The position numbers were made by a program, and so were the translations under genes. This document shows positions 1-64,000 of a DNA stretch of 64,000 nt, piece by piece. Positions within the stretch are counted from its first letter, which is position 1; each line of letters starts with the position of its first letter. The stretch lies in the IMG/VR virus record IMGVR_UViG_3300046791_000298, positions 1-64,000 of that record; one strand, given 5' to 3'. Under the pieces are notes generated by a model. That model saw only the letters and a list, made by a program, of their open reading frames with translations, had not been told where the DNA came from and searched no databases. The stretch comes from a virus.

Positions 1-430
1 TTTTGGCGCCATTGTGCATGCCAAGAAGATTCTCTTTGTCTGATATCTGGTAATCAAAATACACTTTATCTCCGACCTCAACTTTCATTTTGGCTCCAAG
101 GTCCGCCATAGTGATTATCTCAAAGTCATCGAAAGTGCTCGGCCAGTAAACAGGGAGTTTTGTATAACCCTGATTGACCATCGCCTGGATCAGTTCGCTC
201 GGGATGAACTTCCTCTGTTGTGGCATTCCGGTGTCCACAACGTCAAATGGCTTATCAGAAAATATTGCTGGTATTCCAATAACGGTACCCCATTGGCGCT
301 TAAACTTATACTTTGACTCCTGATCATCTTCGAAGTACGCGGCATTCAAGGAACTAAGCCCGCTCTTCAGTTTAATAACCTCAAATTCCTGGTCTACAGT
401 GACCATGTAATCATCGTGCAGGATTCTCAT
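1..430 (-). CDS. GroES/Cpn10-like protein with a long insertion; 3' end runs off the window
   Basis: Not in ORF track. Hand translation from ATG 430 (ATGA overlap with the 427..612 stop) is open to the edge: MRILHDDYMVTVD...KLKSGL...RQWGTVIGIP...KVEVGDKVYFDY, resembling Cpn10 motifs PLHDRV, GTVVAVG, VKVGDKV. Confidence 0.6.
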   Translation of the reverse strand, partial: MRILHDDYMVTVDQEFEVIKLKSGLSSLNAAYFEDDQESKYKFKRQWGTVIGIPAIFSDKPFDVVDTGMPQQRKFIPSELIQAMVNQGYTKLPVYWPSTFDDFEIITMADLGAKMKVEVGDKVYFDYQISDKENLLGMHNGAK

Positions 431-612
431 AAAAGTTTGAATAATTGGATTAATCCGATTCCAATAATAGAGCCGGTAATAAGACACCCAAAAAAAGCAA
501 TAGTAATAATGGCTAGTAGGTCAATCTCATGGCCAGGATAAATTTCATCGTTAAGAGGTTTTCTTATCCAGAATTCAGTGTCTTTCCATGGAGTGTGTCG
601 GGGCGTGTCCAT
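427..612 (-). CDS. Small membrane protein
   Basis: 61 aa with C-terminal hydrophobic helix; promoter-like TATATTTG 4 nt before ATG. Confidence 0.65.
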   Translation of the reverse strand: MDTPRHTPWKDTEFWIRKPLNDEIYPGHEIDLLAIITIAFFGCLITGSIIGIGLIQLFKLL

Positions 613-616
613 GGGA

Positions 617-624
617 CAAATATA
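617..624 (-). promoter_or_regulatory. Bacteroidota -7 element, probable leaderless transcript
   Basis: Minus strand TATATTTG-tccc-ATG matches TAnnTTTG. Confidence 0.55.
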
Positions 625-670
625 TAATAATTAGATTTTAATACTAATATAATTTATGGTATAATTGTGT

Positions 671-702
671 AAAAAAACAGCCACTCATTTAAAATGACTG
701 TT
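671..702 (-). terminator. Intrinsic terminator after 721..996
   Basis: Minus strand AACAGTCA...TGGCTGTT stem (one G-U) followed by a T run. Confidence 0.55.
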
Positions 703-720
703 CTACAAAGCCTTCTACGA

Positions 721-996
721 TTAAGATGCCGATACAGTACCGTTGCACTGAGCTACAAGTGCTGCAGCAAGTTCATTGGTATAGATCACTTTGCCGGTCG
801 GATCATTCCTGTACGTAATCTTAGAACGTACTCCATCGGAATATTTAGGGTCTTCAGAGTCCAATGCGAAAATTTGCGCATCTGGAGTTGGAAAACTCCT
901 AACAAGGGTTCCTTGAAGTGCTTCTGGGGCTGTCCCTGCTCCTGCACCACCGTAAACATATTCGGTGATAAGAACTTGTGCTACTGCTGCTGCCAT
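721..996 (-). CDS. Hypothetical protein, possibly virion-associated
   Basis: 91 aa Ala/Gly-rich ORF with its own promoter and terminator. Confidence 0.65.
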   Translation of the reverse strand: MAAAVAQVLITEYVYGGAGAGTAPEALQGTLVRSFPTPDAQIFALDSEDPKYSDGVRSKITYRNDPTGKVIYTNELAAALVAQCNGTVSAS

Positions 997-1020
997 GGTT
1001 AAAACGTTTTAAAGTTGAAT

Positions 1021-1052
1021 CAAATGTATATAGTCAAAATTAATTAAACAAA
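1021..1052 (-). promoter_or_regulatory. Bacteroidota primary-sigma promoter (-33/-7)
   Basis: Minus strand TTTG, 20-nt spacer, TACATTTG upstream of 996. Confidence 0.7.
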
Positions 1053-1058
1053 GTAGGT

Positions 1059-1688
1059 ATGGTAATGACATTAGATGACCTAGCTATCAAGCACGGAGCC
1101 GACAAAGCGAGCACCACTCACAACTATACGCCAGTATATGAGAGGTTCTTTAGCCCTCTCAGGGACAAGGAATTGACGCTATTTGAAATTGGGTTTGGTG
1201 GATACAACTTCCCAGACAGGGGAGGGGCCGGAGCAAAAATGTGGCATGATTACTTCCTTCGCGGTAAAATTATCACTCTCGATTTGCATGAAAAGAATCC
1301 ATTAAACTACGATCGGATCAAATTTTACAGAGGTAGCCAGGAAGATGCACCCTTTCTGCGTAGTGTTGTTGATATTGAGGGTGCGCCTGATATCATCGTG
1401 GATGACGCCTCACACATTAGTCCTCTCACAATTCGAACATTTGAAATTCTTTTCCCATTGTTGAAATCTGGAGGCTGGTATATTATCGAGGATCTCCACG
1501 CCAGTTATTGGGATGTTCCCGCTACCGATGGGACTGATTTCAAGGGCGGTATCAATAACCCCAAGGCAGTTCTGAATTTCCTTAAGTCATTGGTTGACTC
1601 ACTTAACCATGTCCACTGCCCTATACCTAGCCAGAAAATCCACGGCATCCATTTCTTCGAAAAAATAGTATTCATCCAAAAATCCTAA
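1059..1688 (+). CDS. SAM-dependent sugar O-methyltransferase, MycE/TylE-like
   Basis: HGADK..HNY, LFEIGFGGY, MWHDYF, DIIVDDASH, LKSGGWYIIEDL. Confidence 0.75.
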   Translation: MVMTLDDLAIKHGADKASTTHNYTPVYERFFSPLRDKELTLFEIGFGGYNFPDRGGAGAKMWHDYFLRGKIITLDLHEKNPLNYDRIKFYRGSQEDAPFLRSVVDIEGAPDIIVDDASHISPLTIRTFEILFPLLKSGGWYIIEDLHASYWDVPATDGTDFKGGINNPKAVLNFLKSLVDSLNHVHCPIPSQKIHGIHFFEKIVFIQKS

Positions 1689-1691
1689 CCT

Positions 1692-2399
1692 ATGCTTGTA
1701 CCATTAAAAAGACAATTACTGGACCTCGACAATGTTGAAGGTCCTGACATGCTCATGAGAAGAACTGAGGGACTTGATTGGCCCGCGAAGGCGGAGACAA
1801 TGATTGGGCTTAAGCGAATGGATAATATCATGTTCTGCTTGATGGAAATTATGGCTAAGGATATCCCTGGTGATGTTCTGGAGGCTGGCGTTTGGCGGGG
1901 GGGAGCCTGTATATTCATGAAGGCTATCCTAAACGAATACAGGAGTGACAAAAAAGTATTTGTTTGTGATTCTTTTGAAGGACTCCCGGCCCCAGAAGTT
2001 ATTCAGGACGCAGGTTCACAACTCCACACTTTCACAGCTTTGGCGGTCCCTCAAAGTGAGGTTGTAAAGAATTTCGAGAAGTATGGACTTCTTGATAACA
2101 ATGTAGTTTTCATTAAAGGGTGGTTTAAGGACACCTTGCCAAAATTAAAAGGGCACACATTTTCACTTATCCGCCTGGATGGAGATATGTACAAAAGCAC
2201 AATTGACCAACTTGAAAATCTGTACGATGGAGTATCAGTTGGTGGGTTCATTATTATCGATGATTGGGCAATCGCAGAAGTCAGGATGGCCTGCGAAGAG
2301 TTTCGCGCTAAACGTGAAATTACAGATGAGGTAATACCGATCGATCAGCTTGGTGTTTACTGGAGGAAGACATGGAGTTTAACCAAAATCGGAGAATGA
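1692..2399 (+). CDS. TylF/MycF/NovP-family O-methyltransferase
   Basis: ETMIG, IPGDVLEAGVWRGG, DSFEGLP, KGWFKDTLP, RLDGDMYKST, GGFIIIDD. Confidence 0.92.
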   Translation: MLVPLKRQLLDLDNVEGPDMLMRRTEGLDWPAKAETMIGLKRMDNIMFCLMEIMAKDIPGDVLEAGVWRGGACIFMKAILNEYRSDKKVFVCDSFEGLPAPEVIQDAGSQLHTFTALAVPQSEVVKNFEKYGLLDNNVVFIKGWFKDTLPKLKGHTFSLIRLDGDMYKSTIDQLENLYDGVSVGGFIIIDDWAIAEVRMACEEFRAKREITDEVIPIDQLGVYWRKTWSLTKIGE

Positions 2400-4639
2400 T
2401 CACATTTAAAAAATTAGGGACCCATGGGCGCCTGGGCAATCAATTGTGGCAGATCGCATTCATGATCGGTCTTGCTAAAAAGCATGATCTGGTAAAAGTT
2501 CTTCCTGCATGGAAATACTCTGAGTACTTTGAGAATCCGGTTACATCGGATATCCCAGCTGACCAATTGACGACTACACATAAACTCGAAGAGCAACACT
2601 TCCACTATACTCCTAAATTTTGGGATCAGTATGCTGATGAGTTTAGAAATAAAAAATACGACATTACCTGTTGGGGCCAGTCTGAAAAGTACTTTGAAGA
2701 TTATAAGGTATATGTTCATACAACCTTTCAATTCAAGGATAGCTTCAAAAAATCAGTCATTGAGAAAATGCCGTCTCTGATGGAAGAAGGTAAGAGCCAT
2801 ATCGCTATCTCTGTACGCCAGGGTGATTACGTTGGTAATCCGAATTACGAATTAATCCCTATCAAGTTTTATCTGATGGCGTTATTTGAATACTTCCCTG
2901 ATTTCAGAAAGGATGCAATACTCCATATTTTCTCTGATGATATTCAATATTGTAAACTCCATTTCGGATGTCTTGATAATGTTGTATACGCAGAAGGAAT
3001 GAGCGACATAGAACAACTTTGTGCTGGCTCAATGTGTGACCATGCTATCATCGCTAATTCAACTTTCTCCTGGTGGATGGCTTGGCTGATTGAATACGGT
3101 CTTGAGAGTATCACAAAAATCATTTGCCCTAATTTCCTATTCAAAGGAGCGATGGCAAAGACCAACGATTCATCAGACTTCTATCCGGAACGATGGATTA
3201 AGTTGGACCATAAAATTAAGCGCATTGATCTTAAGAATACAACCTTTACTATTCCTGTTTACATGGATAGCCGTGATCGTAAACAGAATGTCGATCTATC
3301 GATTAAGTATTTGCGCGAAAATTTTGATACGAATATTACTGTAGGAGAGCAGGGACACCAGGATTTTTCGTACCTGAAAGACATCGTTGACTACCGGTTC
3401 TTTGAGGGGATGGCTGATTTCCACCGGACGAAGATGCTAAACGATATGGCTGGCGATGCCAAGACCCCCGTTGTGGTCAATTGGGATGGCGATATTATAA
3501 TCTCCCCTCTCCAGATTGTAGAGGCTACGCGGGCAATTGTCGAAGATAAGCAAGAGATGGTCTATCCGTATGATGGACGCTTCGCCAGGGTGGCGCGCCA
3601 TACATTCTATCAAACACTTGAAGAAAGAATGGATGTTGGTTGTTTAAGCCGAATTATTTTTAATGGCATGCGATCAGAGGATCCACCATCTGTCGGTGGG
3701 GCTATCTTCTGGGATTCCATGGCTTTCCTCCGTTCAGGACTTGAGAATGAGAACATGGTCTCTTATGGACCCGAGGATGCAGAGCGTTACGATCGGGCTA
3801 CCATGCTTGGAGTAAAGATACATCGCATTCCAGGGGTGCTTTACCATATCGATCACATTCAATCGATTAATTCAAGTGTGAAGCATCCCAAGTATCCAGA
3901 TAATGTTACTGAACTTGAGAAGATCCGCTCACTGACTAAATTACAATTGGAAACATATATTGACACATGGTCGTGGGCCCGGAAATATACGCCATCGTAT
4001 TACGAGTCAATTTTTGAAGAGTCAGTGAAATCGAGGGATATTGTTTTTGGTCTGCTTCATGACCTTGGATATTTAGATGGAAGGACAATTATAGATGTTG
4101 GATGTGGATTAGGGCAGTGGGGATTTGATGTGAAAGAGAAATTCGGAGTGGCTTATAAAGGAATAGACTTTGGTGTGCCACAGCATAAGTTAAAAATTCC
4201 AAATGGCCTTTATATTGATCATGATTTGAGGGAGCCCATTGCCCCTGGTTGTACTCGTTTTGGATTAGCCATCTGTTTGGAAGTGGGGGAACATTTACCA
4301 AAGGAATCAGCAGACCAATTAATTGATACCTTAACTTTATTAAGCGATACTATTTTGTTCTCCGCAGCAATTCCAGCACAGGGCGGTCTTGATCATATCA
4401 ATGAACAGTGGCAAAGTTGGTGGGCTGAGAAATTCATAGAGCGCGGATATCGCCCCCATCATTGTGATATTAGAGATGAGATTTGGGGTATTGAAGATGT
4501 GGGGGTTTGGTACCGACAAAATATGATTCTGTATGAAAAAGATGAGTTAGCCCATATCAACAAAGCCCTGTATCCACTCGATCGAATTCACCCACAGATG
4601 TACATGAACCTGATGAAGCATTACAGAATTTTAAAATAA
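2372..4639 (+). CDS. Tri-domain fusion: GT11 alpha-1,2-fucosyltransferase-like + GT-A (GT2/GT7-like) + class I methyltransferase; start may be 2396
   Basis: GRLGNQLWQ, SVRQGDY, FSDD, IIANSTFSWW (GT11); WDGD, GGAIF, YGPEDAER, LYHIDH (GT7_C-like); DVGCGLG, CLEVGEHL, GGLDHINEQ (MTase). ATG 2396 overlaps the upstream stop. Confidence 0.85.
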   Translation: MEFNQNRRMITFKKLGTHGRLGNQLWQIAFMIGLAKKHDLVKVLPAWKYSEYFENPVTSDIPADQLTTTHKLEEQHFHYTPKFWDQYADEFRNKKYDITCWGQSEKYFEDYKVYVHTTFQFKDSFKKSVIEKMPSLMEEGKSHIAISVRQGDYVGNPNYELIPIKFYLMALFEYFPDFRKDAILHIFSDDIQYCKLHFGCLDNVVYAEGMSDIEQLCAGSMCDHAIIANSTFSWWMAWLIEYGLESITKIICPNFLFKGAMAKTNDSSDFYPERWIKLDHKIKRIDLKNTTFTIPVYMDSRDRKQNVDLSIKYLRENFDTNITVGEQGHQDFSYLKDIVDYRFFEGMADFHRTKMLNDMAGDAKTPVVVNWDGDIIISPLQIVEATRAIVEDKQEMVYPYDGRFARVARHTFYQTLEERMDVGCLSRIIFNGMRSEDPPSVGGAIFWDSMAFLRSGLENENMVSYGPEDAERYDRATMLGVKIHRIPGVLYHIDHIQSINSSVKHPKYPDNVTELEKIRSLTKLQLETYIDTWSWARKYTPSYYESIFEESVKSRDIVFGLLHDLGYLDGRTIIDVGCGLGQWGFDVKEKFGVAYKGIDFGVPQHKLKIPNGLYIDHDLREPIAPGCTRFGLAICLEVGEHLPKESADQLIDTLTLLSDTILFSAAIPAQGGLDHINEQWQSWWAEKFIERGYRPHHCDIRDEIWGIEDVGVWYRQNMILYEKDELAHINKALYPLDRIHPQMYMNLMKHYRILK

Positions 4640-4642
4640 CCT

Positions 4643-5359
4643 ATGGATAACCCCATTGATGTTGTAATCCCTTTGAATCACCGGTCTTTCTGGAACGATA
4701 ATGAATTGAAGTATGCACTTCGATCGGTCCAGAAGCATTTGAAGAATTACCGGGATATCTTCATCATTGGGAATAAACCCAGGGGAGGCATTTTCAATGT
4801 AGGTCACATTCCCTTTCCAGATCAATTCATTTACCCGGCCAGGAACATTTTTGCCAAGGTTATGAAGGCTTGTAAGGTTGAGGCTATCTCGGATAATTTC
4901 TTGTTCATGAATGATGATCACTTTCTACTTCACAATTTTGAGGCTGACAAATTCCCGTTCTTCTTTAAAGGATTTTTAAGAGAAGACTTGAATAACCAGA
5001 CAGATTATAAGCATACTATTGAGAACACAATCAACGTGCTTAATGGATCGCATCCACTCAAAAATTTCGATACGCATACTCCGATACTTTACAACAAGAA
5101 ACGGTTCGTTGAGACACTTGATCTTTACGATTGGGACATCCCACATGCGTATGCTATCAAAAGTTTATATTGCAACGTCCAGAATATCGTTGGCGTTTAC
5201 GAACCTGACGGTAAGATAAGACGGGCTAAGGAGACTACGATGCTAAGGAATTACCTGTCTAGTAAAAAGGTATTCAGTATCGATGACACGGCTATCAACT
5301 CTGACCTTGAGATTTATTTTAAACACTTATATCCAGACAAATCTAAATATGAACTATGA
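4643..5359 (+). CDS. Stealth-like hexose-1-phosphate transferase
   Basis: IDVVIP, NELKYALRSVQKH, FLFMNDDHF, THTP resemble Stealth conserved regions. Confidence 0.65.
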   Translation: MDNPIDVVIPLNHRSFWNDNELKYALRSVQKHLKNYRDIFIIGNKPRGGIFNVGHIPFPDQFIYPARNIFAKVMKACKVEAISDNFLFMNDDHFLLHNFEADKFPFFFKGFLREDLNNQTDYKHTIENTINVLNGSHPLKNFDTHTPILYNKKRFVETLDLYDWDIPHAYAIKSLYCNVQNIVGVYEPDGKIRRAKETTMLRNYLSSKKVFSIDDTAINSDLEIYFKHLYPDKSKYEL

Positions 5360-5739
5360 AAACAACAGTATTAATTCCAATTGAGGACAGAGTTCTCATC
5401 GATCCAGACCCAGCCCCCACAGAACTTGGCGGGCTTAAGATTGCCGACACACATAAGAAAGCACATCAACCACCGAAAGGCACAGTCATTGCTGTCGGTC
5501 CTGGGAAGGCTGATAAATTATTTTTGAAGCGTGTAGGTTCACAAGATTTAGATGGAGAATTAACTCCAGTTGTATCTGATGGAGGTGAACCTATTTATAC
5601 AACTACAACGATGCCGCTCAAGCCTGGCGATAGAGTAATGTACGGAGCTTACGCTAACATGGAAGTGGAGGATCCAAAATCAAAAGAAAAATTTCTGTGT
5701 CTGCGCTTAGCAGATTGCTTCATCTTACTGGATGAGTAG
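5356..5739 (+). CDS. groES: Co-chaperonin GroES with extended roof loop
   Basis: IPIEDRVLI, GGLKIAD, GTVIAVGPG, LKPGDRVMYG. Confidence 0.85.
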   Translation: MKTTVLIPIEDRVLIDPDPAPTELGGLKIADTHKKAHQPPKGTVIAVGPGKADKLFLKRVGSQDLDGELTPVVSDGGEPIYTTTTMPLKPGDRVMYGAYANMEVEDPKSKEKFLCLRLADCFILLDE

Positions 5740-5763
5740 ACGCAAAAAGAAAGCCTATAAATA

Positions 5764-5789
5764 AAAAAGCCACTCTCCAGTGGCTTTTT
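5764..5789. terminator. Bidirectional intrinsic terminator
   Basis: AAAAAGCCACT-ctcc-AGTGGCTTTTT perfect inverted repeat between convergent operons. Confidence 0.8.
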
Positions 5790-5877
5790 CTCCTTGATAA
5801 GTAAATATGAAAAAATCTAACTCCAATTCCCGGTCCGCCTGATCGGGGAAACTATGTTTTGCTGTTTTAAATGTAAA

Positions 5878-6150
5878 TTATTTTAGGTTAAGAGCCAAAT
5901 AGGCTTCCCACGAATCTACCATGTAAACCTCTCCACCTTTGGCTTTTATTTTAGCGTGGATGTATTTCTGGAGTGGGTCAAGTGTCTCTCCTGGAGCCTT
6001 CATCTCAATCCTCACAGTTTTTTTATCCTTAATTGCTTCTAAATCTGGCCAGCCGTTCTGACTGCAGAGTATAACTTTAATGACAAGCCATCCTTTGTTT
6101 TTCAGGTCGGCTCGAACTCTCTTTTGTAGTTTTGATTCTTTACCAGGCAT
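5878..6150 (-). CDS. VRR-NUC domain nuclease
   Basis: ESKLQ, NGWPDL, IEMKAPG, LQ..IH motif pattern. Confidence 0.85.
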   Translation of the reverse strand: MPGKESKLQKRVRADLKNKGWLVIKVILCSQNGWPDLEAIKDKKTVRIEMKAPGETLDPLQKYIHAKIKAKGGEVYMVDSWEAYLALNLK

Positions 6151-7369
6151 GCAGGTCCTTTTCGAAAAACTTCAATGTATAGTTTTTCTTGTTGCTGACA
6201 GCTTTGTAAATCTTATACTCAATACCGCGCTCGCTCATGAGCCAGTATATTTTACAGTCCTGTTCACGATTCTTATTCTGCATTCGCTCACGAACTTGGA
6301 AATAAGTAGTGGCTGAAAACCCGATATTGTACATAACGATACAATCTGCGGTCATTAGGTCTACTCCTTCCCGGCCAGATATCATCTGGCAAATAAAGGT
6401 AACATCGTCATTGTTCTTAAAGACTTCCGGATTGTCGGTATGGTTCGTAAAGATTCTACGTAGTAGTTCGCCCTCGGCAATGAAGTTGTAGTATATCGCT
6501 ATTTTCTTGCCGCTGAATTTATCTTTAATAAACCTAGCCTTTGACTCATCAACGACATGGGTTTGATTTTCTCCAATGATTGTGCCGCTACATAACTGAT
6601 GGAATACACTCTGCATTTTTACTGGAGTATCAGCGATGATATGATCCCCGTTCTTCATCTGGTAGATTTTGTTCTTCTTCAGATGAGCCATTAGTTGGTA
6701 AAGGCGTTCATCAATCTTCACAAATAAAAATTCCTCCAGAACATTTGAGGTGAACCCCGCTTCCTTTTGGCTGAGAGTTACCATGTAGTGTTTAGTAAAC
6801 TCGGTTATCAGATCAGCCTTTGCATTTGAGTAGTCGTTGATCGAGAATCCGCGGACCCATTTCTTTTTTATATTAACATAATCAGCGGCCCATTTGTAAA
6901 AGTTGGTGTAAACAAAAGGAGAGTAATCCGACATCCAAAATTGGTGGAATATTTGTGAGGGTGATTCTGGATGAGGCGTCCCTGACATTAAAACCATTGG
7001 CCTCATCCTGGCTAACTTCTTTATTACTTTAGTGCGGAGGGTTGGTTTTGCGAAAGCTCCACATGAATGCGCTTCGTCAACAATATAGATGTCATAGACT
7101 GGCACTTCTTTTTCCAGTTGCTCAAAGTTGATTACTTTAAACACATCGAACTTTAATCCAGAGTCGTGCAAATCACCAATGACACTATCGATCGCTTTTT
7201 TCTTTGTGATAAAAAGAACTCGCCTGTATCCGCACTCATGAACGAGATTCATACTCATGAGTGATTTGCCGGTCCTGGGCTGGGCAGCCAGATATACCAA
7301 TTTGTAACGCTGTAGGATTGCTTTCGATTTATCTACCGCTACACGCTGTTCCGGTCGGAGTGTTTTCAC
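6140..7369 (-). CDS. SF2 (SNF2-like) helicase
   Basis: LRPEQ, PRTGKS, VDEAH, MSGTP, GREGVDL, QVRER. Confidence 0.85.
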   Translation of the reverse strand: MKTLRPEQRVAVDKSKAILQRYKLVYLAAQPRTGKSLMSMNLVHECGYRRVLFITKKKAIDSVIGDLHDSGLKFDVFKVINFEQLEKEVPVYDIYIVDEAHSCGAFAKPTLRTKVIKKLARMRPMVLMSGTPHPESPSQIFHQFWMSDYSPFVYTNFYKWAADYVNIKKKWVRGFSINDYSNAKADLITEFTKHYMVTLSQKEAGFTSNVLEEFLFVKIDERLYQLMAHLKKNKIYQMKNGDHIIADTPVKMQSVFHQLCSGTIIGENQTHVVDESKARFIKDKFSGKKIAIYYNFIAEGELLRRIFTNHTDNPEVFKNNDDVTFICQMISGREGVDLMTADCIVMYNIGFSATTYFQVRERMQNKNREQDCKIYWLMSERGIEYKIYKAVSNKKNYTLKFFEKDLHAW

Positions 7370-7587
7370 GCTTTTTTAAATTTCAATTTGAATTCACTCA
7401 GCGGCATGCTGTGACGAATGTGCTTCTCCATGTTGACAAGTCCGGCCCTGAAAATCACATCCGGATCCTCCAGTTCTTTCTCAACACCATCGATCATTTT
7501 GTGCGTGACGATGTCAGATACAACGATCGTAATATCGTCAAACACGTAAACGCCAGGGTCTACGTGAAACTGATTATGATAAAGCAT
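7366..7587 (-). CDS. Hypothetical protein
   Basis: 73 aa, translationally coupled within the operon. Confidence 0.6.
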   Translation of the reverse strand: MLYHNQFHVDPGVYVFDDITIVVSDIVTHKMIDGVEKELEDPDVIFRAGLVNMEKHIRHSMPLSEFKLKFKKA

Positions 7588-7588
7588 T

Positions 7589-7837
7589 CTACTGCCCTTT
7601 CGGCTTGGCTTTTGAGACAGCTAAATCCCTGCCCATGAAATCAACACCATTCAACTTATCAATAGCGTGCTGAGCTTCCCCATCATCTGGCATTTCTACA
7701 AATCCATATCCTCTGGATTTGCCGTTGTCCCTGTCTTTGATAATCTTACAAGAATCCACTTTTCCATATTTTTCGAAAAGTTCCTGAAGTGTTTTTTCCT
7801 TACCTGCGTAAGAGATGTTTCTGACGAAAATATTCAT
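7589..7837 (-). CDS. RRM (RNP-1) RNA-binding protein
   Basis: RNP2 IFVRNI, RNP1 RGYGFVEM, AIDKLNG..GRDLAVSKA. Confidence 0.92.
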   Translation of the reverse strand: MNIFVRNISYAGKEKTLQELFEKYGKVDSCKIIKDRDNGKSRGYGFVEMPDDGEAQHAIDKLNGVDFMGRDLAVSKAKPKGQ

Positions 7838-8472
7838 AATTGTTCTGTTAAAAATGTTTCATCTGCATTAATGCCTCGAGCCTTATCTCCAAAAAAATCC
7901 TTCCATGCACTTGTCCATAACTGAGCTTTCAACTCTCCGCGCTTATAAATTATATGGTCACGATCAATTAGTCTCTTAAATACTTTGTCCGGTTGCTTCT
8001 TGCTTGCCGCCCCAATAATAATATATTTTTGCTTAGAAGTATCAAGGTACCACGCGGCACCCAGGTCATAGTCGAAGTTATAAATAGCTTCATCCAGTTG
8101 TTTATCGCGAGTAATACCAAGCCCCTTGTACTCAAAGATACTCGATAATACTCTGGACCATCCGTCTGTTTCACACCGCGCAGGAAGGCCATATAAATCA
8201 TGCTTGTAGAATTGCCATTTGCGTTTGAAGTCATACATCATGATTAAATTCCGAAGAAGGTTGTCCTTTAAGACTGTATTAGCCATCACCTTTGCTAATT
8301 CATAATCATCGGAACCAAGGTTGGATAGATGAGGCTCTAATAGCGTTGTGTCGATGAGAGTCCCTAATTCAAATATTTCCTCCAGGTTTTCCGGCTCAGA
8401 AGAGCCCTCCATCTGCTTTTTGAACTTGACCAGATTGCTCTTGCTAACGTAATGATGACTGAGATAACTCAC
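7834..8472 (-). CDS. PD-(D/E)XK exonuclease-like protein (RecE-type)
   Basis: VSKSNL, FELGTLID, RCETDG, FEYKG, YDLGAAWY; in the RecT operon. Confidence 0.6.
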   Translation of the reverse strand: MSYLSHHYVSKSNLVKFKKQMEGSSEPENLEEIFELGTLIDTTLLEPHLSNLGSDDYELAKVMANTVLKDNLLRNLIMMYDFKRKWQFYKHDLYGLPARCETDGWSRVLSSIFEYKGLGITRDKQLDEAIYNFDYDLGAAWYLDTSKQKYIIIGAASKKQPDKVFKRLIDRDHIIYKRGELKAQLWTSAWKDFFGDKARGINADETFLTEQL

Positions 8473-9722
8473 TTTCTAACGATTACTTTAGCCTGATCTG
8501 TCCAGGTGGCCCCCTCAACTGTTCGGTCTTTGCAATGAGTCTCAAAGAACCGAACAAACCACCCGACAGCATCAGTATACTCCTCTTTGTCTTTTTTGTA
8601 AAATAAAAATTTCTCGTTCAGCATCACGTGATAAACGATGCTCATGAACGCCTGGCCTTGTTCCTCCTTCTTCTCGCTGAACTTCAGAACCTTCTTTGAT
8701 GGTCCCGCATCTTCGAGTAGCTGGTTGGATGCCTGCTCCACGAAGTTATTTTTCATCCGATCTACCTCTGCTTGGCGATCAATCTCAGCCTGCTCCGCCT
8801 TCTGGAGTCTATCGGCTTCGGTCTTCCTTCTTTCATCTTCGGCTTTAGCCTGGGCAGCGTTCTTTGTCTCCAGTACTCTCTTCTCATCTTCGTTGGCTCT
8901 TGATAGTTCGATTTTTTGGCGCTTGATGTCTGGGATTTTTGCTCTCCATTCATTCAAAATTGGAGTAACAGCAAGTTCAATCTTCTCTACCCATTTATCG
9001 TATGGTTCGTCCAGCCTTGCTTGATTAATCAATTTAGCAAACGCATCCGCAGCAACTTTAGTGTTGTCATAAAACACATCAAAGCATTTCTCGTAATCCT
9101 CTTGTTTGAGTTTTGGCCGAGCGCTGGTGAAAACAGTTACGGCATTGTCCCATTCCTCCAAAGTAGTTTTATCAAAGAATGCCCTGCTGTTGAGATTCAC
9201 TTTGTCAATTTTTGCAGAGATCAAATCCAGAAGATTCTTCTTCATGGCTGTAACAAGATCAACTTTGTAATTCTCGATCTCCCTCTTCCTAGCGGCCGCT
9301 TCTTCTGCTTTTTTCTTATTGTCCAGTTCCGCCTGTTTGAATTGCTGGATAATATTACGGATATGGTTATAACCAGTGTTTGCTTTGGCATCATACGATA
9401 GGTCCTTCTCGAACTGCATCAAATATTCTTTGATCTGATCAGTCGTATCAGTAATGCCTTTACGCATTGCATAAATTCCATCGTAAGTTGTTTTAACTTT
9501 TACGAGTAAATCATTTGCCTCCTGGACCATGCCGTCCATTGTATCTTTCAAACCTGGGTCCTGCTGGTACTTCTTGAATAGTTCATTGAACTTTACATAA
9601 AATTCTCTCATGGCCACAACGGCTCCGTCCCGTGCCTTCTGCATCTTGGGGACCTTCTCCTGCACAAGAGCAACGATTGGCTCAATCGCTACAGGAAGTA
9701 GTGGTTGCTGGTGGGTTTCCAT
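8469..9722 (-). CDS. Coiled-coil hypothetical protein
   Basis: 417 aa, K/E/A/Q-rich helical composition, between RecT and exonuclease. Confidence 0.7.
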   Translation of the reverse strand: METHQQPLLPVAIEPIVALVQEKVPKMQKARDGAVVAMREFYVKFNELFKKYQQDPGLKDTMDGMVQEANDLLVKVKTTYDGIYAMRKGITDTTDQIKEYLMQFEKDLSYDAKANTGYNHIRNIIQQFKQAELDNKKKAEEAAARKREIENYKVDLVTAMKKNLLDLISAKIDKVNLNSRAFFDKTTLEEWDNAVTVFTSARPKLKQEDYEKCFDVFYDNTKVAADAFAKLINQARLDEPYDKWVEKIELAVTPILNEWRAKIPDIKRQKIELSRANEDEKRVLETKNAAQAKAEDERRKTEADRLQKAEQAEIDRQAEVDRMKNNFVEQASNQLLEDAGPSKKVLKFSEKKEEQGQAFMSIVYHVMLNEKFLFYKKDKEEYTDAVGWFVRFFETHCKDRTVEGATWTDQAKVIVRK

Positions 9723-9726
9723 TTCT

Positions 9727-10668
9727 TTAGTCTAAAAAGCTAACTGGTTTTTCGCCTGCTGGTTTTTTTGCGCCAAGGTCTTCCTTGATCTTCTCCGGCT
9801 TCTTCCCTGGCACTTCTGTCTGTTCAACAACCTCCGCAGTAACAGTGAGTGGTGGTTGTTCTTCTGCCACGACTGTAGGCGCTGGAGTATCTGGCATTTC
9901 TGAGTGTGGGACATCTACGATGGTATCATCACCTTCTGCCGTATTAGCCGTTTCTCCCCCAAAGTCAACAACCCCATCCGGCAGTCGGTAATGATTTTTC
10001 TTTGCTCTGTGATACGAAACCTTCTTAGCCATTTCCAGCGGCCACTCTTCCCAAACACTATTCGGGCCAAGGTTTTTACTCTTCGATTTGGCTTTTGCAA
10101 TTTCATCGTGGCTTACAAAAGTATCGGTGATTCTTCCGTCCTTCCATTCGATGCGTGTGTAAACACCAAACACATCATCCAAACTATTTCTAGTTGATGA
10201 ATCCTTCGTCCCCTTATGTTCAAGTACCTTTCCGCTCAGTTTATCCTGAACGAAGTGGTCTCCCTTCATTACCACAACTGCCTCATTAACAAACTTGACC
10301 CCACTCATCATTCGAAGCATCTCTTTCTTACCGTGAGCACCAATCTGCACTTTAACCTTTCCTCCCATCGGAACTGGATAGAGATGTCCATCTGATGCAA
10401 ATGAAAGTCCGGTGGTCGCGGCTTTCATTACTGCCGCGAAGTGACTGAACTTTTCAACTGATTGAAGTTTAGGATTATCGTTCACAATCTCCAGGTAATT
10501 GAGCAGTTCGCTTTGGAAGCGCTGATCTCCATCTTTCTTACCTGTTACGAGTTCGTAGTTCTTTTTGAACCTGTCCTGGGCTAACAGAATGACTCCACGA
10601 ACATTAGGAGCCGCCTCAATCTCCTGGTTCAACTTAGTGAGTGCATTCACTTTCTTTTCTTCTGCCAT
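9727..10668 (-). CDS. recT: RecT-family single-strand annealing protein
   Basis: AATTGLSF, LYPVP, QIGAHG, VVMKGDHF, VWEEWPLEMAKK; acidic/Pro-rich tail. Confidence 0.8.
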   Translation of the reverse strand: MAEEKKVNALTKLNQEIEAAPNVRGVILLAQDRFKKNYELVTGKKDGDQRFQSELLNYLEIVNDNPKLQSVEKFSHFAAVMKAATTGLSFASDGHLYPVPMGGKVKVQIGAHGKKEMLRMMSGVKFVNEAVVVMKGDHFVQDKLSGKVLEHKGTKDSSTRNSLDDVFGVYTRIEWKDGRITDTFVSHDEIAKAKSKSKNLGPNSVWEEWPLEMAKKVSYHRAKKNHYRLPDGVVDFGGETANTAEGDDTIVDVPHSEMPDTPAPTVVAEEQPPLTVTAEVVEQTEVPGKKPEKIKEDLGAKKPAGEKPVSFLD

Positions 10669-10712
10669 AACTTTTTTATTTCAAATGAACAATTACTTTA
10701 AGACAATTACTG

Positions 10713-10895
10713 TCAATCCAATACATCAATTTCATCAGGGCGGCATTTAACCTCAACTCCCCCATCGAGTTCAATAAGAAATGTAACTGCAACAACGCCT
10801 TTTGGCCGACTCACATGGATTTCTTTAATTACTCCGGTGGCTCCTGTGCTCTTTAATGAGACTTTTTTACCTGTGAAATTTGGTATTCCTGACAT
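10713..10895 (-). CDS. Small SH3-like hypothetical protein
   Basis: 60 aa, GKKVSLKSTGATGVI beta pattern. Confidence 0.55.
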   Translation of the reverse strand: MSGIPNFTGKKVSLKSTGATGVIKEIHVSRPKGVVAVTFLIELDGGVEVKCRPDEIDVLD

Positions 10896-10975
10896 AGTGG
10901 TCGTAAATAAAAACTAAATTATTTTATGTTACAAGGTTTTTTTTACAATATTTGCGTACAACAAAAACAACACCT

Positions 10976-11500
10976 ATGAAACACGCATCGATACCACAGT
11001 CATTAACTCCCGAAAATTTAGCTTCCTGGATTCTGGATAACAAAGACAGCACCTTCCAGCACATCGAAAAAACGGAACTCAATGAAGAGACAATCCGTGA
11101 TTACGAGCACAAATCATCACTTGCCTCCAGGGCTATTGACCGACTTAATGAGGTAAAGGACAATTTTATGGAGATTCTTAACAATGGCACTCCAGATCAG
11201 GAGAAGCCCGTTGATGTTACTATCCCGATGACTAAAGGGTTGAAGGTCCTGAAAGCCAACCGAGAGTTTGCCGACAAGCAACTTGAGCAGGGATTCTCTG
11301 AGGAGTTTATCGATATTTATATGATTGCTGATCCTGAGAATGGCAGAATGGTGGCCATGGATATTGAGGGAAATGAATGGGCAGACTTCTCAACAGACAT
11401 GAACGAAGAGCAGACTAAAAAGTACGGTAAACTCTTCGCAAAAGGAAAAAAAGAAAAGAAAAAGGTTGCTGGCCAGGTAGCCCCGGAACTTGATATCTAA
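10976..11500 (+). CDS. Hypothetical protein
   Basis: ATG start MKHAS after an A-rich leader (track starts at 10952). Confidence 0.65.
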   Translation: MKHASIPQSLTPENLASWILDNKDSTFQHIEKTELNEETIRDYEHKSSLASRAIDRLNEVKDNFMEILNNGTPDQEKPVDVTIPMTKGLKVLKANREFADKQLEQGFSEEFIDIYMIADPENGRMVAMDIEGNEWADFSTDMNEEQTKKYGKLFAKGKKEKKKVAGQVAPELDI

Positions 11501-11733
11501 TTTATCCGGTCGATCGTAACTTTAAATCCCAGCGTCTTGAAAGACTTCTTTAATTCTATAATGAGAGCATTAGCGAGAACGGTTTTCTCGTTGATTGTAA
11601 GAGAGTCGTATAATTTCAACACGAGATTTTCGTAAAGGCGCTGGTACTTGATCCCAGTCAGTTCAGAGAGATACTTGATACTGATGATTGAGAACTCGCC
11701 TTTGTTTGTTTTTGATTTTATCTTTTCCGCCAT
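11497..11733 (-). CDS. Putative HTH DNA-binding protein
   Basis: ISIKYLSELTGIKYQRLY HTH-like; TAGTTTTG 4 nt before ATG. Confidence 0.55.
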   Translation of the reverse strand: MAEKIKSKTNKGEFSIISIKYLSELTGIKYQRLYENLVLKLYDSLTINEKTVLANALIIELKKSFKTLGFKVTIDRIN

Positions 11734-11737
11734 GAGG

Positions 11738-11745
11738 CAAAACTA
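11738..11745 (-). promoter_or_regulatory. Bacteroidota -7 element, probable leaderless transcript
   Basis: Minus strand TAGTTTTG-cctc-ATG. Confidence 0.55.
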
Positions 11746-11779
11746 TACTAAAATATTTTACTATACAAAGTAGGTCTTT

Positions 11780-12445
11780 ATGGAAAACATACAATTAACC
11801 GCGCTTATTCCTCATGATATGGAGCCAGCGCAGAAACAACTAATTGGCTGGTGCGAAAATAAGATTGCCAGCCTGAAAGCAGATGTTAAGGAGATGGAGG
11901 ATGCAATGTACCAAGCATCAACCATGAGATGGGCATTACAGCCCTTAAAAAATCAATTCAAAAAACTTTCAAAGAGAGTTCTGTTTTTTGAGAAGATGAA
12001 GATGGCTCTGGATAACGGTTATACAATTGTTCCTAATTTCCCCGTCCAGATTTTTGCTATCCGAACAACGCGAGAAAATCCGTTGTCTAAAACTAATAAC
12101 TCAAGATGGGATAATAAGGTTCAGGACGCTATGGAACTTCCGGTGGGAAAAGGAGAGTATCAAAATCCATTCCCAATTGTTGAGGTTGAGTCTTATAAAA
12201 GCGGAGATAGGACCGATTATATTTCTAATGCTACAGACTGGGCAGAGATGGAATTCCCATTGACCATGGCAAAGCCGGAAATTATCGAGGCCACTAATCG
12301 CGCAATGCTTCTTGAGTGCTTTGATCAATTTGGGATTATGCCAGCAACACGCAATGATGACCCAATTATTATTGGTCAGCTTGTAAATGGAAAAAAAACG
12401 CTTTCATTTATGATTGCTTGGCACTTCGATACAAAAGTTCTTTAA
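11780..12445 (+). CDS. Hypothetical protein
   Basis: 221 aa, first gene of the rightward replication operon. Confidence 0.7.
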   Translation: MENIQLTALIPHDMEPAQKQLIGWCENKIASLKADVKEMEDAMYQASTMRWALQPLKNQFKKLSKRVLFFEKMKMALDNGYTIVPNFPVQIFAIRTTRENPLSKTNNSRWDNKVQDAMELPVGKGEYQNPFPIVEVESYKSGDRTDYISNATDWAEMEFPLTMAKPEIIEATNRAMLLECFDQFGIMPATRNDDPIIIGQLVNGKKTLSFMIAWHFDTKVL

Positions 12446-12447
12446 TC

Positions 12448-12555
12448 ATGAAAGAGCCAGAGAATAACTATCAAGCAAGCGGATGGATATGGGTTGCCCT
12501 CATCTTCGCTATCATTATTATTTTTCTATCAATATTTTTAGACTCCCTCAAATGA
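12448..12555 (+). CDS. Small single-pass membrane protein (35 aa)
   Basis: Hand translation MKEPENNYQASGWIWVALIFAIIIIFLSIFLDSLK; ATGA overlap with next gene. Confidence 0.55.
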   Translation: MKEPENNYQASGWIWVALIFAIIIIFLSIFLDSLK

Positions 12556-13130
12556 AATTAGAAATAGCTAGGCGCTTAGTCACTGAGATCACCAGAAAAG
12601 TCCACCCCAATTGCGATCGTTTTGAAATCGCGGGCTCCATACGAAGGTGTAAGCCTGACGTTAAGGATATTGAGGTCGTGTGCATTCCGAAAACATTCAC
12701 ATCGTCTCAGGCTCTCCTGGGCGGTAAAGATGTAACAGTTAGATCAGATGGATTTATTAGAACTGTTAACCAGTTCGTTAAGATCAAGGGCGATGCTCGT
12801 GAGGGGAAATACATGCAGCGTCAGTACGAACTCGACAGAGAAGACTTCCCTGGCATCACGGACATTCGTAAAATCAATATCGATATCTTCGTTGCCACCA
12901 TCAGTAATTGGGGTATTCAATTCTTAACCAGAACCGGTGATAGTGATTTCTCCCGGTTATTCTTAGGGACAATTTTACCCAAGCACGGATATAAGGCTCA
13001 TGACGGGTACGTGTGGCTTGGTAATGATGTCATTAATCTTCCCGAAGAGCGTGATGCTTTTGCGCTCGTGAAAATTCCATTCATTGAGCCACAATTCAGA
13101 AATGCTACTGCACTAAATCAATATTTATGA
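12552..13130 (+). CDS. Minimal family X DNA polymerase/nucleotidyltransferase
   Basis: IAGSIRR..DVKDIEVV, IDIF, RTGDSDF, EERDAFALVKIPFIEPQFR; no lyase or PHP domain. Confidence 0.8.
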   Translation: MKLEIARRLVTEITRKVHPNCDRFEIAGSIRRCKPDVKDIEVVCIPKTFTSSQALLGGKDVTVRSDGFIRTVNQFVKIKGDAREGKYMQRQYELDREDFPGITDIRKINIDIFVATISNWGIQFLTRTGDSDFSRLFLGTILPKHGYKAHDGYVWLGNDVINLPEERDAFALVKIPFIEPQFRNATALNQYL

Positions 13131-13393
13131 AAAGAGAAAATTTAGAACTTGCTCAAAAAATTATTAAGGAGATTGAGCAATACGAACGAATTGCGCATAA
13201 GATTAAAGACCTCGTTGCCTCTCCGGGTATTATGGAGATTACTATCAGTAAATATATTGAGAATACATGCTCAAGTAGAGTAGAATTACCTGGACAATTT
13301 TGGAAAGACGATATCCTAAAATTTTTAGAGGGGGCTAAAATAAAAGCTGATGCCATGGTCGCCTCTTTAGAGAAAAAACTCGATGAACTATGA
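13127..13393 (+). CDS. Hypothetical protein
   Basis: 88 aa, ATGA coupled. Confidence 0.6.
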   Translation: MKRENLELAQKIIKEIEQYERIAHKIKDLVASPGIMEITISKYIENTCSSRVELPGQFWKDDILKFLEGAKIKADAMVASLEKKLDEL

Positions 13394-13563
13394 ACATGCG
13401 CATCAATGGCATCAAGGCCACCAACATCAAAACAAAAGTGCGTGAGTTCGTAGCCCGTAACCTGACACTCAGCGAGGCAGAGACATGGCTGGTGATGAAT
13501 AAATCATCATTCGTTAAAACACATAACAAATTTCGTATCGCTACCACTCATGCCAATGACTGA
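13390..13563 (+). CDS. Hypothetical protein (57 aa)
   Basis: Hand translation MNMRINGIKATNIKTK...; fills the operon gap with an ATGA overlap. Confidence 0.5.
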   Translation: MNMRINGIKATNIKTKVREFVARNLTLSEAETWLVMNKSSFVKTHNKFRIATTHAND

Positions 13564-13756
13564 CACTGAACTTATAAGATATCTGAATGATCGTAAAAAA
13601 ACGTTGGATGGGTTTATCGAGCAGCACCGAAAACGAATATCAAATTGCGCGCCTGACGATTCAGAAACTATGCGTATTGAAATGGAATCAATCGGGAAAC
13701 TCCAGGCCAGAAAACAAGAATGCCAGGTATTACTTGATGTTATTAAATATGGATGA
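13550..13756 (+). CDS. Hypothetical protein
   Basis: 68 aa within the operon. Confidence 0.55.
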   Translation: MPMTDTELIRYLNDRKKTLDGFIEQHRKRISNCAPDDSETMRIEMESIGKLQARKQECQVLLDVIKYG

Positions 13757-13853
13757 TATCATACCAACAGTCCTTGGTATCATCGCTGGCGCTGCCGCTG
13801 GGCTTTCTCTCATTGCGCTTATTTTGAGACTCGGAAAATATTTTAAAAAATGA
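13749..13853 (+). CDS. Small membrane protein
   Basis: MDDIIPTVLGIIAGAAAGLSLIALILRLGKYFKK; ATGA overlap with the MTase. Confidence 0.5.
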   Translation: MDDIIPTVLGIIAGAAAGLSLIALILRLGKYFKK

Positions 13854-14584
13854 ATCACGGTTCAATATTTTCCGGAATTGGCGGAGATGATCTTGCCGCG
13901 GAGTGGATGGGGTGGAAAAATATTTTTCATTGTGAGATAATTGAGAGTAAAAGAAAATGGTTACAAAATCGTTGGCCTAATTCAATAAGTTATGAAGACA
14001 TCAGAAAGACAGACTTCTTTGTTCACAGGGGGGGGCTTGACATCCTCACAGGAGGAGACCCGTGTCAGGTTAGTAGTAAAATTGGGAAGAGAGAAGGTAA
14101 GAAAGGAGATTTATACTTATGGCCACAGTTTTTCAGGATCGTTGGCGAAGCTCAACCCATTTGGGTGGTTAATGAAAATGTGGACGGAACAATTTCTAAT
14201 GGAATTCTCGACCAAAAGATTAATGACTTGGAAAGTATCGGCTACACCTGCTGGCCGCCCCTTGTTGTCCCTGCAAGTTTTGTTGGCGCCTCACACAGAA
14301 GAGATAGAGTTTGGCTGGTTGCCTACTCCGCTGAAAGACGACTGGAAAGGGGGAAGTGCATCTCCGAGGAAAGACAACGGGAAATTAAGATTAGACCAAT
14401 TACGGCATTGGTGGAAAATAAAAACGGGACGATCATGCCCAAACCCGAGTTTCTACAGAATAATGATGGGCTATCCGACTGGGTGGATGAGATTAAGGGA
14501 TACGGAAATGCAATAGTTCCACAGGTTGCTTTAAAAATTTACCAAGCAATTGAAGTATTTGATAAAGTCAATATTGCATGCTAA
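13850..14584 (+). CDS. DNA (cytosine-5) methyltransferase, alpha polypeptide lacking motif IX
   Basis: FSGIGG (I), GGDPCQ (IV), ENV (VI), HRRDRVW (VIII), GNAIVPQ (X). Confidence 0.88.
   Translation: MNHGSIFSGIGGDDLAAEWMGWKNIFHCEIIESKRKWLQNRWPNSISYEDIRKTDFFVHRGGLDILTGGDPCQVSSKIGKREGKKGDLYLWPQFFRIVGEAQPIWVVNENVDGTISNGILDQKINDLESIGYTCWPPLVVPASFVGASHRRDRVWLVAYSAERRLERGKCISEERQREIKIRPITALVENKNGTIMPKPEFLQNNDGLSDWVDEIKGYGNAIVPQVALKIYQAIEVFDKVNIAC
13992..14516 (+). CDS. Putative C5 methyltransferase beta polypeptide nested in the +1 frame
   Basis: 174-aa stop-free nested ORF ending LPTP..DDWKG...PNPSFYRIMMGYPTGW (motif IX-like). Confidence 0.7.
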   Translation: MKTSERQTSLFTGGGLTSSQEETRVRLVVKLGREKVRKEIYTYGHSFSGSLAKLNPFGWLMKMWTEQFLMEFSTKRLMTWKVSATPAGRPLLSLQVLLAPHTEEIEFGWLPTPLKDDWKGGSASPRKDNGKLRLDQLRHWWKIKTGRSCPNPSFYRIMMGYPTGWMRLRDTEMQ

Positions 14585-14605
14585 AATATTTTTTGTTACG
14601 TTCGA
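14574..14605 (+). promoter_or_regulatory. Variant Bacteroidota promoter for the primase-helicase
   Basis: ATTG, 20-nt spacer, TACGTTCG (coordinates approximate). Confidence 0.4.
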
Positions 14606-14635
14606 CTCCCCACTTTATTTTTTTCGCCTGAAAAT

Positions 14636-16603
14636 ATGGATATCGTCTCAGCCCTCCAGGAACTAGGTATTGATACCAAACAATATGCTTCAGGCACCCA
14701 CTACGTTCAATGCCCACAAAATGAATGCAGAGACCGTAAAAAGAAGAATGCTAAGTCCCTTCTGATCCGCCTGGATGACGGCTATTATGAGTGCATGCAT
14801 TGTCACTGGAAAGGATTTGCGAAAGGTGGCGGCAATAGTCAGGCACCGCAACGCATAGCCCCTCCGCCAAAGAAAGCACAGAAATTCCTTGATGAACCGG
14901 TGTTCAACTGGATATTCCCTGATACCACGATCGAGCCTAAGCCAGCGGATCCTACTCGGCTACAAGGAAAGTACACAATCACATTCTATTATCGGAATGC
15001 AAAAGGACGGCTCACCTCAGCAAAGCGCATGCTTTACAATTTCGAGGGCCGCGAGATGCGAAGGGATAAAGAATTTAATCCCATGTTCACAACGACACGC
15101 GATGAAGGATACTATCCGTGTCTTTTTTATGAGAAGCATCTAACTGAATTTCCGAATGCCACTGTCGTCCTTGTCGAGTCTGAGAAGACCGCATGCATGC
15201 TCACGCATAAATTCAAAAATCATCTCAATGAATTTATCTACCTAGCCACCGGTGGGGCTAATGGTCTCAACGATGAGAAGGTTCCGGTTTTAAAGAACCG
15301 CGATATCTGGATTGCTTATGATTGCGATAATGGAGATGTGCAGCCTGACGGCTCGGTAAAAAATCCTCGCGGCCGGGAAGGAGCTCAAGGGGCACAATCA
15401 AAACTTGAGAAGATGTCCAACTCAAGGGTGATAGATATCGACCCGAGCAAAACAGACGGCACTGATTTAGCCGACATGCTCCGCGAGATCGACATAGAGT
15501 TTATCCGTAATCTCCCAGAGCGCGTACCCCAGGCGGTCCGTGACATGTGGGCTGACGTCATCATGGATACCGAGCCTCCAGCTGAGGTGCCAATTATCCA
15601 AAGAGATGGTATCACTTACGCAACACTCGGTAACAATAGCCTTGTAACTGGTAAAAAGAAATCCAGAAAAACTCTCTTCCTCATCATGATGGTCCAGTGG
15701 TTTTTAGAAAATAATTCTGAGAACTCCATCCTTCTCTTCGACACTGAGCAGGGGAAATCGCATGTGTGGAAGATCAGAAAAAAAATTCATCAGATTACAG
15801 GTAAGTGGGTCCCTGTTTTCTTCCTGCGCGGTCAGTCATACCAGGAGCGCCAGGCAATCATCCAAAAGACTGTTCAGTACTGGCCCAATAAATTAAAGTG
15901 GATAGTGATAGATGGTATCCGTGACTTACTCTCCAACATTAATGACCCGGATCAGTGTACTGACCTAGTAACCTGGGTAGAAAAAATAAATGTTCGCTAT
16001 AACATTCACATCACAAACGTCCTTCACTTAAATAAAACAGACAACAACGCACGCGGTCATATCGGCACCGAACTCTCTAATAAGGCAGAGATGAATTTTG
16101 AACTTGAGAAGGATGAGAAGACAGATGTCACAATCGTAAAGTGCGAGAGTTCGCGCGACAAACCCTTCGAGACTTTCGCCTTCACGCACGGCCAAGATGA
16201 TCTGCCTGAGCTTGTACACGTTCCGATCAAAGGAGTTGTATTGCCTGACGCTGAACGAAAGAAGCGCCTTAAAGAAATTTTTGAAAATGATATTATCTCA
16301 TACGGTCAATTCCTAGAAGGGGTCCGCGAGCAATTCGACTGCGGAGAGAAGAAAGCGAAGTCTCTCATTGCTGAGTTTAAGCGTATCAACTGGGTCATCA
16401 AAGGCGGTGGCGATGGTGCAAAAGGAGCGAACTACAAACTAACGCTCAGTGATAACGGTCATGAACCAAAGGCGGTAATGGAGGTGGTAAAAAAAGAACC
16501 TATACAGCCGGACCTGTTCATTGAGTCAAGAAATAAATTGCATGAGAAAGAAGAGCCCGCTCCACCGCCAGCTCTGGCCGACAATCCTGATCTCCCTTTT
16601 TAA
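14636..16603 (+). CDS. Primase-helicase (Zn finger, TOPRIM, RepA/AAA_25-type helicase)
   Basis: CPQNEC...CMHC, VLVESEK, YDCD, DLAD, GKKKSRKT, FDTEQ, IVIDG, VLHLNK, RGHIGTEL. Confidence 0.85.
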   Translation: MDIVSALQELGIDTKQYASGTHYVQCPQNECRDRKKKNAKSLLIRLDDGYYECMHCHWKGFAKGGGNSQAPQRIAPPPKKAQKFLDEPVFNWIFPDTTIEPKPADPTRLQGKYTITFYYRNAKGRLTSAKRMLYNFEGREMRRDKEFNPMFTTTRDEGYYPCLFYEKHLTEFPNATVVLVESEKTACMLTHKFKNHLNEFIYLATGGANGLNDEKVPVLKNRDIWIAYDCDNGDVQPDGSVKNPRGREGAQGAQSKLEKMSNSRVIDIDPSKTDGTDLADMLREIDIEFIRNLPERVPQAVRDMWADVIMDTEPPAEVPIIQRDGITYATLGNNSLVTGKKKSRKTLFLIMMVQWFLENNSENSILLFDTEQGKSHVWKIRKKIHQITGKWVPVFFLRGQSYQERQAIIQKTVQYWPNKLKWIVIDGIRDLLSNINDPDQCTDLVTWVEKINVRYNIHITNVLHLNKTDNNARGHIGTELSNKAEMNFELEKDEKTDVTIVKCESSRDKPFETFAFTHGQDDLPELVHVPIKGVVLPDAERKKRLKEIFENDIISYGQFLEGVREQFDCGEKKAKSLIAEFKRINWVIKGGGDGAKGANYKLTLSDNGHEPKAVMEVVKKEPIQPDLFIESRNKLHEKEEPAPPPALADNPDLPF

Positions 16604-16607
16604 ATTT

Positions 16608-17897
16608 ATGGCATACAATGTACTTTGTGGCGATGCGTTCATCAAACTGAAAGAGTTTCAGGACAATTATTTTGATTCGTGTATCCTAGATGGACCTTAT
16701 GGACTTCGGTTTATGGGAAAAACATGGGACACTTTCGATATAAAATCCAAAGGTGAGCAGCGCGATTCTTATGCTGTAGGAGAAAAGAGATTAGCAAAAG
16801 GACGAACTACTACTGGGTTTGGTAACTCTATTGAGGCTGGTAAGTATGATCAATCAAGAGAAGCTAATTTAAATTTTCAACGGTGGTTTGAGCAACTTGC
16901 TCGTGAGATCATCCGAGTACTCAAACCAGGTGCCTATTTCCTGAGCTTCGGAGGAACTCGTACCTATCATCGGATGATCTGCGGTATCGAGGATGCTGGT
17001 TTTGAAATTCGCGACTGCATCATGTGGACATTTGGCTCTGGATTCCCGAAATCTTACAACCTTACTGACGATTTGGGAACAGCGCTTAAGCCAGCATGGG
17101 AGCCAATCTGTATGGCGCGTAAGCCGTTGGATGGAACAATTGAGCAGAACTTCAAAAAATATGGAACAGGAGTTTTAAACATCGGAGCCACTCGTATTCC
17201 TGGTGAACCATGGACATTTGGAACACAAACTGATATAAAAGGTGGTAATTACGGTACGAACAGACCTTCAAACGGTAATATTTTAGCAAAAAACGTAACA
17301 GGAGGAGAGGATGGCCGTTGGCCAGCCAACCTTATCCATGACGGATCCGATGAGGTCATACAAGAATTCCCTGATGCGCCTGGGCAGATGGCAGATGTGA
17401 GAGGGACTGAGCCCTCAATGGCTAACAGTGGAACAACTTCAATGGGGAAAATGAATCGTGTTGGTTCACGACCAAAACGTGCTGATTCTAACAAATCAGG
17501 AGCCCGATTTTTCTACTGTGCCAAAACTTCGCATAGTGATCGCAACGAAGGACTAGAGTCCTGGCAAAAGAAGACGCTCAACTGGTCATCTGGCACCCAA
17601 AATCCAGGTTCATTTCAATCGCCAAATACCGATCGGACACACCAAAACAATCATCCGACCGTAAAGCCAACTAAACTCATGCGATATCTCGCGGTTCTTA
17701 TAACTCCTCCAGCTGGGAAAATTATTGATCCGTGTTGCGGCTCGGGCTCAACCGGAAAAGGAGGAATTATTGAAGGCTTCGATGTAACTTTAATCGATCA
17801 AGAACAGCAATGGGTGGATGTTGCGATTGCTCGGTGTGCACATGCTACAAAAGTTCGTCTCAAACTTGAGAGGACAGGTAAGCAATTGAGTTTATAA
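16608..17897 (+). CDS. DNA amino (N6-A/N4-C) methyltransferase, beta class
   Basis: DGPYG (motif IV variant), RVLKPGAY, GSGFPKS, GRWPANL, HPTVKP, DPCCGSGST. Confidence 0.88.
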   Translation: MAYNVLCGDAFIKLKEFQDNYFDSCILDGPYGLRFMGKTWDTFDIKSKGEQRDSYAVGEKRLAKGRTTTGFGNSIEAGKYDQSREANLNFQRWFEQLAREIIRVLKPGAYFLSFGGTRTYHRMICGIEDAGFEIRDCIMWTFGSGFPKSYNLTDDLGTALKPAWEPICMARKPLDGTIEQNFKKYGTGVLNIGATRIPGEPWTFGTQTDIKGGNYGTNRPSNGNILAKNVTGGEDGRWPANLIHDGSDEVIQEFPDAPGQMADVRGTEPSMANSGTTSMGKMNRVGSRPKRADSNKSGARFFYCAKTSHSDRNEGLESWQKKTLNWSSGTQNPGSFQSPNTDRTHQNNHPTVKPTKLMRYLAVLITPPAGKIIDPCCGSGSTGKGGIIEGFDVTLIDQEQQWVDVAIARCAHATKVRLKLERTGKQLSL

Positions 17898-17898
17898 T

Positions 17899-17914
17899 TG
17901 TTCCACGTGAAATA
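17899..17914. promoter_or_regulatory. parS-like site
   Basis: TGTTCCACGTGAAATA, one mismatch to TGTTNCACGTGAAACA; partial copy TGTTCCACG at 17918-17926; intergenic between convergent genes. Confidence 0.7.
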
Positions 17915-17928
17915 AAATGTTCCACGAA

Positions 17929-18123
17929 TTAGTTCTTCAAAAATCGTTCTTCTAGTCGCCTTAAATCACCCATTGTTGCTGGTCGCCTATCCATCTCGGC
18001 TTGATATTTTTTACGCTGATCTTCATCTTCAATTTTACGGATAGCTTCCAAAAGTTCCTTCCTAGATACCTTCTTCGGATTTGGATTGATGTAGTCTGGT
18101 CTCATACAAGAGTATGTTACCAA
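17929..18123 (-). CDS. Hypothetical protein
   Basis: Short charged ORF; start uncertain. Confidence 0.45.
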   Translation of the reverse strand: MVTYSCMRPDYINPNPKKVSRKELLEAIRKIEDEDQRKKYQAEMDRRPATMGDLRRLEERFLKN

Positions 18124-18145
18124 CTCGGGGGAAATCGCGGGTAGA

Positions 18146-18304
18146 TCACTTCTTTTTTTTCTTCCGAATTGGAATCTTTCTCACGTTCTTCTCTGGAATT
18201 TTTATGAGTGGTGTTTTAAACATCCGGCTTAAACCACATGTGCATGCTTCATCTCCGCAGTAAATAAGGCACATTTTCCCGGGTTCATACAATTCGATTA
18301 CCAT
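18146..18304 (-). CDS. Small Cys-rich basic protein (52 aa)
   Basis: Hand translation MVIELYEPGKMCLIYCGDEACTCGLSRMF...RKKKKK. Confidence 0.4.
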   Translation of the reverse strand: MVIELYEPGKMCLIYCGDEACTCGLSRMFKTPLIKIPEKNVRKIPIRKKKKK

Positions 18305-18348
18305 AGGCTTTTACTACCTATACCAAGAAGTGTGACAAAAATCAGTTT

Positions 18349-18687
18349 CTATGCCTCAGCGCCAGGAATACCAGAAGGAGCATCTCGAATTTCTTCGTCT
18401 CGATTTTCGGCTTCTCCTTGGTCTTCATGAGGGAAATTACTCGCAATTAACCGGCTAACCAAACTCCCCTGACACTGATGCATGTGGATGGCCCGCTCGA
18501 TGATCGGAGGTATTCGCACGTTCCACATTCTCTCACCCTCACTCACATCAAAGGGGAATTTCACTAATTTTTTCTTGCATCTCGCGCACGAGAGCGTGCA
18601 CTTCTCCCATTCCTCACCCGGATAATCAAACGGGCTTTTCGGTTGGATCCTACTACTCTCCGACTCCTGGACCGTCCTGTTGCGCAC
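18349..18687 (-). CDS. Hypothetical protein, possible Zn-binding
   Basis: CARC...HMHQC. Confidence 0.55.
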   Translation of the reverse strand: MRNRTVQESESSRIQPKSPFDYPGEEWEKCTLSCARCKKKLVKFPFDVSEGERMWNVRIPPIIERAIHMHQCQGSLVSRLIASNFPHEDQGEAENRDEEIRDAPSGIPGAEA

Positions 18688-18688
18688 C

Positions 18689-19204
18689 TTACATAATATA
18701 AAACTTCACCGGATCATGCACGGAAAAGTACTCCCGTTCGTCAACTCCGCCCCGTCCTGGGTTCACCCGAAACAGCTCATTCTTCTCATTTCTCCAATAG
18801 AACATCAGCCAGGGAGATGGTCCTCCACCGATATCCCAGCCGCATTTCGAGTTATGACAGTGATAAATCCGAGGGGTTATAATCAGCCCACTGTGATGCG
18901 GCCGCGCGAAATTCAGCGTCCCGCACCCGTCACAGATCCACTTTAGATTCTCGATCGGCTGTTGTTTATTGAATTCCCGATACTCGTTCCGCTCCTCGAT
19001 CTGCTCCCTGGAATAGTTATCAGCTACTCTTATTGGTGGATTTGATTGTATTGCTGCCATCATAAGTGCCTGTTGTATTGTAAAATTCCCATGATTATCA
19101 GGGTTATGCTTTCCAATCTGCCGCTTCTGCGGGTCAGACAGCCAGGGGTTCGCCTCAGCCATTTTGCTCAAATAGTTTCTCCCATGTTGCCAAGAACACA
19201 TCAA
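18689..19204 (-). CDS. Zn-ribbon hypothetical protein; likely start about 19162
   Basis: WICDGCG...CHNSKC. Confidence 0.6.
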   Translation of the reverse strand: MMCSWQHGRNYLSKMAEANPWLSDPQKRQIGKHNPDNHGNFTIQQALMMAAIQSNPPIRVADNYSREQIEERNEYREFNKQQPIENLKWICDGCGTLNFARPHHSGLIITPRIYHCHNSKCGWDIGGGPSPWLMFYWRNEKNELFRVNPGRGGVDEREYFSVHDPVKFYIM

Positions 19205-19487
19205 TCTCCTTTTGCCTGGCGATCGTGTTATTCCGTATCGCCCGCAAAAACTTCACTGCCTTCCCATAAGACACCGTGATCTCGAATGCCTCCCCGCGCT
19301 TAATCACAGAACCTCCCCACTTCTTTCTTATCACCTCAAGCGCATACTCATGTCCTCTCCTGATCCGCACTATCGGGACCTCCTTCTTATTCTTCCCCAC
19401 AAGGATCACTCCTATCGTCCCCCCAGAGTCGAGCATCCCCCCGAAATACGATAGCGCAACCTTCTCTTTTATCTCCTCGTCTGTCAT
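19155..19487 (-). CDS. Single-motif LAGLIDADG-like protein, probably degenerate
   Basis: LSYFGGMLDSGGTIGV compared with YLAGFIDGDGSI; IRKKWGGSV. Confidence 0.55.
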   Translation of the reverse strand: MTDEEIKEKVALSYFGGMLDSGGTIGVILVGKNKKEVPIVRIRRGHEYALEVIRKKWGGSVIKRGEAFEITVSYGKAVKFLRAIRNNTIARQKEIDVFLATWEKLFEQNG

Positions 19488-19563
19488 CTTTTAGTACTGT
19501 TCCAACATGTGACAAAGGTGCATTTCTTCCCTGTACCACACAAGCAAAATATTACTTATTTAG

Positions 19564-19711
19564 TACTGGTGCAAAGTGGCTCTGGTATCCGGTGCAGTGG
19601 GGTGTATACACACCCCCCCACTGCCCCAGTTACCGGTATAAACCAGCGTTTGGGGTAACACCACTGGAACCCGTCACTGCACCACTGCACCACTCATGTT
19701 CTACACCAGTA
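19564..19711. repeat. Nested inverted and direct repeats of a CACTGCAC-type motif
   Basis: TACTGGTG/CACCAGTA outer pair; GGTGCAGTGG (19591) with CCACTGCACC (19682); internal GCAGTGGGGTGT...ACACCCCCCCACTGC hairpin. Confidence 0.65.
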
Positions 19712-19758
19712 TGTATTTACAGTTGACTTTCTCCTCTCTTTTCCCTTCCTTCGTCCCC

Positions 19759-19926
19759 ATGTCGCACCTGGACAAACTCATCAAAAGAAACCCCGCTGTA
19801 CTCGATCTCGTCCGTCGATTCGACCTGGGTGAATTCAAAACTACTCCCCTCAATCTCTCAATCTCAGAACAAGTATCCCAACGCGTCCGGAAGCTCATCC
19901 TTAAACTCCAGACCCCTCAAGCATGA
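19759..19926 (+). CDS. Hypothetical protein
   Basis: MSHLDKLIKRNP..., C-terminal part of track ORF 19696..19926. Confidence 0.4.
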   Translation: MSHLDKLIKRNPAVLDLVRRFDLGEFKTTPLNLSISEQVSQRVRKLILKLQTPQA

Positions 19927-20081
19927 CACCCCTCACACACGCCACTGCGCCAACCGGTATAAAGCCCCCCGTCACCGGCTCAACTGGGAAATCAAAATCC
20001 CGCGACCGAGGGGGTCTGGTTTTGACTTTTCAGTTTTCAAAGCATATAAAGGCCGTTTCCAAGCCAAATTCGCACAAACTA

Positions 20082-20109
20082 TTGTTTAATAATTTGTATT
20101 ATGTTAAGT
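20082..20109. other. dif-like XerC/XerD recombination site
   Basis: TTGTTTAATAA-TTTGTA-TTATGTTAAGT: 11-6-11 layout; right arm one mismatch from canonical XerD arm TTATGTTAAAT; left arm ends ATAA. Confidence 0.75.
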
Positions 20110-20240
20110 AGAACACAGATAGACACAAGCTGTCACCCGTCAGGGGCTGAATGCGACAATCATTGTATCAACACGCGTGCGGATAAACCAAGTTGGCACG
20201 TGGGTGAGGTGCGAGGGTTCAATAACCAAATCGAAGTTCG

Positions 20241-20759
20241 GTGAATGGGATAAACATATTTACGTTTTCTATGTTTGAAAGGCGTTCGGCTAAGGTCGTG
20301 ACGTATCAGTATAGGATAAATCGCTTTGAGTTGTGGATGCTCATGGGGCTTGTTGCGGTGTTGGCATTACAGGGTAGGAAGGCGATAAGTCGGGATGAAT
20401 GTTTTAATCTCATTACGGCTAATTTGCGGGCACGTATAAAGATGCGAACGTATTGGTATGGGTTGCAGGTCAAAGGTTGTTTGGTAGAGTTTAAAAGGCC
20501 ACAATACCCGAATGCATCGAGTTGGGGTATTACTCCACTAGGCTGGCAGGTGTGCCAGGTGTTCGAGAAAGAGATGCAAAGGTTAGAATTGGCATATCCA
20601 AAGCGAAAGAGAGTTGAACCAATTGAGGTCGTGATAAAGGACGGTGACGCGGCACCCAAGGGTTACAGTTACGCGAAGGAACCAATACAAAGGCGCAAGG
20701 AATACATTGAGCACATTGATTTGGAGGATAAGGCGAAGCGTCACCGGTCGAACAACTAA
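20241..20759 (+). CDS. Hypothetical protein, possible winged-HTH
   Basis: LQVKGCLVE...WGITPLG resembles a wHTH wing; start may be 20271. Confidence 0.55.
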   Translation: MNGINIFTFSMFERRSAKVVTYQYRINRFELWMLMGLVAVLALQGRKAISRDECFNLITANLRARIKMRTYWYGLQVKGCLVEFKRPQYPNASSWGITPLGWQVCQVFEKEMQRLELAYPKRKRVEPIEVVIKDGDAAPKGYSYAKEPIQRRKEYIEHIDLEDKAKRHRSNN

Positions 20760-20835
20760 AATATATTAGGTTTATTGTAACCCTGATTAGGTGTGCACGT
20801 ATAAAGAAGTGTAGGGCATTTAAAAGCCTTTTTTA

Positions 20836-20867
20836 TTTGGCTTGTTCCCTAAATTAAATTAGTATTG
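20836..20867 (+). promoter_or_regulatory. Bacteroidota-type promoter for the small-ORF region
   Basis: TTTG, 20-nt spacer, TAGTATTG. Confidence 0.55.
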
Positions 20868-20887
20868 TATAACAAAAACCGATAATT

Positions 20888-21007
20888 ATGAAGACCGAAA
20901 CGATTAACAATGAGATTTTTATTAAGGTGATAGTTGCGTGCGTGGTTGGATTTGTGACCATGTTCGCGCTGTTCGTAGTGTTTGTACATGGAGGCAACAT
21001 AAACTAA
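20888..21007 (+). CDS. Small membrane protein (39 aa)
   Basis: Hand translation MKTETINNEIFIKVIVACVVGFVTMFALFVVFVHGGNIN. Confidence 0.5.
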   Translation: MKTETINNEIFIKVIVACVVGFVTMFALFVVFVHGGNIN

Positions 21008-21013
21008 AAAGCC

Positions 21014-21376
21014 ATGCTGAGAATTAACTACACGATAACGAAAACTGACAAGCCGATGGTTCGGGCTTATTGGAAGAGAGAGAACACGGTTAACGAGGAC
21101 ACGCAAACAGTAAAGGCGTTCGAGGGCACGCGTGACTTTGAGAGTGACAAGGACGCAAACAAGTTTTTGGAACGCCTTGCCATGTTCAAAATGAAATTAG
21201 CCTTTAGGGGCGCGCACGAAAACTTTACCAAGATGAGTGACGGGTTTAAAAGAAAGACGTTTGCAAGTGGTATTACCTTCGGGAGTTACGATTACAAAAA
21301 GCCCGCGGTCAAAGCGATTGAGGCGAACACGTACAAGATGAGTGTAAGTATTGAACATTTAAAACAAGCGGCATGA
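21014..21376 (+). CDS. Hypothetical protein
   Basis: 120 aa with A-rich leader. Confidence 0.6.
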   Translation: MLRINYTITKTDKPMVRAYWKRENTVNEDTQTVKAFEGTRDFESDKDANKFLERLAMFKMKLAFRGAHENFTKMSDGFKRKTFASGITFGSYDYKKPAVKAIEANTYKMSVSIEHLKQAA

Positions 21377-21738
21377 AAGCATTAGTATTGACAGGCGGAC
21401 AAATGACAAACGCACACCAAAGGGTTGAAGCGTTTTTGAGTGGACCTATCAGGGCCATCTACATTGACAATTGCAGTCACGGATATTTAGCCGTGAGCAT
21501 GGCGGATTTTTTGAGAGTAATGACACCCGAAACAGCGAAACAAATCACGGGTTACTCAGGGATGAACAGCGCACGCGTTTACTTGGAGGAAGATTGTGAC
21601 GCGGGTACATTCATGAATGAAGCAAAGGCGAAAGGTTACGAGATTGAGGTAACCAATGAGTACAATGAGAGGTTTGTGTGTGCAAAGAATTACAGTGCGC
21701 GCAAACTGAAATTTCAGGCTGAATTTATAGCAAACTGA
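21373..21738 (+). CDS. Phage hypothetical protein
   Basis: DNCSHGYLAV...VYLEEDCDA, a motif pair I recall from phage hypotheticals. Confidence 0.65.
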   Translation: MKALVLTGGQMTNAHQRVEAFLSGPIRAIYIDNCSHGYLAVSMADFLRVMTPETAKQITGYSGMNSARVYLEEDCDAGTFMNEAKAKGYEIEVTNEYNERFVCAKNYSARKLKFQAEFIAN

Positions 21739-21740
21739 TT

Positions 21741-21941
21741 ATGAGAAAACCGAAAATTACATCGACACAATACCTCTTTGAGGTATACGGACTTGAACCG
21801 AGTGACTTGGATTTGCAGGACGGGACCTTTGACATTGCAGAGGTTGAACGATTGGCAGAGAAATATAATCTGACAAAGCGCGAAAACATGACGCTTGAAA
21901 AGGCCAAGTCTCTTAACATTTACCAAGTAACATACCATTAA
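21741..21941 (+). CDS. Hypothetical protein
   Basis: 66 aa in tandem array. Confidence 0.55.
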   Translation: MRKPKITSTQYLFEVYGLEPSDLDLQDGTFDIAEVERLAEKYNLTKRENMTLEKAKSLNIYQVTYH

Positions 21942-21942
21942 C

Positions 21943-22187
21943 AGCAAACTAAAAACCGATTGATATGAGTAATGTAGCAAGACCAGAGCATGCACGGCAA
22001 ATCTTGGACGATCTTTATGCTGATGTAGAGCGATTAACAAAAGTAAACGCTGAATTATTAGAGGCTTTGAAGAAAATTAAAAAATTAGCCGACTATGAAA
22101 ACAAAAAAACTGAATGCCTTTTGTATTCAAGATTTTCACAATGGGCAACTCAAGCCATAGTTAAAGCAGAAGCAAACTAAAAACCGA
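21943..22187 (+). repeat. 17-bp direct repeat flanking one ORF
   Basis: AGCAAACTAAAAACCGA at 21943-21959 and 22171-22187. Confidence 0.8.
21965..22180 (+). CDS. Hypothetical coiled-coil protein
   Basis: NAELLEALK...AIVKAE. Confidence 0.6.
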   Translation: MSNVARPEHARQILDDLYADVERLTKVNAELLEALKKIKKLADYENKKTECLLYSRFSQWATQAIVKAEAN

Positions 22188-22193
22188 ACTAAA

Positions 22194-22820
22194 ATGAAAA
22201 ACAAGACAAAAGAATTAACAATTGAAGAGGTAATCCGCGCTGGCAATGATGGCAAAAATCAAGACATCAAAGGCCAATTTGTAGGTAAGCATGTTTATTG
22301 CAATGTTAATAGCATGGCTGAATACATTATCAGTAAAGGATTTGAGGACAGAGAAGCACCCTTCACGCTTGATGATGTAGAAAATTATTATTCATACCCT
22401 GAGTGGTCCAAAACTGTATTGGGTGAAAGCCTTTATTTTGGTGGTGGCTCTCAGGATAATAAAGATGAATTTTTAGAAGAGTTTGATAGGCTCGAAGAAG
22501 AGAGTCAGGAACTTTTTGACGCTGGCGATATTAGCGCGGCCACGCACGAAGCAAACATTGACCAAGTATCAAAAGCTAAGGAGGAATTTGAAGAGGCAAC
22601 AGAAGACACCGAGCCCGCGGAAATTTTTGAATGGTGGGCAGTCTCTTCTTTCCTCTTCGAGAAACTTCAGGAGAAGGGGTTTTGCGTTGTTGATGCAGGA
22701 TCCTGCTACGTATGGGGAAGAACGACCACAGGGCAGGCTATTCTTTTAGATGGGGTTATCACACACATCTGCGCTGAACTGGAAATCTTGGAAGGGCAAA
22801 CTAATTCTTGGGCGCGATGA
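22194..22820 (+). CDS. Acidic phage hypothetical protein
   Basis: Very E/D-rich centre; EIFEWWAVS...WGRTTTGQAILLDGVI. Confidence 0.7.
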   Translation: MKNKTKELTIEEVIRAGNDGKNQDIKGQFVGKHVYCNVNSMAEYIISKGFEDREAPFTLDDVENYYSYPEWSKTVLGESLYFGGGSQDNKDEFLEEFDRLEEESQELFDAGDISAATHEANIDQVSKAKEEFEEATEDTEPAEIFEWWAVSSFLFEKLQEKGFCVVDAGSCYVWGRTTTGQAILLDGVITHICAELEILEGQTNSWAR

Positions 22821-23002
22821 CAAGTCCTGAGTATTATACCTATGAACTTAACAAGGTTAAGGTAGGGCTAACGGAATACGCACCGACTATCAAAGTCTTT
22901 GCGAACGGGAACGGTGACAACACAAAGAATTTGAGTTTGAACAAAGAGAGTGCCGCGGTTTTAATTAAATGGCTGACGGATAATTTCCTAGGCGCAAGCT
23001 AA
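22817..23002 (+). CDS. Hypothetical protein
   Basis: ATGA-coupled start MTSPE. Confidence 0.55.
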   Translation: MTSPEYYTYELNKVKVGLTEYAPTIKVFANGNGDNTKNLSLNKESAAVLIKWLTDNFLGAS

Positions 23003-23007
23003 ATTTT

Positions 23008-23205
23008 ATGAAGCACTATGAACTTGGCGAAGTTAAGATCATTGAGTATGGGCGTGGCCTTGCCGTCATTGGTGAAACGAAGCCCCTCCGCGAGAAATTA
23101 AAATTAATAGGTGGGCGGTTTAACCCAAAATTATCGTGCGGTATGGGATGGATTTTCAGAAAATCAAAACTTGAATTGATAATTAAAACAATTTATGAAC
23201 TTTAA
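23008..23205 (+). CDS. Hypothetical protein
   Basis: AVIGETKPLREKLKLIGGRFNPKL..GWIF. Confidence 0.6.
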   Translation: MKHYELGEVKIIEYGRGLAVIGETKPLREKLKLIGGRFNPKLSCGMGWIFRKSKLELIIKTIYEL

Positions 23206-23485
23206 CCCTACAACTATAGAAGACATGGAAAAATCAGACTTTGAAGTAATGAGTGAGATGTCAGAAAAGAATTTAGACATCGCATGTGCCCTCGATATAA
23301 CAAACTATCAGCGGCAAGAAAAAAAGGGAGGAGGATTAGTAACAGTGGGCGTAGCCTCTCCTCAATTTGATTACCTGATTAATCAGGCGGCAAGCGGGAA
23401 GACTACACACTATGCGATTTTATACATAGTGAACAAAGAACAGTTCGATAAGATTAAGAAGGCACCAAAAACATTGGCGGTTTAA
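23195..23485 (+). CDS. Hypothetical protein
   Basis: 96 aa in tandem array. Confidence 0.55.
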   Translation: MNFNPTTIEDMEKSDFEVMSEMSEKNLDIACALDITNYQRQEKKGGGLVTVGVASPQFDYLINQAASGKTTHYAILYIVNKEQFDKIKKAPKTLAV

Positions 23486-23503
23486 TCGGTTTAAGTCCGC
23501 CAC

Positions 23504-23546
23504 AAGAGTCCGGAGGGTTATATTCGGTTTCCTTCCGGCTCTTTTT
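23504..23546 (+). terminator. Intrinsic terminator
   Basis: AAGAGtCCGGAgGG...CCtTCCGGCTCTT stem followed by a T run. Confidence 0.55.
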
Positions 23547-23570
23547 AAAGAAATTAATTGCAAACTAAAT

Positions 23571-23903
23571 ATGATTACTCAAGAACTTAAAGAACATTTG
23601 GAAGCAGAAGGCTACAGCGAACTAAGAGAAATTGAAGGGCGTGGAGTGTGTGGAGTTTTTCGGTTTCTGTTTACGGTGGGTATAGTACTCGGCATTGACA
23701 GCACTGGATACAAAGGACGATATTGCTATGGCTCCCATATCGAGGCGTCATTTGCAATCAATTTATGGGACGGACAGAGTGATCCCCCTGGCGATTGGAT
23801 AAAATACAAAGGGGAAGGAGGAGAACGTACTAATGATCAAAAGGAATGTTATGCATGTAAACACGGTGGAAGGGCTATGCATACATGTATGAAATATCGA
23901 TAA
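23571..23903 (+). CDS. Hypothetical protein
   Basis: GRYCY..EA..A...WDG..DPPGDWIKYKG. Confidence 0.65.
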   Translation: MITQELKEHLEAEGYSELREIEGRGVCGVFRFLFTVGIVLGIDSTGYKGRYCYGSHIEASFAINLWDGQSDPPGDWIKYKGEGGERTNDQKECYACKHGGRAMHTCMKYR

Positions 23904-23915
23904 CGCAAACTAATT

Positions 23916-24152
23916 ATGAGAAAGCAACGGTACAAGCTCAGCATCTACAACGGGAGAGTAAAGATTTACATCGATGGCCTTGTGTTTCTCTCCTTCAATC
24001 AGATCGACTTTAAAGGCTATTACGCTTTTAAGGATGATAGCAAATTGTATGGCATTGACTTCTACTTGGCCAATGGCGTGACCATTGAGACATCGTATAA
24101 GACGAAGGAAGTATGGATTGATATATTGAAACTACTTGACAAAGAATTATGA
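23916..24152 (+). CDS. Hypothetical protein
   Basis: 78 aa. Confidence 0.55.
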   Translation: MRKQRYKLSIYNGRVKIYIDGLVFLSFNQIDFKGYYAFKDDSKLYGIDFYLANGVTIETSYKTKEVWIDILKLLDKEL

Positions 24153-24373
24153 CCAAGCGCAACAGATGGCTAAAAAAGAAGGCGCGTAAAAATCGTTACA
24201 TCGATAAAAAGACACGTGCAGAGATTCGTGCTTGGAGTTTACAATGTGCTAAAGCAATCTTTGAAGAGAGCAGAGTTAAGTTTCCTGATTTGGTTGAGCA
24301 AGCGGTGGCTTATGCGTTAGGAACGCAGGATAACTATGAAGAGTACAAAAGACTTTTAACACCAAAATTATGA
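24149..24373 (+). CDS. Hypothetical basic protein
   Basis: ATGA coupled. Confidence 0.5.
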   Translation: MTKRNRWLKKKARKNRYIDKKTRAEIRAWSLQCAKAIFEESRVKFPDLVEQAVAYALGTQDNYEEYKRLLTPKL

Positions 24374-24567
24374 GACCACGCCCACTATACGTAATCAAGT
24401 ACTACCAGGACCAAGGGAAGTTTTTGATTGAGACCATTGGTAAGGATTTACCAATGAGCAGGCTTAAAGCACGAAACACGCTGGCCCAGCTCAGGAGAAC
24501 TACACATAAGACCGGTGTCTTGATCATCGAGCGCGCAAACAAATTTCTAAACCATCAGAAGCAATGA
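24370..24567 (+). CDS. Hypothetical protein
   Basis: ATGA coupled. Confidence 0.5.
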   Translation: MRPRPLYVIKYYQDQGKFLIETIGKDLPMSRLKARNTLAQLRRTTHKTGVLIIERANKFLNHQKQ

Positions 24568-25082
24568 AGACAGAGAATCCTAAAATCTACGTCAACGATG
24601 GCACGAACAAAGACCATGCGGTAGGCACACTCTTGTATATTCAAGATTGCCCGATTGAGCCAGATGTGAAAGACTTTCCTTTCTCAATTACTCGTTTGGG
24701 TTTTGTTGATCGGCCAGCTTACGACTCAGCAAAAGAAGCCTACCAATCATCCTTAGAGCTTGCTATTAAAGGAGGGGTGGAGTTTAAGGATCAGGAAGAA
24801 ATTAGAAAATTAGTTTTGATCGAGAATAAATCAACTCCACAACTAAATTCTTTTTTATCCATCCCATCTGGCTATAGTGTTGAGGTGGAGCCATTATGTT
24901 TGTGTGGTCAGGATTCGTGCGAAAACTCACATAAGAAAGTAGCAATTCTAAAGCCCTCAGATAACAGCGCACACAGTAAGGAAGAGGTAAACGAAGCTAT
25001 TAAATTTGCAACATGGTATTCAGGAATGGAGCAATCAAAAGTTAAAAAGGCTTACGAACGATTTAAAAGAGAGAACCTATAA
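24564..25082 (+). CDS. Hypothetical protein
   Basis: 172 aa, ATGA coupled. Confidence 0.6.
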   Translation: MKTENPKIYVNDGTNKDHAVGTLLYIQDCPIEPDVKDFPFSITRLGFVDRPAYDSAKEAYQSSLELAIKGGVEFKDQEEIRKLVLIENKSTPQLNSFLSIPSGYSVEVEPLCLCGQDSCENSHKKVAILKPSDNSAHSKEEVNEAIKFATWYSGMEQSKVKKAYERFKRENL

Positions 25083-25093
25083 ATAAAGAAGAT

Positions 25094-25687
25094 ATGGAAA
25101 GGAAACCCGAACTAAAATCTGTTATTGAAGAAAGAATTTTGAACGCAGTACATAAATCATTACAGTGGGATAGTGGTGAAATTACAGGTATTAATATGCA
25201 TGAGCTTGAACAAAAAGTTAAAGGAATATTACAGTTGTTCAAATTCTCAGAACCCTCCCTCCCCACAGAACCGAAGCAAGAGGATGGTAACTTTAAAAAA
25301 TTCTCTTTACTGAAAGAAACGCCAACGGTAGCATCGGCAAATACTTCTTATCCTGTTAATCTTTCAGGTGAGCAACAAACAGCAGAGATCGAAAAAATAA
25401 TAGTTGATTGGCTAAAGAGTGAGAATGAAAATGCTACTTATTGCGCACACCTTATTTCAGAACACATTAAACTCAAATCATCTCAAGCCAGAAGAGAAAT
25501 TTTAAATACTCTTCCAACAAGGAAAGCGCAAATAATCGCTGAGGTTTTAGATTTGAGGGAACAAGTTAAGGTTGCCAGAAGAGAAGTTATTCAGGAGGCG
25601 ATAGATAAGTTCAATTCTTTATTCGAAGAAGGACATAGGGATTTACAAACATTTAAAGAAGAGCTTGAGAAACTAAAGCAGAAGTAA
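25094..25687 (+). CDS. Hypothetical protein
   Basis: 197 aa with internal ARRE(I/V) repeat. Confidence 0.6.
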   Translation: MERKPELKSVIEERILNAVHKSLQWDSGEITGINMHELEQKVKGILQLFKFSEPSLPTEPKQEDGNFKKFSLLKETPTVASANTSYPVNLSGEQQTAEIEKIIVDWLKSENENATYCAHLISEHIKLKSSQARREILNTLPTRKAQIIAEVLDLREQVKVARREVIQEAIDKFNSLFEEGHRDLQTFKEELEKLKQK

Positions 25688-25689
25688 AA

Positions 25690-26013
25690 ATGACAGAGTT
25701 TAATGCACTGACTATTAAAATTGCTGAGAAGATAGCGGAGTATCTGGCTTTACTCACGCAACTTGATGTCAAGTCACCTCCGGAATTTTTCAGACGAGCA
25801 AACCAGCTGTCGTGGGAACTAGCAATGATATTACCGGAGGAGATTTATCTTGAGATTGCGATTGCTGCAACAAACAGTGGGACAGAGCACAATCACTGCA
25901 CAGCAATAATTTTAGCACGTAAAGCAATGCTTGGTGTTGTGGCTGGGAAATTATCTCCAGATCATATTGTAGGACATTCACCGAAAGCAGGGAATAAAAC
26001 ATCGGATAACTAA
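25690..26013 (+). CDS. Hypothetical protein
   Basis: 107 aa. Confidence 0.55.
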   Translation: MTEFNALTIKIAEKIAEYLALLTQLDVKSPPEFFRRANQLSWELAMILPEEIYLEIAIAATNSGTEHNHCTAIILARKAMLGVVAGKLSPDHIVGHSPKAGNKTSDN

Positions 26014-26207
26014 TGAAGCAGATCATCGCCAGCCTTTTGTTTATGTATTGCCTGAGCCAGGAAGAGCAGCCTCCGCCTCGGGTCCAGTGTCACGGCTATC
26101 AGAAAATAGCGTATGGGGTGGGAATAAATTGTAAGGGCGACACGATCAAGATTGAAGAGGCGGCTGAGTTTAATAGGAAGTATTACAAAAAAACCAAAAT
26201 AAAATGA
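26013..26207 (+). CDS. Small exported hypothetical protein
   Basis: N-terminal hydrophobic segment MKQIIASLLFMYC. Confidence 0.45.
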   Translation: MKQIIASLLFMYCLSQEEQPPPRVQCHGYQKIAYGVGINCKGDTIKIEEAAEFNRKYYKKTKIK

Positions 26208-26935
26208 CACAACAAGATAGGCTACACCTTAAATGGATTTACGATCGTCTTTTGTACATGCATAATGAGAATCCGCGCGTTGATTATATGCAAAAGTTTC
26301 GCAGTATTCTCGATGACCTTATTCGAGCAGAAATTGAAGAAGAGGAATTCAACCGGAAGGCTGATGAGGCCATCAAAGATACTGAGCACGCTAGGGAATA
26401 TCTGATCAAGGAAGGATTCGACCCTGATGAGATTGGCAAGCAAGGCGCTACATTTGTTAAGTTACTTATGCGCAAGACGGTCCTGGAGAAGGAGGATAAG
26501 GAAATCAGGGAGATTATCGGAGCCGATGAGAACGAAGCAACCACCGATGAAGTCAGGAGCCTAATGTTGAATTATAAGCGCGCGAAAGAGCAGATGGCTA
26601 AAGTCAAGGAATTGATCGATGGCGTTGCTGATGAATTTACTGCGTTAGTTAATATCGTTATACCTGAAGAGAGCGGAGTAAGTCCAGTGGAGGTACGTTT
26701 TGATTACAACGAGAGCAATGCCGCGAAGGATGAAGAAGCTAATTTGATTGCTGGTCTCATTAAAAAACTCCCGAAGGATGGGATTAAGATTATTGTCGTT
26801 GGTGATGATAAGACCGCTCAAGTCCATAGTAATATTCACGGCAAATATTTTGATGTATCGGTGGATATTAACCCGAATGTTTCCATTGAGAATAGAACGG
26901 TTCGACATGATGAAGAATTTTACAGAATCGACTAA
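26204..26935 (+). CDS. Hypothetical protein
   Basis: 243 aa. Confidence 0.65.
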   Translation: MTQQDRLHLKWIYDRLLYMHNENPRVDYMQKFRSILDDLIRAEIEEEEFNRKADEAIKDTEHAREYLIKEGFDPDEIGKQGATFVKLLMRKTVLEKEDKEIREIIGADENEATTDEVRSLMLNYKRAKEQMAKVKELIDGVADEFTALVNIVIPEESGVSPVEVRFDYNESNAAKDEEANLIAGLIKKLPKDGIKIIVVGDDKTAQVHSNIHGKYFDVSVDINPNVSIENRTVRHDEEFYRID

Positions 26936-27012
26936 GCCATGACAATCCCATACAAATTCAAGAAGATCAAGCGCGGCACGAACATGACACCGAAAAAGAA
27001 AAAACGTAAGAA

Positions 27013-27585
27013 ATGATACTAGGATTCAAAGAATTTTTTAACGCGAAGAAAACGCAACCGACTTATTTTCGGGAGAAGATATTAGCTGGTGTTCACCCAA
27101 ATCTTGCCGCGGTCGGCTCGGAGAAGTACCCAATTACATACCCGAGAACAATTTTATTATTACCTGAACCCAAACTACACACTTTTCGCGAGGATAAGTA
27201 CGATCGATGGAGGGCAGGCATGAGTATTCAAATGGTTTATCGCGGGCCAAAGTACAGCATCAAAGATCACTTCAATATGGGCGATGATCTGGCTGGGTTA
27301 CAGAAGTGTAAATCTATTCAGAAAGTAGAGATTAAGTGGCGCCACGAAAAAGCACTGTGTACTCGGATGACAGATAAATCAATTTTCATTATGAAAATTG
27401 ATGGTAAGGATTTTTTTGAAACGACCATCCATAAAGGAGTTCAGTTCTTGAGATTTGGACCAAAGGGTCAATTGATGGCACAGTTAATTTCTAATGATGG
27501 ATTCAGTAACATCAATTGGTTCTTCAGATACTTTAAAAAAGACTTCACTGGTAAAATTATTCATTGGACAGATTTAAGATATTGA
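27013..27585 (+). CDS. Hypothetical protein, possibly ASCH/PUA-like
   Basis: KLHTFRED..RWRAG, CKSIQKVEI, NDGF...FFRYF, IIHWTDLRY. Confidence 0.6.
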   Translation: MILGFKEFFNAKKTQPTYFREKILAGVHPNLAAVGSEKYPITYPRTILLLPEPKLHTFREDKYDRWRAGMSIQMVYRGPKYSIKDHFNMGDDLAGLQKCKSIQKVEIKWRHEKALCTRMTDKSIFIMKIDGKDFFETTIHKGVQFLRFGPKGQLMAQLISNDGFSNINWFFRYFKKDFTGKIIHWTDLRY

Positions 27586-27615
27586 AATGACAATCGAAAA
27601 ATAAAAAATAAACCC

Positions 27616-28347
27616 ATGAAAATACATTTAACCTACATCCTGCTACTGCTGGCGCTTGTCGTCGCCCTGCTATACTTCTACGATCAGAACCGGAAGCACA
27701 TGGCCGAGAGTAGCCGTAAAGACTCTGTTATCGCTGAGAAAGAAGCCGAAATCAAGTACCATGTGTCTGTAACCGGCAGGATGACCTCAGAGAAACGAGC
27801 GGCAGAGGCCACCACCAAGGAAGCCATGGCGGCTTACAATGAGGTCATTGAGGAGATCAAACGAGAGTTTGATGTAAAGGCCAAGGACATTAAGGCATTC
27901 GTCAGCGCGTCCTTCCGGGCGCAAGGGAGCGGCACAGGGACCACTATTATCCATAACCACTATGATTCTGCGTCCAGGCTGACAATCATTGACAGCGCGG
28001 CCTTTAACACGGATCAGGATAAGTTTTTAAAGTTCAACGTCACCTACTATCCTGGCAAGGCTAAATTCTCACCTTATCATTATACCTATTCGGATGAAAT
28101 TCTGATGGCCTTCCATGCAAAAAAGAGATGGAAGCCATTTGGGAAGGAAGAGATATTTGCTTCCGCCAGCTTCGGTAATCCCAATTCAATGGTGACAAAC
28201 CAAACAAGTGTGCTGATCAAAGAAGCGCGGGATAAACGGTGGAGTTTAGGGATGAGTGCAGGCTGGGGATTACTTAAAGTGGGGGATGAGGTCCATACTG
28301 GGTTTTTCCTGGGCCCGTCAGTACATTATGCATTGTTTAAATTTTAG
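27616..28347 (+). CDS. Membrane-anchored coiled-coil protein, spanin-like candidate
   Basis: N-terminal TM, coiled coil, C-terminal amphipathic strands ending YALFKF. Confidence 0.55.
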   Translation: MKIHLTYILLLLALVVALLYFYDQNRKHMAESSRKDSVIAEKEAEIKYHVSVTGRMTSEKRAAEATTKEAMAAYNEVIEEIKREFDVKAKDIKAFVSASFRAQGSGTGTTIIHNHYDSASRLTIIDSAAFNTDQDKFLKFNVTYYPGKAKFSPYHYTYSDEILMAFHAKKRWKPFGKEEIFASASFGNPNSMVTNQTSVLIKEARDKRWSLGMSAGWGLLKVGDEVHTGFFLGPSVHYALFKF

Positions 28348-28350
28348 GAT

Positions 28351-28578
28351 ATGAAAAGATTCATCATTATTCCACTTCTCCTGATTACAGTTTCAGGATT
28401 TTCGCAATCTTTCTTCCACAAAAGAATGAAGAAAGTAAACAAGAGTGAGTCTGAATACAGGTGCGAGGCTGTTCAGATTAAGAAGACATTCGCACACAGT
28501 TTGACACAGAGGCTCTCCTACCAACAAAAACGCGCAGAATACAGGCGTAAGCCGAAGAACAAAAAGCCTGTTACCTGA
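28351..28578 (+). CDS. Small secreted basic protein
   Basis: Signal peptide-like MKRFIIIPLLLITVSGFSQ. Confidence 0.55.
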   Translation: MKRFIIIPLLLITVSGFSQSFFHKRMKKVNKSESEYRCEAVQIKKTFAHSLTQRLSYQQKRAEYRRKPKNKKPVT

Positions 28579-28617
28579 TTGCAAAAAGTGTAAATTTAAA
28601 AATCTTAAATTGCTGAC

Positions 28618-29004
28618 ATGGAGAATCTAACAAAAGAGAATTTCTTTAATGAAATGAAAGAGAAGTACCCAAAGGCTATGGAGCACTTCTGCGCCTGGAT
28701 TGATCAGTATAAAATTCAGGTAAAATGGGATGAACTCTTCTCGTGCCATCCATGGAGTTTAATCCACAATCGGGTCGCTACGGAAGCGGATTACGACACC
28801 CACCAAAGAGGCCAGATTGCACCGCATCGATATAAATATCATGATCTTCCGATTGGGATGCAGGTCGGTATATTTCTTGAATACCTGTTTAAGGAGCATC
28901 AATTACCAGATGAACCAGAAAAGGATTTACACAAATTTGCCTCTGAAGAGTTCACCACACAATTCAAACGCATCGAAGAAAAATTGACAAACCCTAAATT
29001 GTAA
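28618..29004 (+). CDS. Hypothetical protein
   Basis: 128 aa directly upstream of GroEL. Confidence 0.65.
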   Translation: MENLTKENFFNEMKEKYPKAMEHFCAWIDQYKIQVKWDELFSCHPWSLIHNRVATEADYDTHQRGQIAPHRYKYHDLPIGMQVGIFLEYLFKEHQLPDEPEKDLHKFASEEFTTQFKRIEEKLTNPKL

Positions 29005-29006
29005 AT

Positions 29007-30659
29007 ATGAACAAACTCATAATTCCTAAGCACGAGTATTTTAAAAAACTGCAAATTGGTCTGAATAAAATTGCAGATGCCGTCAAATCAACTCTCGGCC
29101 CCCAAGGACAGAATGTAATGATCCAGCACGCTGACGATAGCGTCACAGTCACAAAAGACGGTGTTACAGTCGCAAGCATTGTAAATTTTAAAGATCGCCT
29201 GGAAAATATTGGTGCTAGGCTGATCAAAGATGTGGCACAAAAAACCGTTGACTCTTCAGGGGATGGGACAACAACAGCAACCGTCCTAGCCCAGGCAATC
29301 ATCAATGAAGGATTTAAAAACATTGCTGCAGGCGCAAACCCGATGGAGTTGAAGAAAGGTATTGATCTGGCCGTAGGTCACGTAGTTCGCTGGTTAAAAG
29401 CAGAAAGCCAGCCTATTAAAACAAATGATCAACTCAAAAGCATTGCTACGATTGCAGCTAACAACAATGAAGAGATTGGAAAATTGATAGCTCAGGCATT
29501 CGAGAAAGTTGGTAGTGATGGTATTGTGACGATTGAAGACGGCAAGACCGCAGACACCGAGGTTAGATTTCTGGAGGGCATGCAGTTTGAACGCGGATGG
29601 CAAACGCCACATTTTGTGACTGATAATGGTAAAATGGAAGCGGTTTTGGAGAATCCATTTATTCTGATCCACGACAAGAAAATTACAAACATCAAAGAAC
29701 TCATGCCTGTGATGGAGGCTGTACATGCGGCCAAAGGTTCTATTTTATTAATCTCTGATGATCTTGAGGGGGAGGCGTTCGCTACGATGGTGATGAATAA
29801 ATTACAACACGGACTTAAAATATGTCCAGTCCGTGCTCCGCTGTTCGGAGAATGGAGAAATGCCATTCTGGAGGATTTAGCCATTGTCACAGGAGGCACC
29901 GTGGTAAGCGAGATTTTAGGCATGCGGCTCGATACAATTGATGAGAAAGTGCTTGGGAGGGCTGAAAAGGTAGTTATTAGCCGTGAGAAGACCGTAATCT
30001 TCAAAGGAGCAGGCAAAGAGGAGGCTGTCCAGGCGCGAATAGAGGCGATAAGAGCCCAGATTCCTCAAGCAGTCTCGGAGGTTCAAAAGAACCAGCTGCG
30101 TGCAAGGCTGGCCAAGCTAACTGGGGGCATTGCCATAATTTCAGTTGGAGCCGCGACTGAGATGGAGATGGGCGAAAAGAAGGATCGAATTGATGATGCT
30201 CTGCAGGCCACACGGGCGGCTAAGGAAGAAGGTATCCTGCCAGGCGGAGGTGTCTCGTATTTGAGAGCTAGTGAAGAACTAAATGATGGTTGGGAGAAAT
30301 TGAGCAGAGATGAAAAGACTGGAATAGAAATTGTAAAAAAGGCTTTACGTACCCCCATTGAAACTATACTTGAGAATGCTGGAGAATCAAAGGATGTAAT
30401 AATTAATCAGATTAGAACACGCGATGCTCACGGACCTGAATTGGATTACGGCTACAACGCTAAAACCAGACAGTTCGAGCACTTTATGGAAACTGGCATT
30501 ATTGACCCGACTAAAGTTGCTCGGCTATGCTTGGAGAACGCAGCCAGTGTTGCAGGGATGCTATTGACATCAAGGACCATTATTTACAACGATATCATGC
30601 AAGCACCCCAGGAGCAAATTCGGCCGGATGGTCGTAGCTTTGAGGAACTAGCCAATTAA
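29007..30659 (+). CDS. groEL: Chaperonin GroEL
   Basis: TLGPQG, TKDGVTVA, GDGTTTAT, GANPM, EGMQFERG, KKDRIDDAL, GILPGGG, GIIDPTKV; no C-terminal GGM tail. Confidence 0.97.
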   Translation: MNKLIIPKHEYFKKLQIGLNKIADAVKSTLGPQGQNVMIQHADDSVTVTKDGVTVASIVNFKDRLENIGARLIKDVAQKTVDSSGDGTTTATVLAQAIINEGFKNIAAGANPMELKKGIDLAVGHVVRWLKAESQPIKTNDQLKSIATIAANNNEEIGKLIAQAFEKVGSDGIVTIEDGKTADTEVRFLEGMQFERGWQTPHFVTDNGKMEAVLENPFILIHDKKITNIKELMPVMEAVHAAKGSILLISDDLEGEAFATMVMNKLQHGLKICPVRAPLFGEWRNAILEDLAIVTGGTVVSEILGMRLDTIDEKVLGRAEKVVISREKTVIFKGAGKEEAVQARIEAIRAQIPQAVSEVQKNQLRARLAKLTGGIAIISVGAATEMEMGEKKDRIDDALQATRAAKEEGILPGGGVSYLRASEELNDGWEKLSRDEKTGIEIVKKALRTPIETILENAGESKDVIINQIRTRDAHGPELDYGYNAKTRQFEHFMETGIIDPTKVARLCLENAASVAGMLLTSRTIIYNDIMQAPQEQIRPDGRSFEELAN

Positions 30660-30665
30660 AACTTT

Positions 30666-30848
30666 ATGGGAGAATTATTGAAGTATATCAAGAATAATCC
30701 AGCATACGCAGTCGTGATGGTTGGATTGATCGTATTATTCCTGTACGTCTTATACGAAGAGGTTCAACCTCTGATTTATCTATTAGGCGCAACCATTCTT
30801 GTTGGTATCTGCTTTACAATTTTAAACATCAAAGGGAAATGGCACTGA
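30666..30848 (+). CDS. Two-TM membrane protein
   Basis: Two hydrophobic helices. Confidence 0.55.
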   Translation: MGELLKYIKNNPAYAVVMVGLIVLFLYVLYEEVQPLIYLLGATILVGICFTILNIKGKWH

Positions 30849-31246
30849 AATTAATTTTTGTCATTCTTGCGGCCGCTTGCTGGGGAGTGATGTCGAAATA
30901 TTTATTCCACGGAATTGCTGTACGTCCATATAGTTTTTGGGGCAAAGAGTCCTGGAGGAGAAAATATAAAAGATACATCAATGTGGAACACATGAAAACG
31001 TATACATTGATTAATGCTCCAGATACTCCATATTATCGATTTTTCAAACTCAAATATAAGGAAGCATTTCCGTGGAGTGCAACGTTACTAGTATTTGTAA
31101 CTGATGGATTCCATCTTACTCAATGGTTCATGATCAAATTCGTGATAGCGGCAATCACGCTCGATTGGAGATGGTATTTAGTTTACTGGATTACCTGGAC
31201 TGTAGGATTTACAATCACTTATACATGGCTGAAATGGAGAGAATAA
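30839..31246 (+). CDS. Trp-rich membrane protein
   Basis: SWRRKYK, VFVTDGFHL, several TM segments. Confidence 0.65.
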   Translation: MALKLIFVILAAACWGVMSKYLFHGIAVRPYSFWGKESWRRKYKRYINVEHMKTYTLINAPDTPYYRFFKLKYKEAFPWSATLLVFVTDGFHLTQWFMIKFVIAAITLDWRWYLVYWITWTVGFTITYTWLKWRE

Positions 31247-31247
31247 A

Positions 31248-31634
31248 TTAGCCAGCTGGTGGGTTTTCTTTCTTATCTTCTTCCGAGTCAGTTCCTTTTT
31301 TCCAATGCTTAACACCATCGATGGCTCCTCTAATTCCGAGTGCAGCAAGCAGAATGGTATCGATAATGAACATCACTTTCTCATCTATTTGCCACTTTAG
31401 AAAAAATGCGCTGATAAGTACTCCAGGAAGAAGATACAGAAAAGCATAACCTATGGCCTCCGGCAGTTCCCAATTTTCATTATCACCCTTAAAGCCTCGC
31501 CTTATTTCTTTGTCTTCACGAAAGAGAATGAAATAAATCAACAACATCATAATCAACCACGCAAGGAACCGTTCCCACGATTCGTTATCGTGAGACGTCA
31601 GAAAATCCATAATGCTATCGATTAATTTTTTCAT
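31248..31634 (-). CDS. Multi-TM protein, holin candidate
   Basis: About 3 TM helices and a charged C-terminus, directly after the endolysin. Confidence 0.5.
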   Translation of the reverse strand: MKKLIDSIMDFLTSHDNESWERFLAWLIMMLLIYFILFREDKEIRRGFKGDNENWELPEAIGYAFLYLLPGVLISAFFLKWQIDEKVMFIIDTILLAALGIRGAIDGVKHWKKGTDSEEDKKENPPAG

Positions 31635-32299
31635 GCATTCAAGACGCTGAACATCTTATTTTTAGTAGCACGATCGTAAATGCCGGTTTGTGGTATTCCT
31701 TGATTACGTTGGAATTCAACAAGAGCCGCCCGGGTCTTCTCACCAAAGATTCCATCCGCATTTCCAATATCAAAATTCAACTCCTTCAAAATAAATTGGA
31801 GTTTCTTTACATTCTCTCCTTTGGATCCTACGCGTAATTCCATCTCAGGGAGCTCAGTTGTTTCTACCGCAACGCTGGCTCTACGGAAGGAAGTAATTTT
31901 ATCGACACCATATTTTGCAATACTCACAGCATTACCCTGGTTGCCTCCAATACAGAATACGTGCGTTTTGGTGTGATTGTATCCAATAAAAAATGATACG
32001 TGTCCTTTCCCACTTTCAAGCCCATCACGCTGAAAGACTACGATATCTCCAGGTTCAGGATCATCGGTAGCCATTCCATACAATTCGAAATCTCTGGCTC
32101 TGGCACTACTTGAGAATCCATATTTTGCTTCACGCAATACCCAGTTTGCGAATATCCCGCACCATGGAGTCTCATCATCATTAATCCAATTCGCTCCAAT
32201 GTCGTGAGCATACTGTACGATTGCCTTATTATTCTCATCACCAGCAATTTCTTTTATACCGAGTTGACTTGCTGCAATTTTTACGATTGTTGAATTCAT
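31631..32299 (-). CDS. Endolysin: TIGR02594-type NlpC/P60-like peptidase + peptidoglycan-binding domain
   Basis: DDETPWC, PGDIVVF, GHVSF, GGNQGNAV; GSKGENVKKLQ..L, ADGIFGEKT.AAL..FQ. Confidence 0.85.
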   Translation of the reverse strand: MNSTIVKIAASQLGIKEIAGDENNKAIVQYAHDIGANWINDDETPWCGIFANWVLREAKYGFSSSARARDFELYGMATDDPEPGDIVVFQRDGLESGKGHVSFFIGYNHTKTHVFCIGGNQGNAVSIAKYGVDKITSFRRASVAVETTELPEMELRVGSKGENVKKLQFILKELNFDIGNADGIFGEKTRAALVEFQRNQGIPQTGIYDRATKNKMFSVLNA

Positions 32300-32303
32300 G
32301 ATT

Positions 32304-32546
32304 TTAGTGGTTCAGTGCTTGGATAAGTAAGACTATACCTTCAAGGGTAACTAATCCTCCTAATCCGTAAATGATTTTTTCTAAACGATCAACCTTGGTA
32401 TCCATGACGGCTATTCTGTTGGAGGTGTGCTGGGCATGATCTGTTCTCATTTCATCGAGTTTTATATCCATACCGTCCACCTTCGAAGTTAGGGCTTTCA
32501 AAGATGTAGTAAGCTCTACTAACTTCTCAATTGTGACCCGATCCAT
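32304..32546 (-). CDS. Coiled-coil protein with C-terminal TM (XhlA/holin-like)
   Basis: Heptad repeats then IIYGLGGLVTLEGIVLLI. Confidence 0.55.
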   Translation of the reverse strand: MDRVTIEKLVELTTSLKALTSKVDGMDIKLDEMRTDHAQHTSNRIAVMDTKVDRLEKIIYGLGGLVTLEGIVLLIQALNH

Positions 32547-33091
32547 TACTTATGAACTGTGAATTCAAGTGTCCCTCCTCCAGCCTGATTGTAGGTAACA
32601 GGCGCTCCTCCGTTAACAAATCTTTTCCCTGGGCCAAGAGTGGCCTCCTGAACAAGAGCGGATGTGGTAGCGTGGACATTCTCAATAACAATTTTCTTTA
32701 AATCCTGGCGAGCGCAAACAAGAACAATTGAGGCATTGATATCCACAGAAAACGCTTGCTTTAATTTGATCAGGGTTCCTTCAATTGATTCAATCTCCCG
32801 GACCTCATGGCTTCCGCCTGCACCGCCATTGTACAGCCAATCACTTACTTTTATGGTTGTTGGGAAATCTGCACTTCCGCGAACGTCAACTCCATGTGTG
32901 GATAAAGTTAACCCCTCGACTTCTCTAGCGAAAGGAATTGTACCTGCGGCAGGGAAGGTCTGGCCAGAGCCTCCACTCCCGTCACCTTTCCGTATCGATC
33001 CGTCACCCATCGGGAAATTGTAAGCGCCACCCGCTTTCGCCCTGTAGGTTCCCCGTTCATCATGAAAAATCGTTTCGTTGAGCAATGTCAT
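32546..33091 (-). CDS. Hypothetical, probably virion beta-rich protein
   Basis: 181 aa, Gly/Thr-rich. Confidence 0.6.
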   Translation of the reverse strand: MTLLNETIFHDERGTYRAKAGGAYNFPMGDGSIRKGDGSGGSGQTFPAAGTIPFAREVEGLTLSTHGVDVRGSADFPTTIKVSDWLYNGGAGGSHEVREIESIEGTLIKLKQAFSVDINASIVLVCARQDLKKIVIENVHATTSALVQEATLGPGKRFVNGGAPVTYNQAGGGTLEFTVHK

Positions 33092-33121
33092 GGCTGTAGT
33101 ATTTTAGGCTTAAATTTATAC

Positions 33122-36100
33122 TCAAAATAATTCGTAGCCAAACAGGGTATCACGAGCCTCTTTCCTGGCATCGCCTTTAATTCTCCTGATCTCATCCCTA
33201 ACTTCTTCCTTATCCTTTATCTGGCTCAGATTGTAATATTCCAGAAGTAATTTCTGCTTAGTCAGTTTACCCGCGAGTAAAGAGAATTCATCGTACTCCT
33301 CGTCAGTTAATCCTTTCCCATTCGGCTTTAATGTCCCGCGGCCAGGTCTTCCTATCCATGCTCCATTATCAGCTATAAGAGTCCAAAGATTATCCTTTTG
33401 CTCGTTGGCTTTGCTCGGCTTTAATGGAATGAATCGTTCTATTTGATTAGGTACAACTGGGTCGCCAAGCGCATCATAAATATTACCGAGACGGTCACGT
33501 AAAATCGGCAAATCGCGTATGATCTGATCTCCAAACTCATTAGCCCTTTTAACCGGCAAATCCATTACTTCTTGAACAGACCTACTAACCTGGGTGAAGG
33601 CGTTAGGCACCACAAATGATTTTACGGTTGATTCGGTGCGCTTGGTTGCCTTCTTAAAAAAACTGTCAGCGGATGAAGCAGTGTCTTTGCTGAACGTGTC
33701 GAAAAAAGCACTTAGCGATTGTAGAAAGCTCAGGTCCATAATATACTTCATGGTACCGAACATGACTATACTCACTTTCGCCTCGATATCCTTCTGTCCT
33801 CTGTACTTCCCTAGATCACGCAAATACCCTAGAGTGGCCATGGGAATAGCTATAGGGGTATTTTTGTACTCATACCATGTCCCATTAATTTTAATGCTAT
33901 ATGGTCGCCATCCAGTTTCCTGGAGTTCATAATTTTTAAATATGTCTCCGGTCCCGTCAGCTGTAATTTCAAATGGACCATCATCATCATCCGATAATGC
34001 ATACAAGGCAGTGAACCCGATGATTCCAGTCATCGCCCTGGTTAATACTTTTTGCCGTTCTTCCGGGGTATATTCACGGTGAAGATTTTCTCCAAGAGTT
34101 TCAAATCCTATTCCCCCCTTAGCGGCCCGGAGTAATCCAACAGGAGTCCAGTCCAGATACCGGTTAGCTACGTTTGAAATAATCCTAGTGAATGGAATTA
34201 TAAATTTGATAGGCTTTAATCCTCCGATGTTCACTTTCTCAGAGGCTAGATTTACAAGCGATGTTAACGCGCCAAGCGTTCCTTCCGGATCATAGTTGAA
34301 TGTACCACGAGCCGCGGCATCATTGCTGTCTCTGATCAAAAACTCAGGACGTTGCTGTTCAAGTATCTCGTAAGCCCTCCGCTTCAAATCCCTGCCGGTC
34401 CAGCCCTCCATTTTAGCATCTTCCAGCGCATCTACCCATGGCTTTTCGCCTTTGTAGATCATCTGCTTTGCCGTCTTAATTGCGGACTGACCAGCCTTAT
34501 ATTGACCGTCTTTCTTCGCGGTCTTTACAGCAAGTTCACGAGAACGCATTTCATTAAGGCCCTGGTAAAAGAAGATATCGGCCGCATTCATCAAACGCGA
34601 TACGTGCTTGAGATAATTATACGGATTCCATGGTCCACCTTTAAAAGTTACACGCTCAAGTATGGGACTTGAGGAAATTTTCTGCTCAAATTTTGTGGGT
34701 TGATGGCCATGCTGCATTGTATCCATTGCCTCCAGGAACCCCCGGCCCCAACCACTGAAAAGTCCTTTGAATATCCAGCCGAACTCTTTGGGGCTTGTTA
34801 CTGCAGTTAGATATGCTTCTCCCATTGTTTCAGTAAAGTTGGCACTGATGTTTAGAACCTGGGTGCTGATCCCTGACAGGATGTTTGCATACCAGATAGC
34901 CATTCCAACATCAAGAGGGCTATACCCGTCAATCTTTGAAACATAATTTAACAGATTCTCTGTTGCTCTACCTTTCGCAAATCCCTCTTGGGCTTTCTGG
35001 ACCCGAGAAGCCAGTTCAGTTATTTTTTTTGCCTCCTCAGCACTCATTGACTTAACTCCTATCTTTTCACTGATAGCATCGCGATACTGCTCATCGGAGA
35101 GAGCCCCAACATTAGAAGCATCCGTGATTGTTTTGATCAGATCATTCTTTGCGCCTCTCTCGGCTGATTTCTTCTCACGTGGTAAATATTTTCTTAGTGC
35201 TTTTTCTTTAGCCGCACTAGTAAGTCGATCGAATTCTTTTTCCAAATCTTTTGCCACAACCTCAGCCTGAGCAGGATCCAAATTGGCGTCCTTAACTAAC
35301 TTATCAACTAGTGTGCGTTTCTTTTCATCAACAACAGTGTAATGCTCACGGATGATATTATCAATTTTATCATTCTGAGAACGTAACTCTTCTTTGATAG
35401 CAAGTTCAGGATCGAGAGATACTCGGTAATCTTTTAGTTTGTCAGATAAGAAAGTCTTTGCGCCAGATTCATCAAATTCTTTTGTTTTGACTTTCGCCAC
35501 TCCTTTATTGATTGCCTGGCTGATTGTGAGACCGGCCTCTAACCCTTTTTGAACAACAGTAATCAGCGTGTTCCAGGCTTCTGCGGTAATCCCGTATGTT
35601 ACATCCAGGACCTTGCCCTTTGTATCAATCTTTAAAGTTTCAAGGAAATCAATGGCTTGTTTAACACGACCCTTTTTAACCTCAGATGAAATACGACTTC
35701 TTACTTTTGGATCATTAAGGACTTTATCAAGCGCAGATTTATTGATTGAATCAATTGCATCCCTCGATTGCTTTCGTTTACCCGCTGTCTTCCGGCTATA
35801 ATCTGCTTTGGCCTTTGTAATCTCCTTGCTGACATAACGAAGCGTCCCCTCTGGAGTAAGCAATTCAAATACTTTTCCAGCGTTCACAGCCCGGCCAAGA
35901 TCAGTAAACCATTTAGAAAGATTGTCCGCAACCTTAACAGCATTATCGAAATCCTGGGTTTGGTTGAAATGGCGGATAAGATTCTGACCAAGTACAGCAC
36001 GCGTGTCTTCCGGGATTTCATTGGAACGATCAAGGAAGTCAGCCATTGCCTGTTCGGGCCCTTTTGTTTCAATGATTGCTTTTGCCTCTTCGTCCGTTAT

Positions 36101-36436
36101 CCTGATTCCTTTTGGGATATATGATTTTGCGTCCTCAGATAATCCTGAACGAACCTCCTTAGACAGTTCTCTGTCTTTTAGTATCTGTTGGGTAAATTTT
36201 CTTTTCTTTTTGGATGGCTCCGTAGTTTTATTTAGGGGTGCCCCAGCGGTCTTATAAATTTCATTTAATGCATTGTCAACTTCTGAGAGGGCACCATTAG
36301 CGGCATCGAGTAAGGCCGTTTTTTGTTCCGGTGTTAAATCATCAGCGGTTGCCACCGACTCATCAAGCCCAGCCTTTTTAGCAAGAGTAACTCTATCGTC
36401 ATGCCTTAATCCTGATGATCTTAAACAATTCCGCAT
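33122..36436 (-). CDS. Large internal virion/ejection-type protein
   Basis: 1104 aa helical; IIPFTRIISNV and GWRPYSIKING..YEY resemble C-termini of podovirus ejected proteins. Confidence 0.65.
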   Translation of the reverse strand: MRNCLRSSGLRHDDRVTLAKKAGLDESVATADDLTPEQKTALLDAANGALSEVDNALNEIYKTAGAPLNKTTEPSKKKRKFTQQILKDRELSKEVRSGLSEDAKSYIPKGIRITDEEAKAIIETKGPEQAMADFLDRSNEIPEDTRAVLGQNLIRHFNQTQDFDNAVKVADNLSKWFTDLGRAVNAGKVFELLTPEGTLRYVSKEITKAKADYSRKTAGKRKQSRDAIDSINKSALDKVLNDPKVRSRISSEVKKGRVKQAIDFLETLKIDTKGKVLDVTYGITAEAWNTLITVVQKGLEAGLTISQAINKGVAKVKTKEFDESGAKTFLSDKLKDYRVSLDPELAIKEELRSQNDKIDNIIREHYTVVDEKKRTLVDKLVKDANLDPAQAEVVAKDLEKEFDRLTSAAKEKALRKYLPREKKSAERGAKNDLIKTITDASNVGALSDEQYRDAISEKIGVKSMSAEEAKKITELASRVQKAQEGFAKGRATENLLNYVSKIDGYSPLDVGMAIWYANILSGISTQVLNISANFTETMGEAYLTAVTSPKEFGWIFKGLFSGWGRGFLEAMDTMQHGHQPTKFEQKISSSPILERVTFKGGPWNPYNYLKHVSRLMNAADIFFYQGLNEMRSRELAVKTAKKDGQYKAGQSAIKTAKQMIYKGEKPWVDALEDAKMEGWTGRDLKRRAYEILEQQRPEFLIRDSNDAAARGTFNYDPEGTLGALTSLVNLASEKVNIGGLKPIKFIIPFTRIISNVANRYLDWTPVGLLRAAKGGIGFETLGENLHREYTPEERQKVLTRAMTGIIGFTALYALSDDDDGPFEITADGTGDIFKNYELQETGWRPYSIKINGTWYEYKNTPIAIPMATLGYLRDLGKYRGQKDIEAKVSIVMFGTMKYIMDLSFLQSLSAFFDTFSKDTASSADSFFKKATKRTESTVKSFVVPNAFTQVSRSVQEVMDLPVKRANEFGDQIIRDLPILRDRLGNIYDALGDPVVPNQIERFIPLKPSKANEQKDNLWTLIADNGAWIGRPGRGTLKPNGKGLTDEEYDEFSLLAGKLTKQKLLLEYYNLSQIKDKEEVRDEIRRIKGDARKEARDTLFGYELF

Positions 36437-36654
36437 ATAAAGGCTTTAATGGCCACTAAGATACTTTCTTCATCCTCCTCTTCAAAGTCTGCATGCTCGA
36501 TCTTCTTACCGCCACCGGTTTTAAAGAAGGTAGAGCGTTGTGGTAATCCTCCGTCATCGTCCGGTACCGATGAGAATAAGTACCCGTCTAAAACAAATAA
36601 TAGTGGTGATGAGTGATTAGAGAAATACCCATCGAAGATAAAGGTTAGTTCCAC
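36421..36654 (-). CDS. Hypothetical acidic protein
   Basis: 77 aa overlapping the next start. Confidence 0.55.
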   Translation of the reverse strand: MELTFIFDGYFSNHSSPLLFVLDGYLFSSVPDDDGGLPQRSTFFKTGGGKKIEHADFEEEDEESILVAIKAFICGIV

Positions 36655-36657
36655 ATC

Positions 36658-37056
36658 TTATACTCTTTGAACAGTTGTTGCTGGGCCGCCATAGCCAGAA
36701 ATATCGAGTTCAATATCCCCAGCTTCTCTAGTAGTTGATGTTGCGCTCATAGGAGCATCCGCATTAAGGCCAGCAATTTTATGGAGTTCATCGAGTTTGG
36801 TGAGATTACCGGTTTGTAATATATTATCTATGAATTGCACTTCACTGGACCCCTTGATCGTTGCAGTATTAGTCTCAATTATTAAAACGTAAATGCCATC
36901 TGCGATAGAAACAGGGGCATCTCCGTAGTAGTGACCAGTTCGGTTTGAATTCTCCGTCATGGTTATATTGGAGCCTATTTGTGTATTCCCCTGCCAAAGT
37001 TTTGCCACAAGGGTTAGCCCTGTTTCAGCAATGACAATATTGATTTCATTGGCCAT
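36658..37056 (-). CDS. Hypothetical virion-type protein
   Basis: MANEINIV...; TATTTTTG -7 element at 37063-37070. Confidence 0.65.
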   Translation of the reverse strand: MANEINIVIAETGLTLVAKLWQGNTQIGSNITMTENSNRTGHYYGDAPVSIADGIYVLIIETNTATIKGSSEVQFIDNILQTGNLTKLDELHKIAGLNADAPMSATSTTREAGDIELDISGYGGPATTVQRV

Positions 37057-37086
37057 TGAGAACAAAAATAGTATAATTTATTCATG

Positions 37087-37118
37087 TTTGCTCGATACGT
37101 ATGGAATCCATATATTTA
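37087..37118 (+). promoter_or_regulatory. Promoter of glycan cassette 2, probably leaderless
   Basis: TTTG, 20-nt spacer, TATATTTA, 4 nt, ATG at 37123. Confidence 0.55.
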
Positions 37119-37122
37119 TCGC

Positions 37123-37266
37123 ATGAATGAGACTGTCAGAAAGGAAATACGCCTCCCGATCAAGACCGTTCAGGATCTTGAAAAATTAGCAGCCATCGAC
37201 CAAAGGAAACTGAAACCATACATGGAGAAGGTATTGAGAGACCACGCTGAAAAACCAAAAAAGTAA
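37123..37266 (+). CDS. Ribbon-helix-helix regulator
   Basis: RKEIRLP...LEKLAAIDQRKLKPYMEKVL strand-helix-helix pattern. Confidence 0.65.
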   Translation: MNETVRKEIRLPIKTVQDLEKLAAIDQRKLKPYMEKVLRDHAEKPKK

Positions 37267-37269
37267 TTT

Positions 37270-38709
37270 ATGAAGAGAATGTCGTTAGGCGTTTGCGTCA
37301 TCGCAAAAAATGAGGAAATTCTTATCGCTAGAATGTTAGAGTCATGCAAATGGGCAGATCAAATCGTGGTATGTGATACTGGGAGTATTGATCGGACAGT
37401 TGAAATATTAAATGGATATCCTAACGTAGAATGTCACAAAGATTACATCTGGGACGATGATTTCGCATCGTGTCAGAACCATGCTAAGGCCAAAATGAAA
37501 ACTGATTGGATCCTAAGTCTGGATTGTGACGAAGTTTTGCTTTCATCTGAAGAAGAAGTTCGTAGTGCAATTGAACTTGGAGAAAAATACATCAGATGCT
37601 TCATGATTGCGGAGGGCAGCAGCCGTCTTGAATTTAATTTCTCCAGGTTATTCCGTAATACTCCAGACATCTATTGGTGCCAACCGATACATAAACATTT
37701 GAATTTACCTGGCGAAGGTGAAGCAATTGGTAACGTTCGTATTATGTTTGGTTATAGCCCAGCACATGCGCTCGATCCTGACAGGGCCTTAAGAATTCTT
37801 GAAAGAGTTGTTGCCCAGGAAGGAGATGCGGCTGGGAGAAATCTATATTACCTCGGTAGAGAGTATTGGTACAAGCAAAGATACAAGGAGTGCACAAAAA
37901 CATTGGGTTGGTATGTTCAGATTGCTAATTGGCCAGCGGAAAAAGCAGAAGCGTTTTTAATAATGGCTCAATGCTACTCAGCACAAGGACTCGATGAGGA
38001 TGCTCGTGATGCATGCCTGCAGGCGATAAAAATTAATTCAAATTTCAAAGAAGCTATTGAATGGATGGCGGGGATATCTACACCTGCCAATGCAGCGCAG
38101 TGGACTCGCATGTCGCGTACAGCAAATAATCAGGATGTGCTGTGGGATAGATCACCAGCCAAGCCGGTTCATGACATTATCTTTTTATCTCCTCATAACG
38201 ATGATGAAACTCTGTATTGCTCGTATACGCTTATGCGTTATCATCCCCTAGTGATTGTGATCACAGATTCACACATCCAACCAGAAAGGGGAGACTTAGG
38301 ATGCACAGCAGAGATCAGAAGAAACGAAACAATAAAAGCAATGAACTTACTCGGGTGCCCAGTGTTGTTTATCGGCATTAAAGATACTGAACTTACTGAA
38401 GAGAATTTACGAGAACGTTTGAAGTTGTTAAATCCCGAAATAATTTATGTGCCAGCCATCCAAGGGGGTAATGCACAACATGATCTTGTTGGGAAGGTTG
38501 GGCTTGAATTATTTGGCAAGAAGTGTGAGAGGTACACGACTTACACTAAAACGGATTTATACACTACAAGCAATTGGGAGGTAAAGCCAACACAGACCGA
38601 AATGGAATTAAAAAATAAAGCGCTTGATTGTTACGAATCTCAATTGAATTTAAGATCAACTGCTCCACACTTTCAAGCGGTAAGAAACCGATCAGAATGG
38701 CTAGTTTAA
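37270..38709 (+). CDS. GT2 glycosyltransferase + TPR + PIG-L de-N-acetylase fusion
   Basis: VIAKNEE, VCDTGSIDRT, WDDDFA, LSLDCDE; YYLGREY TPR-like; LSPHNDDETL, RRNETIKA, NAQHD. Confidence 0.88.
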   Translation: MKRMSLGVCVIAKNEEILIARMLESCKWADQIVVCDTGSIDRTVEILNGYPNVECHKDYIWDDDFASCQNHAKAKMKTDWILSLDCDEVLLSSEEEVRSAIELGEKYIRCFMIAEGSSRLEFNFSRLFRNTPDIYWCQPIHKHLNLPGEGEAIGNVRIMFGYSPAHALDPDRALRILERVVAQEGDAAGRNLYYLGREYWYKQRYKECTKTLGWYVQIANWPAEKAEAFLIMAQCYSAQGLDEDARDACLQAIKINSNFKEAIEWMAGISTPANAAQWTRMSRTANNQDVLWDRSPAKPVHDIIFLSPHNDDETLYCSYTLMRYHPLVIVITDSHIQPERGDLGCTAEIRRNETIKAMNLLGCPVLFIGIKDTELTEENLRERLKLLNPEIIYVPAIQGGNAQHDLVGKVGLELFGKKCERYTTYTKTDLYTTSNWEVKPTQTEMELKNKALDCYESQLNLRSTAPHFQAVRNRSEWLV

Positions 38710-39332
38710 CTAAGATAATGATCTGCCCATATTTCGGGACTATGCCAGAGTGGATTGAGAAGTTTAAACTCCCAAAAGGGTATGATATTATTTTAGACCT
38801 CGACATTGAGGGCTTCAAAAAAAGGGTGAAGGATAAACTTGGCATTGATTATCCTGGCGTTATTGGATCAGGAAAAGTTTGGGATTATCGCTGTGCACTA
38901 GGGTTACTTTATGAAGACGAGATCAAGGATTATGACTTCTGGGGCCATGTGGATTTTGATTGCGTTTTTGGAGATGTCGATAAATGGGTGACTGATGAAT
39001 TTTTGTCAGGGTTGGATGTACATAGTAATCATCACAGTTATGTAAATGGGTGTTGGAGTTTATATCGGAATACCCAACAAGTTAATACCCTGTTCCAGCA
39101 ATATCCGGACTGGAAAGAAAAAATGATTCACCCTGAACCTAATGCGTGGGTCGAGAAAGAATTCTCCAGAACATTAGAGAATTCAGGATTACGGTATAAG
39201 TATACATTTTGGCAGGGATGGCCGTATACATTAACTCCAAATTTATATAAAGATGCAGAAGGAAGACTATACCAAGATGGAGAAGAAGTGATGATGTATC
39301 ATTTTAAACGCAGCAAACGCTGGCCATTATGA
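38697..39332 (+). CDS. DUF6625-like putative glycosyltransferase
   Basis: PYFG.MPEW, DYRCALG, YDFWGHVDFDCVFGD, YHF. Confidence 0.65.
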   Translation: MASLTKIMICPYFGTMPEWIEKFKLPKGYDIILDLDIEGFKKRVKDKLGIDYPGVIGSGKVWDYRCALGLLYEDEIKDYDFWGHVDFDCVFGDVDKWVTDEFLSGLDVHSNHHSYVNGCWSLYRNTQQVNTLFQQYPDWKEKMIHPEPNAWVEKEFSRTLENSGLRYKYTFWQGWPYTLTPNLYKDAEGRLYQDGEEVMMYHFKRSKRWPL

Positions 39333-39757
39333 ACTTAAGACCAATGACAATGGATGATGCCGACTTTATGTTGGAATTGAAGAACGATAATGTAACAAGG
39401 AATTTTGCGCTTCTCACTTCGGAAGAAATAAAAAAAGAAGACCATTATAAATTTCTTGAAAATAACATCCAATATTTTCAAGTCATTGAAGATGGGGGTT
39501 ATAACATGATAAGAGTTGGTGCTTTTCGTATTCAGGATAATGAAATAAGCATTTGGATAGCGCCTAAATTTCGTAATTGTGGATACGCAACATCAACTTT
39601 AAACAAAGTTAAAAAAGATGGTATGACGGCTAAAATTATGGTAGGGAATATCCCATCAATTAATGCTTTTATTAATGCTGGGTTCAGGCCGCATGATTTA
39701 ATACAAGTACCCCTAACGCATTACATTCTCACTTACACGGCAGAGCGATGGGGATGA
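39329..39757 (+). CDS. GNAT N-acetyltransferase, PseH-like
   Basis: LRPMTMDD...LKND..TR, PKFRNCGYA, NIPSINAFINAGF. Confidence 0.75.
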   Translation: MNLRPMTMDDADFMLELKNDNVTRNFALLTSEEIKKEDHYKFLENNIQYFQVIEDGGYNMIRVGAFRIQDNEISIWIAPKFRNCGYATSTLNKVKKDGMTAKIMVGNIPSINAFINAGFRPHDLIQVPLTHYILTYTAERWG

Positions 39758-40317
39758 AAATAATTCTAATTGGATATCCAGGCTCTCAGAAGATAGTGCC
39801 AGCCAGTAAATACCTGACATCGAAGTACCTGCCAGGGTTTGATATTACGTATCTTAATTACAAAGGGGATATTAATGGGTGGGCACAGTATGTTGCAGAT
39901 TTTTTGGAGTACTTGACTGACGGCAAAATTATTTTTGCATTAGATGATTATTTAGTGTGTGGACCCCTTGATGAGAAAATTTACAAAGAGGCTAATAGTG
40001 CTGTCGGCACTATCGATGGGAGGCTAGTGTGTGTTAAGTTATGTGAATGCTCAGAACAGGAGCACGAAGAATATCCATCGACAACACAATATACAATTTG
40101 GGATCGTCTGTTTTTAATTAAACTACTTAGGCAAGTCTCTACACCATGGCAATTCGAGATTGAAGGAAGTAAAATTATGAAGCAAATTGGTGTACATACT
40201 ATTGTAAAATCATGTATCCCATATTTTACTAACTCATCACTTTCAAATCGATGGAGTGGAATAAGATGGGATGGTTTAAAAGAAGATGATATTAGAGAGA
40301 TAAACCAATCTTTATGA
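39748..40317 (+). CDS. Putative GT-A fold glycosyltransferase
   Basis: IIFALDDYL, QYTIWDR..L, PWQFEIEGS; cassette context. Confidence 0.5.
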   Translation: MGMKIILIGYPGSQKIVPASKYLTSKYLPGFDITYLNYKGDINGWAQYVADFLEYLTDGKIIFALDDYLVCGPLDEKIYKEANSAVGTIDGRLVCVKLCECSEQEHEEYPSTTQYTIWDRLFLIKLLRQVSTPWQFEIEGSKIMKQIGVHTIVKSCIPYFTNSSLSNRWSGIRWDGLKEDDIREINQSL

Positions 40318-40736
40318 AGGAGATAGCATTTAGCGGAAAAATTGGTGCTGGATTAAAATTCAAAGTAAGTGATAAATCATTCAAAAAAGTATCGAAACGG
40401 ACTCTTATTACTCTTCAAAGATATCTAAAGAATTTTCCAAAGGGAGTTGAAACCGACCATCGTGACGGAGATAAATTAAATTACCAATTAGCTAATCTTC
40501 GGCCAGCTACTCATCAACAAAATGCGATGAATAGAGGTAGACAAAAAAATAATTATTCATCAAAATATAAAGGTGTATGCTGGCACGATCAGCGCCAAAA
40601 ATGGTATGCACGAATACATATATCAGGGAAACAAATTAGTTGCGGACTTCATTCTTCTCAGAAAAAAGCGGCAATTGCTTACGATAAAAAAGCAAAAAAA
40701 TTGTTTGGTAACTTCGCAAAACTTAATTTCCAATAA
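40314..40736 (+). CDS. HNH-AP2 homing endonuclease
   Basis: TDHRDGDKLN..LANLRPAT.QQNAMN; SSKYKGVCW, KWYARI, AAIAYD. Confidence 0.88.
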   Translation: MKEIAFSGKIGAGLKFKVSDKSFKKVSKRTLITLQRYLKNFPKGVETDHRDGDKLNYQLANLRPATHQQNAMNRGRQKNNYSSKYKGVCWHDQRQKWYARIHISGKQISCGLHSSQKKAAIAYDKKAKKLFGNFAKLNFQ

Positions 40737-40737
40737 T

Positions 40738-41610
40738 ATGAAGCGCATTTGCATCTTTGGCGGATCCGGATTCCTTGGCACCGCACTAATTGAGAAATTG
40801 ATCTCAATGGGAGAATTAGATATTGTAACCGTGGCTAGGAATGAAGGAGGGCTCGTAAAATTGAAAGAGAGGTTCCCAACCGTTGAAATAATAGTTGGGG
40901 ATATCGCTGATCGATGGGTTGTACAAAAAGCCATGAGTTGCGCTAATGATGTCTATTTACTGAGTGCTATGAAGCATGTTGGTCTTGCTGAGACTGATGT
41001 AAATACATGTGCCAAAACAAATATTATCGGCACAATGAATGTAATAGAAGAATCGATCATCACAGTGCCAGATATTTTAATGTTTATTAGTTCCGATAAA
41101 GCCGCCCAGTCAACAGGTGTGTATGGATGCACAAAAAAGATTGGAGAGAAATTAATGAAGGAAGCTGAGGGGATAAATCGTTACACGAAGTATAGAGTTA
41201 TCAGATATGGCAATGTGTGGGGGAGTACAGGAAGTATCAGCACAAAATGGAAGCCTAAAATGTTGGCTGGAGAAGAGGTGATAATAACGGATCCGGAAGC
41301 CTCAAGATTCTTCTGGGAAGTTGGCGATGCTGTTGATGTAATTTTTAAATGTATTGATGTGGCCATTAATGCAACTCCATCAATACCAATTATGAAGGCA
41401 GTAAAAATGGGTGTTGTTTTAAATGCATGCATGGAAGTTTGGGGTCAGTCACCCGTAAAAATCATCGGCCTTCAACCAGGAGAGAATAAAGTTGAGACCA
41501 CTGATGGCATCACATTCAGTGATAGTGTAGAACAGTTTACCCGTTCTGAATTCATTGATAAGTTTCTGAAAAAGAGAGCAAATGAAAGTAAGCGCAGTAC
41601 TGATCACTAA
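40738..41610 (+). CDS. UDP-GlcNAc 4,6-dehydratase-like SDR (PseB/CapD family)
   Basis: GGSGFLG, GDIAD, AMKHV, TNIIGT.NV, SSDKA, YGCTK, RYGNVWGSTGS, GLQPGE. Confidence 0.88.
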   Translation: MKRICIFGGSGFLGTALIEKLISMGELDIVTVARNEGGLVKLKERFPTVEIIVGDIADRWVVQKAMSCANDVYLLSAMKHVGLAETDVNTCAKTNIIGTMNVIEESIITVPDILMFISSDKAAQSTGVYGCTKKIGEKLMKEAEGINRYTKYRVIRYGNVWGSTGSISTKWKPKMLAGEEVIITDPEASRFFWEVGDAVDVIFKCIDVAINATPSIPIMKAVKMGVVLNACMEVWGQSPVKIIGLQPGENKVETTDGITFSDSVEQFTRSEFIDKFLKKRANESKRSTDH

Positions 41611-42118
41611 AGAACCTGAATATCCTAAACTGGTATTGGAGAGAATTCAGACAGGCTTCTTTGATGAGGTTCTTATTGGAACAAAAAGTCCATCAGTTTA
41701 TAGGCGGTACCAAATCGCTGGACAAGCAAAAAATGACATCATTTATTTCCAGGATGACGATTGCTTTACAAATTATCAAATGCTCTTCAAGCAATACAAT
41801 GGCCAAATTACAAACTCGATGACCAAATCATTTCAGGATTTTTATGAACCGCTAGGGTGTACGCTTATGGGTTGGGGCTCCTTCTTTCCAAAAGAAATGC
41901 TGAGGGTATTTGATCGCTACATTCAAGTACATGATGACGATGAGCATCTGCTCCGTGAGGCCGATAGAATCTTCACTTATCTTAATAAACCATTCAACAC
42001 TGTGATCATGCCTCACCAAGATTTACCACAAACATCAGATAGGATGTCTTCTCCAAAAAATGTGGACTTTCATTTTAAATCAATGCATGAAGCATTAAGA
42101 AAGTGTAGTTTACTTTAA
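41582..42118 (+). CDS. Small GT-A glycosyltransferase
   Basis: AKNDIIYFQDDDC, LMGWGSFF, EADRIF. Confidence 0.65.
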   Translation: MKVSAVLITKEPEYPKLVLERIQTGFFDEVLIGTKSPSVYRRYQIAGQAKNDIIYFQDDDCFTNYQMLFKQYNGQITNSMTKSFQDFYEPLGCTLMGWGSFFPKEMLRVFDRYIQVHDDDEHLLREADRIFTYLNKPFNTVIMPHQDLPQTSDRMSSPKNVDFHFKSMHEALRKCSLL

Positions 42119-42120
42119 GA

Positions 42121-42564
42121 TCACAAATCAAACCTAAATGGCGGAGTAAATCCTGCTCGAAAATCTGGGCCTAATGCCTCTTCTAGAGTTATGACTTGAA
42201 GATTGAATGGTTCTGGGTCATCTGTTAAACTAGTACAGACTTCTGATGTAGATATACTTAATACATTAATTATTTGCGGTGTAACTCCATCTGGATGTCT
42301 ATTTATCCACCCGAAGGCAGATAAATTGTAATATGGGAGTACTAATCCAGCATCGGGATTATATGCGACATACGCTTGTCCGGAACAGTTTGGTTCATCA
42401 TAATAAAGTTCTAAATTTTCTTCTTCCCCTATTTTATCTCCAAAAACAGGCATGATATAATTCTTACCGCTTACTTTGAAATTAACAAAGGCGGTATCGT
42501 TGCCAAAGAATGAAATAAATGTCCCAACTGTTTTCCCTGTTGAGTCGATAATTTTTGATGCCAT
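42121..42564 (-). CDS. Hypothetical protein
   Basis: 147 aa; YYDEPNCSGQAY, FTPPFRF; follows the collagen gene. Confidence 0.65.
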   Translation of the reverse strand: MASKIIDSTGKTVGTFISFFGNDTAFVNFKVSGKNYIMPVFGDKIGEEENLELYYDEPNCSGQAYVAYNPDAGLVLPYYNLSAFGWINRHPDGVTPQIINVLSISTSEVCTSLTDDPEPFNLQVITLEEALGPDFRAGFTPPFRFDL

Positions 42565-42581
42565 GATTTTTTATTTTTATT

Positions 42582-43661
42582 TTAACCTATTAGTCTATTA
42601 AGTAGTACCCATCTATTAAGATTATTTGCTGTATCATATTGGAATTGCATTACCATTCTTTGACCTTTCTTAATTTGCATGGGCAGCATAATAGGCAATA
42701 ACCCTGCACTACCACCCTGCGTTCCCCCTGTAGCGGCTGCTAGATAAAATGCAGTGTACCCGAATGTCGCATCCACCCACGTTATATTTTGTGTTGCAGC
42801 AGTAGCAACTATACATATATCCAAATACTGTCCATCATTAGCCGTACCGGATGTTATCTTAAAATTGGCAGCCGTTGCCTGAGCTGTTAGTTTATATATA
42901 TTATCTGTAAGCGCATTCGGTTGCGGGGTATTTGTACTCCCAGTTGCCGCAACAACTGGACTTATAAGATTATTAGTTCCGACTGAACCTTGTGACCCCT
43001 GTGATCCAAGAGTCCCCATAGTTCCTTGTGTCCCCTGTGCGCCTGTAGGACCTGTAGGACCAGGCACCGTTGAAGCAGAACCAATACTTCCTTGCGTGCC
43101 TTGTGTTCCCTGCGGACCAGTAGGGCCACTCACTGTTGATGCTGAGCCAATACTACCCTGAGTCCCTTGAGCACCTTGAGCACCCGTAGCACCAGTTGGG
43201 CCTAAACTTCCTTGCGTACCCTGAGTACCTTGCACCCCCTGGATTCCAATTGATCCCTGCGTTCCTTGTGGACCAGTAGGACCCGTAGGACCTGTAACAG
43301 TTGACGCTGACCCCTGGCTGCCCTGCGTACCCTGAGCACCAGTGGCGCCTGTAGGACCAAGACTACCCTGTGTCCCCTGTGTGCCTTGTGGCCCGGTTGG
43401 CCCACTTACAGTAGACGCAGAACCCTGACTTCCTTGAGACCCCCTAGTGCCCTGTATCCCCTGTGATCCAGTCGCTCCAGTTGGACCTAGTGGTCCTTGT
43501 ATTCCAATTGAACCTTGAGTCCCCTGTGGTCCTGTAGGACCCGATACTGTCGAGGCCGATCCTTGACTGCCCTGGGTTCCGTGTGTCCCTTGAGGGCCAG
43601 TAGGACCAGTATGTCCGGTTCCTCCGGTTGGGCCAAGTACTATGATGGGAGTAGCAATCAT
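42582..43661 (-). CDS. Collagen-like (Gly-X-Y) fibre protein with C-terminal globular domain
   Basis: About 220 aa of GPT/GTQ/GSQ triplets interrupted by SASTV(S/T/P) linkers. Confidence 0.88.
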   Translation of the reverse strand: MIATPIIVLGPTGGTGHTGPTGPQGTHGTQGSQGSASTVSGPTGPQGTQGSIGIQGPLGPTGATGSQGIQGTRGSQGSQGSASTVSGPTGPQGTQGTQGSLGPTGATGAQGTQGSQGSASTVTGPTGPTGPQGTQGSIGIQGVQGTQGTQGSLGPTGATGAQGAQGTQGSIGSASTVSGPTGPQGTQGTQGSIGSASTVPGPTGPTGAQGTQGTMGTLGSQGSQGSVGTNNLISPVVAATGSTNTPQPNALTDNIYKLTAQATAANFKITSGTANDGQYLDICIVATAATQNITWVDATFGYTAFYLAAATGGTQGGSAGLLPIMLPMQIKKGQRMVMQFQYDTANNLNRWVLLNRLIG

Positions 43662-44270
43662 TTAGACGGCTTTCGCTTTAATTTTATTAATCCTATTATA
43701 TTCTCTCTCAACTGTAAACTCCCATTCTCTAGGGCGTTCTGCAATTGCAACAGCGATTGCCTTAAATTGTTCGGTGTTGTCTATTGATTTAATGCTCCGA
43801 TCAACAATAGAAGAATTATTTGCGATCAATTTAGGTAATTGTTTGATCAGTTCTTCAACCGCACTATTATCAGGAGCCTGGGGAGTTGCAACTTTAGTGA
43901 GAAGATCGATAATCTGTAGATTTTGTTTATTGACAGAGTCAACGATTTCAGAAATATTATCATTGCTCTCTGTGATTGCCCTGCTTAAAACAGTAAAATC
44001 AATTTTTTGGGGCTGTTGAGATTTAATCAATTGAATTAACGACTCAGACATTTTTGTAAGTGCGTCCCCAATAGTTTCACCTAAAGACCCATCAAAATAT
44101 TCCTTATCGTCTTCGTGCTTAATTAACTCCTGCCGGGTATCGATCAACTCGTCTACCAATTTAGCAAGAATGCCAATAGAGACGTTATGCCTTGTTTTGC
44201 TTAACTCTTTTCGAGCAGAGATCAGTTCTAAAATCTCTTTGGAATATAGATTTTCTTTTTCTTCTGCCAT
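43662..44270 (-). CDS. Hypothetical helical protein
   Basis: 202 aa, translationally coupled to the collagen gene. Confidence 0.65.
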   Translation of the reverse strand: MAEEKENLYSKEILELISARKELSKTRHNVSIGILAKLVDELIDTRQELIKHEDDKEYFDGSLGETIGDALTKMSESLIQLIKSQQPQKIDFTVLSRAITESNDNISEIVDSVNKQNLQIIDLLTKVATPQAPDNSAVEELIKQLPKLIANNSSIVDRSIKSIDNTEQFKAIAVAIAERPREWEFTVEREYNRINKIKAKAV

Positions 44271-44274
44271 GGCA

Positions 44275-47200
44275 TTAAGTTTTTAAGCACGCCACCAATT
44301 TACTTATTTTTTTGCGCACACCCATGAGGGTATCGTGGGCACTCCCAGCATTGATTTCCTCATGGATATATTTTAAAGAAGGGACCGATACAGATACAGT
44401 GGTTTCCCTAGCTTCTGGGGATAGAATTTGATTCTCTGAAATTTCTTGAGTTAGTCCCTCAGAGCCGCCTTGTTGAGGCTTTCCAGCATTCGTTTGCTGC
44501 GTGCTCTCATTGACTGCCTGGTTGGAGACGTTGGACGTTGATACAGTTTTTGTTTCTCCAGTGGAAGCTGGTCGTACTCCTTCTGCGTAATCGCGTCTTT
44601 TGATGGTGAGTCCTTCGTACTGAGATTTTGTGATTTTTCCTTCATTATATAGCTTTTCTGTGATTCCTGTGAGCTTTTTCTCCAGTTCTTTAGCAGTATA
44701 AGGAATTTCAGGGATTTTAGCAATTCTTACCTCCTTTGCATTCCCAGCCCCCCTGCTATTATCAATAACGGTAAAATGGACTTTACTGTTACCTTTATAT
44801 TGCCTCATTAACTGATCAATATTTACCCGGGAACCGATATGAGTTTGGGCATGTATAAAAATAGGAACCGTCCGCCCGAAACCGTCAGATTTTTTATCCA
44901 ACATTCTTTTGATAACACCGTTTTCAAAGGCTTCAACTGGATCACGATATGTGTATCGGATATCGATATCTTTAACTCCAGCATTAAGAGCTTTATCAAT
45001 TTTCTCTTTAGCGGTTTCAAAATGATCAAGATTGCCGTCATAAATAAAACGAACACTGTTTGGATCCTCACCCTCTAAGGAAACAGTCTTACCTGAACCA
45101 GTTCCTCCACTTGTAAATATTCCAGTATTCTCTTCGCCCTTTAAGAACCACTCAGCATCAAGTTTCTCCTGGTATAATTTTCTTATAAAGGCCGCGGCAG
45201 GTTCGTGTACTGCGGATGATAACGCGCGATTATCCTCATAATCCTTTGAAAGTTCGCGTGCATTATCGGCATTCAGGACATTGCCAAATTTCTCTTTATA
45301 GGTCTTCTTGGCCTCCCCAAAATTCTCATTCAAGTACTTACCGAACTTAGTTTCAACTGCTTTTTGCTCTGGAGAAAGTGATGGTTCTGGAGTATATGGG
45401 ACAGGTTGCTTTTCTTTCAGCTTGTAAGCAAATGCCTTTTCTCCGTTGGCCAGAGTGATTTCCTCGCGTTGATATTTATTTTCATATTTATCTAGCTTCT
45501 CTAATTGCTGAGGGCTCAATTCCATAACCTGGCCAGGGACCTTATCTTCTCCTGATTCAAGTGTGGTATAACCATCTCCAACATCCTTCACCTTGCCGGT
45601 TGTTTCCGCGGATGTAGTTGTCACATCTTCTCCTAATGCTTGTTTCCTTGTCTCCGCATCTTTTAGTGTTCCATAAACGAATACCTTTTTTACTCCTTCT
45701 TTGACCACCGGCTCTTTGGCCGTTTCTTTTTCTCCTTCGAGATTCGCTTGGGCAGTTTCTTTCCCTTCGACGCCTGGTTCCACTCGTCCACGTTTACTCC
45801 CTGGGACTCCAGCTTCTCCCTGTTCGCGTTGAAGTAACCCCTCTGTGCTTGGCTTTTGTAAGGCATTTTGTATCCCCTCCTCGGATTTTATTTGTTCAGA
45901 GTTATCTACACTTTGTTGAATAGCCTCGGCTGATTTATCAAGAGCATTGATATCGTTCGGATCAACATTTTTTTGTTCTTCTTTAATAACAGTAGTTGCA
46001 TTCTTTCCAAGGTCCCCAGCTGGAACCGATAAATTATTTTCATTGAATTCAGAAATAGCTGTAACTGATCCGAAGACTGCTCCAGGAGCGAACCCCTGCA
46101 TCCCTGCATTGAATGCACGCTGATGATTAACATTAGCCATTGCCTCTGTAAGAGTCATGCCATTTGCTAGTAATGCTCCAACCTGTTGATCAACGTCCTG
46201 TAAATATTCAGTTGCAAATTCTCCACCTCCGGCTATTCCGATATCTTTCAGCGCTCCTTTAACACCAAATTTTACAACCTGTTCAAGTACTTGTTTTTTT
46301 GCTGATTTTAGAAAGACTTGTTTTATGGCTTTCCCTGCTCCTGCTAAAAAACCAAGACCCTCAAGCCCCATACTGATTAGACCGACAGTGTTGGCGATAT
46401 TTTCATCCGATTGATTCTCTTCTTTCGTCTGAATCTTTTCAAGACTTATCGGTGTGATCTCTGTTCCAAATTTTTCGCTTAAGTTTTGCGCCTTCTTTGC
46501 TCGAATTTCATCAAGAGCATCGTAACGCTCCATCTTAAATAGAATAACTGGAGATGTGGCAAACCCAATTGAACTAGCAACTCCTTGCCCAACACTTCCT
46601 TCTAACCATTTCTCGAAATCTTTAGCCGATTTGATCGAAGTAAAATCTTGAGGTATGCCTTTTAAGTTTTCTTGTCCTTGTGTCTGATTGGCAACAATTT
46701 TTTCTTTCTCAAAGGTATCTCTGGTCTTTTGGATCAATCGGTTTACTTCGTCTTTGTAAAATCCCATCACTCTTTCAGGAGAGGTATTTGATGATTTCGA
46801 GGCGCGAAGTAAAATATTGTATGTATCCTTTGCTGCTCTATTTTGATTAGGATGAAGTTGCGTACCGGGTTCTTGTGCGGCTCTTTCTTTGTATTCAGCC
46901 AATAGGTCTTTTAATGGAGTTGACTTAATCTTCTCCATTGTCAGAATCCCTGTCTCTTCAGCATCGGTTGGTCCCTGGTCCGCCTTCTTCAATAACTCCT
47001 CATAATTTGTAGGCATACTTTTTAAAGCCTCACGATGGATAACTAGGGGAGTCGCAGTTGTAAAAAAATTAACAAATGATCTTACTAGAGCATCTCCAAT
47101 CCCTGTTGGGTTTAATGGATTATAGCCTGTATGGAGTTCCCCTCCCGTATTCTTTTCGGAAGGCTTTGGCGAAGGCTCTTGAACCACTGATGATACCCCT

Positions 47201-47397
47201 GTAGAAACGACCGGCTTTTGTGCGGTGAAACCATCTGAGGATTTTTGGTCTTCTGTAGTAGGCTCTTTTTTTTTTACTTGGTTGAGTTGCCGAAGGATTG
47301 GATCCTCTTCCTCGGACGTAGTCTGTTCCTCAACCTTTTTTTTTGGCTTCGATCCGTTTAATTTCTTGAGAATGGGGTCATCTATCTCTTCTGCCAT
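44275..47397 (-). CDS. Polyvalent virion-type protein with GGCT/AIG2-like and zeta-toxin-like kinase domains
   Basis: Gly-rich hydrophobic segments; VFVYGTLK...VPGQV..L....LEKLDKYE (GGCT); TSGGTGSGKT, IYDGNL, YRDPVEA, GRTVP (zeta-like). Confidence 0.75.
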   Translation of the reverse strand: MAEEIDDPILKKLNGSKPKKKVEEQTTSEEEDPILRQLNQVKKKEPTTEDQKSSDGFTAQKPVVSTGVSSVVQEPSPKPSEKNTGGELHTGYNPLNPTGIGDALVRSFVNFFTTATPLVIHREALKSMPTNYEELLKKADQGPTDAEETGILTMEKIKSTPLKDLLAEYKERAAQEPGTQLHPNQNRAAKDTYNILLRASKSSNTSPERVMGFYKDEVNRLIQKTRDTFEKEKIVANQTQGQENLKGIPQDFTSIKSAKDFEKWLEGSVGQGVASSIGFATSPVILFKMERYDALDEIRAKKAQNLSEKFGTEITPISLEKIQTKEENQSDENIANTVGLISMGLEGLGFLAGAGKAIKQVFLKSAKKQVLEQVVKFGVKGALKDIGIAGGGEFATEYLQDVDQQVGALLANGMTLTEAMANVNHQRAFNAGMQGFAPGAVFGSVTAISEFNENNLSVPAGDLGKNATTVIKEEQKNVDPNDINALDKSAEAIQQSVDNSEQIKSEEGIQNALQKPSTEGLLQREQGEAGVPGSKRGRVEPGVEGKETAQANLEGEKETAKEPVVKEGVKKVFVYGTLKDAETRKQALGEDVTTTSAETTGKVKDVGDGYTTLESGEDKVPGQVMELSPQQLEKLDKYENKYQREEITLANGEKAFAYKLKEKQPVPYTPEPSLSPEQKAVETKFGKYLNENFGEAKKTYKEKFGNVLNADNARELSKDYEDNRALSSAVHEPAAAFIRKLYQEKLDAEWFLKGEENTGIFTSGGTGSGKTVSLEGEDPNSVRFIYDGNLDHFETAKEKIDKALNAGVKDIDIRYTYRDPVEAFENGVIKRMLDKKSDGFGRTVPIFIHAQTHIGSRVNIDQLMRQYKGNSKVHFTVIDNSRGAGNAKEVRIAKIPEIPYTAKELEKKLTGITEKLYNEGKITKSQYEGLTIKRRDYAEGVRPASTGETKTVSTSNVSNQAVNESTQQTNAGKPQQGGSEGLTQEISENQILSPEARETTVSVSVPSLKYIHEEINAGSAHDTLMGVRKKISKLVACLKT

Positions 47398-49205
47398 TTG
47401 CCACTTGTGCTATCGTAAAAATAAATATTATTACCAACTTTGTATTGATTATCAGTAGTCCACTGGTCTATATCTGCACCAGTGCTTTTAATCGATACGC
47501 CACGCTCTTCAACAGGTAATCTTTTAGCAATATTTTTAGTTGATTGAGTAACTCTATCCTGGTATTTCTTCTCAAACTCAAGCATCTCAGGACTCCAATT
47601 CTTTTTATTCCTTAAGTCTAATCCCCCGGAGCCATCGCCTGCTTTTGTGGCACCCTTCAACCTTCCGTAGTCGGCTTCACTCGGTTCTAATAATTCATCG
47701 TACCGAATTCCGGAAGTTTTAATATTACTATTTCTGACAGAACTCATAATTTCTTCATCCGATGAATCATCATTAGAAACAGCCTGTTGTGCGTTCTGAA
47801 CTAATGCTAATTGACGTTGTATTTTATTGATAGTTTCCTGGTCTCCACTTTCAACGGCCTCTCCTAACTGAGTCTCAAGAGAACCCTTTTTCCGATTAAT
47901 ATCACCCATAACAGTATTCTTATCAATGGAATGACCACGGAAAACTACTTGAAGATCAGGATTCATTCCAGCCACATCCTCATCCGATAAATTATCAATA
48001 TTAAAAACAGGTGTTCCGTTTTGCCTTTTTGCCATCAATTGATAGCCAGTCACATTAAAAGGTGCCTCTCCTGCTCGTCTGCTCTTTTGTCCTGAACGTA
48101 AATCATAACTGACCTTACCATCAACCTCAAATGATAATGGCTTACCATTTTTTTGCATCAATGTTCCTCCTGGACTTACAAATTTTTGATCACCAACATC
48201 ATTATCGAAAGTTGTAAATTCGTGACGCTGATCAGTGTTTACATTATTGACCGATTTAGGCTCTTTGTAATTGACATCAGTCTTAAGGGTGATCTTAGCC
48301 GCTTCCTCTAATTCTTTTTTGGCTTTCTCCCGAATACGCTCGTTGTAAGGCTTATTGTTGATGACATTGTCCTTTTCATTTGAAATTAAATGTAACATCA
48401 GTTGGCCATCATTCAATCCCTTCAATTTTTGGACTCTCTCATCTCCTTGGGCAATTAATTTTTTGACTTGGTCAGCCTCATCAGATATCTCATTCTTTAC
48501 ATCAAATGCTATAGAATTTTGAACATCATCCCGGCTATTTAAATAGTCTTTAACGTGTGTGTCTGTTACGCCAGGTGCTCCAGTCTTTTCATCCCAGAAG
48601 GGAGAACTCCCGTATTTTGTTGAGTCAACATTGGTATTCCCATATTTTCTTTCCGCCTCCTTATCTCCGTAAAGTTTGACCCAATCCGAAACATAATTTT
48701 TTCGTTTAAAAGCTAGAGGGTTATCTCCAATGGTATTGGCCACATCTAATAGTCGGCCTCCTCGGGTCCTAAAATCGATATCCCCATCGTCTCCAAAAGC
48801 CGCAGTCTGGAGTGTCTTTTTATCTACCTCCGGATCGTAGTACTTGTCGTCAGTTGCCTTTTTATCAATTCTGGTATTTAGATTAGTAAAAAGTTCATGC
48901 TGAGCTTTTTGATCTGCCGCGTATCTTTTACCCTGTTCTTCCATCTCAACAAGTTGCTGTGAAGGAGAACTGGATTTTCTGAAATTTTCTCTGGCTAGTT
49001 TTGTTACACTCTTTACATAAGCCTCGTTGAACTTATTATCATTCTCAAACTTGCTGTAATCGAGGGCGTATTTGTATTGATCAGCAGTAGCTCTTCTTTT
49101 ATTATAATCGGAAGCAACTCCTCTAAAGAAATTAGATAACCCTTGAGCGACAGGGGAAAAGTCCGTTTGGATTATTTCTTCAGGTTTGTAAAATTCTCTG
49201 TACAT
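47382..49205 (-). CDS. Putative internal virion protein
   Basis: 607 aa hydrophilic; positional inference. Confidence 0.55.
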   Translation of the reverse strand: MYREFYKPEEIIQTDFSPVAQGLSNFFRGVASDYNKRRATADQYKYALDYSKFENDNKFNEAYVKSVTKLARENFRKSSSPSQQLVEMEEQGKRYAADQKAQHELFTNLNTRIDKKATDDKYYDPEVDKKTLQTAAFGDDGDIDFRTRGGRLLDVANTIGDNPLAFKRKNYVSDWVKLYGDKEAERKYGNTNVDSTKYGSSPFWDEKTGAPGVTDTHVKDYLNSRDDVQNSIAFDVKNEISDEADQVKKLIAQGDERVQKLKGLNDGQLMLHLISNEKDNVINNKPYNERIREKAKKELEEAAKITLKTDVNYKEPKSVNNVNTDQRHEFTTFDNDVGDQKFVSPGGTLMQKNGKPLSFEVDGKVSYDLRSGQKSRRAGEAPFNVTGYQLMAKRQNGTPVFNIDNLSDEDVAGMNPDLQVVFRGHSIDKNTVMGDINRKKGSLETQLGEAVESGDQETINKIQRQLALVQNAQQAVSNDDSSDEEIMSSVRNSNIKTSGIRYDELLEPSEADYGRLKGATKAGDGSGGLDLRNKKNWSPEMLEFEKKYQDRVTQSTKNIAKRLPVEERGVSIKSTGADIDQWTTDNQYKVGNNIYFYDSTSGKWQKR

Positions 49206-49209
49206 GGGT

Positions 49210-49791
49210 TTAAGCTACTGTTCCTGGTAAAGTATTAGTAGCATCGATATTTGTGAATCCGCTTCCAGCCGCGCCTCCACTTATTCCTCCACCACCACCA
49301 AGAAGACCACCAGAGAGTAACGAACCAGCACCAGATAAAAGTCCTCCAGCTATGTTACTCCACAATGCATTACGATTGGCTTTTTGTTCTTTAAGGGCCC
49401 TGAGTTTTGCTTCCCATGGCGCATAAATATTTTGGTACCAAGCCTTATCCTTTTCTTCCGCCAGAGCAGTTTTTGCTCCGTATAAATCTTGCGTGTTTTG
49501 TCGTCTTATTGCAGATTCGTCCTGGGCCAGATTTCTAACTGCCGTCTGTTTGTTCCCTTCGATAGCCGCCAATGTTGAAAGTAACGCAGATGTACTTGAT
49601 GAATAATCCTTAGCCTGGCCAAGAGCATCAGCCTCTCCCTGATTTAAATTTTCTTCTGCTATCTGAATTTCCTGTGGTCTTCCAAATGCCTTAGCAGTCG
49701 CCAGCGCCACATTTTCGTACGCTTCCGGCTGGACTGCATACTTAGGCATGGTCGTCAGTTGCTTATTTATTTGCTTCTTCAGGTTTGCCAT
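49210..49791 (-). CDS. Putative ejection/pilot protein
   Basis: A/Q-rich coiled coil and Gly-rich hydrophobic C-terminus; TAACTTTG at 49809-49816. Confidence 0.6.
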   Translation of the reverse strand: MANLKKQINKQLTTMPKYAVQPEAYENVALATAKAFGRPQEIQIAEENLNQGEADALGQAKDYSSSTSALLSTLAAIEGNKQTAVRNLAQDESAIRRQNTQDLYGAKTALAEEKDKAWYQNIYAPWEAKLRALKEQKANRNALWSNIAGGLLSGAGSLLSGGLLGGGGGISGGAAGSGFTNIDATNTLPGTVA

Positions 49792-49816
49792 AATCTCACT
49801 GTTTTAGCCAAAGTTA

Positions 49817-52800
49817 TTAAGTTTTAACCGTTTTCTCACTTAGGGTATAATATAGCGCTAGCCAATTGAAAACAGATAAATAAGTCACTGCTGGATTAAG
49901 TTTTAACCGAACTAGTAATGCTTTACTTCGCATAACATCACCATTAATTTTCGCATCGTCTCCCGTTTTATTAGCAGTATTTACATCTCGCATGATATCA
50001 GCCCAAAACATATCTTCCTTGTCAGTCAGATCATCTAGATTGATGTATGTTCCCTGGATAGTTGCTCCATTACTTTTCCAATCTCCTTTAATTGAGGGCA
50101 AAGACCATTTATCGGAAGCAATATGCCCTTGTGCCTGCCATACTTTCTTTTTTCTGAAACTAGGATTTGCAATCAATTCAATTTCACAATCTTTTTTCAC
50201 TCCATAGAAAGTGCTGAAATTATCCTCATCGGCTTCATGAATATGAATTTTACCTGTTGTCATTGAATAAACCTCATTATCAAGCGATTCGAATCCTTCT
50301 GCCGCAAAATCAAAAAATTCCTTCCAACGTGGTCCCGTCGGAGTTTCTTCATGGAATGATATGCATTTATAAACAGAATACCCTTTAAAGGTTCCAGGTA
50401 AATCAACATGATCCAGGTACATTAACCATCTATCGTGATAATTATCCCAAGTTGAAATAATTTTAACTGGAGTATCGGATGCTGCATTGATGCCCGCAAT
50501 TATTATCGATAAATCCTTGAACCAGTTTTTCATTTTATATTTACTGCTGATCTCAGTCAATCCGTCCTGGGCATAACGAATCCATGAGCCTGCTTTTTGA
50601 TCCCAATAAATCAATCGACCTCTTTCTAAGCTAATACTCTCCGGGTTTAATGTCCCATGACTCCCTAAAAGTGTATTGAATGAACCTAGAACACGATCGC
50701 TCAGTGCGATTTGTTGCCTTCCGGATAAGTCTTCAAGGACAGTCCTGTTAACATAAATACTCCAGGTTTCAGATTCACCAATAGCAAGCAGGATGTTACC
50801 AACCGATTCAACTTGCGCATGGGATATATTTACAAGGGCTCGTATTCTACCGTATTCAGCAGGGTATATAAATTGATCTCTATCATTAAATCTATTAATT
50901 TGATTAACGAAAGAGTCTTGAACCAATTTCCCCCCAAACCTAGCCTGTGTTTGTATAAATGTCGCTTCTGGCAGATCAAGATATGCGATTGAAGGTCGTC
51001 CGTTATTCTTTTCCCAGAACTCGTATGTCTTTTCAACATCAGGATTCATTGAAGTAGCAACCCCCGTGCTGATAATTGATAAATCCCGAAAAATTATTTT
51101 TTGGATAGAAAAACAATCCCCATAAAACAATGGCATTTTATTGAAGATATCAAATGGACCCTGTTGTGATAATTCAACGGAGGTATTATCGATATAAACC
51201 CAATCTCTTTTACTGAAATCACGACTTGCTGTGCCGGGGAATAAAATAGGGTACCATTCTCCGCATTCGTGAAATATAAAATTATTATCATCCGGGATTT
51301 CATTCGGAGTATATACCTCCATGTCATATTTTGAACCCCATACAGCACCGTCACCAGTAGGGAGACTTAATAGGGTGCTTGGTTTTTCTACGATAATGCC
51401 AGCCCCAGTGAATTCTAATATTTCAAGATCATATATTCTAAGGTCAGCCGAGGATGCCGGGGAAGCTAACTCACTACCCCAAAACCTTACTCGATCTCCT
51501 TCACGAAAATTATAAAATAGTTTAGCGAGCGGCTTATTTTTAGTGGATGATTGCCTGGCCGCATTGTACCAGTTATTGATATCAATGTATATTCTGCTTG
51601 CATTAGTTACAGCGATTGAAGTAGATGTGCTAACACGGATTTCTGGCCCAATCTTAAATCTCATTTTATTGAAATCCAGATAACCAGCTTTCGATTTATC
51701 TCTGAATAAATTAATACTGATTTGATCTGTCTTGCTAAGGATTTCACTTGTGCCAAGTTTTGCTTTCTCAATCTCCTGAGCTACTTGATAGCCATCAACG
51801 ATATTTGAATTCTCAAAATGTTGAGCAAGTTTGTCTTTTATAGCCTGTGGCAAAGAAGTTGCCCCAATTAAAGTAGATGCCGAATCGAGTAAGGGCACAA
51901 ATTTATTAGCAATCCCCCTCATGAAGGAGTTGATATTAATAACATTGCTTCTCACTATCTGAAAGCAGGTTGCCCACTCTGGGGGTACTACTGAATCTGG
52001 TATTTTAAAAGTGAGAGCATGTAAACGAAACTGACTTGTCACCGGCAATTCGTAAATCCAATTATCAGTAGTATAGGTTAGGCTTCTCCATCCAGTATGA
52101 TCACCATAAATGATACCACCTTTGTAAAGCCCTCTATCCTTAAAATTAAATTGGCTAAGCGCATTTAACTTCAATAATTTTTCTCTTGGTGTAGGATCAA
52201 ATTGAGGGAAAGAACTACTCGGATCAGCATCATTCCAGTCTGCGCCTGGATCAATTACACTTCCAACATCTTCAACAGCGAAATCAGTAACAGGCTCATG
52301 TTCATTTAAACAATCACCAAAAACAAATCTGTTATCAATTGCCTCAACAGTGCCAGCTAAAAAGGGGACGCTATCGAACTGCTCATTAAATTCAGCACTA
52401 GGGATAATCCTACCGTCAACTGATCCATCAAAATAATGGTATGGCTCGAATACTCCACCGCTTTCGTAAATACGTTTCCATAGTCTCCATGGACTTCTTT
52501 CTCCTTCACGATAAGCTAGTTCAATATACTCTACAGCTTCAGTGAATTTTATACTATCATGACCAAAATAATTGTATTCCGCCAGCGTGCCAGGAACATC
52601 TAAGATGCTTCCACGGACCTCAACTTCAATTGCAGTTATAACTTTGTTAGCATAATAATTTGTGAATACACTATTCACATCTTCAACGTATGCAGCCTTA
52701 CTCACTGGCCCCCATCTTGATTTCAGTTTGCCTTTATAAACATATTTGTGGGTAAACTGAAAGACCTTATTCGAGAGCTTCTCCCAATTATTAATCGATC

Positions 52801-53392
52801 CGTCATAATAAATTCTTGGTATCGAAGGAGCAGTTGGAGCCCATTTAACGAAAGAGATATGAAATTCTCTAAGATTACTACCTAATGTAAATGCGGTTTG
52901 GTAAATAGTATTGACGTCAACCAGTCTGGGAGCATTTATACGATCAGTAAAAGCCAGCCAGTTGTTGATTAGGGCGGCCTTTATAAAAGTGCCGAAGTTA
53001 AGTATACTATTTTCAACTAAAAGATAGGTTGTACGTTCTGCTTTAACATACATCTCAATGCGATCGGTGGTGTCTTCCCAGAAGATAAATACTCGCCCAT
53101 TAGCAACATCTTTAAGTTTCCCCCTCTCAATACCAGAGGATGGATATGTTGCGCTAACCCAGGCGGATCCGTTCCAAGATTTATAGAGAGTAACTTGAGT
53201 AGTCCCCGCAACAGTCTCACTCCCTCCTGTATTGTTTTCAATACTGGAGCCATTATTCATGTTGCGCATATATGTGTAATCACCTAACTCAAAAAGGCTA
53301 CGTCCTTCAGCCCCGAGCGGGGGTGAAAGAGGGCTGTCATCATGGTTCAGCCCGCCACGAGGCGATAGTAAGACTTCTGTTAATTCTGGCAT
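49817..53392 (-). CDS. Tail nozzle/stabilization-like protein
   Basis: 1191 aa beta-rich; GGLNHD..GDY, NRFVFG, HGTLNPES, YWDQKAG, WDNYHDRW; follows three ring-size genes. Confidence 0.65.
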   Translation of the reverse strand: MPELTEVLLSPRGGLNHDDSPLSPPLGAEGRSLFELGDYTYMRNMNNGSSIENNTGGSETVAGTTQVTLYKSWNGSAWVSATYPSSGIERGKLKDVANGRVFIFWEDTTDRIEMYVKAERTTYLLVENSILNFGTFIKAALINNWLAFTDRINAPRLVDVNTIYQTAFTLGSNLREFHISFVKWAPTAPSIPRIYYDGSINNWEKLSNKVFQFTHKYVYKGKLKSRWGPVSKAAYVEDVNSVFTNYYANKVITAIEVEVRGSILDVPGTLAEYNYFGHDSIKFTEAVEYIELAYREGERSPWRLWKRIYESGGVFEPYHYFDGSVDGRIIPSAEFNEQFDSVPFLAGTVEAIDNRFVFGDCLNEHEPVTDFAVEDVGSVIDPGADWNDADPSSSFPQFDPTPREKLLKLNALSQFNFKDRGLYKGGIIYGDHTGWRSLTYTTDNWIYELPVTSQFRLHALTFKIPDSVVPPEWATCFQIVRSNVININSFMRGIANKFVPLLDSASTLIGATSLPQAIKDKLAQHFENSNIVDGYQVAQEIEKAKLGTSEILSKTDQISINLFRDKSKAGYLDFNKMRFKIGPEIRVSTSTSIAVTNASRIYIDINNWYNAARQSSTKNKPLAKLFYNFREGDRVRFWGSELASPASSADLRIYDLEILEFTGAGIIVEKPSTLLSLPTGDGAVWGSKYDMEVYTPNEIPDDNNFIFHECGEWYPILFPGTASRDFSKRDWVYIDNTSVELSQQGPFDIFNKMPLFYGDCFSIQKIIFRDLSIISTGVATSMNPDVEKTYEFWEKNNGRPSIAYLDLPEATFIQTQARFGGKLVQDSFVNQINRFNDRDQFIYPAEYGRIRALVNISHAQVESVGNILLAIGESETWSIYVNRTVLEDLSGRQQIALSDRVLGSFNTLLGSHGTLNPESISLERGRLIYWDQKAGSWIRYAQDGLTEISSKYKMKNWFKDLSIIIAGINAASDTPVKIISTWDNYHDRWLMYLDHVDLPGTFKGYSVYKCISFHEETPTGPRWKEFFDFAAEGFESLDNEVYSMTTGKIHIHEADEDNFSTFYGVKKDCEIELIANPSFRKKKVWQAQGHIASDKWSLPSIKGDWKSNGATIQGTYINLDDLTDKEDMFWADIMRDVNTANKTGDDAKINGDVMRSKALLVRLKLNPAVTYLSVFNWLALYYTLSEKTVKT

Positions 53393-53610
53393 TATACTTT
53401 AGCAAGCGGATTTTTCTCACTGAAATATTTTTTTGATTCCCATCCTTCTTTTCCTTCACCAGATTTAGTTACAAGAAATCCATTTTCAATTTTCTCAACC
53501 GAAACACTCATGTTTTCAGATGGTGTTGGAAGAGTAATTTCTTCTGCCTTGTCTTCTTTTTCCTCAGATTTGGATTCTTTTTTCTTAGATGTTCCTGATC
53601 TTACTTTCAT
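53392..53610 (-). CDS. Small charged hypothetical protein
   Basis: VSVEKIENGFLV. Confidence 0.55.
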   Translation of the reverse strand: MKVRSGTSKKKESKSEEKEDKAEEITLPTPSENMSVSVEKIENGFLVTKSGEGKEGWESKKYFSEKNPLAKV

Positions 53611-53621
53611 ATTGGTATGGG

Positions 53622-54413
53622 TTAAACCTTCGATCTCAGAGCGTAATATTTTCTTGAAATATGGACCATATCCTTCGGACGTAAATTCGATGTACGACCT
53701 CTTACTAAAGTCATTGCATCAGCGACTTCTCTGCCAGTTCTGATAATTGACGATTCACTCCGTTCACGAACTGGACGAGTGCGTTCAATTTCATGCTCAA
53801 TATATTTTTTCACATAATCGGCTAAATATGCATGTACAATCGTTTCACCGCATACATTTATTCCATCAGAAATTGTTTCAATCACTAATTCAGTTGCGTT
53901 CAGTGGAGCATCTAAAAGTATTTCCTTACAGCCGCCACCACGATCAACGAATTGGAATAATCCTTGAGAGGGGATGCCACCACCAACACTGAATAAACTA
54001 TTGCCATTATAGTTAGCAAAAAAGTAACCTCCGTATGATCCGAAGTCGAGGCCATTTGGGAGAGAATCGGGTGGCCAGTGTTCTGTAAATTGAGGATTAC
54101 CAAGCGTGCGCTCTTCTTTACTGAGGTCGGCATTAACTGAGAGTGTTCTAAGGTATTGACCACATGGAACCGCAACTTTAATCCAATCCACACAGCCCGT
54201 ATCCAATGTAACTGTTTTTACATCAGATATCGTTTTACGGACAGTCTTTACTTCCTGGGCTTGATCGAGTTTTAATTCTCTGAATCCCCATTTCGCCATC
54301 CCGAGAAATTTGGCAAAGTACGCCTGAGTCAAACCGTGGTTCTCGATAACCTGATCCACGATGGACGAAATCTTATTGTATTGGTCCGTGGTATTTATTA
54401 AATCCTCAGCCAT
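53622..54413 (-). CDS. Putative tail ring/adaptor protein
   Basis: Helix-beta-helix layout; VTLDTGCVDWIKV. Confidence 0.55.
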   Translation of the reverse strand: MAEDLINTTDQYNKISSIVDQVIENHGLTQAYFAKFLGMAKWGFRELKLDQAQEVKTVRKTISDVKTVTLDTGCVDWIKVAVPCGQYLRTLSVNADLSKEERTLGNPQFTEHWPPDSLPNGLDFGSYGGYFFANYNGNSLFSVGGGIPSQGLFQFVDRGGGCKEILLDAPLNATELVIETISDGINVCGETIVHAYLADYVKKYIEHEIERTRPVRERSESSIIRTGREVADAMTLVRGRTSNLRPKDMVHISRKYYALRSKV

Positions 54414-55083
54414 CTTTTCTTAGGTTAGCAGTATCAATACTTTCTCTTACTGTATCGGCTCCTTGATTTTTGCGTTCTCTAAACCATTTAACTGTCTCCC
54501 TGATAACATAATCCTCCATACCTGCGTCAATTGGGTAAGGAGCATCGTCATTAATAGCGGAGGCGTCTCTTATCACTAATTGTAATCCAGCGCCACCAAA
54601 CTTAGACGAGATATCCTGGCGACCCTTAAAATAAAATCTGCTGCCCTGTAGATAAACCCCCAGCCTTCCCTCAAGATTACCGGCCAGTGTATTTCTAATA
54701 GTAACAGCCTCTGATGGTGTTAATATTGCTATTGGATCGAAATAATTCTTCTCCAGGTAAACTCGCACAATACCTCCATTTCTTGGAAGGACTACATAAT
54801 TCGATGGAAGCGCAAAATAACTCTCACCATTATCGGTTACATCAGTAATCGGTAGCCATGAATTAAGTCGTCCGTCCCACGTGGTTATATATTGATCATC
54901 AATAGACTTTTCGCCCAGATTCCAGCTCTCAAAAATCCCCATCTTGGCACCATAATTTACGATCTGATCCATGCGAAGTATCACTTCACGTTGATCAATT
55001 TTTTCATCGCGATTACGGAACTGGCTATTGAGTTCAAGTAAAACTTGTTCTGAAAAATATAATTTTGTTTTAACTGTTGCCAT
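54406..55083 (-). CDS. Putative tail ring/adaptor protein
   Basis: YFALPSNYV, PYPIDAGME. Confidence 0.55.
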   Translation of the reverse strand: MATVKTKLYFSEQVLLELNSQFRNRDEKIDQREVILRMDQIVNYGAKMGIFESWNLGEKSIDDQYITTWDGRLNSWLPITDVTDNGESYFALPSNYVVLPRNGGIVRVYLEKNYFDPIAILTPSEAVTIRNTLAGNLEGRLGVYLQGSRFYFKGRQDISSKFGGAGLQLVIRDASAINDDAPYPIDAGMEDYVIRETVKWFRERKNQGADTVRESIDTANLRKDG

Positions 55084-55084
55084 A

Positions 55085-55759
55085 TTACACGCCCTCCTTT
55101 TCTTTAATCATCGCATACTGTGTCAATTCAGCAAGACTTAAGTTCACGCCAAAGAATTGAAGAATGATCATAATTATTTCGAGATGCGTGATATCCGCCA
55201 ATTCAAAATCTACGCTATTCCCGGCTCCTACTACTCCTCCAGTAGCGGCATAGATTGGCTTACCGCTGACCATAGTATAATTCCAGATGGGTGTCTCGGG
55301 CTGACGTAGATAATTTAATTTTATCGGTGTAAGCGAAGTTGGATAGATATGAAAGCCCGCCTCAGATACAACGAACTTAGGGAATGTCGCTGTCGGTGGA
55401 GCAATCACACTTCTATTCATGATGGCAATCTCATCAGGAGTAGCCTCTTGGATTAAAATACCACCGTTTGTAGTAAGTGAATCCCAGTCGATGTACTCTC
55501 CTGGCGGTACCGCTATCCCTCCAGAGACAGTGATTGACTCATTGAGTTTAAGGATATTACTCAATTCTCTACGAATTGTCTGATCAGATTGCCAGCCAGT
55601 TTTTATTCCTTTCGCATCATACTTAGGGGTGATACGTCCGTTGATAAAAGAAATCTGAGCCCGTGGAGCAACAAGGTTGAATTGCTCAGGGGCAATATTC
55701 CCATTCTGCTCTTTATTGTAAAAGAATTGAGTAATTCGATATATTTCGTCAATAGTCAT
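55085..55759 (-). CDS. Putative tail ring/adaptor protein
   Basis: NKEQNGNIAPEQFN...AQ, YLRQPETP.W, SVDFEL. Confidence 0.6.
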   Translation of the reverse strand: MTIDEIYRITQFFYNKEQNGNIAPEQFNLVAPRAQISFINGRITPKYDAKGIKTGWQSDQTIRRELSNILKLNESITVSGGIAVPPGEYIDWDSLTTNGGILIQEATPDEIAIMNRSVIAPPTATFPKFVVSEAGFHIYPTSLTPIKLNYLRQPETPIWNYTMVSGKPIYAATGGVVGAGNSVDFELADITHLEIIMIILQFFGVNLSLAELTQYAMIKEKEGV

Positions 55760-55767
55760 TAGTCATT

Positions 55768-56211
55768 TTAATCGTTTTGTTCTTCTTCCTCCTCCTCTTC
55801 TTCCTGTTCAATTTCAACCACAGGCATTGCAGGAATAACAACCGACTGAAATGCTCGCTTCATATCGAAAGTAATGCCATCGGTAGGATATTTTTCGATT
55901 ACATGACATGATATCATCACCTCTTCCTTATCAATTTCATCCATTTTTGCCCAAATTTTCTTGGTGTCCTCCTCAGTATGCTGATACCGGCCATTCTTAT
56001 CGAGATCAATGTGTTTTGAGTTTGTTTTCTTAGCCAGGCTTATCTTAAACAAATCTCTCTTACGATCTACTTTCTTCAATTTTTCAATAGCTGATGGCAA
56101 AATTGCTTCAATTGCTTTTGACAGGTCTGATTCCTCTGTATTGCTCAGATATTGCTTGCTGGCAAATACGAATAGATTCAATTGCTCTTTAGTGATTGTC
56201 GTTTTGTCCAT
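55768..56211 (-). CDS. Hypothetical protein with acidic tail, possible assembly chaperone
   Basis: 147 aa with poly-E C-terminus; follows fibre genes. Confidence 0.55.
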   Translation of the reverse strand: MDKTTITKEQLNLFVFASKQYLSNTEESDLSKAIEAILPSAIEKLKKVDRKRDLFKISLAKKTNSKHIDLDKNGRYQHTEEDTKKIWAKMDEIDKEEVMISCHVIEKYPTDGITFDMKRAFQSVVIPAMPVVEIEQEEEEEEEEQND

Positions 56212-56247
56212 AACACATTTTTTTATTATAAAGTTAGGGATTAGATT

Positions 56248-57798
56248 CTAAACTCCTACAGGCTTTCTGTCTGTATAACTCTGAATATTTGTACAATCAG
56301 TAATTGTTCCATTGAATGTATTTATTGTTCTCCCTCCACTAGCATCTATTCTTGTAAAAGAAGCTAATAAGTTACAATTATTATTGCCATTATTTGGCAT
56401 TAAAATGTTGGCTTTCGTGCTTGCATGAGAGGAGGTGAAAAGCACTATTGATCCTGTCCTTGATTTAAAGCAACTGAAAGATGCCGTAATTGTGTAGGTA
56501 ACAGATTCTTTAAAATTCACAGTTATTGCCGTTGTTACTACACAAGTAACAGTTGCGGCTGTGAACCCAGATGAACCAGCAAAAGTCGTTGTTGCTCCAT
56601 TACCAATAGTTAAAGTAGCCGAAATAGATAACAATGAATTAATTGTATATGTTTTCCCTGTCGTATTTGTCAATGTTACATTGTTCCAAGTTATACCATT
56701 GGTATTCAGAGTGCAGGTTCCTAAAAGTGAAAGTGTTGAAGATGTGGTCGTAATCGTTCCGCTGGTGTAAGTCAGTGTGCCGGTATTGTACAGAACAGTA
56801 CCGCTAATTGTAATAGCCCCCCCAACTAAAGTTAGGTTATTTGAAACGCCACCTCCTCCCCCAGTATCAGACCATGTTCCTGAATCCAGTTCAATATCCG
56901 CAGTCCCAGTCATATTGACACCACAGGTAATCCCATTGCAAAATACTTTTTCACTTGCTGTTTTGTTAATAACAAGACCAGTAGTACCAACAACGAAAGA
57001 TGACAATGTTGCACCAACATGCAAATCTTCTGTTAATGTAATGGATGCAGATAAATTTTGACCACCTTCAATATTATTAAAGGTGACAGCATTTGCTTTG
57101 ATTGTAACCGAACCATTAATTGTCATTTTTCCAGTAACCGTAACCGTCCCTGAAACGTACTCCATCAAGGCTCCTCCATACACCGTATCCCCGATAGAAC
57201 TATTACCATCAAGATATAATGTCGTAGTTAAACTTCCTGTCCATGTTCCACCCTTTAAATACACTAAAGCAGAGCCACTCAAACCTTCAATTAACGGCAA
57301 TCCACTTACATTTAATTTCTCTGCCGTTGTTTTATTTACCGCATTCGTACCCGTTCCTGCTGATGTAGAGAATGTCCCGCTAACGGTAAAATCACCGACA
57401 AGCGTAATTGTTTTATTAACATTGCCGAGTAGGTTTATATTATTCGGCCATGTTTTACCACCACTTGTAACCGTACCTGTTGCTGTAAGAACTATCCTTG
57501 AGCTTCCCGCAATAGTAAACCCAGTGTGCATCGTCCAATTACCGCCTATCCGGAGTTCAGCATTATGAGTTATGGTTTGCGTGTACCCTGCCGTAATGTT
57601 CAAAGAGAGTACATCAGATATTGCATTGACGGTAGCATTAGAATTTCCCAATACGCCACCACCATCAAATGTAACATCATCCGTAGAAACTGGTACAGAG
57701 GCATTGCCTACACCACCGGAAGTTGCAGACCAATTAGTTGGCACTGTTGCATTCCAGTTTGCTGATGACCCGCCTCCAACCCAAAATCTAGCTGCCAT
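56248..57798 (-). CDS. Thr/Gly/Ser-rich beta-solenoid fibre/spike protein, paralog B
   Basis: MAARFWVGGG..NWNAT..NWS.TSGG.GNASVP..DDVTFDG; repeated INKT.E and GTW units. Confidence 0.75.
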   Translation of the reverse strand: MAARFWVGGGSSANWNATVPTNWSATSGGVGNASVPVSTDDVTFDGGGVLGNSNATVNAISDVLSLNITAGYTQTITHNAELRIGGNWTMHTGFTIAGSSRIVLTATGTVTSGGKTWPNNINLLGNVNKTITLVGDFTVSGTFSTSAGTGTNAVNKTTAEKLNVSGLPLIEGLSGSALVYLKGGTWTGSLTTTLYLDGNSSIGDTVYGGALMEYVSGTVTVTGKMTINGSVTIKANAVTFNNIEGGQNLSASITLTEDLHVGATLSSFVVGTTGLVINKTASEKVFCNGITCGVNMTGTADIELDSGTWSDTGGGGGVSNNLTLVGGAITISGTVLYNTGTLTYTSGTITTTSSTLSLLGTCTLNTNGITWNNVTLTNTTGKTYTINSLLSISATLTIGNGATTTFAGSSGFTAATVTCVVTTAITVNFKESVTYTITASFSCFKSRTGSIVLFTSSHASTKANILMPNNGNNNCNLLASFTRIDASGGRTINTFNGTITDCTNIQSYTDRKPVGV

Positions 57799-57976
57799 TT
57801 ACTTCTTCAGTTTTAATTTCTTCCTTTTTCACTTCAGGTTTAAATCTGACTTTACCTTTACATCCACGCACTCCACAATTTATTATAATCCCTTTTTCGG
57901 TTTTGATATTCGCTTTGAATAAAAACTTTGGTGGTATAATTCTATGATGTGCCGTATCGCAAAATAAATGTTTCAT
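57788..57976 (-). CDS. Small Cys/His protein
   Basis: FCDTAHH...NCGVRGCKG. Confidence 0.5.
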   Translation of the reverse strand: MKHLFCDTAHHRIIPPKFLFKANIKTEKGIIINCGVRGCKGKVRFKPEVKKEEIKTEEVNGS

Positions 57977-57979
57977 AGT

Positions 57980-59929
57980 TTAATTCGCTACTGTTAATAA
58001 ATCATGGAATTCTTGAATATTAATACAATCCGTTATAGTTCCATTAAAAGTTCTGATAGGTCTTCCTCCACTCGCATCGATACGAGTAAAATTTGCAAGT
58101 ACATTGCACGCTGCTCCATTTTGTAAAGTTAAAATTGTTTTTGTTGTGGCATGTGCTGAAATAAAAGTTAATGAAGCCCCATTACTGGAAGTGCTGCAAT
58201 TAAAATAAGATGTTACAGTATATGTTATAGATTCTTTCAGAGTAACTGCGGCCGTAGTAACATGACTCGATACTAATGTCCCAACCGTCCAACCCGCACT
58301 TCCTGTAAAGGTTGTTGGATTTATTTGCAAATTTAAAGTTGTAGAACTCAATAAAGAATTAATAGTTATCGTTAAGACAGAAGATGAATTAGCCATGTTC
58401 ACAGTCTCCCAACTCATCCCATTTGTACTAAGTGTACAATCGGATGTTAATAATAAAATTGATGAGGTAACTGTGATGGTGCCTGAATTATAAGTAAGCG
58501 TACCAGTTTTATATTGAACAGTCCCACTTATGGTTACATTGCCTTGTAGAAATGTATTATTACTTAACCCAGTAACACTCCCACCTGTCCATGTTCCACC
58601 AGTTAAATAAAAATCAGCAGTTCCTTGGGTTGCTGATGTCACGGTGATCCCTCCACTTATTGTAACAGTTTCGGCTGTTGTCTTATTAATAGTAACACCA
58701 GCTCCAGCATTTAATAATAATAATCCAGAAATTGTCAAATTAGATGTTAAGGTCATATTAACCTGTCCACCAGAAGTCGAACAACTAAAATTGTTCCAGG
58801 TTATTCCATTAGTATTAAATACTGTTGATGCGGCAGAAATGACCCTTATAGTTGAGCCAGTTGTAGTGATTGTGCCACTAATATATGTTATGGTTTTTTC
58901 TCCAAAATTTACTGTTCCCGAAATAGTAACGTTTCCCTGTAAATCTAAATCGGTTTGAATTTGACTTGGAGAACCTCCAGACCATGTTCCACCAGTTAAA
59001 ATTATCTTAACTGTGCCTGATATATTAGCACTTACAGTAATCCCGCCAGATAAAGTTAATGTCTCTGCTGCAGTAGGGGTTAAGGTTGTTGTAGAGGAAA
59101 TGGTAAGAAGACCGGAAATCGTAAAATTACCACTTAGCGTCTTGGTGCTGGATAGCGACCAAGTCATTGCATTAGGCCAAGTCTTCCCTCCACTCGTTAT
59201 CGTTGAAGTAGCATTAATAGTAATAGAACTCGATCCTGCTATTGTATAAGAGGTATTTAAAGTAAGATTACCAGAAATAGTAAGCGCCGCATTGTGAGTC
59301 ATAGTCTGTGTATATCCGGACGTAATGGTTAAGGAAAGTACATTAATGGTAGCTGATATTGTGCTATTACTATTTCCACTAGCACCTGCACCATCGAATG
59401 TTACATCATCAGTTGAAGTTGGTACAGAGGCATTGCCAGCCCCTCCAGAAGTACCAGACCAATTAGTATTTGATGTTGCATTCCAGTTAGCATTACTTCC
59501 ACCACCTACCCAAAATCTCGAAGCATTATGAACAATTAATCCATCAGCAATGTAAACATGATCACCATCAACCCTTATCAACCACCAAGTTTCATCAGGT
59601 GAAGTTTCTTCTATAGAAGTTATAACTACTTCCTGCCTATCTTCATCATAGATAATATCTCCAATCTGTAATAATTTGGCATGAGTAATCCCACTTTGCT
59701 TGGTAGGTATTGATTGGTTTTTAAATAATTTGTATGTACCGTTAATTAAATAAAAAATGAACTCACCATGATGCTCCTTAAAATCGGGATCTGTTTTGGG
59801 TGAGAGTCTCTCCTTACTGATTAAAAAGTTTGAAATAGTAATCCCTGTATCTTCATCGTAGGCAAGAAGTTCATCACCAACAAAGATATCTTCAATATTT
59901 TTATAGCCGTAAGGAGTACGTAGACGCAT
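57980..59929 (-). CDS. N-terminal Hint domain fused to beta-solenoid fibre/spike protein, paralog A
   Basis: RTPYGYKNIEDIFVGDELLAYD...AKLLQIGD...IRVDGDHVYIADGLIVHN, then ASRFWVGGG. Confidence 0.85.
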   Translation of the reverse strand: MRLRTPYGYKNIEDIFVGDELLAYDEDTGITISNFLISKERLSPKTDPDFKEHHGEFIFYLINGTYKLFKNQSIPTKQSGITHAKLLQIGDIIYDEDRQEVVITSIEETSPDETWWLIRVDGDHVYIADGLIVHNASRFWVGGGSNANWNATSNTNWSGTSGGAGNASVPTSTDDVTFDGAGASGNSNSTISATINVLSLTITSGYTQTMTHNAALTISGNLTLNTSYTIAGSSSITINATSTITSGGKTWPNAMTWSLSSTKTLSGNFTISGLLTISSTTTLTPTAAETLTLSGGITVSANISGTVKIILTGGTWSGGSPSQIQTDLDLQGNVTISGTVNFGEKTITYISGTITTTGSTIRVISAASTVFNTNGITWNNFSCSTSGGQVNMTLTSNLTISGLLLLNAGAGVTINKTTAETVTISGGITVTSATQGTADFYLTGGTWTGGSVTGLSNNTFLQGNVTISGTVQYKTGTLTYNSGTITVTSSILLLTSDCTLSTNGMSWETVNMANSSSVLTITINSLLSSTTLNLQINPTTFTGSAGWTVGTLVSSHVTTAAVTLKESITYTVTSYFNCSTSSNGASLTFISAHATTKTILTLQNGAACNVLANFTRIDASGGRPIRTFNGTITDCINIQEFHDLLTVAN

Positions 59930-59930
59930 T

Positions 59931-60308
59931 TTACCACTCTATCGCTTTTGTATCATCCCCTGGCAAAACACCAGCAAAATTATCAAAAGTAATTCCTGAC
60001 GTTGGTCCCGATGTTCCCAATTCACTATCAGCTAGTTCATTATTCACATCAAGAACAGGAGTTGCGGTAGTATATTCATTCAACAGAAATTCACAAATAG
60101 CTTTCTGTGAACCAAAATTACTACCCTGGGAAAGTATCTGCTTCGCATAACGCTTTCTCTTTTGAAGTCTGGCGTTATAATCTACTAGTGCCGCTGGGGT
60201 AGTATTAGTATGGTATGTTGCAAGAGATTTAAAACCCATCCACACTCTTTGTTGGAAGGTTTCCTTTGCGGCCATGACCGCTTTTTCAGAATATGTTAGT
60301 GCTGCCAT
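59931..60308 (-). CDS. Hypothetical protein
   Basis: 125 aa in the tail operon. Confidence 0.65.
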   Translation of the reverse strand: MAALTYSEKAVMAAKETFQQRVWMGFKSLATYHTNTTPAALVDYNARLQKRKRYAKQILSQGSNFGSQKAICEFLLNEYTTATPVLDVNNELADSELGTSGPTSGITFDNFAGVLPGDDTKAIEW

Positions 60309-60328
60309 TGTATTTTTATTTTAAGGTT

Positions 60329-62818
60329 TTATGAGTACAAGTCAAATGTTATGTAGGTAGCTCCAGTATTAGTCAAAACGCTGATCTCAAAAATATCATC
60401 AGCAGCAAATGAAGTTGTCCAGCCTGACAATGAAGTAGACTTCACCGCATTACCAGTTGTTAAATCTGGAGGATCGGATGCTACTATCGATGAAGAAGGG
60501 AGGGCTGTACCTGTGGCAATTTTTTTAATTTCCAATGTCAGATTAGGGCTTGTTCCTGCCGCAATAATCGACCATGCTGATATTGTTCCTCCTGATTTGG
60601 CACGTATATATGTTTTAGTGCCTACTAATACAATTCCGCCCTGACCATCAAATTTTGCTGGGCCCGTTCCAACAGAACTAATTACACTCTCAATTTTATC
60701 GTATACTGCATTCTTTGAAGGTGCAATTGTTGTGACTCCATCCCATGATGAACCATAAGCTGTATTGTCTGCTGATTCAACAATCTTCCATGTGCCATCT
60801 CCGCACCAAAATGTCGTTGCTGATGCTAACGTACCGGAATTTAAATGTGAGACATCAAGGTTACCGGTAACCCCATTACTTAAATCAACTTGTGACCATT
60901 CTGGATTATTAGAAGATCCACTATTGCTTAAATATCGCGTAGCACTTGTATTTTTAGGAAGTGCCACAATATTATCTGTAGCATCTGAATATAAAATATC
61001 TCCCTGGGTTACGGTCGATAACCCTATTCCTCCTCTAACAACTGATAATGTTCCACTCCATCCAACCGCAATTGAGGCGGCAGTTAATAAAGCTGTAGTG
61101 GGGCCTCCTCCTAAAGTGAGGGTTACATTCGTATCATCAGATTTAGTGAGTGCAGCACCATTCCCAGATCCTCCCAACAATGCAATTGTTCCTGATACAT
61201 CTGGGGCTGTTAATGTGCGGGTAGTGCCTCCAGCTATTGCAGATGCCTGGAATTTTAAAATTTTTGTAGGGTCAACATTATCAAGAATAGAAAGATTATT
61301 ATCTAAGAATGAATGTGTCCCTGTCCATGCTTTATTAAGAGATGCACTGACTGTAAAGACGGTGCCTGTTCCAGAGACAACAATGTCTCCATAGTTACCA
61401 TCCGAAACACCTGCCGAAGAGACTGCCCATGTAGGAACACCGGCGGCAAGAGTTAGTACATATCCATTAGTTGTCGCAACTAATTTTGTTAATGTTGTAG
61501 TTGTATTGGCATACAACATATCTCCAACGGAAAATACACTGAACCCAGTTCCTCCATTATCAGCATCCAAAGTACCGGCCATGGTAATGGTACCGGTTGT
61601 TGTAATTGGCCCTCCTGAAAAAGTTAATCCGGTGGATCCTCCAGCAACTTGAACTGATGTAACTGTTCCTCCACTGCCTGGTGTTTGCCATAATGGAAAT
61701 CCTCCTATCATTGTAAGGACCTGTCCAGGTGTACCCGCACTTAAAGAAATTGCTGTTCCGGAACCATTCCCATAAATAAGAGAGCCAGCACCAATAGCGG
61801 TCGATATTTTATTATTAAGTTGAGTCTGCGCATTAGACAAAAGTCCGATTGTATATTCAAGATGAGTGGTTGTTAAACCCAACCCATTTGTTCCTAGTAA
61901 AACATTTATATCGGCAGCGCTGGGAGTAATATCCGAGACATCAGCGATAGTTAAAGTTTTCCAATCTGAATCGTATGGCGACCCAGATACTTTATATAAG
62001 AATTGATTCGTCGTACCTCCAGCGGGTAGACCGGTTATAATCGGATCAGTTAAATTCCATTCTCCATTAGCAAAATCCCATGTTAAAGCGAATCCATCTT
62101 CTGTTATAGTTGGATTTTTTGCTAGTGCACTTGCTGGGATGCCAAGGATATTATTATTCAATTGTGATTGAACGTTGCTTGTTAAGGTTGATAAGAAATT
62201 TCCTTGAGTCATGGTGGTGGTGAGCGAAACTAACTGCCCATTACCATCTGATCCAATTAATCTTGAGGCCGTCAACCCTGCGTTCTCTCCCATAACGCCT
62301 AATGAATTATTTGCTAAAATTCGGTAAGCTGTACCGCTTGCAAGTTTTGATCTTGCTATTGCGGCATTGCTCAGGATATGAGTATTAGAAATTACAGAAC
62401 TCTTAATAGCAAGTCCTCCGCCAACGGTTCCAGCTATATCTCCAAGCGTAGAGGTATTAACTGCCTGTGCGGTACCATTTCCAATGAATATAAACCCAGC
62501 AGCAAGAGAACTTGAGAGTTTATTATTGAATGTATTCCAATCCGTTGAACTTAAATATCCAGATTGAGATGTGGTTGCTTGTTTAACCTGGATGGAGGCA
62601 TTACTTAATAATGATGCTGATCCTCCTGTAATTGTAAGGACTGAGGATGTCGCCTCGGTAAGATTACCTCCAGCGGAAACGCGGCTTGCTGGCACAGACG
62701 AAGTTTGAGTAACAAGTCCTGTTGTCGAATTACGCATCAGGAATGCGTCAGTACCTCCTCCGGTTGCCGGGAGAAAATCAAGCGCTAATCCATTTACTAC
62801 TCTAAATTCGTTTGCCAT
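60329..62818 (-). CDS. Tail fibre protein
   Basis: T/G/S-rich; GYLSSTDWNTFNNK, SNVQSQLNN, GGTGF...GDMLYA, GTPGQVLT. Confidence 0.8.
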   Translation of the reverse strand: MANEFRVVNGLALDFLPATGGGTDAFLMRNSTTGLVTQTSSVPASRVSAGGNLTEATSSVLTITGGSASLLSNASIQVKQATTSQSGYLSSTDWNTFNNKLSSSLAAGFIFIGNGTAQAVNTSTLGDIAGTVGGGLAIKSSVISNTHILSNAAIARSKLASGTAYRILANNSLGVMGENAGLTASRLIGSDGNGQLVSLTTTMTQGNFLSTLTSNVQSQLNNNILGIPASALAKNPTITEDGFALTWDFANGEWNLTDPIITGLPAGGTTNQFLYKVSGSPYDSDWKTLTIADVSDITPSAADINVLLGTNGLGLTTTHLEYTIGLLSNAQTQLNNKISTAIGAGSLIYGNGSGTAISLSAGTPGQVLTMIGGFPLWQTPGSGGTVTSVQVAGGSTGLTFSGGPITTTGTITMAGTLDADNGGTGFSVFSVGDMLYANTTTTLTKLVATTNGYVLTLAAGVPTWAVSSAGVSDGNYGDIVVSGTGTVFTVSASLNKAWTGTHSFLDNNLSILDNVDPTKILKFQASAIAGGTTRTLTAPDVSGTIALLGGSGNGAALTKSDDTNVTLTLGGGPTTALLTAASIAVGWSGTLSVVRGGIGLSTVTQGDILYSDATDNIVALPKNTSATRYLSNSGSSNNPEWSQVDLSNGVTGNLDVSHLNSGTLASATTFWCGDGTWKIVESADNTAYGSSWDGVTTIAPSKNAVYDKIESVISSVGTGPAKFDGQGGIVLVGTKTYIRAKSGGTISAWSIIAAGTSPNLTLEIKKIATGTALPSSSIVASDPPDLTTGNAVKSTSLSGWTTSFAADDIFEISVLTNTGATYITFDLYS

Positions 62819-62819
62819 A

Positions 62820-64000
62820 TTAATGAGTCCAGAATTCTACATCACTTATAACATACGTTGCTGCAGTAAACCCAAACAATTTTATATCTCCATTTGTTTC
62901 AGCAAAGAAAGCAATAGAGGCATCAACTACATTAGATTGAGTTTGTTGTGTTGGTCTATAACCAGCAGGCAAATTAGCGAAGATAGCGTTAGTAGCATCG
63001 GTGCCATCAACATCCCCACGGAAATGAACCGCTCCCAATGAATCTTTAAAGTATTGAGGTGTTACCGACCCAGAAACCCACCCATTGATTAATGTAATAT
63101 CTATCCATGCTTCTTGTGGAATTGCTATTAATTGTTCGTATCTCACAGCATCCCCGTTATTGGTTGCAGCGGCAAGACCCGTAACTTTATTTCCCCCCAT
63201 GGCGATACTACCGGACATTGTCCCGCCAATGAGTTGGAGGAAAACACCAATGACTTGTTCATAACGAAGCGAATCTCCGTTGCCAGTGCCCACTCCTAAT
63301 CCTGTTATTTTATTCCCACCAGCTGGAAGATTACCATTCATAGGGATTGACCCATCACGAGAAAGTTTTTCACCAAGTGCGGCAACCAGACCAATTACTT
63401 CTGCCATAAGAACATCAGCAAATTGGGCATCGAAATCATTAGACGATGATTTCCTTAAATATTGCCCTACAGTCCCGCCTGCTGGAAGAGGTCCCTGTGC
63501 ATTCTGAAAAGATACATTCTCAAATGAAATCCTCGATCCCCTTACTACCCATCCATTTGTGGGTACGTTACAGGTTAATTCTAAATTTCCACCAACGATT
63601 GCGGCAGAAAAATTAACTGCATCACCAACGGTTCCTCCAACATCATTCCCTCTATAGTTTGTTATCACTGGGTCTGACGAGCCCCTCCAGTTTATCCCAA
63701 GGATATCCAGGCGTGAACCTTCACCAGTACCAGTACCTCGAATATTGATTATGTAAAAAGCGTATTCGCTTGATGAGGCATCGAGTGAATCAACAACCTC
63801 TCCTGGAGACTGTACATTTATATTTTGAAATGTTACTCCGCCAGGGACCGCAGGACCACCAGTTACAGGGGCTCCAGTACTGCCAGCTGTCGAAGGGAAG
63901 AATGCTAATGGTATCCGCTTACCGGTGAGTAAAGGGATTGCGGCTCCTCCGTAGAATTGACTGAGCCGAGCAATAGCATCGAGTAATTTATTAAACTTCT
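62820..64000 (-). CDS. Tail fibre-like protein; 5' end outside the window
   Basis: Hand translation is open from 63668 to the edge; LPAGGTVGQYL, GNKITGL..DAVRYEQ repeats, NLPAGYRP. Confidence 0.75.
   Translation of the reverse strand, partial: KFNKLLDAIARLSQFYGGAAIPLLTGKRIPLAFFPSTAGSTGAPVTGGPAVPGGVTFQNINVQSPGEVVDSLDASSSEYAFYIINIRGTGTGEGSRLDILGINWRGSSDPVITNYRGNDVGGTVGDAVNFSAAIVGGNLELTCNVPTNGWVVRGSRISFENVSFQNAQGPLPAGGTVGQYLRKSSSNDFDAQFADVLMAEVIGLVAALGEKLSRDGSIPMNGNLPAGGNKITGLGVGTGNGDSLRYEQVIGVFLQLIGGTMSGSIAMGGNKVTGLAAATNNGDAVRYEQLIAIPQEAWIDITLINGWVSGSVTPQYFKDSLGAVHFRGDVDGTDATNAIFANLPAGYRPTQQTQSNVVDASIAFFAETNGDIKLFGFTAATYVISDVEFWTH

Follow-up and report, generated by a model that had tools for sequence, protein, structure and literature searches.

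The sequence analysed here suggests that the DNA of a soil phage is probably kept in dividing cells by enzymes borrowed from its bacterial host. The stretch that we call the window (64,000 nucleotides in all) is most of a complete phage genome of 76,829 bp with terminal repeats, which originates from a soil metagenome. A parS-like and a dif-like site in the window resemble those of the probable host family, such sites are found in related phages, and no recombinase or partition gene was recognised in the complete phage genome; together, these results indicate that host enzymes are probably borrowed. Whether both sites work as mimics of host dif and parS, through which host proteins would handle the phage DNA in a non-lytic phase, is in our view a nearly even question.

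Relatives of the phage were co-binned with Cyclobacteriaceae (Bacteroidota) MAGs, and one of them is a whole genome of 77,957 bp. Based on this binning, the host of the phage is probably a member of the Cyclobacteriaceae. The presence of stand-alone contigs of relatives inside host MAG bins is only suggestive of a carrier replicon. The closest relatives include P0001 to P0005, with primases 77 to 90% identical to that of the phage, and also P0124, P0127, and P0128. Our comparison of site conservation covers distant relatives, namely, G004:C497, G005 to G009 (including G008), G408, and L054. Single-protein scans of IMG/VR returned no close relative, and the relatives in JGI metagenomes are at most 58% identical. 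Judged by the portal protein, the nearest cultured relatives are Cellulophaga phages of 71 to 76 kb, which are described as lytic. The primase-helicase is the sole replication-type gene recognised in the phage (Pfam and PHROG), and RecT- and exonuclease-type recombination genes are present as well.

As of 2011, no studies of chromosome dimer resolution existed for this phylum (PMC3091885); for the Cyclobacteriaceae, our analysis supplies working consensus sequences of both parS and dif. The parS derived here is TGTTCCACGTGAAAC[A/T], which occurs in clusters of one to three near the GC-skew origin, and dif is [T/C]ATAA TTTA[T/C]A TTATGTTAA[G/A]T, located at the skew terminus. This dif was found in 50 of 61 genomes, mostly as one copy and in three genomes as two; the reversed control gave no matches. 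The separation of parS and dif amounts to 42 to 48% of the circle in four complete chromosomes, and in G024 each of them falls on one of the GC-skew switches, of which there are two. Genes for ParB, XerD, and a XerC-like paralogue are present in these hosts; in G001, they lie at C18:73487-73999, C6:6579-7448, and C13:172610-173479, respectively. The earlier note had taken the phage sites for host chromosome-maintenance sites, and both indeed match the ones derived for the probable host family.

The near-consensus parS that had been claimed at 17899 was confirmed. The palindrome TGTTCCACGTGAAATA occupies positions 17899 to 17914, in a 31-bp gap between two convergent genes, and differs by 1 mismatch from TGTTNCACGTGAAACA, the 16-bp chromosomal-type parS. 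It agrees at 15 of 16 bases with TGTTCCACGTGAAACA, the parS of the host-family genomes G001, G002, and G057. Sites with at most one mismatch are expected 0.004 to 0.009 times per 76.7 kb, the length of such a genome (analytic, based on genome base composition). The sole mismatch, G to A, falls on the specificity base of the right half-site, which is the base contacted by Arg173 of ParB (PMC7383237), so the affinity for ParB may be reduced. The left half-site, TGTTCCACG, is repeated at 17918 to 17926 on the plus strand, 19 bp after the first copy; this 9-mer occurs twice in the genome, both times here, versus an expectation of 0.4. The possibility that the gap is a terminator was rejected, as its folding z is about 0. 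The exact 16-mer is present in 50 IMG/VR contigs, which by estimate is about the chance level, and no dif-like site was found near it in any of them. On the strength of its sequence, the site at 17899 to 17914 is not a chance match but a real candidate for a chromosomal-type parS.

An 11-6-11 dif-like site had been placed at 20082, and it is present there, at 20082 to 20109 on the plus strand, with the XerC arm TTGTTTAATAA, the centre TTTGTA, and the XerD arm TTATGTTAAGT. The XerD arm is identical at 11 of 11 bases to the dif of G001 and G002 and fits the family consensus, and the two bases beyond the site (AG) likewise agree with the dif of host G001. The centre matches the host TTTATA at 5 of 6 bases, and its length and spacing are right. 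The XerC arm agrees at 7 of 11 bases with the host GAGTTATATAA, with the inner ATAA present, and at 9 of 11 with TTGTTATATAA, a type of arm common on viral contigs. As a whole, the site agrees at 26 of 28 bases with TTGTTATATAA-TTTGTA-TTATGTTAAGT, a form common on viral contigs. The analytic expectation from base composition, allowing at most two mismatches to the host-family 22-mer, is 0.001 sites per 76.7 kb, and the joint expectation for both sites is about 1e-6 or less. The dif-like site is thus no chance match and can be considered a predicted Xer core site. When it was used as a short BLAST query against isolated phages, only gut microviruses and chance-level matches were returned, and a site in Flavobacterium phage 23T, found with the other common Bacteroidota-type host dif as the query, was weak and unconvincing. 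A promoter-like element (TTGACT-17 nt-TATAAA) was read by eye at 20022 to 20050 on the plus strand, in a block that is conserved with G004:C497 in the alignment. A promoter-consensus scan did not call this element, which is uncertain for a Bacteroidota host. If it is used, the dif-like site would fall in the leader of the MarR-like operon.

The idea that the two sites bracket a repeat-rich noncoding segment has to be abandoned. Positions 17929 to 19487 are coding DNA and not spacer, with a leftward cassette of five minus-strand ORFs (17929-18123, 18146-18304, 18349-18687, 18689-19204, and 19155-19487); only 19488 to 20240 is largely non-coding, and the repeats between the sites are short two-copy matches, as chance gives. 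The GC content of the cassette is 0.48, versus 0.42 genome-wide. None of its ORFs matches Pfam or PHROG, and its 171-amino-acid ORF has homologues with 56 to 60% identity on two genome-length relatives (contigs of 78,593 and 76,160 bp). For the ORF at 18689 to 19204, the gene call begins at 19162, and a LAGLIDADG-like motif was seen by eye in the 110-amino-acid ORF. On the left side, a plus-strand gene for an N6/N4 DNA methyltransferase (16521 to 17897; Pfam PF01555, E 2e-18; phrog_67) has its stop codon at 17895 to 17897, immediately left of the parS-like site; the protein has no ParB-like N-terminal domain. Within the largely non-coding part, an inverted repeat at 19584 to 19634 forms a hairpin (-35.8 kcal/mol, z -2.8, with 0 of 200 shuffles as good) that may be part of an origin or a regulatory element. 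A small ORF is located at 19759 to 19926 on the plus strand (about 55 amino acids from an internal Met), and by eye a similar ORF occupies the same place in the relative G004:C497. Rfam and tRNA scans gave no matches. The GC-skew switch near 20 kb was rejected as evidence for an origin or terminus, as it tracks the change of gene strand, like elsewhere in the genome. The first gene of the rightward early operon, at 20241 to 20759 on the plus strand (gene call from 20271), encodes a MarR-fold winged-helix regulator, the model of which (pLDDT 74) gave Foldseek matches to MepR and MarR (E 5e-4). This protein has homologues at 64 to 73% identity, and its family could not be extended in IMG/VR.

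That the sites are kept in relatives while the flanks diverge turned out to be true for the dif-like site, which recurs in three distant relatives (G008, G408, and L054). For the parS-like site, the picture is mixed. G008, whose structural proteins are 25 to 56% identical to those of the phage, has CTGTTATATAA TTTGTA TTATGTTAAGT between unrelated flanks, and G408 has GTGTTATATAA TTTGTA TTATGTTAAAT. In both, the MarR-like gene again begins right beside the site, which is inverted relative to that of the phage; this inversion argues against a promoter or operator role. In L054, the site is located 2.2 kb downstream of the primase gene, and its strand agrees with that in the phage. The TTTGTA centre is common to this phage, G008, and G408 and differs from the host centre TTTAYA, and no conservation between the phages is seen in the flank beside the XerC arm. 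The 19-mer with the TTTGTA centre was found in 1 of 401 Bacteroidota genomes (G756), where the site is poor and no phage genes are nearby. G004:C497, G005, G006, G007, and G009 all miss the dif-like site, which is therefore not essential to the phage family. At least 110 IMG/VR contigs, some of them longer than 180 kb, carry Bacteroidota-type dif sites, and one 188-kb dif-bearing record with the TTTGTA centre has no integrase, which suggests that the dif part may be widespread.

The parS-like site was not found in G004:C497 (search with at most two mismatches) or in G005 to G009, including G008 (at most three mismatches), except for one site with two mismatches in G007. A further 80 dif-bearing viral loci all lack a parS-like site. 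G408 has a perfect 14-bp parS core 50 bp from its dif-like site, within the 5' end of the MarR-like ORF, and G800 has TGTTTCACATGAAACA 188 bp from its dif-like site; for the 31 loci scanned, we estimate that chance would give about 1e-3 pairs of this kind.

The earlier note had recognised no recombinase, ParA, or ParB in 64 kb, and the full-genome search extends this absence to all 76,829 bp. Neither a tyrosine (PF00589) nor a serine (PF00239) recombinase is encoded, and neither ParA nor ParB, with PF02195 and PF13614 both absent. PF00589 is absent from the relatives too, and the ParB domain PF02195 is absent from G005 to G009, the five that were searched. DUF3653 and a XafT-like activator were not found in the phage genome, and no lysogeny genes were recognised there besides the MarR-like regulator. 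As its own partition and replication-initiation genes were not found, the phage is not a member of the classical phage-plasmids. None of the 72,556 plasmid records in PLSDB matched the DNA at 17.8 to 20.3 kb, the MarR-like protein, or the portal protein. The portal protein search of 401 Cyclobacteriaceae genomes gave matches in 4 and revealed no integrated relative; just one of these is close, a 78-kb contig that stands alone, and identity is 21 to 26% for the remaining three.

The proposal that host-type cis sites act without proteins of the phage's own is strengthened by the host match, the recurrence of the dif-like site, and the co-occurrence of the two sites, and weakened by the loss of the noncoding bracket, by the failure to find parS in six relatives, and by the mismatch at its specificity base. 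In the explanation that we prefer, host ParB would load at 17899 to 17926 and, together with host ParA and possibly SMC, would segregate the phage DNA circle as if it were a small chromosome. Host XerC and XerD would act at 20082 to 20109, where the favoured role would be the resolution of phage multimers, as at the plasmid sites cer and psi. This would make the phage a prophage of the plasmid type, with both partition and resolution outsourced. We infer the binding of host proteins, a carrier or lysogenic state, and resolution over integration. Known plasmid prophages normally encode their own Par and Xer genes (PMC8026635), and partition and resolution functions are therefore to be expected in such phages. 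It is possible but doubtful that the phage is a phage-plasmid acting in cis only, a mini-chromosome of low copy number that encodes no maintenance proteins and that host ParABS segregates and XerCD/FtsK keeps monomeric. Several observations speak for an episome: the contigs of relatives attain genome length (72.5 to 78.6 kb) and none exceeds it, the sole close portal match is a free contig, and the centre TTTGTA is not that of the host. Other observations speak against it, as virion DNA also yields stand-alone contigs, no lysogeny gene beyond the MarR-like regulator was recognised, no relative turned up among the plasmid records, the cultured Cellulophaga relatives are described as lytic, each of the two sites was not found in several relatives, parS has a mismatch, and the XerC arm matches at only 7 of 11 bases.

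Instead of resolving multimers, host XerCD might use the dif-like site as an attP for insertion at chromosomal dif, as in IMEX elements, which would make this a temperate tailed phage without an integrase, in which parS aids the free circle or is incidental. The lack of a recombinase and the host-identical XerD arm fit such integration, and known IMEX attP sites typically have, as here, a centre that agrees with the host only partially. This route of integration has been proposed for Bacteroidetes microviruses and DJR phages (PMC3091885; PMC12715192), and some Cyclobacteriaceae have two dif copies, both close to a contig end in G038, as expected for dif insertions. Still, integration appears rather unlikely, given that no relative is integrated in the 401 family genomes, that no contig of a relative is longer than the phage genome, that a XafT-like activator is lacking, and that a parS brought into the terminus region would be odd cargo. 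No alternative joint at 20093 to 20098 was seen in the single run with the phage either, a search of contigs from the likely source sample that is uninformative either way. The sites might also serve lytic growth, with XerCD/FtsK unlinking or resolving circular products and parS recruiting ParB and SMC to position or compact the DNA, or both might be decoys that disturb host segregation. The whole family is without recombinases, the nearest cultured relatives are described as lytic, the sites are dispensable in several relatives, and the RecT- and exonuclease-type genes would create multimers. However, phages that package concatemers do not need monomers, a single parS copy is a weak decoy, and FtsK activates XerD at the division septum, which is easier to reconcile with a carrier cell that divides than with one near lysis, so we regard a lytic role as decidedly unlikely.

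Selection might act on the dif-like site only, the parS-like palindrome being a product of chance or bound by a protein of the phage, for instance, the MarR-like regulator. This would agree with the failure to find the palindrome in six relatives, its distance of 2.2 kb from the dif-like site, and the mismatch at its specificity base; the many motifs sought for the earlier note also raise the odds that one of them would match, and the palindrome of G408, in the 5' end of the MarR-like ORF, might be an autoregulatory operator. We consider it very unlikely nonetheless, as so few parS-like sites are expected per genome, parS-type palindromes lie within 200 bp of dif in two other viral contigs, and the palindrome of the phage lies between two gene ends, away from a promoter. 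Moreover, the MarR-like proteins of the phage and G408 are only 16% identical, which makes a shared operator equal to host parS unlikely. Finally, both matches could be coincidence or ordinary AT-rich regulatory DNA unrelated to host ParB and XerCD, since the leader in which the dif-like site is located is AT-rich and preceded by a promoter-like element, and since a generic E. coli-based dif pattern with three mismatches performs at chance level in the window. The very low joint expectation, the match to the site of the host family and not just to that of E. coli, and the conservation in relatives, in either orientation and between unrelated flanks, make coincidence extremely improbable.

The host-maintained episome that we favour has parallels in known systems. 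Like cer (ColE1) and psi (pSC101), the phage site is a dif-like core with a centre unlike that of chromosomal dif, on a replicon without a recombinase that, in the case of the phage, would be extrachromosomal. The presumed job of cer and psi is to keep the replicon monomeric, and we presume the same for the phage. Both cer and psi depend on some 200 bp of accessory DNA to which PepA binds together with ArgR or ArcA; no such sequence was identified in the phage, and their carriers are plasmids, whereas the carrier here is a 77-kb tailed Bacteroidota phage. The cer core site is also more diverged from dif, whereas the XerD arm of the phage is host-perfect. Like the phage, IMEX elements (CTXphi, VGJphi, TLCphi, the gonococcal island, the microvirus proviruses of PMC3091885, and the DJR vibriophages of PMC12715192) have no integrase and carry a look-alike of host dif. 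The IMEX phages described are small, non-tailed, and defined by dif integration, whereas this phage is tailed, has no integrated copy that we could find, lacks a XafT-like gene, and has a chromosomal-type parS nearby. The plasmid prophages P1, N15, D6, c-st, and Bacillus B83 (PMC8026635) are tailed and low-copy and need partition and dimer resolution, as envisaged for the phage, but they encode ParA/ParB, ParM/RHH, or TubZ/TubR and usually their own Cre or Xer with private sites, whereas the phage encodes none of these and has host-type sites. SGI1 relies on the parABS that its IncC helper plasmid encodes (PMC10954446). As proposed for the phage, it has only parS in cis and depends on foreign ParA/ParB, but it pirates a plasmid system and not a chromosomal one. 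In the literature, we found no paper on a natural phage using chromosomal ParABS. Lin and Grossman reportedly showed in 1998 that, in Bacillus subtilis, an unstable plasmid is maintained more stably when it carries a chromosomal parS; theirs was an engineered construct, unlike a natural phage.

If our explanation is true, the phage would exemplify, in nature, the exploitation of chromosomal ParABS by a virus. Gene-based lifestyle prediction looks at integrase, ParAB, and repressors, and it would score a phage that persists by means of sites only as strictly lytic. Such a mode of lysogeny would be invisible to these predictors, and temperate or carrier-state behaviour would then be under-counted among the Bacteroidota phages of soil and other environments.

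Based on its sequence, the phage carries a parS-like and a dif-like site only in cis, without the proteins that act on them. The parS-like site, TGTTCCACGTGAAATA (17899-17914), has one mismatch with the general parS consensus and lies in a 31-bp gap flanked by two stop codons, one ending a methyltransferase gene (17895-17897) and the other a leftward ORF (17929-17931). Its left half-site TGTTCCACG recurs 19 bp further; the genome has no third copy of this 9-mer. The dif-like site, TTGTTTAATAA TTTGTA TTATGTTAAGT (20082-20109), has the 11-6-11 arrangement of an XerC arm, a centre, and an XerD arm. Both sites are present as described in the earlier note, and at the base composition of the phage, chance would give only 4-9e-3 parS-like and 1.2e-3 dif-like sites per genome. 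On the minus strand at 18686-18702, where two of the leftward ORFs between the sites meet, the dif-like site has an inverted partial copy, TTTATA TTATGTAAGGT (centre plus XerD arm, without XerC arm), that is probably due to chance. Tyrosine and serine recombinases, ParA, the ParB N-terminal domain, and DUF3653 (XafT-type Xer activator) are absent from the whole phage genome, so the lack of integrase and ParAB noted for the 64-kb window extends to all 76,829 bp. A tyrosine recombinase was also absent from nine related or dif-bearing phage records.

The first 127 bp of the 76,829-bp record, of which the window covers bases 1-64000, recur at its end, indicating that the phage genome is complete. 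Its GC content is 41.7%, and it is a tailed phage, with portal and large terminase genes. It was detected in a single run, a soil metagenome from which it probably comes, and its closest cultured kin, based on the portal protein, are Cellulophaga phages of 71-76 kb (20-22% identity). The genome also encodes a primase-helicase, RecT-like and exonuclease genes, two DNA methyltransferases, and GroEL. Among the subset of genes scanned, neither a family A nor a family B DNA polymerase was identified, suggesting that replication probably depends on the host replisome; the sole polymerase-like signal in that subset was a weak match to the polymerase-beta palm and thumb (12483-13130, plus strand, 215 aa).

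The two sites do not enclose the repeat-rich noncoding spacer that had been proposed. Positions 17929-19487 contain five leftward ORFs, one of which (171 aa) has homologues at 56-60% identity on two genome-length relatives. The GC content of this cassette is 0.48 versus 0.42 for the genome, which suggests that it may be an acquired module. Its 110-aa ORF (19155-19487, minus strand) shows a LAGLIDADG-like motif, YFGGMLDSGGTIG, and has no Pfam or PHROG match. The truly intergenic stretch, 19488-20240, contains a strong hairpin (19584-19634), a promoter-like element, and a small ORF that seems to have a counterpart in a relative. Its repeats are unremarkable; ACCGGTATAAA is repeated at 19632 and 19953. 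The hairpin, ~100 nt upstream of the cassette, has 19-bp arms and a very low folding energy (-35.8 kcal/mol, z -2.8); it could be part of an origin or regulatory structure. The GC-skew switch near 20 kb is not special, as it merely tracks the change in gene strand, as elsewhere in the genome.

Homologues of the primase-helicase delimit a phage family of 72-79 kb. Within the species-representative genome set, the contigs that match best have been binned with Cyclobacteriaceae MAGs, and one of them is an entire 77,957-bp phage genome. In these MAGs and in complete Cyclobacteriaceae genomes, parS sites come in clusters of one to three and read TGTTCCACGTGAAAC[A/T] or have the fully symmetric GGAACA form. 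The 22-mer [T/C]ATAA TTTA[T/C]A TTATGTTAA[G/A]T was present in 50 of 61 genomes, single in most and double in three, with zero occurrences in a reversed control. The distance between parS and the 22-mer is 42-48% of the circle in four complete chromosomes. In one host-family genome, G024 (5,487,627 bp), parS (1.754 Mb) falls within the minus-to-plus switch of the GC skew (1.62-1.89 Mb), and the 22-mer (4.405 Mb) within the plus-to-minus switch (4.32-4.59 Mb). This opposite placement and the coincidence with the skew switches indicate that these are the parS and dif of the family. The host genomes encode one ParB, one XerD, and one XerC-like paralogue. Two dif copies are present in G017, G026, and G038; both copies in G038, like the single copies in G064 and G068, lie within ~125 bp of a contig end, a pattern that elements inserted at dif could cause by breaking the assembly. 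Because about half of a phylum-wide Bacteroidota sample has a comparable dif, assignment of the host to the Bacteroidota is firm and to the Cyclobacteriaceae likely.

The phage sites resemble those of the host family. The parS-like site is identical at 15 of 16 positions, with the caveat that its sole mismatch replaces the half-site G that ParB reads via Arg173, one of the two bases separating parS from the Noc site (PMC7383237). Compared with the dif of the host-family genome G001, GAGTTATATAA TTTATA TTATGTTAAGT, the XerD arm and the next two bases are identical, as are 5/6 positions of the centre and 7/11 of the XerC arm.

One relative, G008, has 73,453 bp with terminal repeats and shows synteny with the phage; shared proteins are 25-61% identical (structural proteins, 25-56%). 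Its site, CTGTTATATAA TTTGTA TTATGTTAAGT followed by AG, has flanks unrelated to those of the phage. Another relative, G408 (72.9 kb), carries GTGTTATATAA TTTGTA TTATGTTAAAT, and L054 has a site with a different centre, on the strand also used in the phage and 2.2 kb downstream of the primase gene. The start codon of the homologue of phage gene 20241-20759, whose product is predicted to have a MarR-type winged-helix fold, follows the site by 6-10 nt in G008 and G408. The XerC arm faces this gene in both relatives; in the phage the XerD arm does, ~130-160 nt upstream. Because the orientation varies while site and neighbourhood are kept, a recombination site fits better than a promoter or operator. 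In G004:C497 the homologous leader and gene are present, but the centre and XerD arm are missing, and G005, G006, G007, and G009 have no dif-like site; the site is therefore dispensable. Beyond the XerD arm there are short iteron-like repeats, GGGGTGATTTT three times in G408 and CGTAACC repeats in G008 (loci L280:700-1100 and L283), and both contain a CTGA-N3-TCAG palindrome; these regions may be origins adjacent to the dif-like site.

The TTTGTA centre is common to three of the phages, and as a 19-mer it occurs in one of 401 Bacteroidota genomes, in a poor site. In IMG/VR, 31 contigs have this centre (L253-L283), and the host-type centre of a Bacteroidota-type dif occurs in at least 110 (including L305-L384). 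Several of all these contigs are very large, with records of 188-448 kb among them, and the one checked, G797 (188 kb, 97% complete), has no tyrosine recombinase. Look-alikes of dif may be common in large Bacteroidota phages. In L264 (IMGVR_UViG_3300009551_000045, ~11725) the site directly follows the 3' end of a tRNA-like sequence (GGTTCGAATCC...) and is probably a prophage border or host flank. In the uncultured crAss-like phage cr115_1 (NC_055898.1), 27 nt of an unannotated region (56852-56878) are 89% identical to the dif-like site.

The parS-like site may be coincidental. In relatives, none was found in G004:C497 (<=2 mismatches) or G005-G009 (<=3), except for one 2-mismatch site in G007, which is at chance level. 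However, G408 carries GGTTTCACGTGAAACG, with a perfect 14-bp core, 50 bp from its dif-like site, and the viral contig G800 carries TGTTTCACATGAAACA at 188 bp. By our own estimate, chance would place ~1e-3 sites of such quality within 200 bp of the 31 scanned dif-like sites, and none of 80 loci with the host-type centre has one; the pairing is therefore real but uncommon.

Phages known to exploit host XerCD are small, lack tails, and occur integrated at dif (PMC3091885, PMC12715192). Among plasmid prophages, the known ones encode a partition pair and usually an Xer- or Cre-type recombinase of their own (PMC8026635). The present phage, which is tailed, has cis sites only. No paper was found that reports host-type parS and dif on a tailed phage lacking its own proteins for them. 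Integration at the host dif is a serious rival explanation. Alternatively, the sites may serve lytic replication. No plasmid record is related to the phage, and apart from the MarR-like regulator, no lysogeny gene was recognised in it. An episome is favoured because contigs of relatives reach genome length and are never longer, because no integrated relative was found in 401 Cyclobacteriaceae genomes, because the phage centre differs from that of the host, and because a centromere is useful to a free replicon. We therefore favour an episomal carrier or prophage state maintained by the host, whose ParABS would segregate the circular phage genome and whose XerCD would resolve phage multimers.

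Follow-up and report, generated by a model that had tools for sequence, protein, structure and literature searches.

An uncultured soil phage, whose genome is complete, carries a group of sugar-handling genes beside a collagen-like gene, which raises the question of what these enzymes modify. The stretch of DNA analysed here (the window, 64,000 nucleotides) was searched for domains, folds and neighbours in relatives. The genes form an opposite-strand cassette, as the preliminary description had claimed: a tightly packed plus-strand block (37084-42118) interrupts a long minus-strand block. Its claim that the cassette converges on a collagen operon also held, as the last stop of the cassette (42118) lies 2 nt from that of a minus-strand gene, just upstream of which, on the same strand, sits the collagen-like gene (Table 1). 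The two units therefore run towards each other in the window and are not co-transcribed. The assignment of the surroundings to a virion module is backed by matches to the crAss muzzle C-terminal domain and to PHROG 'virion structural protein' and by collinearity with relatives, but the matches are weak. The cassette is probably a system for virion-fibre O-glycosylation and glycan tailoring; no description of such a phage system was found in the literature searched.

Table 1. Features of the cassette and of the convergent collagen unit, in window positions.
Feature	Position	Strand	Evidence
Promoter-like site TTGGCC-17-TATAAT	37049-37077	+	Strand switch, just upstream of cassette; consensus match alone
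Small leader ORF	37123-37266	+	47 aa if started at ATG 37123, 60 aa if at ATG 37084
GT2-TPR-PIG-L fusion, 479 aa	37270-38709	+	Pfam domains, PDB profile matches
DUF6625 protein, 211 aa	38697-39332	+	Pfam PF20330, 79.9 bits
GNAT N-acetyltransferase, 142 aa	39329-39757	+	Pfam Acetyltransf_3, 30.2 bits, over cut-off
N189, 189 aa, compact GT-A fold	39748-40317	+	AF2 pLDDT 92.3, invariant LDDY motif
HNH_3 + AP2 free-standing homing endonuclease	40314-40736	+	Pfam; PHROG 99, 1e-34
Soluble SDR, Polysacc_synt_2 family, 290 aa	40738-41610	+	Pfam, 155 bits
C178, 178 aa, compact GT-A fold	41582-42118	+	AF2 pLDDT 93.5, invariant DDD motif
147-aa protein, downstream of collagen-like gene in same operon	42121-42564	-	No match in Pfam, PHROG or NCBIfam
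Collagen-like fibre protein, 359 aa	42582-43661	-	Pfam Collagen, 93.6 bits

The lead enzyme is a fusion whose outer domains scored over cut-off in Pfam (Glycos_transf_2 31.5 bits, Glyco_tranf_2_4 32.2, PIG-L 44.5). Single TPR models stayed under cut-off, and the TPR region is backed by PDB profile searches, in which the best solved relatives of the GT2-TPR part were GmaR (E 7e-29) and ThuS/SunS (E 3e-19 to 2e-16). At 34 bits, the phage protein falls far short of the cut-off of the NCBIfam SunS model (350) and is therefore not a SunS equivalog; NCBIfam also returned a weak match to BshB1. The DxD residues D85 and D87, together with H309, D311, D312 and H404, were invariant in 18 homologues. More than 800 homologues were found, many on contigs of 60-80 kb, and a search of 50,697 cultured-phage records yielded no homologue of the glycosyltransferase except one partial match. 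Elsewhere in phages the GT2-TPR core carries a methyltransferase, sulfotransferase or GT-A domain in place of PIG-L, a swap that fits sugar editing after transfer. The fusion is proposed to be an initiating protein O-glycosyltransferase joined to a de-N-acetylase.

Pfam matches likewise bore out the DUF6625-like and GNAT calls of the preliminary description. DUF6625 gave no PDB or profile match and belongs, judged by its fusions, to the core partners of PIG-L: about 14 proteins join it to GT2-TPR-PIG-L, while G003 has it on PIG-L alone and P0235 on a DegT-like piece. The GNAT is the best-conserved protein of the cassette (74% identity in G001). The two further glycosyltransferase-like proteins that had been claimed were upheld at fold level by AlphaFold models. 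N189 matched B4GALNT1, POMGNT1, STIV A197 and GnT-I (VIA Z: B4GALNT1 11.3; POMGNT1, STIV A197, GnT-I 10.5), with Foldseek matches too, and is probably a glycosyltransferase; 33 proteins in the databases have it fused to the SDR. The C178 model matched EXTL3 (Z 12.8, 20% identity), DPMS (12.2) and EXTL2 (11.9) and is most like the GT64 alpha-HexNAc transferases; in other proteins it is joined to SDR, to PIG-L and GT2, or to GT2-TPR.

A PseB/CapD-like dehydratase had also been called, and the SDR agrees with this, PseB (120 bits) and FnlA (84 bits) being its best NCBIfam models, both far under their cut-offs. Its nearest cellular homologues are PglF/CapD/FlaA1-like enzymes, which carry a membrane domain that the phage protein does not have. 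Columns of the GxxGxxG and S-x-D-K...Y-x-x-x-K motifs are at least 90% conserved, and the retained 4,6-dehydratase catalytic residues point to a UDP-HexNAc 4,6-dehydratase-like enzyme. Throughout the cassette, residues proposed to act in catalysis show little or no variation, in GT2 and PIG-L as well as in the SDR, N189 and C178. The product had been envisaged as a 6-deoxy-amino sugar. Since the dehydratase residues are kept but a search of the complete genome found no sugar aminotransferase, 6-deoxy-HexNAc is plausible and the amino sugar is left without support; this genome holds no partner reductase or aminotransferase for the SDR.

The proposed acceptor, a putative virion fibre, is the collagen-like protein. 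It comprises 67 GXY triplets, interrupted by five breaks of SASTV type, and has a C-terminal domain of 131 aa; Thr or Ser is found in 79% of the triplets, which are mostly GTQ, GSQ and GPT. These residues stand mainly at the X position (GTQ, GSQ), whereas most neighbouring collagens elsewhere are GPT-type, with Thr at Y in 50-94% of triplets. Compared with the C-terminal domains of cassette-adjacent collagen fibres in G001, G003, L411 and other loci, that of the window shows 40-62% identity; its Atlas placement in viral clusters (score 0.93) serves as a lead only.

Co-occurrence of collagen and glycosyltransferase genes in relatives, to which the preliminary description had pointed, was found: GT2-TPR genes adjoin Thr-rich collagens, with enrichment in both test directions. 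In the forward test, 33 of 75 viral loci with a GT2-TPR relative had a collagen-like ORF, 27 of them within 2 kb. Once the loci had been dereplicated to 58 clusters, such ORFs numbered 1.65 per 10 kb at distances of up to 1 kb from GT2-TPR and about 0.1 at 4-10 kb, a roughly 15-fold difference, and nearby ORFs mostly shared the strand of the GT2-TPR gene (23/26). The reverse test took dereplicated phage loci chosen only for four consecutive GPT repeats and compared them with loci chosen for Lys/Asp-rich GxKGD collagens; a GT2-TPR-like gene was present in 15/115 and 1/111 loci, respectively (Fisher p = 3.5e-4). The layout also recurs. In L411 a convergent collagen gene comes after the cassette, and its product has the 62% identical C-terminal domain; in L436 the collagen gene lies within the cassette; and in G003 and six metagenome loci it is directly upstream of GT2-TPR. 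As GT2-TPR relatives in uncultured phages adjoin Thr-rich collagen genes far above chance, glycosylation of phage fibres may be widespread and may have escaped notice.

The central claim of the preliminary description, that the phage decorates its collagen fibre, thus gains comparative support from homology, from the tests in both directions and from the recurring layout. It is weakened by the convergent arrangement in the window, by the 4.5 kb that separate the two units in G001, by the X-position preference of Thr/Ser in the window's collagen, by the low identity to cellular SgtA-like GT2 proteins, by the missing partner enzymes of the SDR, and by G002, which is 94% complete and has the full cassette and no collagen-like ORF. 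Two genes stand at the fibre position of G002: one encodes a non-collagen protein whose N-terminal domain is shared with the collagen fibre of G001, the other a protein of 390 aa that is 25% Ser/Thr. Together with the differing placement of the cassette within the structural block of G000, G001 and G002, and with several cassette loci (L446, L444, L410, L407) in which no collagen-like ORF was seen within the flanks covered, this would suit glycosylation of other virion proteins, as known from mycobacteriophages; candidates would be capsid, tail or fibres without collagen, and the collagen adjacency in this phage would be incidental or only part of the story. We consider that account unlikely, as the adjacency statistics are specific to Thr-rich collagen genes and the collagen C-terminal domain travels with cassette variants (G000, G001, G003, L411, L429-L431, L434-L436).

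Host-surface and DNA modification had been named as alternatives, and both are disfavoured here. Alteration of a host surface glycan or host protein, for instance in superinfection exclusion, is the usual literature view of phage glycosyltransferases near fibre genes (PMC7029224, PMC10202952), and sets of SDR, GNAT and glycosyltransferase are typical of surface-polysaccharide loci; the PglF/CapD/FlaA1-like kinship of the SDR also speaks for it. However, no cassette protein has a membrane-type segment (maximum KD19 = 1.52), the SDR included, the Pfam matches of the cassette include no flippase, polymerase or lipid-carrier transferase, and the solved relatives of the lead enzyme act on proteins. 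The link to Thr-rich collagen genes would also go unexplained, and we judge a host target to be distinctly improbable. Still harder to credit is a role in making or attaching sugars on phage DNA, a base hypermodification against restriction. We know of no counterpart in DNA glycosylation systems of a PIG-L domain fused to a glycosyltransferase, the complete genome yielded no thymidylate-synthase-type hydroxymethylase, and kinship of the TPR-bearing GT2 with GmaR, SunS and SgtA suggests a protein substrate. In its favour, phage GT-A and GT-B enzymes do glycosylate hydroxymethylated bases, according to the part of PMC12619734 that cites Pyle 2024.

On balance, then, we favour a cytoplasmic protein O-glycosylation and tailoring system whose main acceptor would be the adjacent Thr/Ser-rich collagen-like fibre. 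The analysis shows domain identities, folds, conservation of catalytic residues, gene fusions and neighbourhood statistics; from these we infer the acceptor, the donor sugars, the sequence of reactions and the consequences for the virion. In the proposed route the GT2 domain, positioned by the TPR, would place a HexNAc on Thr/Ser hydroxyls of the repeats, most likely GlcNAc out of host UDP-GlcNAc, as SgtA does on BclA3 and GmaR on flagellin. The fused PIG-L would strip the N-acetyl group from the newly attached sugar, giving a glucosamine stub, which DUF6625, N189 and the GT64-like C178 might lengthen. The SDR, fused between N189 and C178 in relatives, would provide a 4-keto-6-deoxy-HexNAc-type donor, and the GNAT could N-acylate an amino sugar. 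If the fibre is glycosylated, likely effects are on its stability, on protease or antibody shielding, or on adsorption.

Addition of GlcNAc followed by release of the amine by a PIG-L/LmbE zinc deacetylase is the course of GPI, mycothiol and bacillithiol synthesis (PIG-A/PIG-L, MshA/MshB, BshA/BshB). In contrast to these, the phage joins both activities in one polypeptide, uses GT2 rather than GT4, and has a protein as its proposed acceptor in place of inositol, phosphoinositide or malate. The nearest known arrangement is that of C. difficile SgtA, a 358-aa GT-A protein with C-terminal TPR, encoded immediately upstream of collagen-like bclA3; in vitro, SgtA attaches beta-O-GlcNAc to Thr and Ser residues in peptides made of collagen repeats (PMC7157674). 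Both systems have a GT-A/GT2 domain followed by TPR, a soluble enzyme (Mn-dependent in the case of SgtA), a gene adjoining a collagen-like gene with Thr-rich GXY repeats and, presumptively in the case of the phage, acceptor Thr/Ser in those repeats and a first sugar extended or capped by further enzymes. SgtA acts on a spore exosporium protein, whereas the phage enzyme would act on a putative virion fibre, is fused to PIG-L and comes with DUF6625, GNAT, two mini GT-A domains and a dehydratase-type SDR. The likeness to SgtA is one of description; cellular GT2 proteins in an SgtA-like context are about 27-28% identical to the phage glycosyltransferase, and in Brevibacillus fortis and Lucifera butyrica GXT collagen genes are immediately preceded by genes for distant GT2 homologues of 370-390 aa. 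Listeria monocytogenes GmaR, the flagellin O-GlcNAc transferase (PMC9638930), and the glycocin S-glycosyltransferases SunS/ThuS share GT2 plus TPR, a cytoplasmic location and a specific protein or peptide target, but their acceptors are flagellin and a glycocin Cys, and none has a PIG-L fusion.

Among viruses, mycobacteriophages encode glycosyltransferases near structural genes that decorate virion proteins. They are likened here by description: the passage of PMC12619734 citing Freeman et al. 2023 places their glycans at the C-terminal ends of capsid and tail-tube subunits rather than on collagen repeats, and their hosts are actinobacteria. Giant viruses (Mimivirus R699/R655, PBCV-1 A64R) have virus-encoded, host-independent glycosylation with small GT-A domains, but in eukaryotic hosts; structures of these GT-A proteins turned up in the fold comparisons with N189 and C178 at Z 8.5-9.9, a generic GT-A similarity and not specific homology.

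Some details of the preliminary description were revised. Cassette 1, which encodes sugar O-methyltransferase-like and GT11-like proteins, had been thought to cap the glycan; this was not borne out, as neither G001 nor G002 shares it, although both bear the present cassette (cassette 2). The leader ORF had been read as an RHH gene and matched no RHH model, nor any Pfam, PHROG or NCBIfam entry, even at E <= 5; it was not found in the cassettes of relatives. The strand switch implies a promoter for the cassette, as claimed, but sites of the type found there are not enriched in the region (28 against 23 +/- 4.4 in shuffles). The homing endonuclease had been missed from the gene inventory; its HNH_3, AP2 and PHROG 99 matches mark it as such and not as a glycosyltransferase, and no group I intron model matched there. 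It splits the N189/SDR junction, where relatives have one fused gene, and occupies a different cassette junction in G001 and in G002.

The virus record, whose first 64 kb make up the window, is 76,829 bp long, with at least its first 100 bases repeated at 76,702, and is classed in IMG/VR as having direct terminal repeats and a completeness of 100%. The sole sequencing run listed with the window stretch was a soil metagenome, probably its source, and no RNA run was among those listed. No tRNA genes were found in the window, and a crAss 'muzzle' C-terminal domain was recognised in one of its large proteins (28.3 bits, cut-off 27). The cassette is a compact block of sugar-related genes that breaks up a long block of genes on the opposite strand, and its end lies 464 nt from the collagen-like gene. 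The gene list of the preliminary description was right overall, since the two small proteins N189 and C178 (189 and 178 aa) were both found to have GT-A folds; it had, however, missed a homing endonuclease, and its RHH label for the short first ORF was without family-model support, as no RHH model matched even at E ≤ 5.

Coordinates of the cassette genes, the collagen-like gene and other features discussed (window positions unless another sequence is named)
Feature	Position	Strand	Basis or remark
Cassette	37084-42118	+	
ORF of 47-60 aa	37123-37266	+	without family match
GT2 + TPR + PIG-L fusion (lead enzyme), 479 aa	37270-38709	+	Pfam
DUF6625	38697-39332	+	
GNAT	39329-39757	+	
N189	39748-40317	+	GT-A fold (AlphaFold)
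HNH_3 + AP2 homing endonuclease	40314-40736	+	
Polysacc_synt_2 SDR, 290 aa	40738-41610	+	Pfam
C178	41582-42118	+	GT-A fold (AlphaFold)
Overlap of SDR and C178 ORFs	41582-41610		29 nt, different frames
Gene downstream of collagen-like gene	42121-42564	-	end 2 nt past the last stop of the cassette
Collagen-like gene	42582-43661	-	next upstream of 42121-42564 on the - strand
1040-aa protein of collagen operon	44275-47397		
Cassette 1	1059-5359		
GroES-like gene	5356-5739		Cpn10, 44 bits
GroEL gene	29007-30659		Cpn60, 261 bits
HNH_3 + AP2 endonuclease, second phage	L001 11452-11967		
HNH_3 + AP2 endonuclease, third phage	L004 14130-14750		
DegT-like piece	G001 30989-31672		L080 10989-11672
Sugar-supply genes of G003	L087 5210-11807		
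GT2-TPR + C178-like GT-A domain	L007 2333-3841		

The lead enzyme begins with a GT2 domain, above cut-off in Pfam for both Glycos_transf_2 (31.5 bits) and Glyco_tranf_2_4 (32.2 bits), and the DxD motif of this domain (D85, D87) was invariant in two alignments, of 18 and 19 homologues. While single TPR models stayed under their cut-offs here (TPR_1, 18.4 bits vs 27.8), a family profile matched consensus TPR proteins after the catalytic domain (residues 165-270, E 1e-8 to 1e-9), and homologues bear precomputed TPR Pfam matches. A PDB search with a profile of 18 homologues gave GmaR as the top match (E 7e-29), followed by the glycocin S-glycosyltransferases ThuS and SunS (E 3e-19 to 2e-16). The SunS equivalog model gave 34 bits where its cut-off is 350, and the lead enzyme is therefore a relative, not an ortholog. 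GmaR, a glycosyltransferase with TPRs, attaches O-GlcNAc to flagellin in Listeria (PMC9638930). The lead enzyme descends from protein glycosyltransferases, and its own activity as one is predicted from sequence. The PIG-L domain (PF02585, 44.5 bits vs 28.2) retains H309, D311, D312 and H404, an H-x-D-D motif with a downstream His that was invariant among homologues and that we take, from knowledge of the family, to hold the zinc ligands and the base.

Close homologues of the lead enzyme numbered more than 800 in metagenomes, many of them on contigs of 60-80 kb. A nucleotide search of 50,697 phage records with the cassette gave no match, and a protein search of the same cultured-phage records gave one partial match only and no real homologue. 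Cellular genomes scanned with a motif pattern yielded distant cellular GT2 proteins only; because the pattern was the generic GT2 DxD motif, this speaks weakly for a lack of close homologues in cellular genomes.

The SDR had been described as a PseB/CapD-like dehydratase. It belongs to Polysacc_synt_2 (155 bits) and keeps the catalytic residues, but although its best NCBIfam models were PseB and FnlA, it falls far short of the PseB cut-off (TIGR03589, 120 bits vs 407.75), and is thus not a PseB equivalog, and likewise of that for FnlA (83.8 bits vs 730). In an alignment of 30 sequences, conservation reached at least 90% in the columns G-x-S-G-x-L-G and S-x-D-K-A ... Y-G-x-x-K-K, which contain the Rossmann GxxGxxG motif and the catalytic D-K ... 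Y-x-x-x-K set. No match to PF01041, the DegT/PseC-type aminotransferase family, was found in the complete genome; 14 of 14 control genomes gave one. A DegT/aminotransferase-like piece, short at about 220 aa and aligned to model positions 23-90 only, lies between DUF6625 and GNAT in the related genome G001, is fused to DUF6625 in the database protein P0235, and is absent altogether from the window phage. The overlapping SDR and C178 ORFs form one continuous fused frame in relatives, and the overlap stems from a natural split or else from a frameshift.

N189 and C178 were without sequence-family match, the window C178 having no Pfam match, and their folds come from confident AlphaFold models built on 30-row alignments (pLDDT 92.3 and 93.5, respectively). 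In fold comparisons (VIA), N189 scored Z 11.3 with B4GALNT1 and 10.5 with POMGNT1, STIV A197 and GnT-I. C178 scored Z 12.8 with EXTL3 (rmsd 2.9, 162 aligned, 20% identity) and 11.9 with EXTL2, both of the GT64 type (EXTL-type alpha-N-acetylhexosaminyltransferases), but DPMS was tied with them at 12.2; the C178 homologue P0225 bears PF09258 (Glyco_transf_64) somewhere in its sequence. Invariant acidic motifs are present in both proteins, LDDY in N189 and DDD in C178. DUF6625 was found in the Atlas in DUF6625 clusters only; its profile matched nothing in the PDB at E ≤ 10 and, by hhalign, neither the C178 nor the GT2-TPR profile, and a search for longer forms gave fusions only.

The collagen-like fibre of the window contains 67 GXY triplets, mainly GTQ, GSQ and GPT, 79% of which carry Thr or Ser. 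Five SASTV-type breaks interrupt the array, and after it comes a 131-aa C-terminal domain without PDB sequence match; a long Thr-rich GXY array ending in a C-terminal domain is a trait that the fibre shares with BclA-type collagen-like glycoproteins. The same operon encodes a 1040-aa protein in which a GGACT (gamma-glutamyl cyclotransferase-like) domain scored 54 bits and a P-loop region resembling zeta toxin was borderline (21.8 bits vs a cut-off of 22.3).

The preliminary description had inferred that the phage decorates its collagen or fibre proteins with sugar and had named co-occurrence of collagen and glycosyltransferase genes as a check; both a forward and a reverse test revealed such clustering, and hence the linkage to a proposed substrate gene that is a trait of GT2+TPR-type enzymes. 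The forward test was an alignment-based scan of IMG/VR in which, among the matches listed, 75 loci held a GT2-TPR relative; a collagen-like ORF was defined by at least 10 consecutive GXY triplets, the loci were roughly dereplicated and their flanks were of uneven length. Such an ORF was found in 33 of the 75 loci listed, within 2 kb in 27 and within 200 bp in 10. Across 58 dereplicated clusters, the number of collagen-like ORFs per 10 kb was 1.65 at 0-1 kb from the GT2-TPR gene, 0.78 at 1-2 kb, 0.41 at 2-4 kb and about 0.1 at 4-10 kb, so that density was about 15-fold higher within 1 kb than at 4-10 kb. Of the collagen-like ORFs within 2 kb, 23/26 lay on the same strand as the GT2-TPR gene, and most neighbouring ones had Thr at the Y position in 50-94% of triplets. 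For the reverse test, loci were picked by collagen type (about 1 Mb per set) and searched for a GT2-TPR-like gene by HMM (E < 1e-5). Among the loci listed, such a gene was present in 18/120 with four consecutive GPT triplets (15/115 after dereplication) as against 1/116 with GxKGD collagens (1/111), giving Fisher p values of 4e-5 and 3.5e-4, respectively. The sole match in the GxKGD set adjoins a second, Thr-containing collagen ORF, and together with the contrast between the sets this indicates that the link is specific to Thr-rich collagens.

Cassette proteins were 50-74% identical in two related viral genomes, G001 (71 kb) and G002 (75.5 kb), while the large proteins of their collinear structural block shared only 21-30% identity with those of the window, and the cassette of the window sits at another position in that block than those of G001 and G002. 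The cassette is thus far better conserved than its surroundings, or has been exchanged between phages. In G001 two collagen fibres lie 4.5 kb downstream of the cassette, one with the C-terminal domain of the window fibre. Locus L411 repeats the convergent cassette-to-collagen layout of the window, with a fibre C-terminal domain 62% identical; the collagen gene lies within the cassette in L436, and directly upstream of GT2-TPR in L425, L429, L430, L431, L434 and L435. A third genome, G003 (42.7 kb), has the order collagen, 219-aa gene, GT2-TPR, PIG-L+DUF6625 fusion, GDP-mannose 4,6-dehydratase, second SDR, methyltransferase and C178. Thr or Ser occurs in 76-96% of triplets in all the cassette-linked fibres of the relatives named (G001, G003, L411, L436 and others). 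The dehydratase (393 bits), second SDR and methyltransferase of G003 stand in for the UDP-HexNAc-type SDR and GNAT, with GT2-TPR, PIG-L, DUF6625, C178 and the collagen fibre retained.

Several cassette genes are fused in other proteins. N189, SDR and C178 form a single polypeptide in 15 database proteins, N189 and SDR are fused in 18 further proteins and SDR and C178 in 8. PIG-L is fused to GT2-TPR, DUF6625 or both, and fusions of C178-like domains with PIG-L+GT2 and with GT2-TPR also occur. Other uncultured phages replace PIG-L by a methyltransferase, sulfotransferase or GT-A domain on the GT2-TPR core. Such genes include methyltransferase (L008, L010, L018, L020, L040) and sulfotransferase (L015, L031) fusions and one with a C178-like small GT-A domain (L007), and most of those with a swapped partner adjoin GPT-type collagen genes. 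The fusions suggest an assembly line, of which the simplest reading is that GT2-TPR would begin a glycan on protein and its fused partner would edit the newly added sugar.

The GT2-TPR domain would accordingly start an O-glycan on Thr/Ser of the collagen-like fibre. The PIG-L domain would then turn GlcNAc-O-Thr into GlcN-O-Thr, by analogy with PIG-A/PIG-L, MshA/MshB and BshA/BshB, which are pairs of a glycosyltransferase and a PIG-L-type de-N-acetylase. As it retains the D-K ... Y-x-x-x-K residues found in 4,6-dehydratases, the SDR probably provides the flanking GT-A domains with a 6-deoxy-4-keto-HexNAc donor. The case is comparative throughout, and from it we infer which sugars are donated, in what order the steps run and that the fibre is located in the virion. 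That the sugars are instead destined for the host surface is disfavoured, as no cassette protein has a membrane-type segment, the SDR is without the membrane domain of its cellular homologues, and lipid-carrier, flippase and polymerase domains were not found among the cassette Pfam matches. Glycosylation of DNA is likewise disfavoured by the lack of a thymidylate-synthase-type hydroxymethylase in the complete genome and by the descent of the lead glycosyltransferase from protein-directed enzymes.

A live rival is that virion proteins other than the collagen fibre are glycosylated, because G002, which is 94% complete, has the full cassette and no collagen-like ORF. The gene at the fibre position of G002 shares only its N-terminal domain with the G001 fibre, and several other cassette loci had no collagen gene in the flanks examined.

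Glycosylation of collagen-like fibres by the cassette would be a system of a kind already known from SgtA/BclA3, mycobacteriophage virion glycans and giant-virus fibrils; to our knowledge, experimental proof of phage virion glycosylation has so far come from mycobacteriophages. C. difficile SgtA is a 358-aa protein with GT-A and TPR regions, encoded immediately upstream of the collagen-like bclA3, and in vitro it modifies collagen-repeat peptides with beta-O-GlcNAc on Thr and Ser (PMC7157674). As judged from this published description, SgtA is a closer functional analogue of the lead enzyme than GmaR. Brevibacillus fortis and Lucifera butyrica encode, directly upstream of GAT/GET/GVT collagen genes, GT2 proteins of 370-390 aa that share 27-28% identity with the phage enzyme. 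Full-text literature searches found no account in which a phage GT2-TPR enzyme is linked with a collagen-like fibre; papers noting glycosyltransferases near fibre genes assigned them to DNA or host-surface modification (PMC7029224, PMC10202952). What is new here, as judged from gene content, is the predicted phage version with a fused deacetylase and modular tailoring domains.

With a confidence just short of even, we propose a widespread modular 'fibre glyco-tailoring' system in uncultured phages, in which an SgtA/GmaR-like GT2-TPR enzyme would start O-glycans on Thr-rich collagen-like fibres and the fused editing domains (PIG-L here; methyltransferase, sulfotransferase or an extra GT-A elsewhere) would be interchangeable. 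The fibres would bear de-N-acetylated, methylated or sulfated sugars tuning adsorption, stability or recognition, and the apparent conservation of the cassette far above that of nearby virion proteins would fit exchange between distant phages, possibly aided by the homing endonucleases inside it. If so, a large environmental phage group sugar-coats collagen-like fibres with its own soluble enzymes, which would be a hidden variable in host range, in the stability of particles and in their resistance to antibodies or proteases, would account for the frequent GXT in phage collagen repeats, and would offer a source of protein O-glycosyltransferases that are compact and bring sugar-editing domains of their own.

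The HNH_3+AP2 type of endonuclease occurs at three different cassette junctions in three phages and may help to move the cassette. In the window, its gene lies between N189 and the SDR, a pair joined into a single gene in 33 database proteins; the endonuclease start overlaps the stop of N189 (ATGA), and its stop is followed by the SDR start after 1 nt. No Rfam match to a group I intron was found around it at E ≤ 1, and the insertion looks like a 'genes in pieces' split by a free-standing endonuclease. Cassette 1, a separate sugar block, encodes a protein weakly resembling rhamnosyl O-methyltransferase/CmcI (E 0.003) and a TylF O-methyltransferase (281 bits), along with a 755-aa protein whose N-terminus is GT11-like and one that matched Stealth_CR2 below threshold. 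The earlier suggestion that it caps the glycan is unsupported, because G001 and G002 are without it. The window also encodes GroEL and a GroES-like protein, and GroEL is present in G003 too, where it is 31% identical to that of the window.
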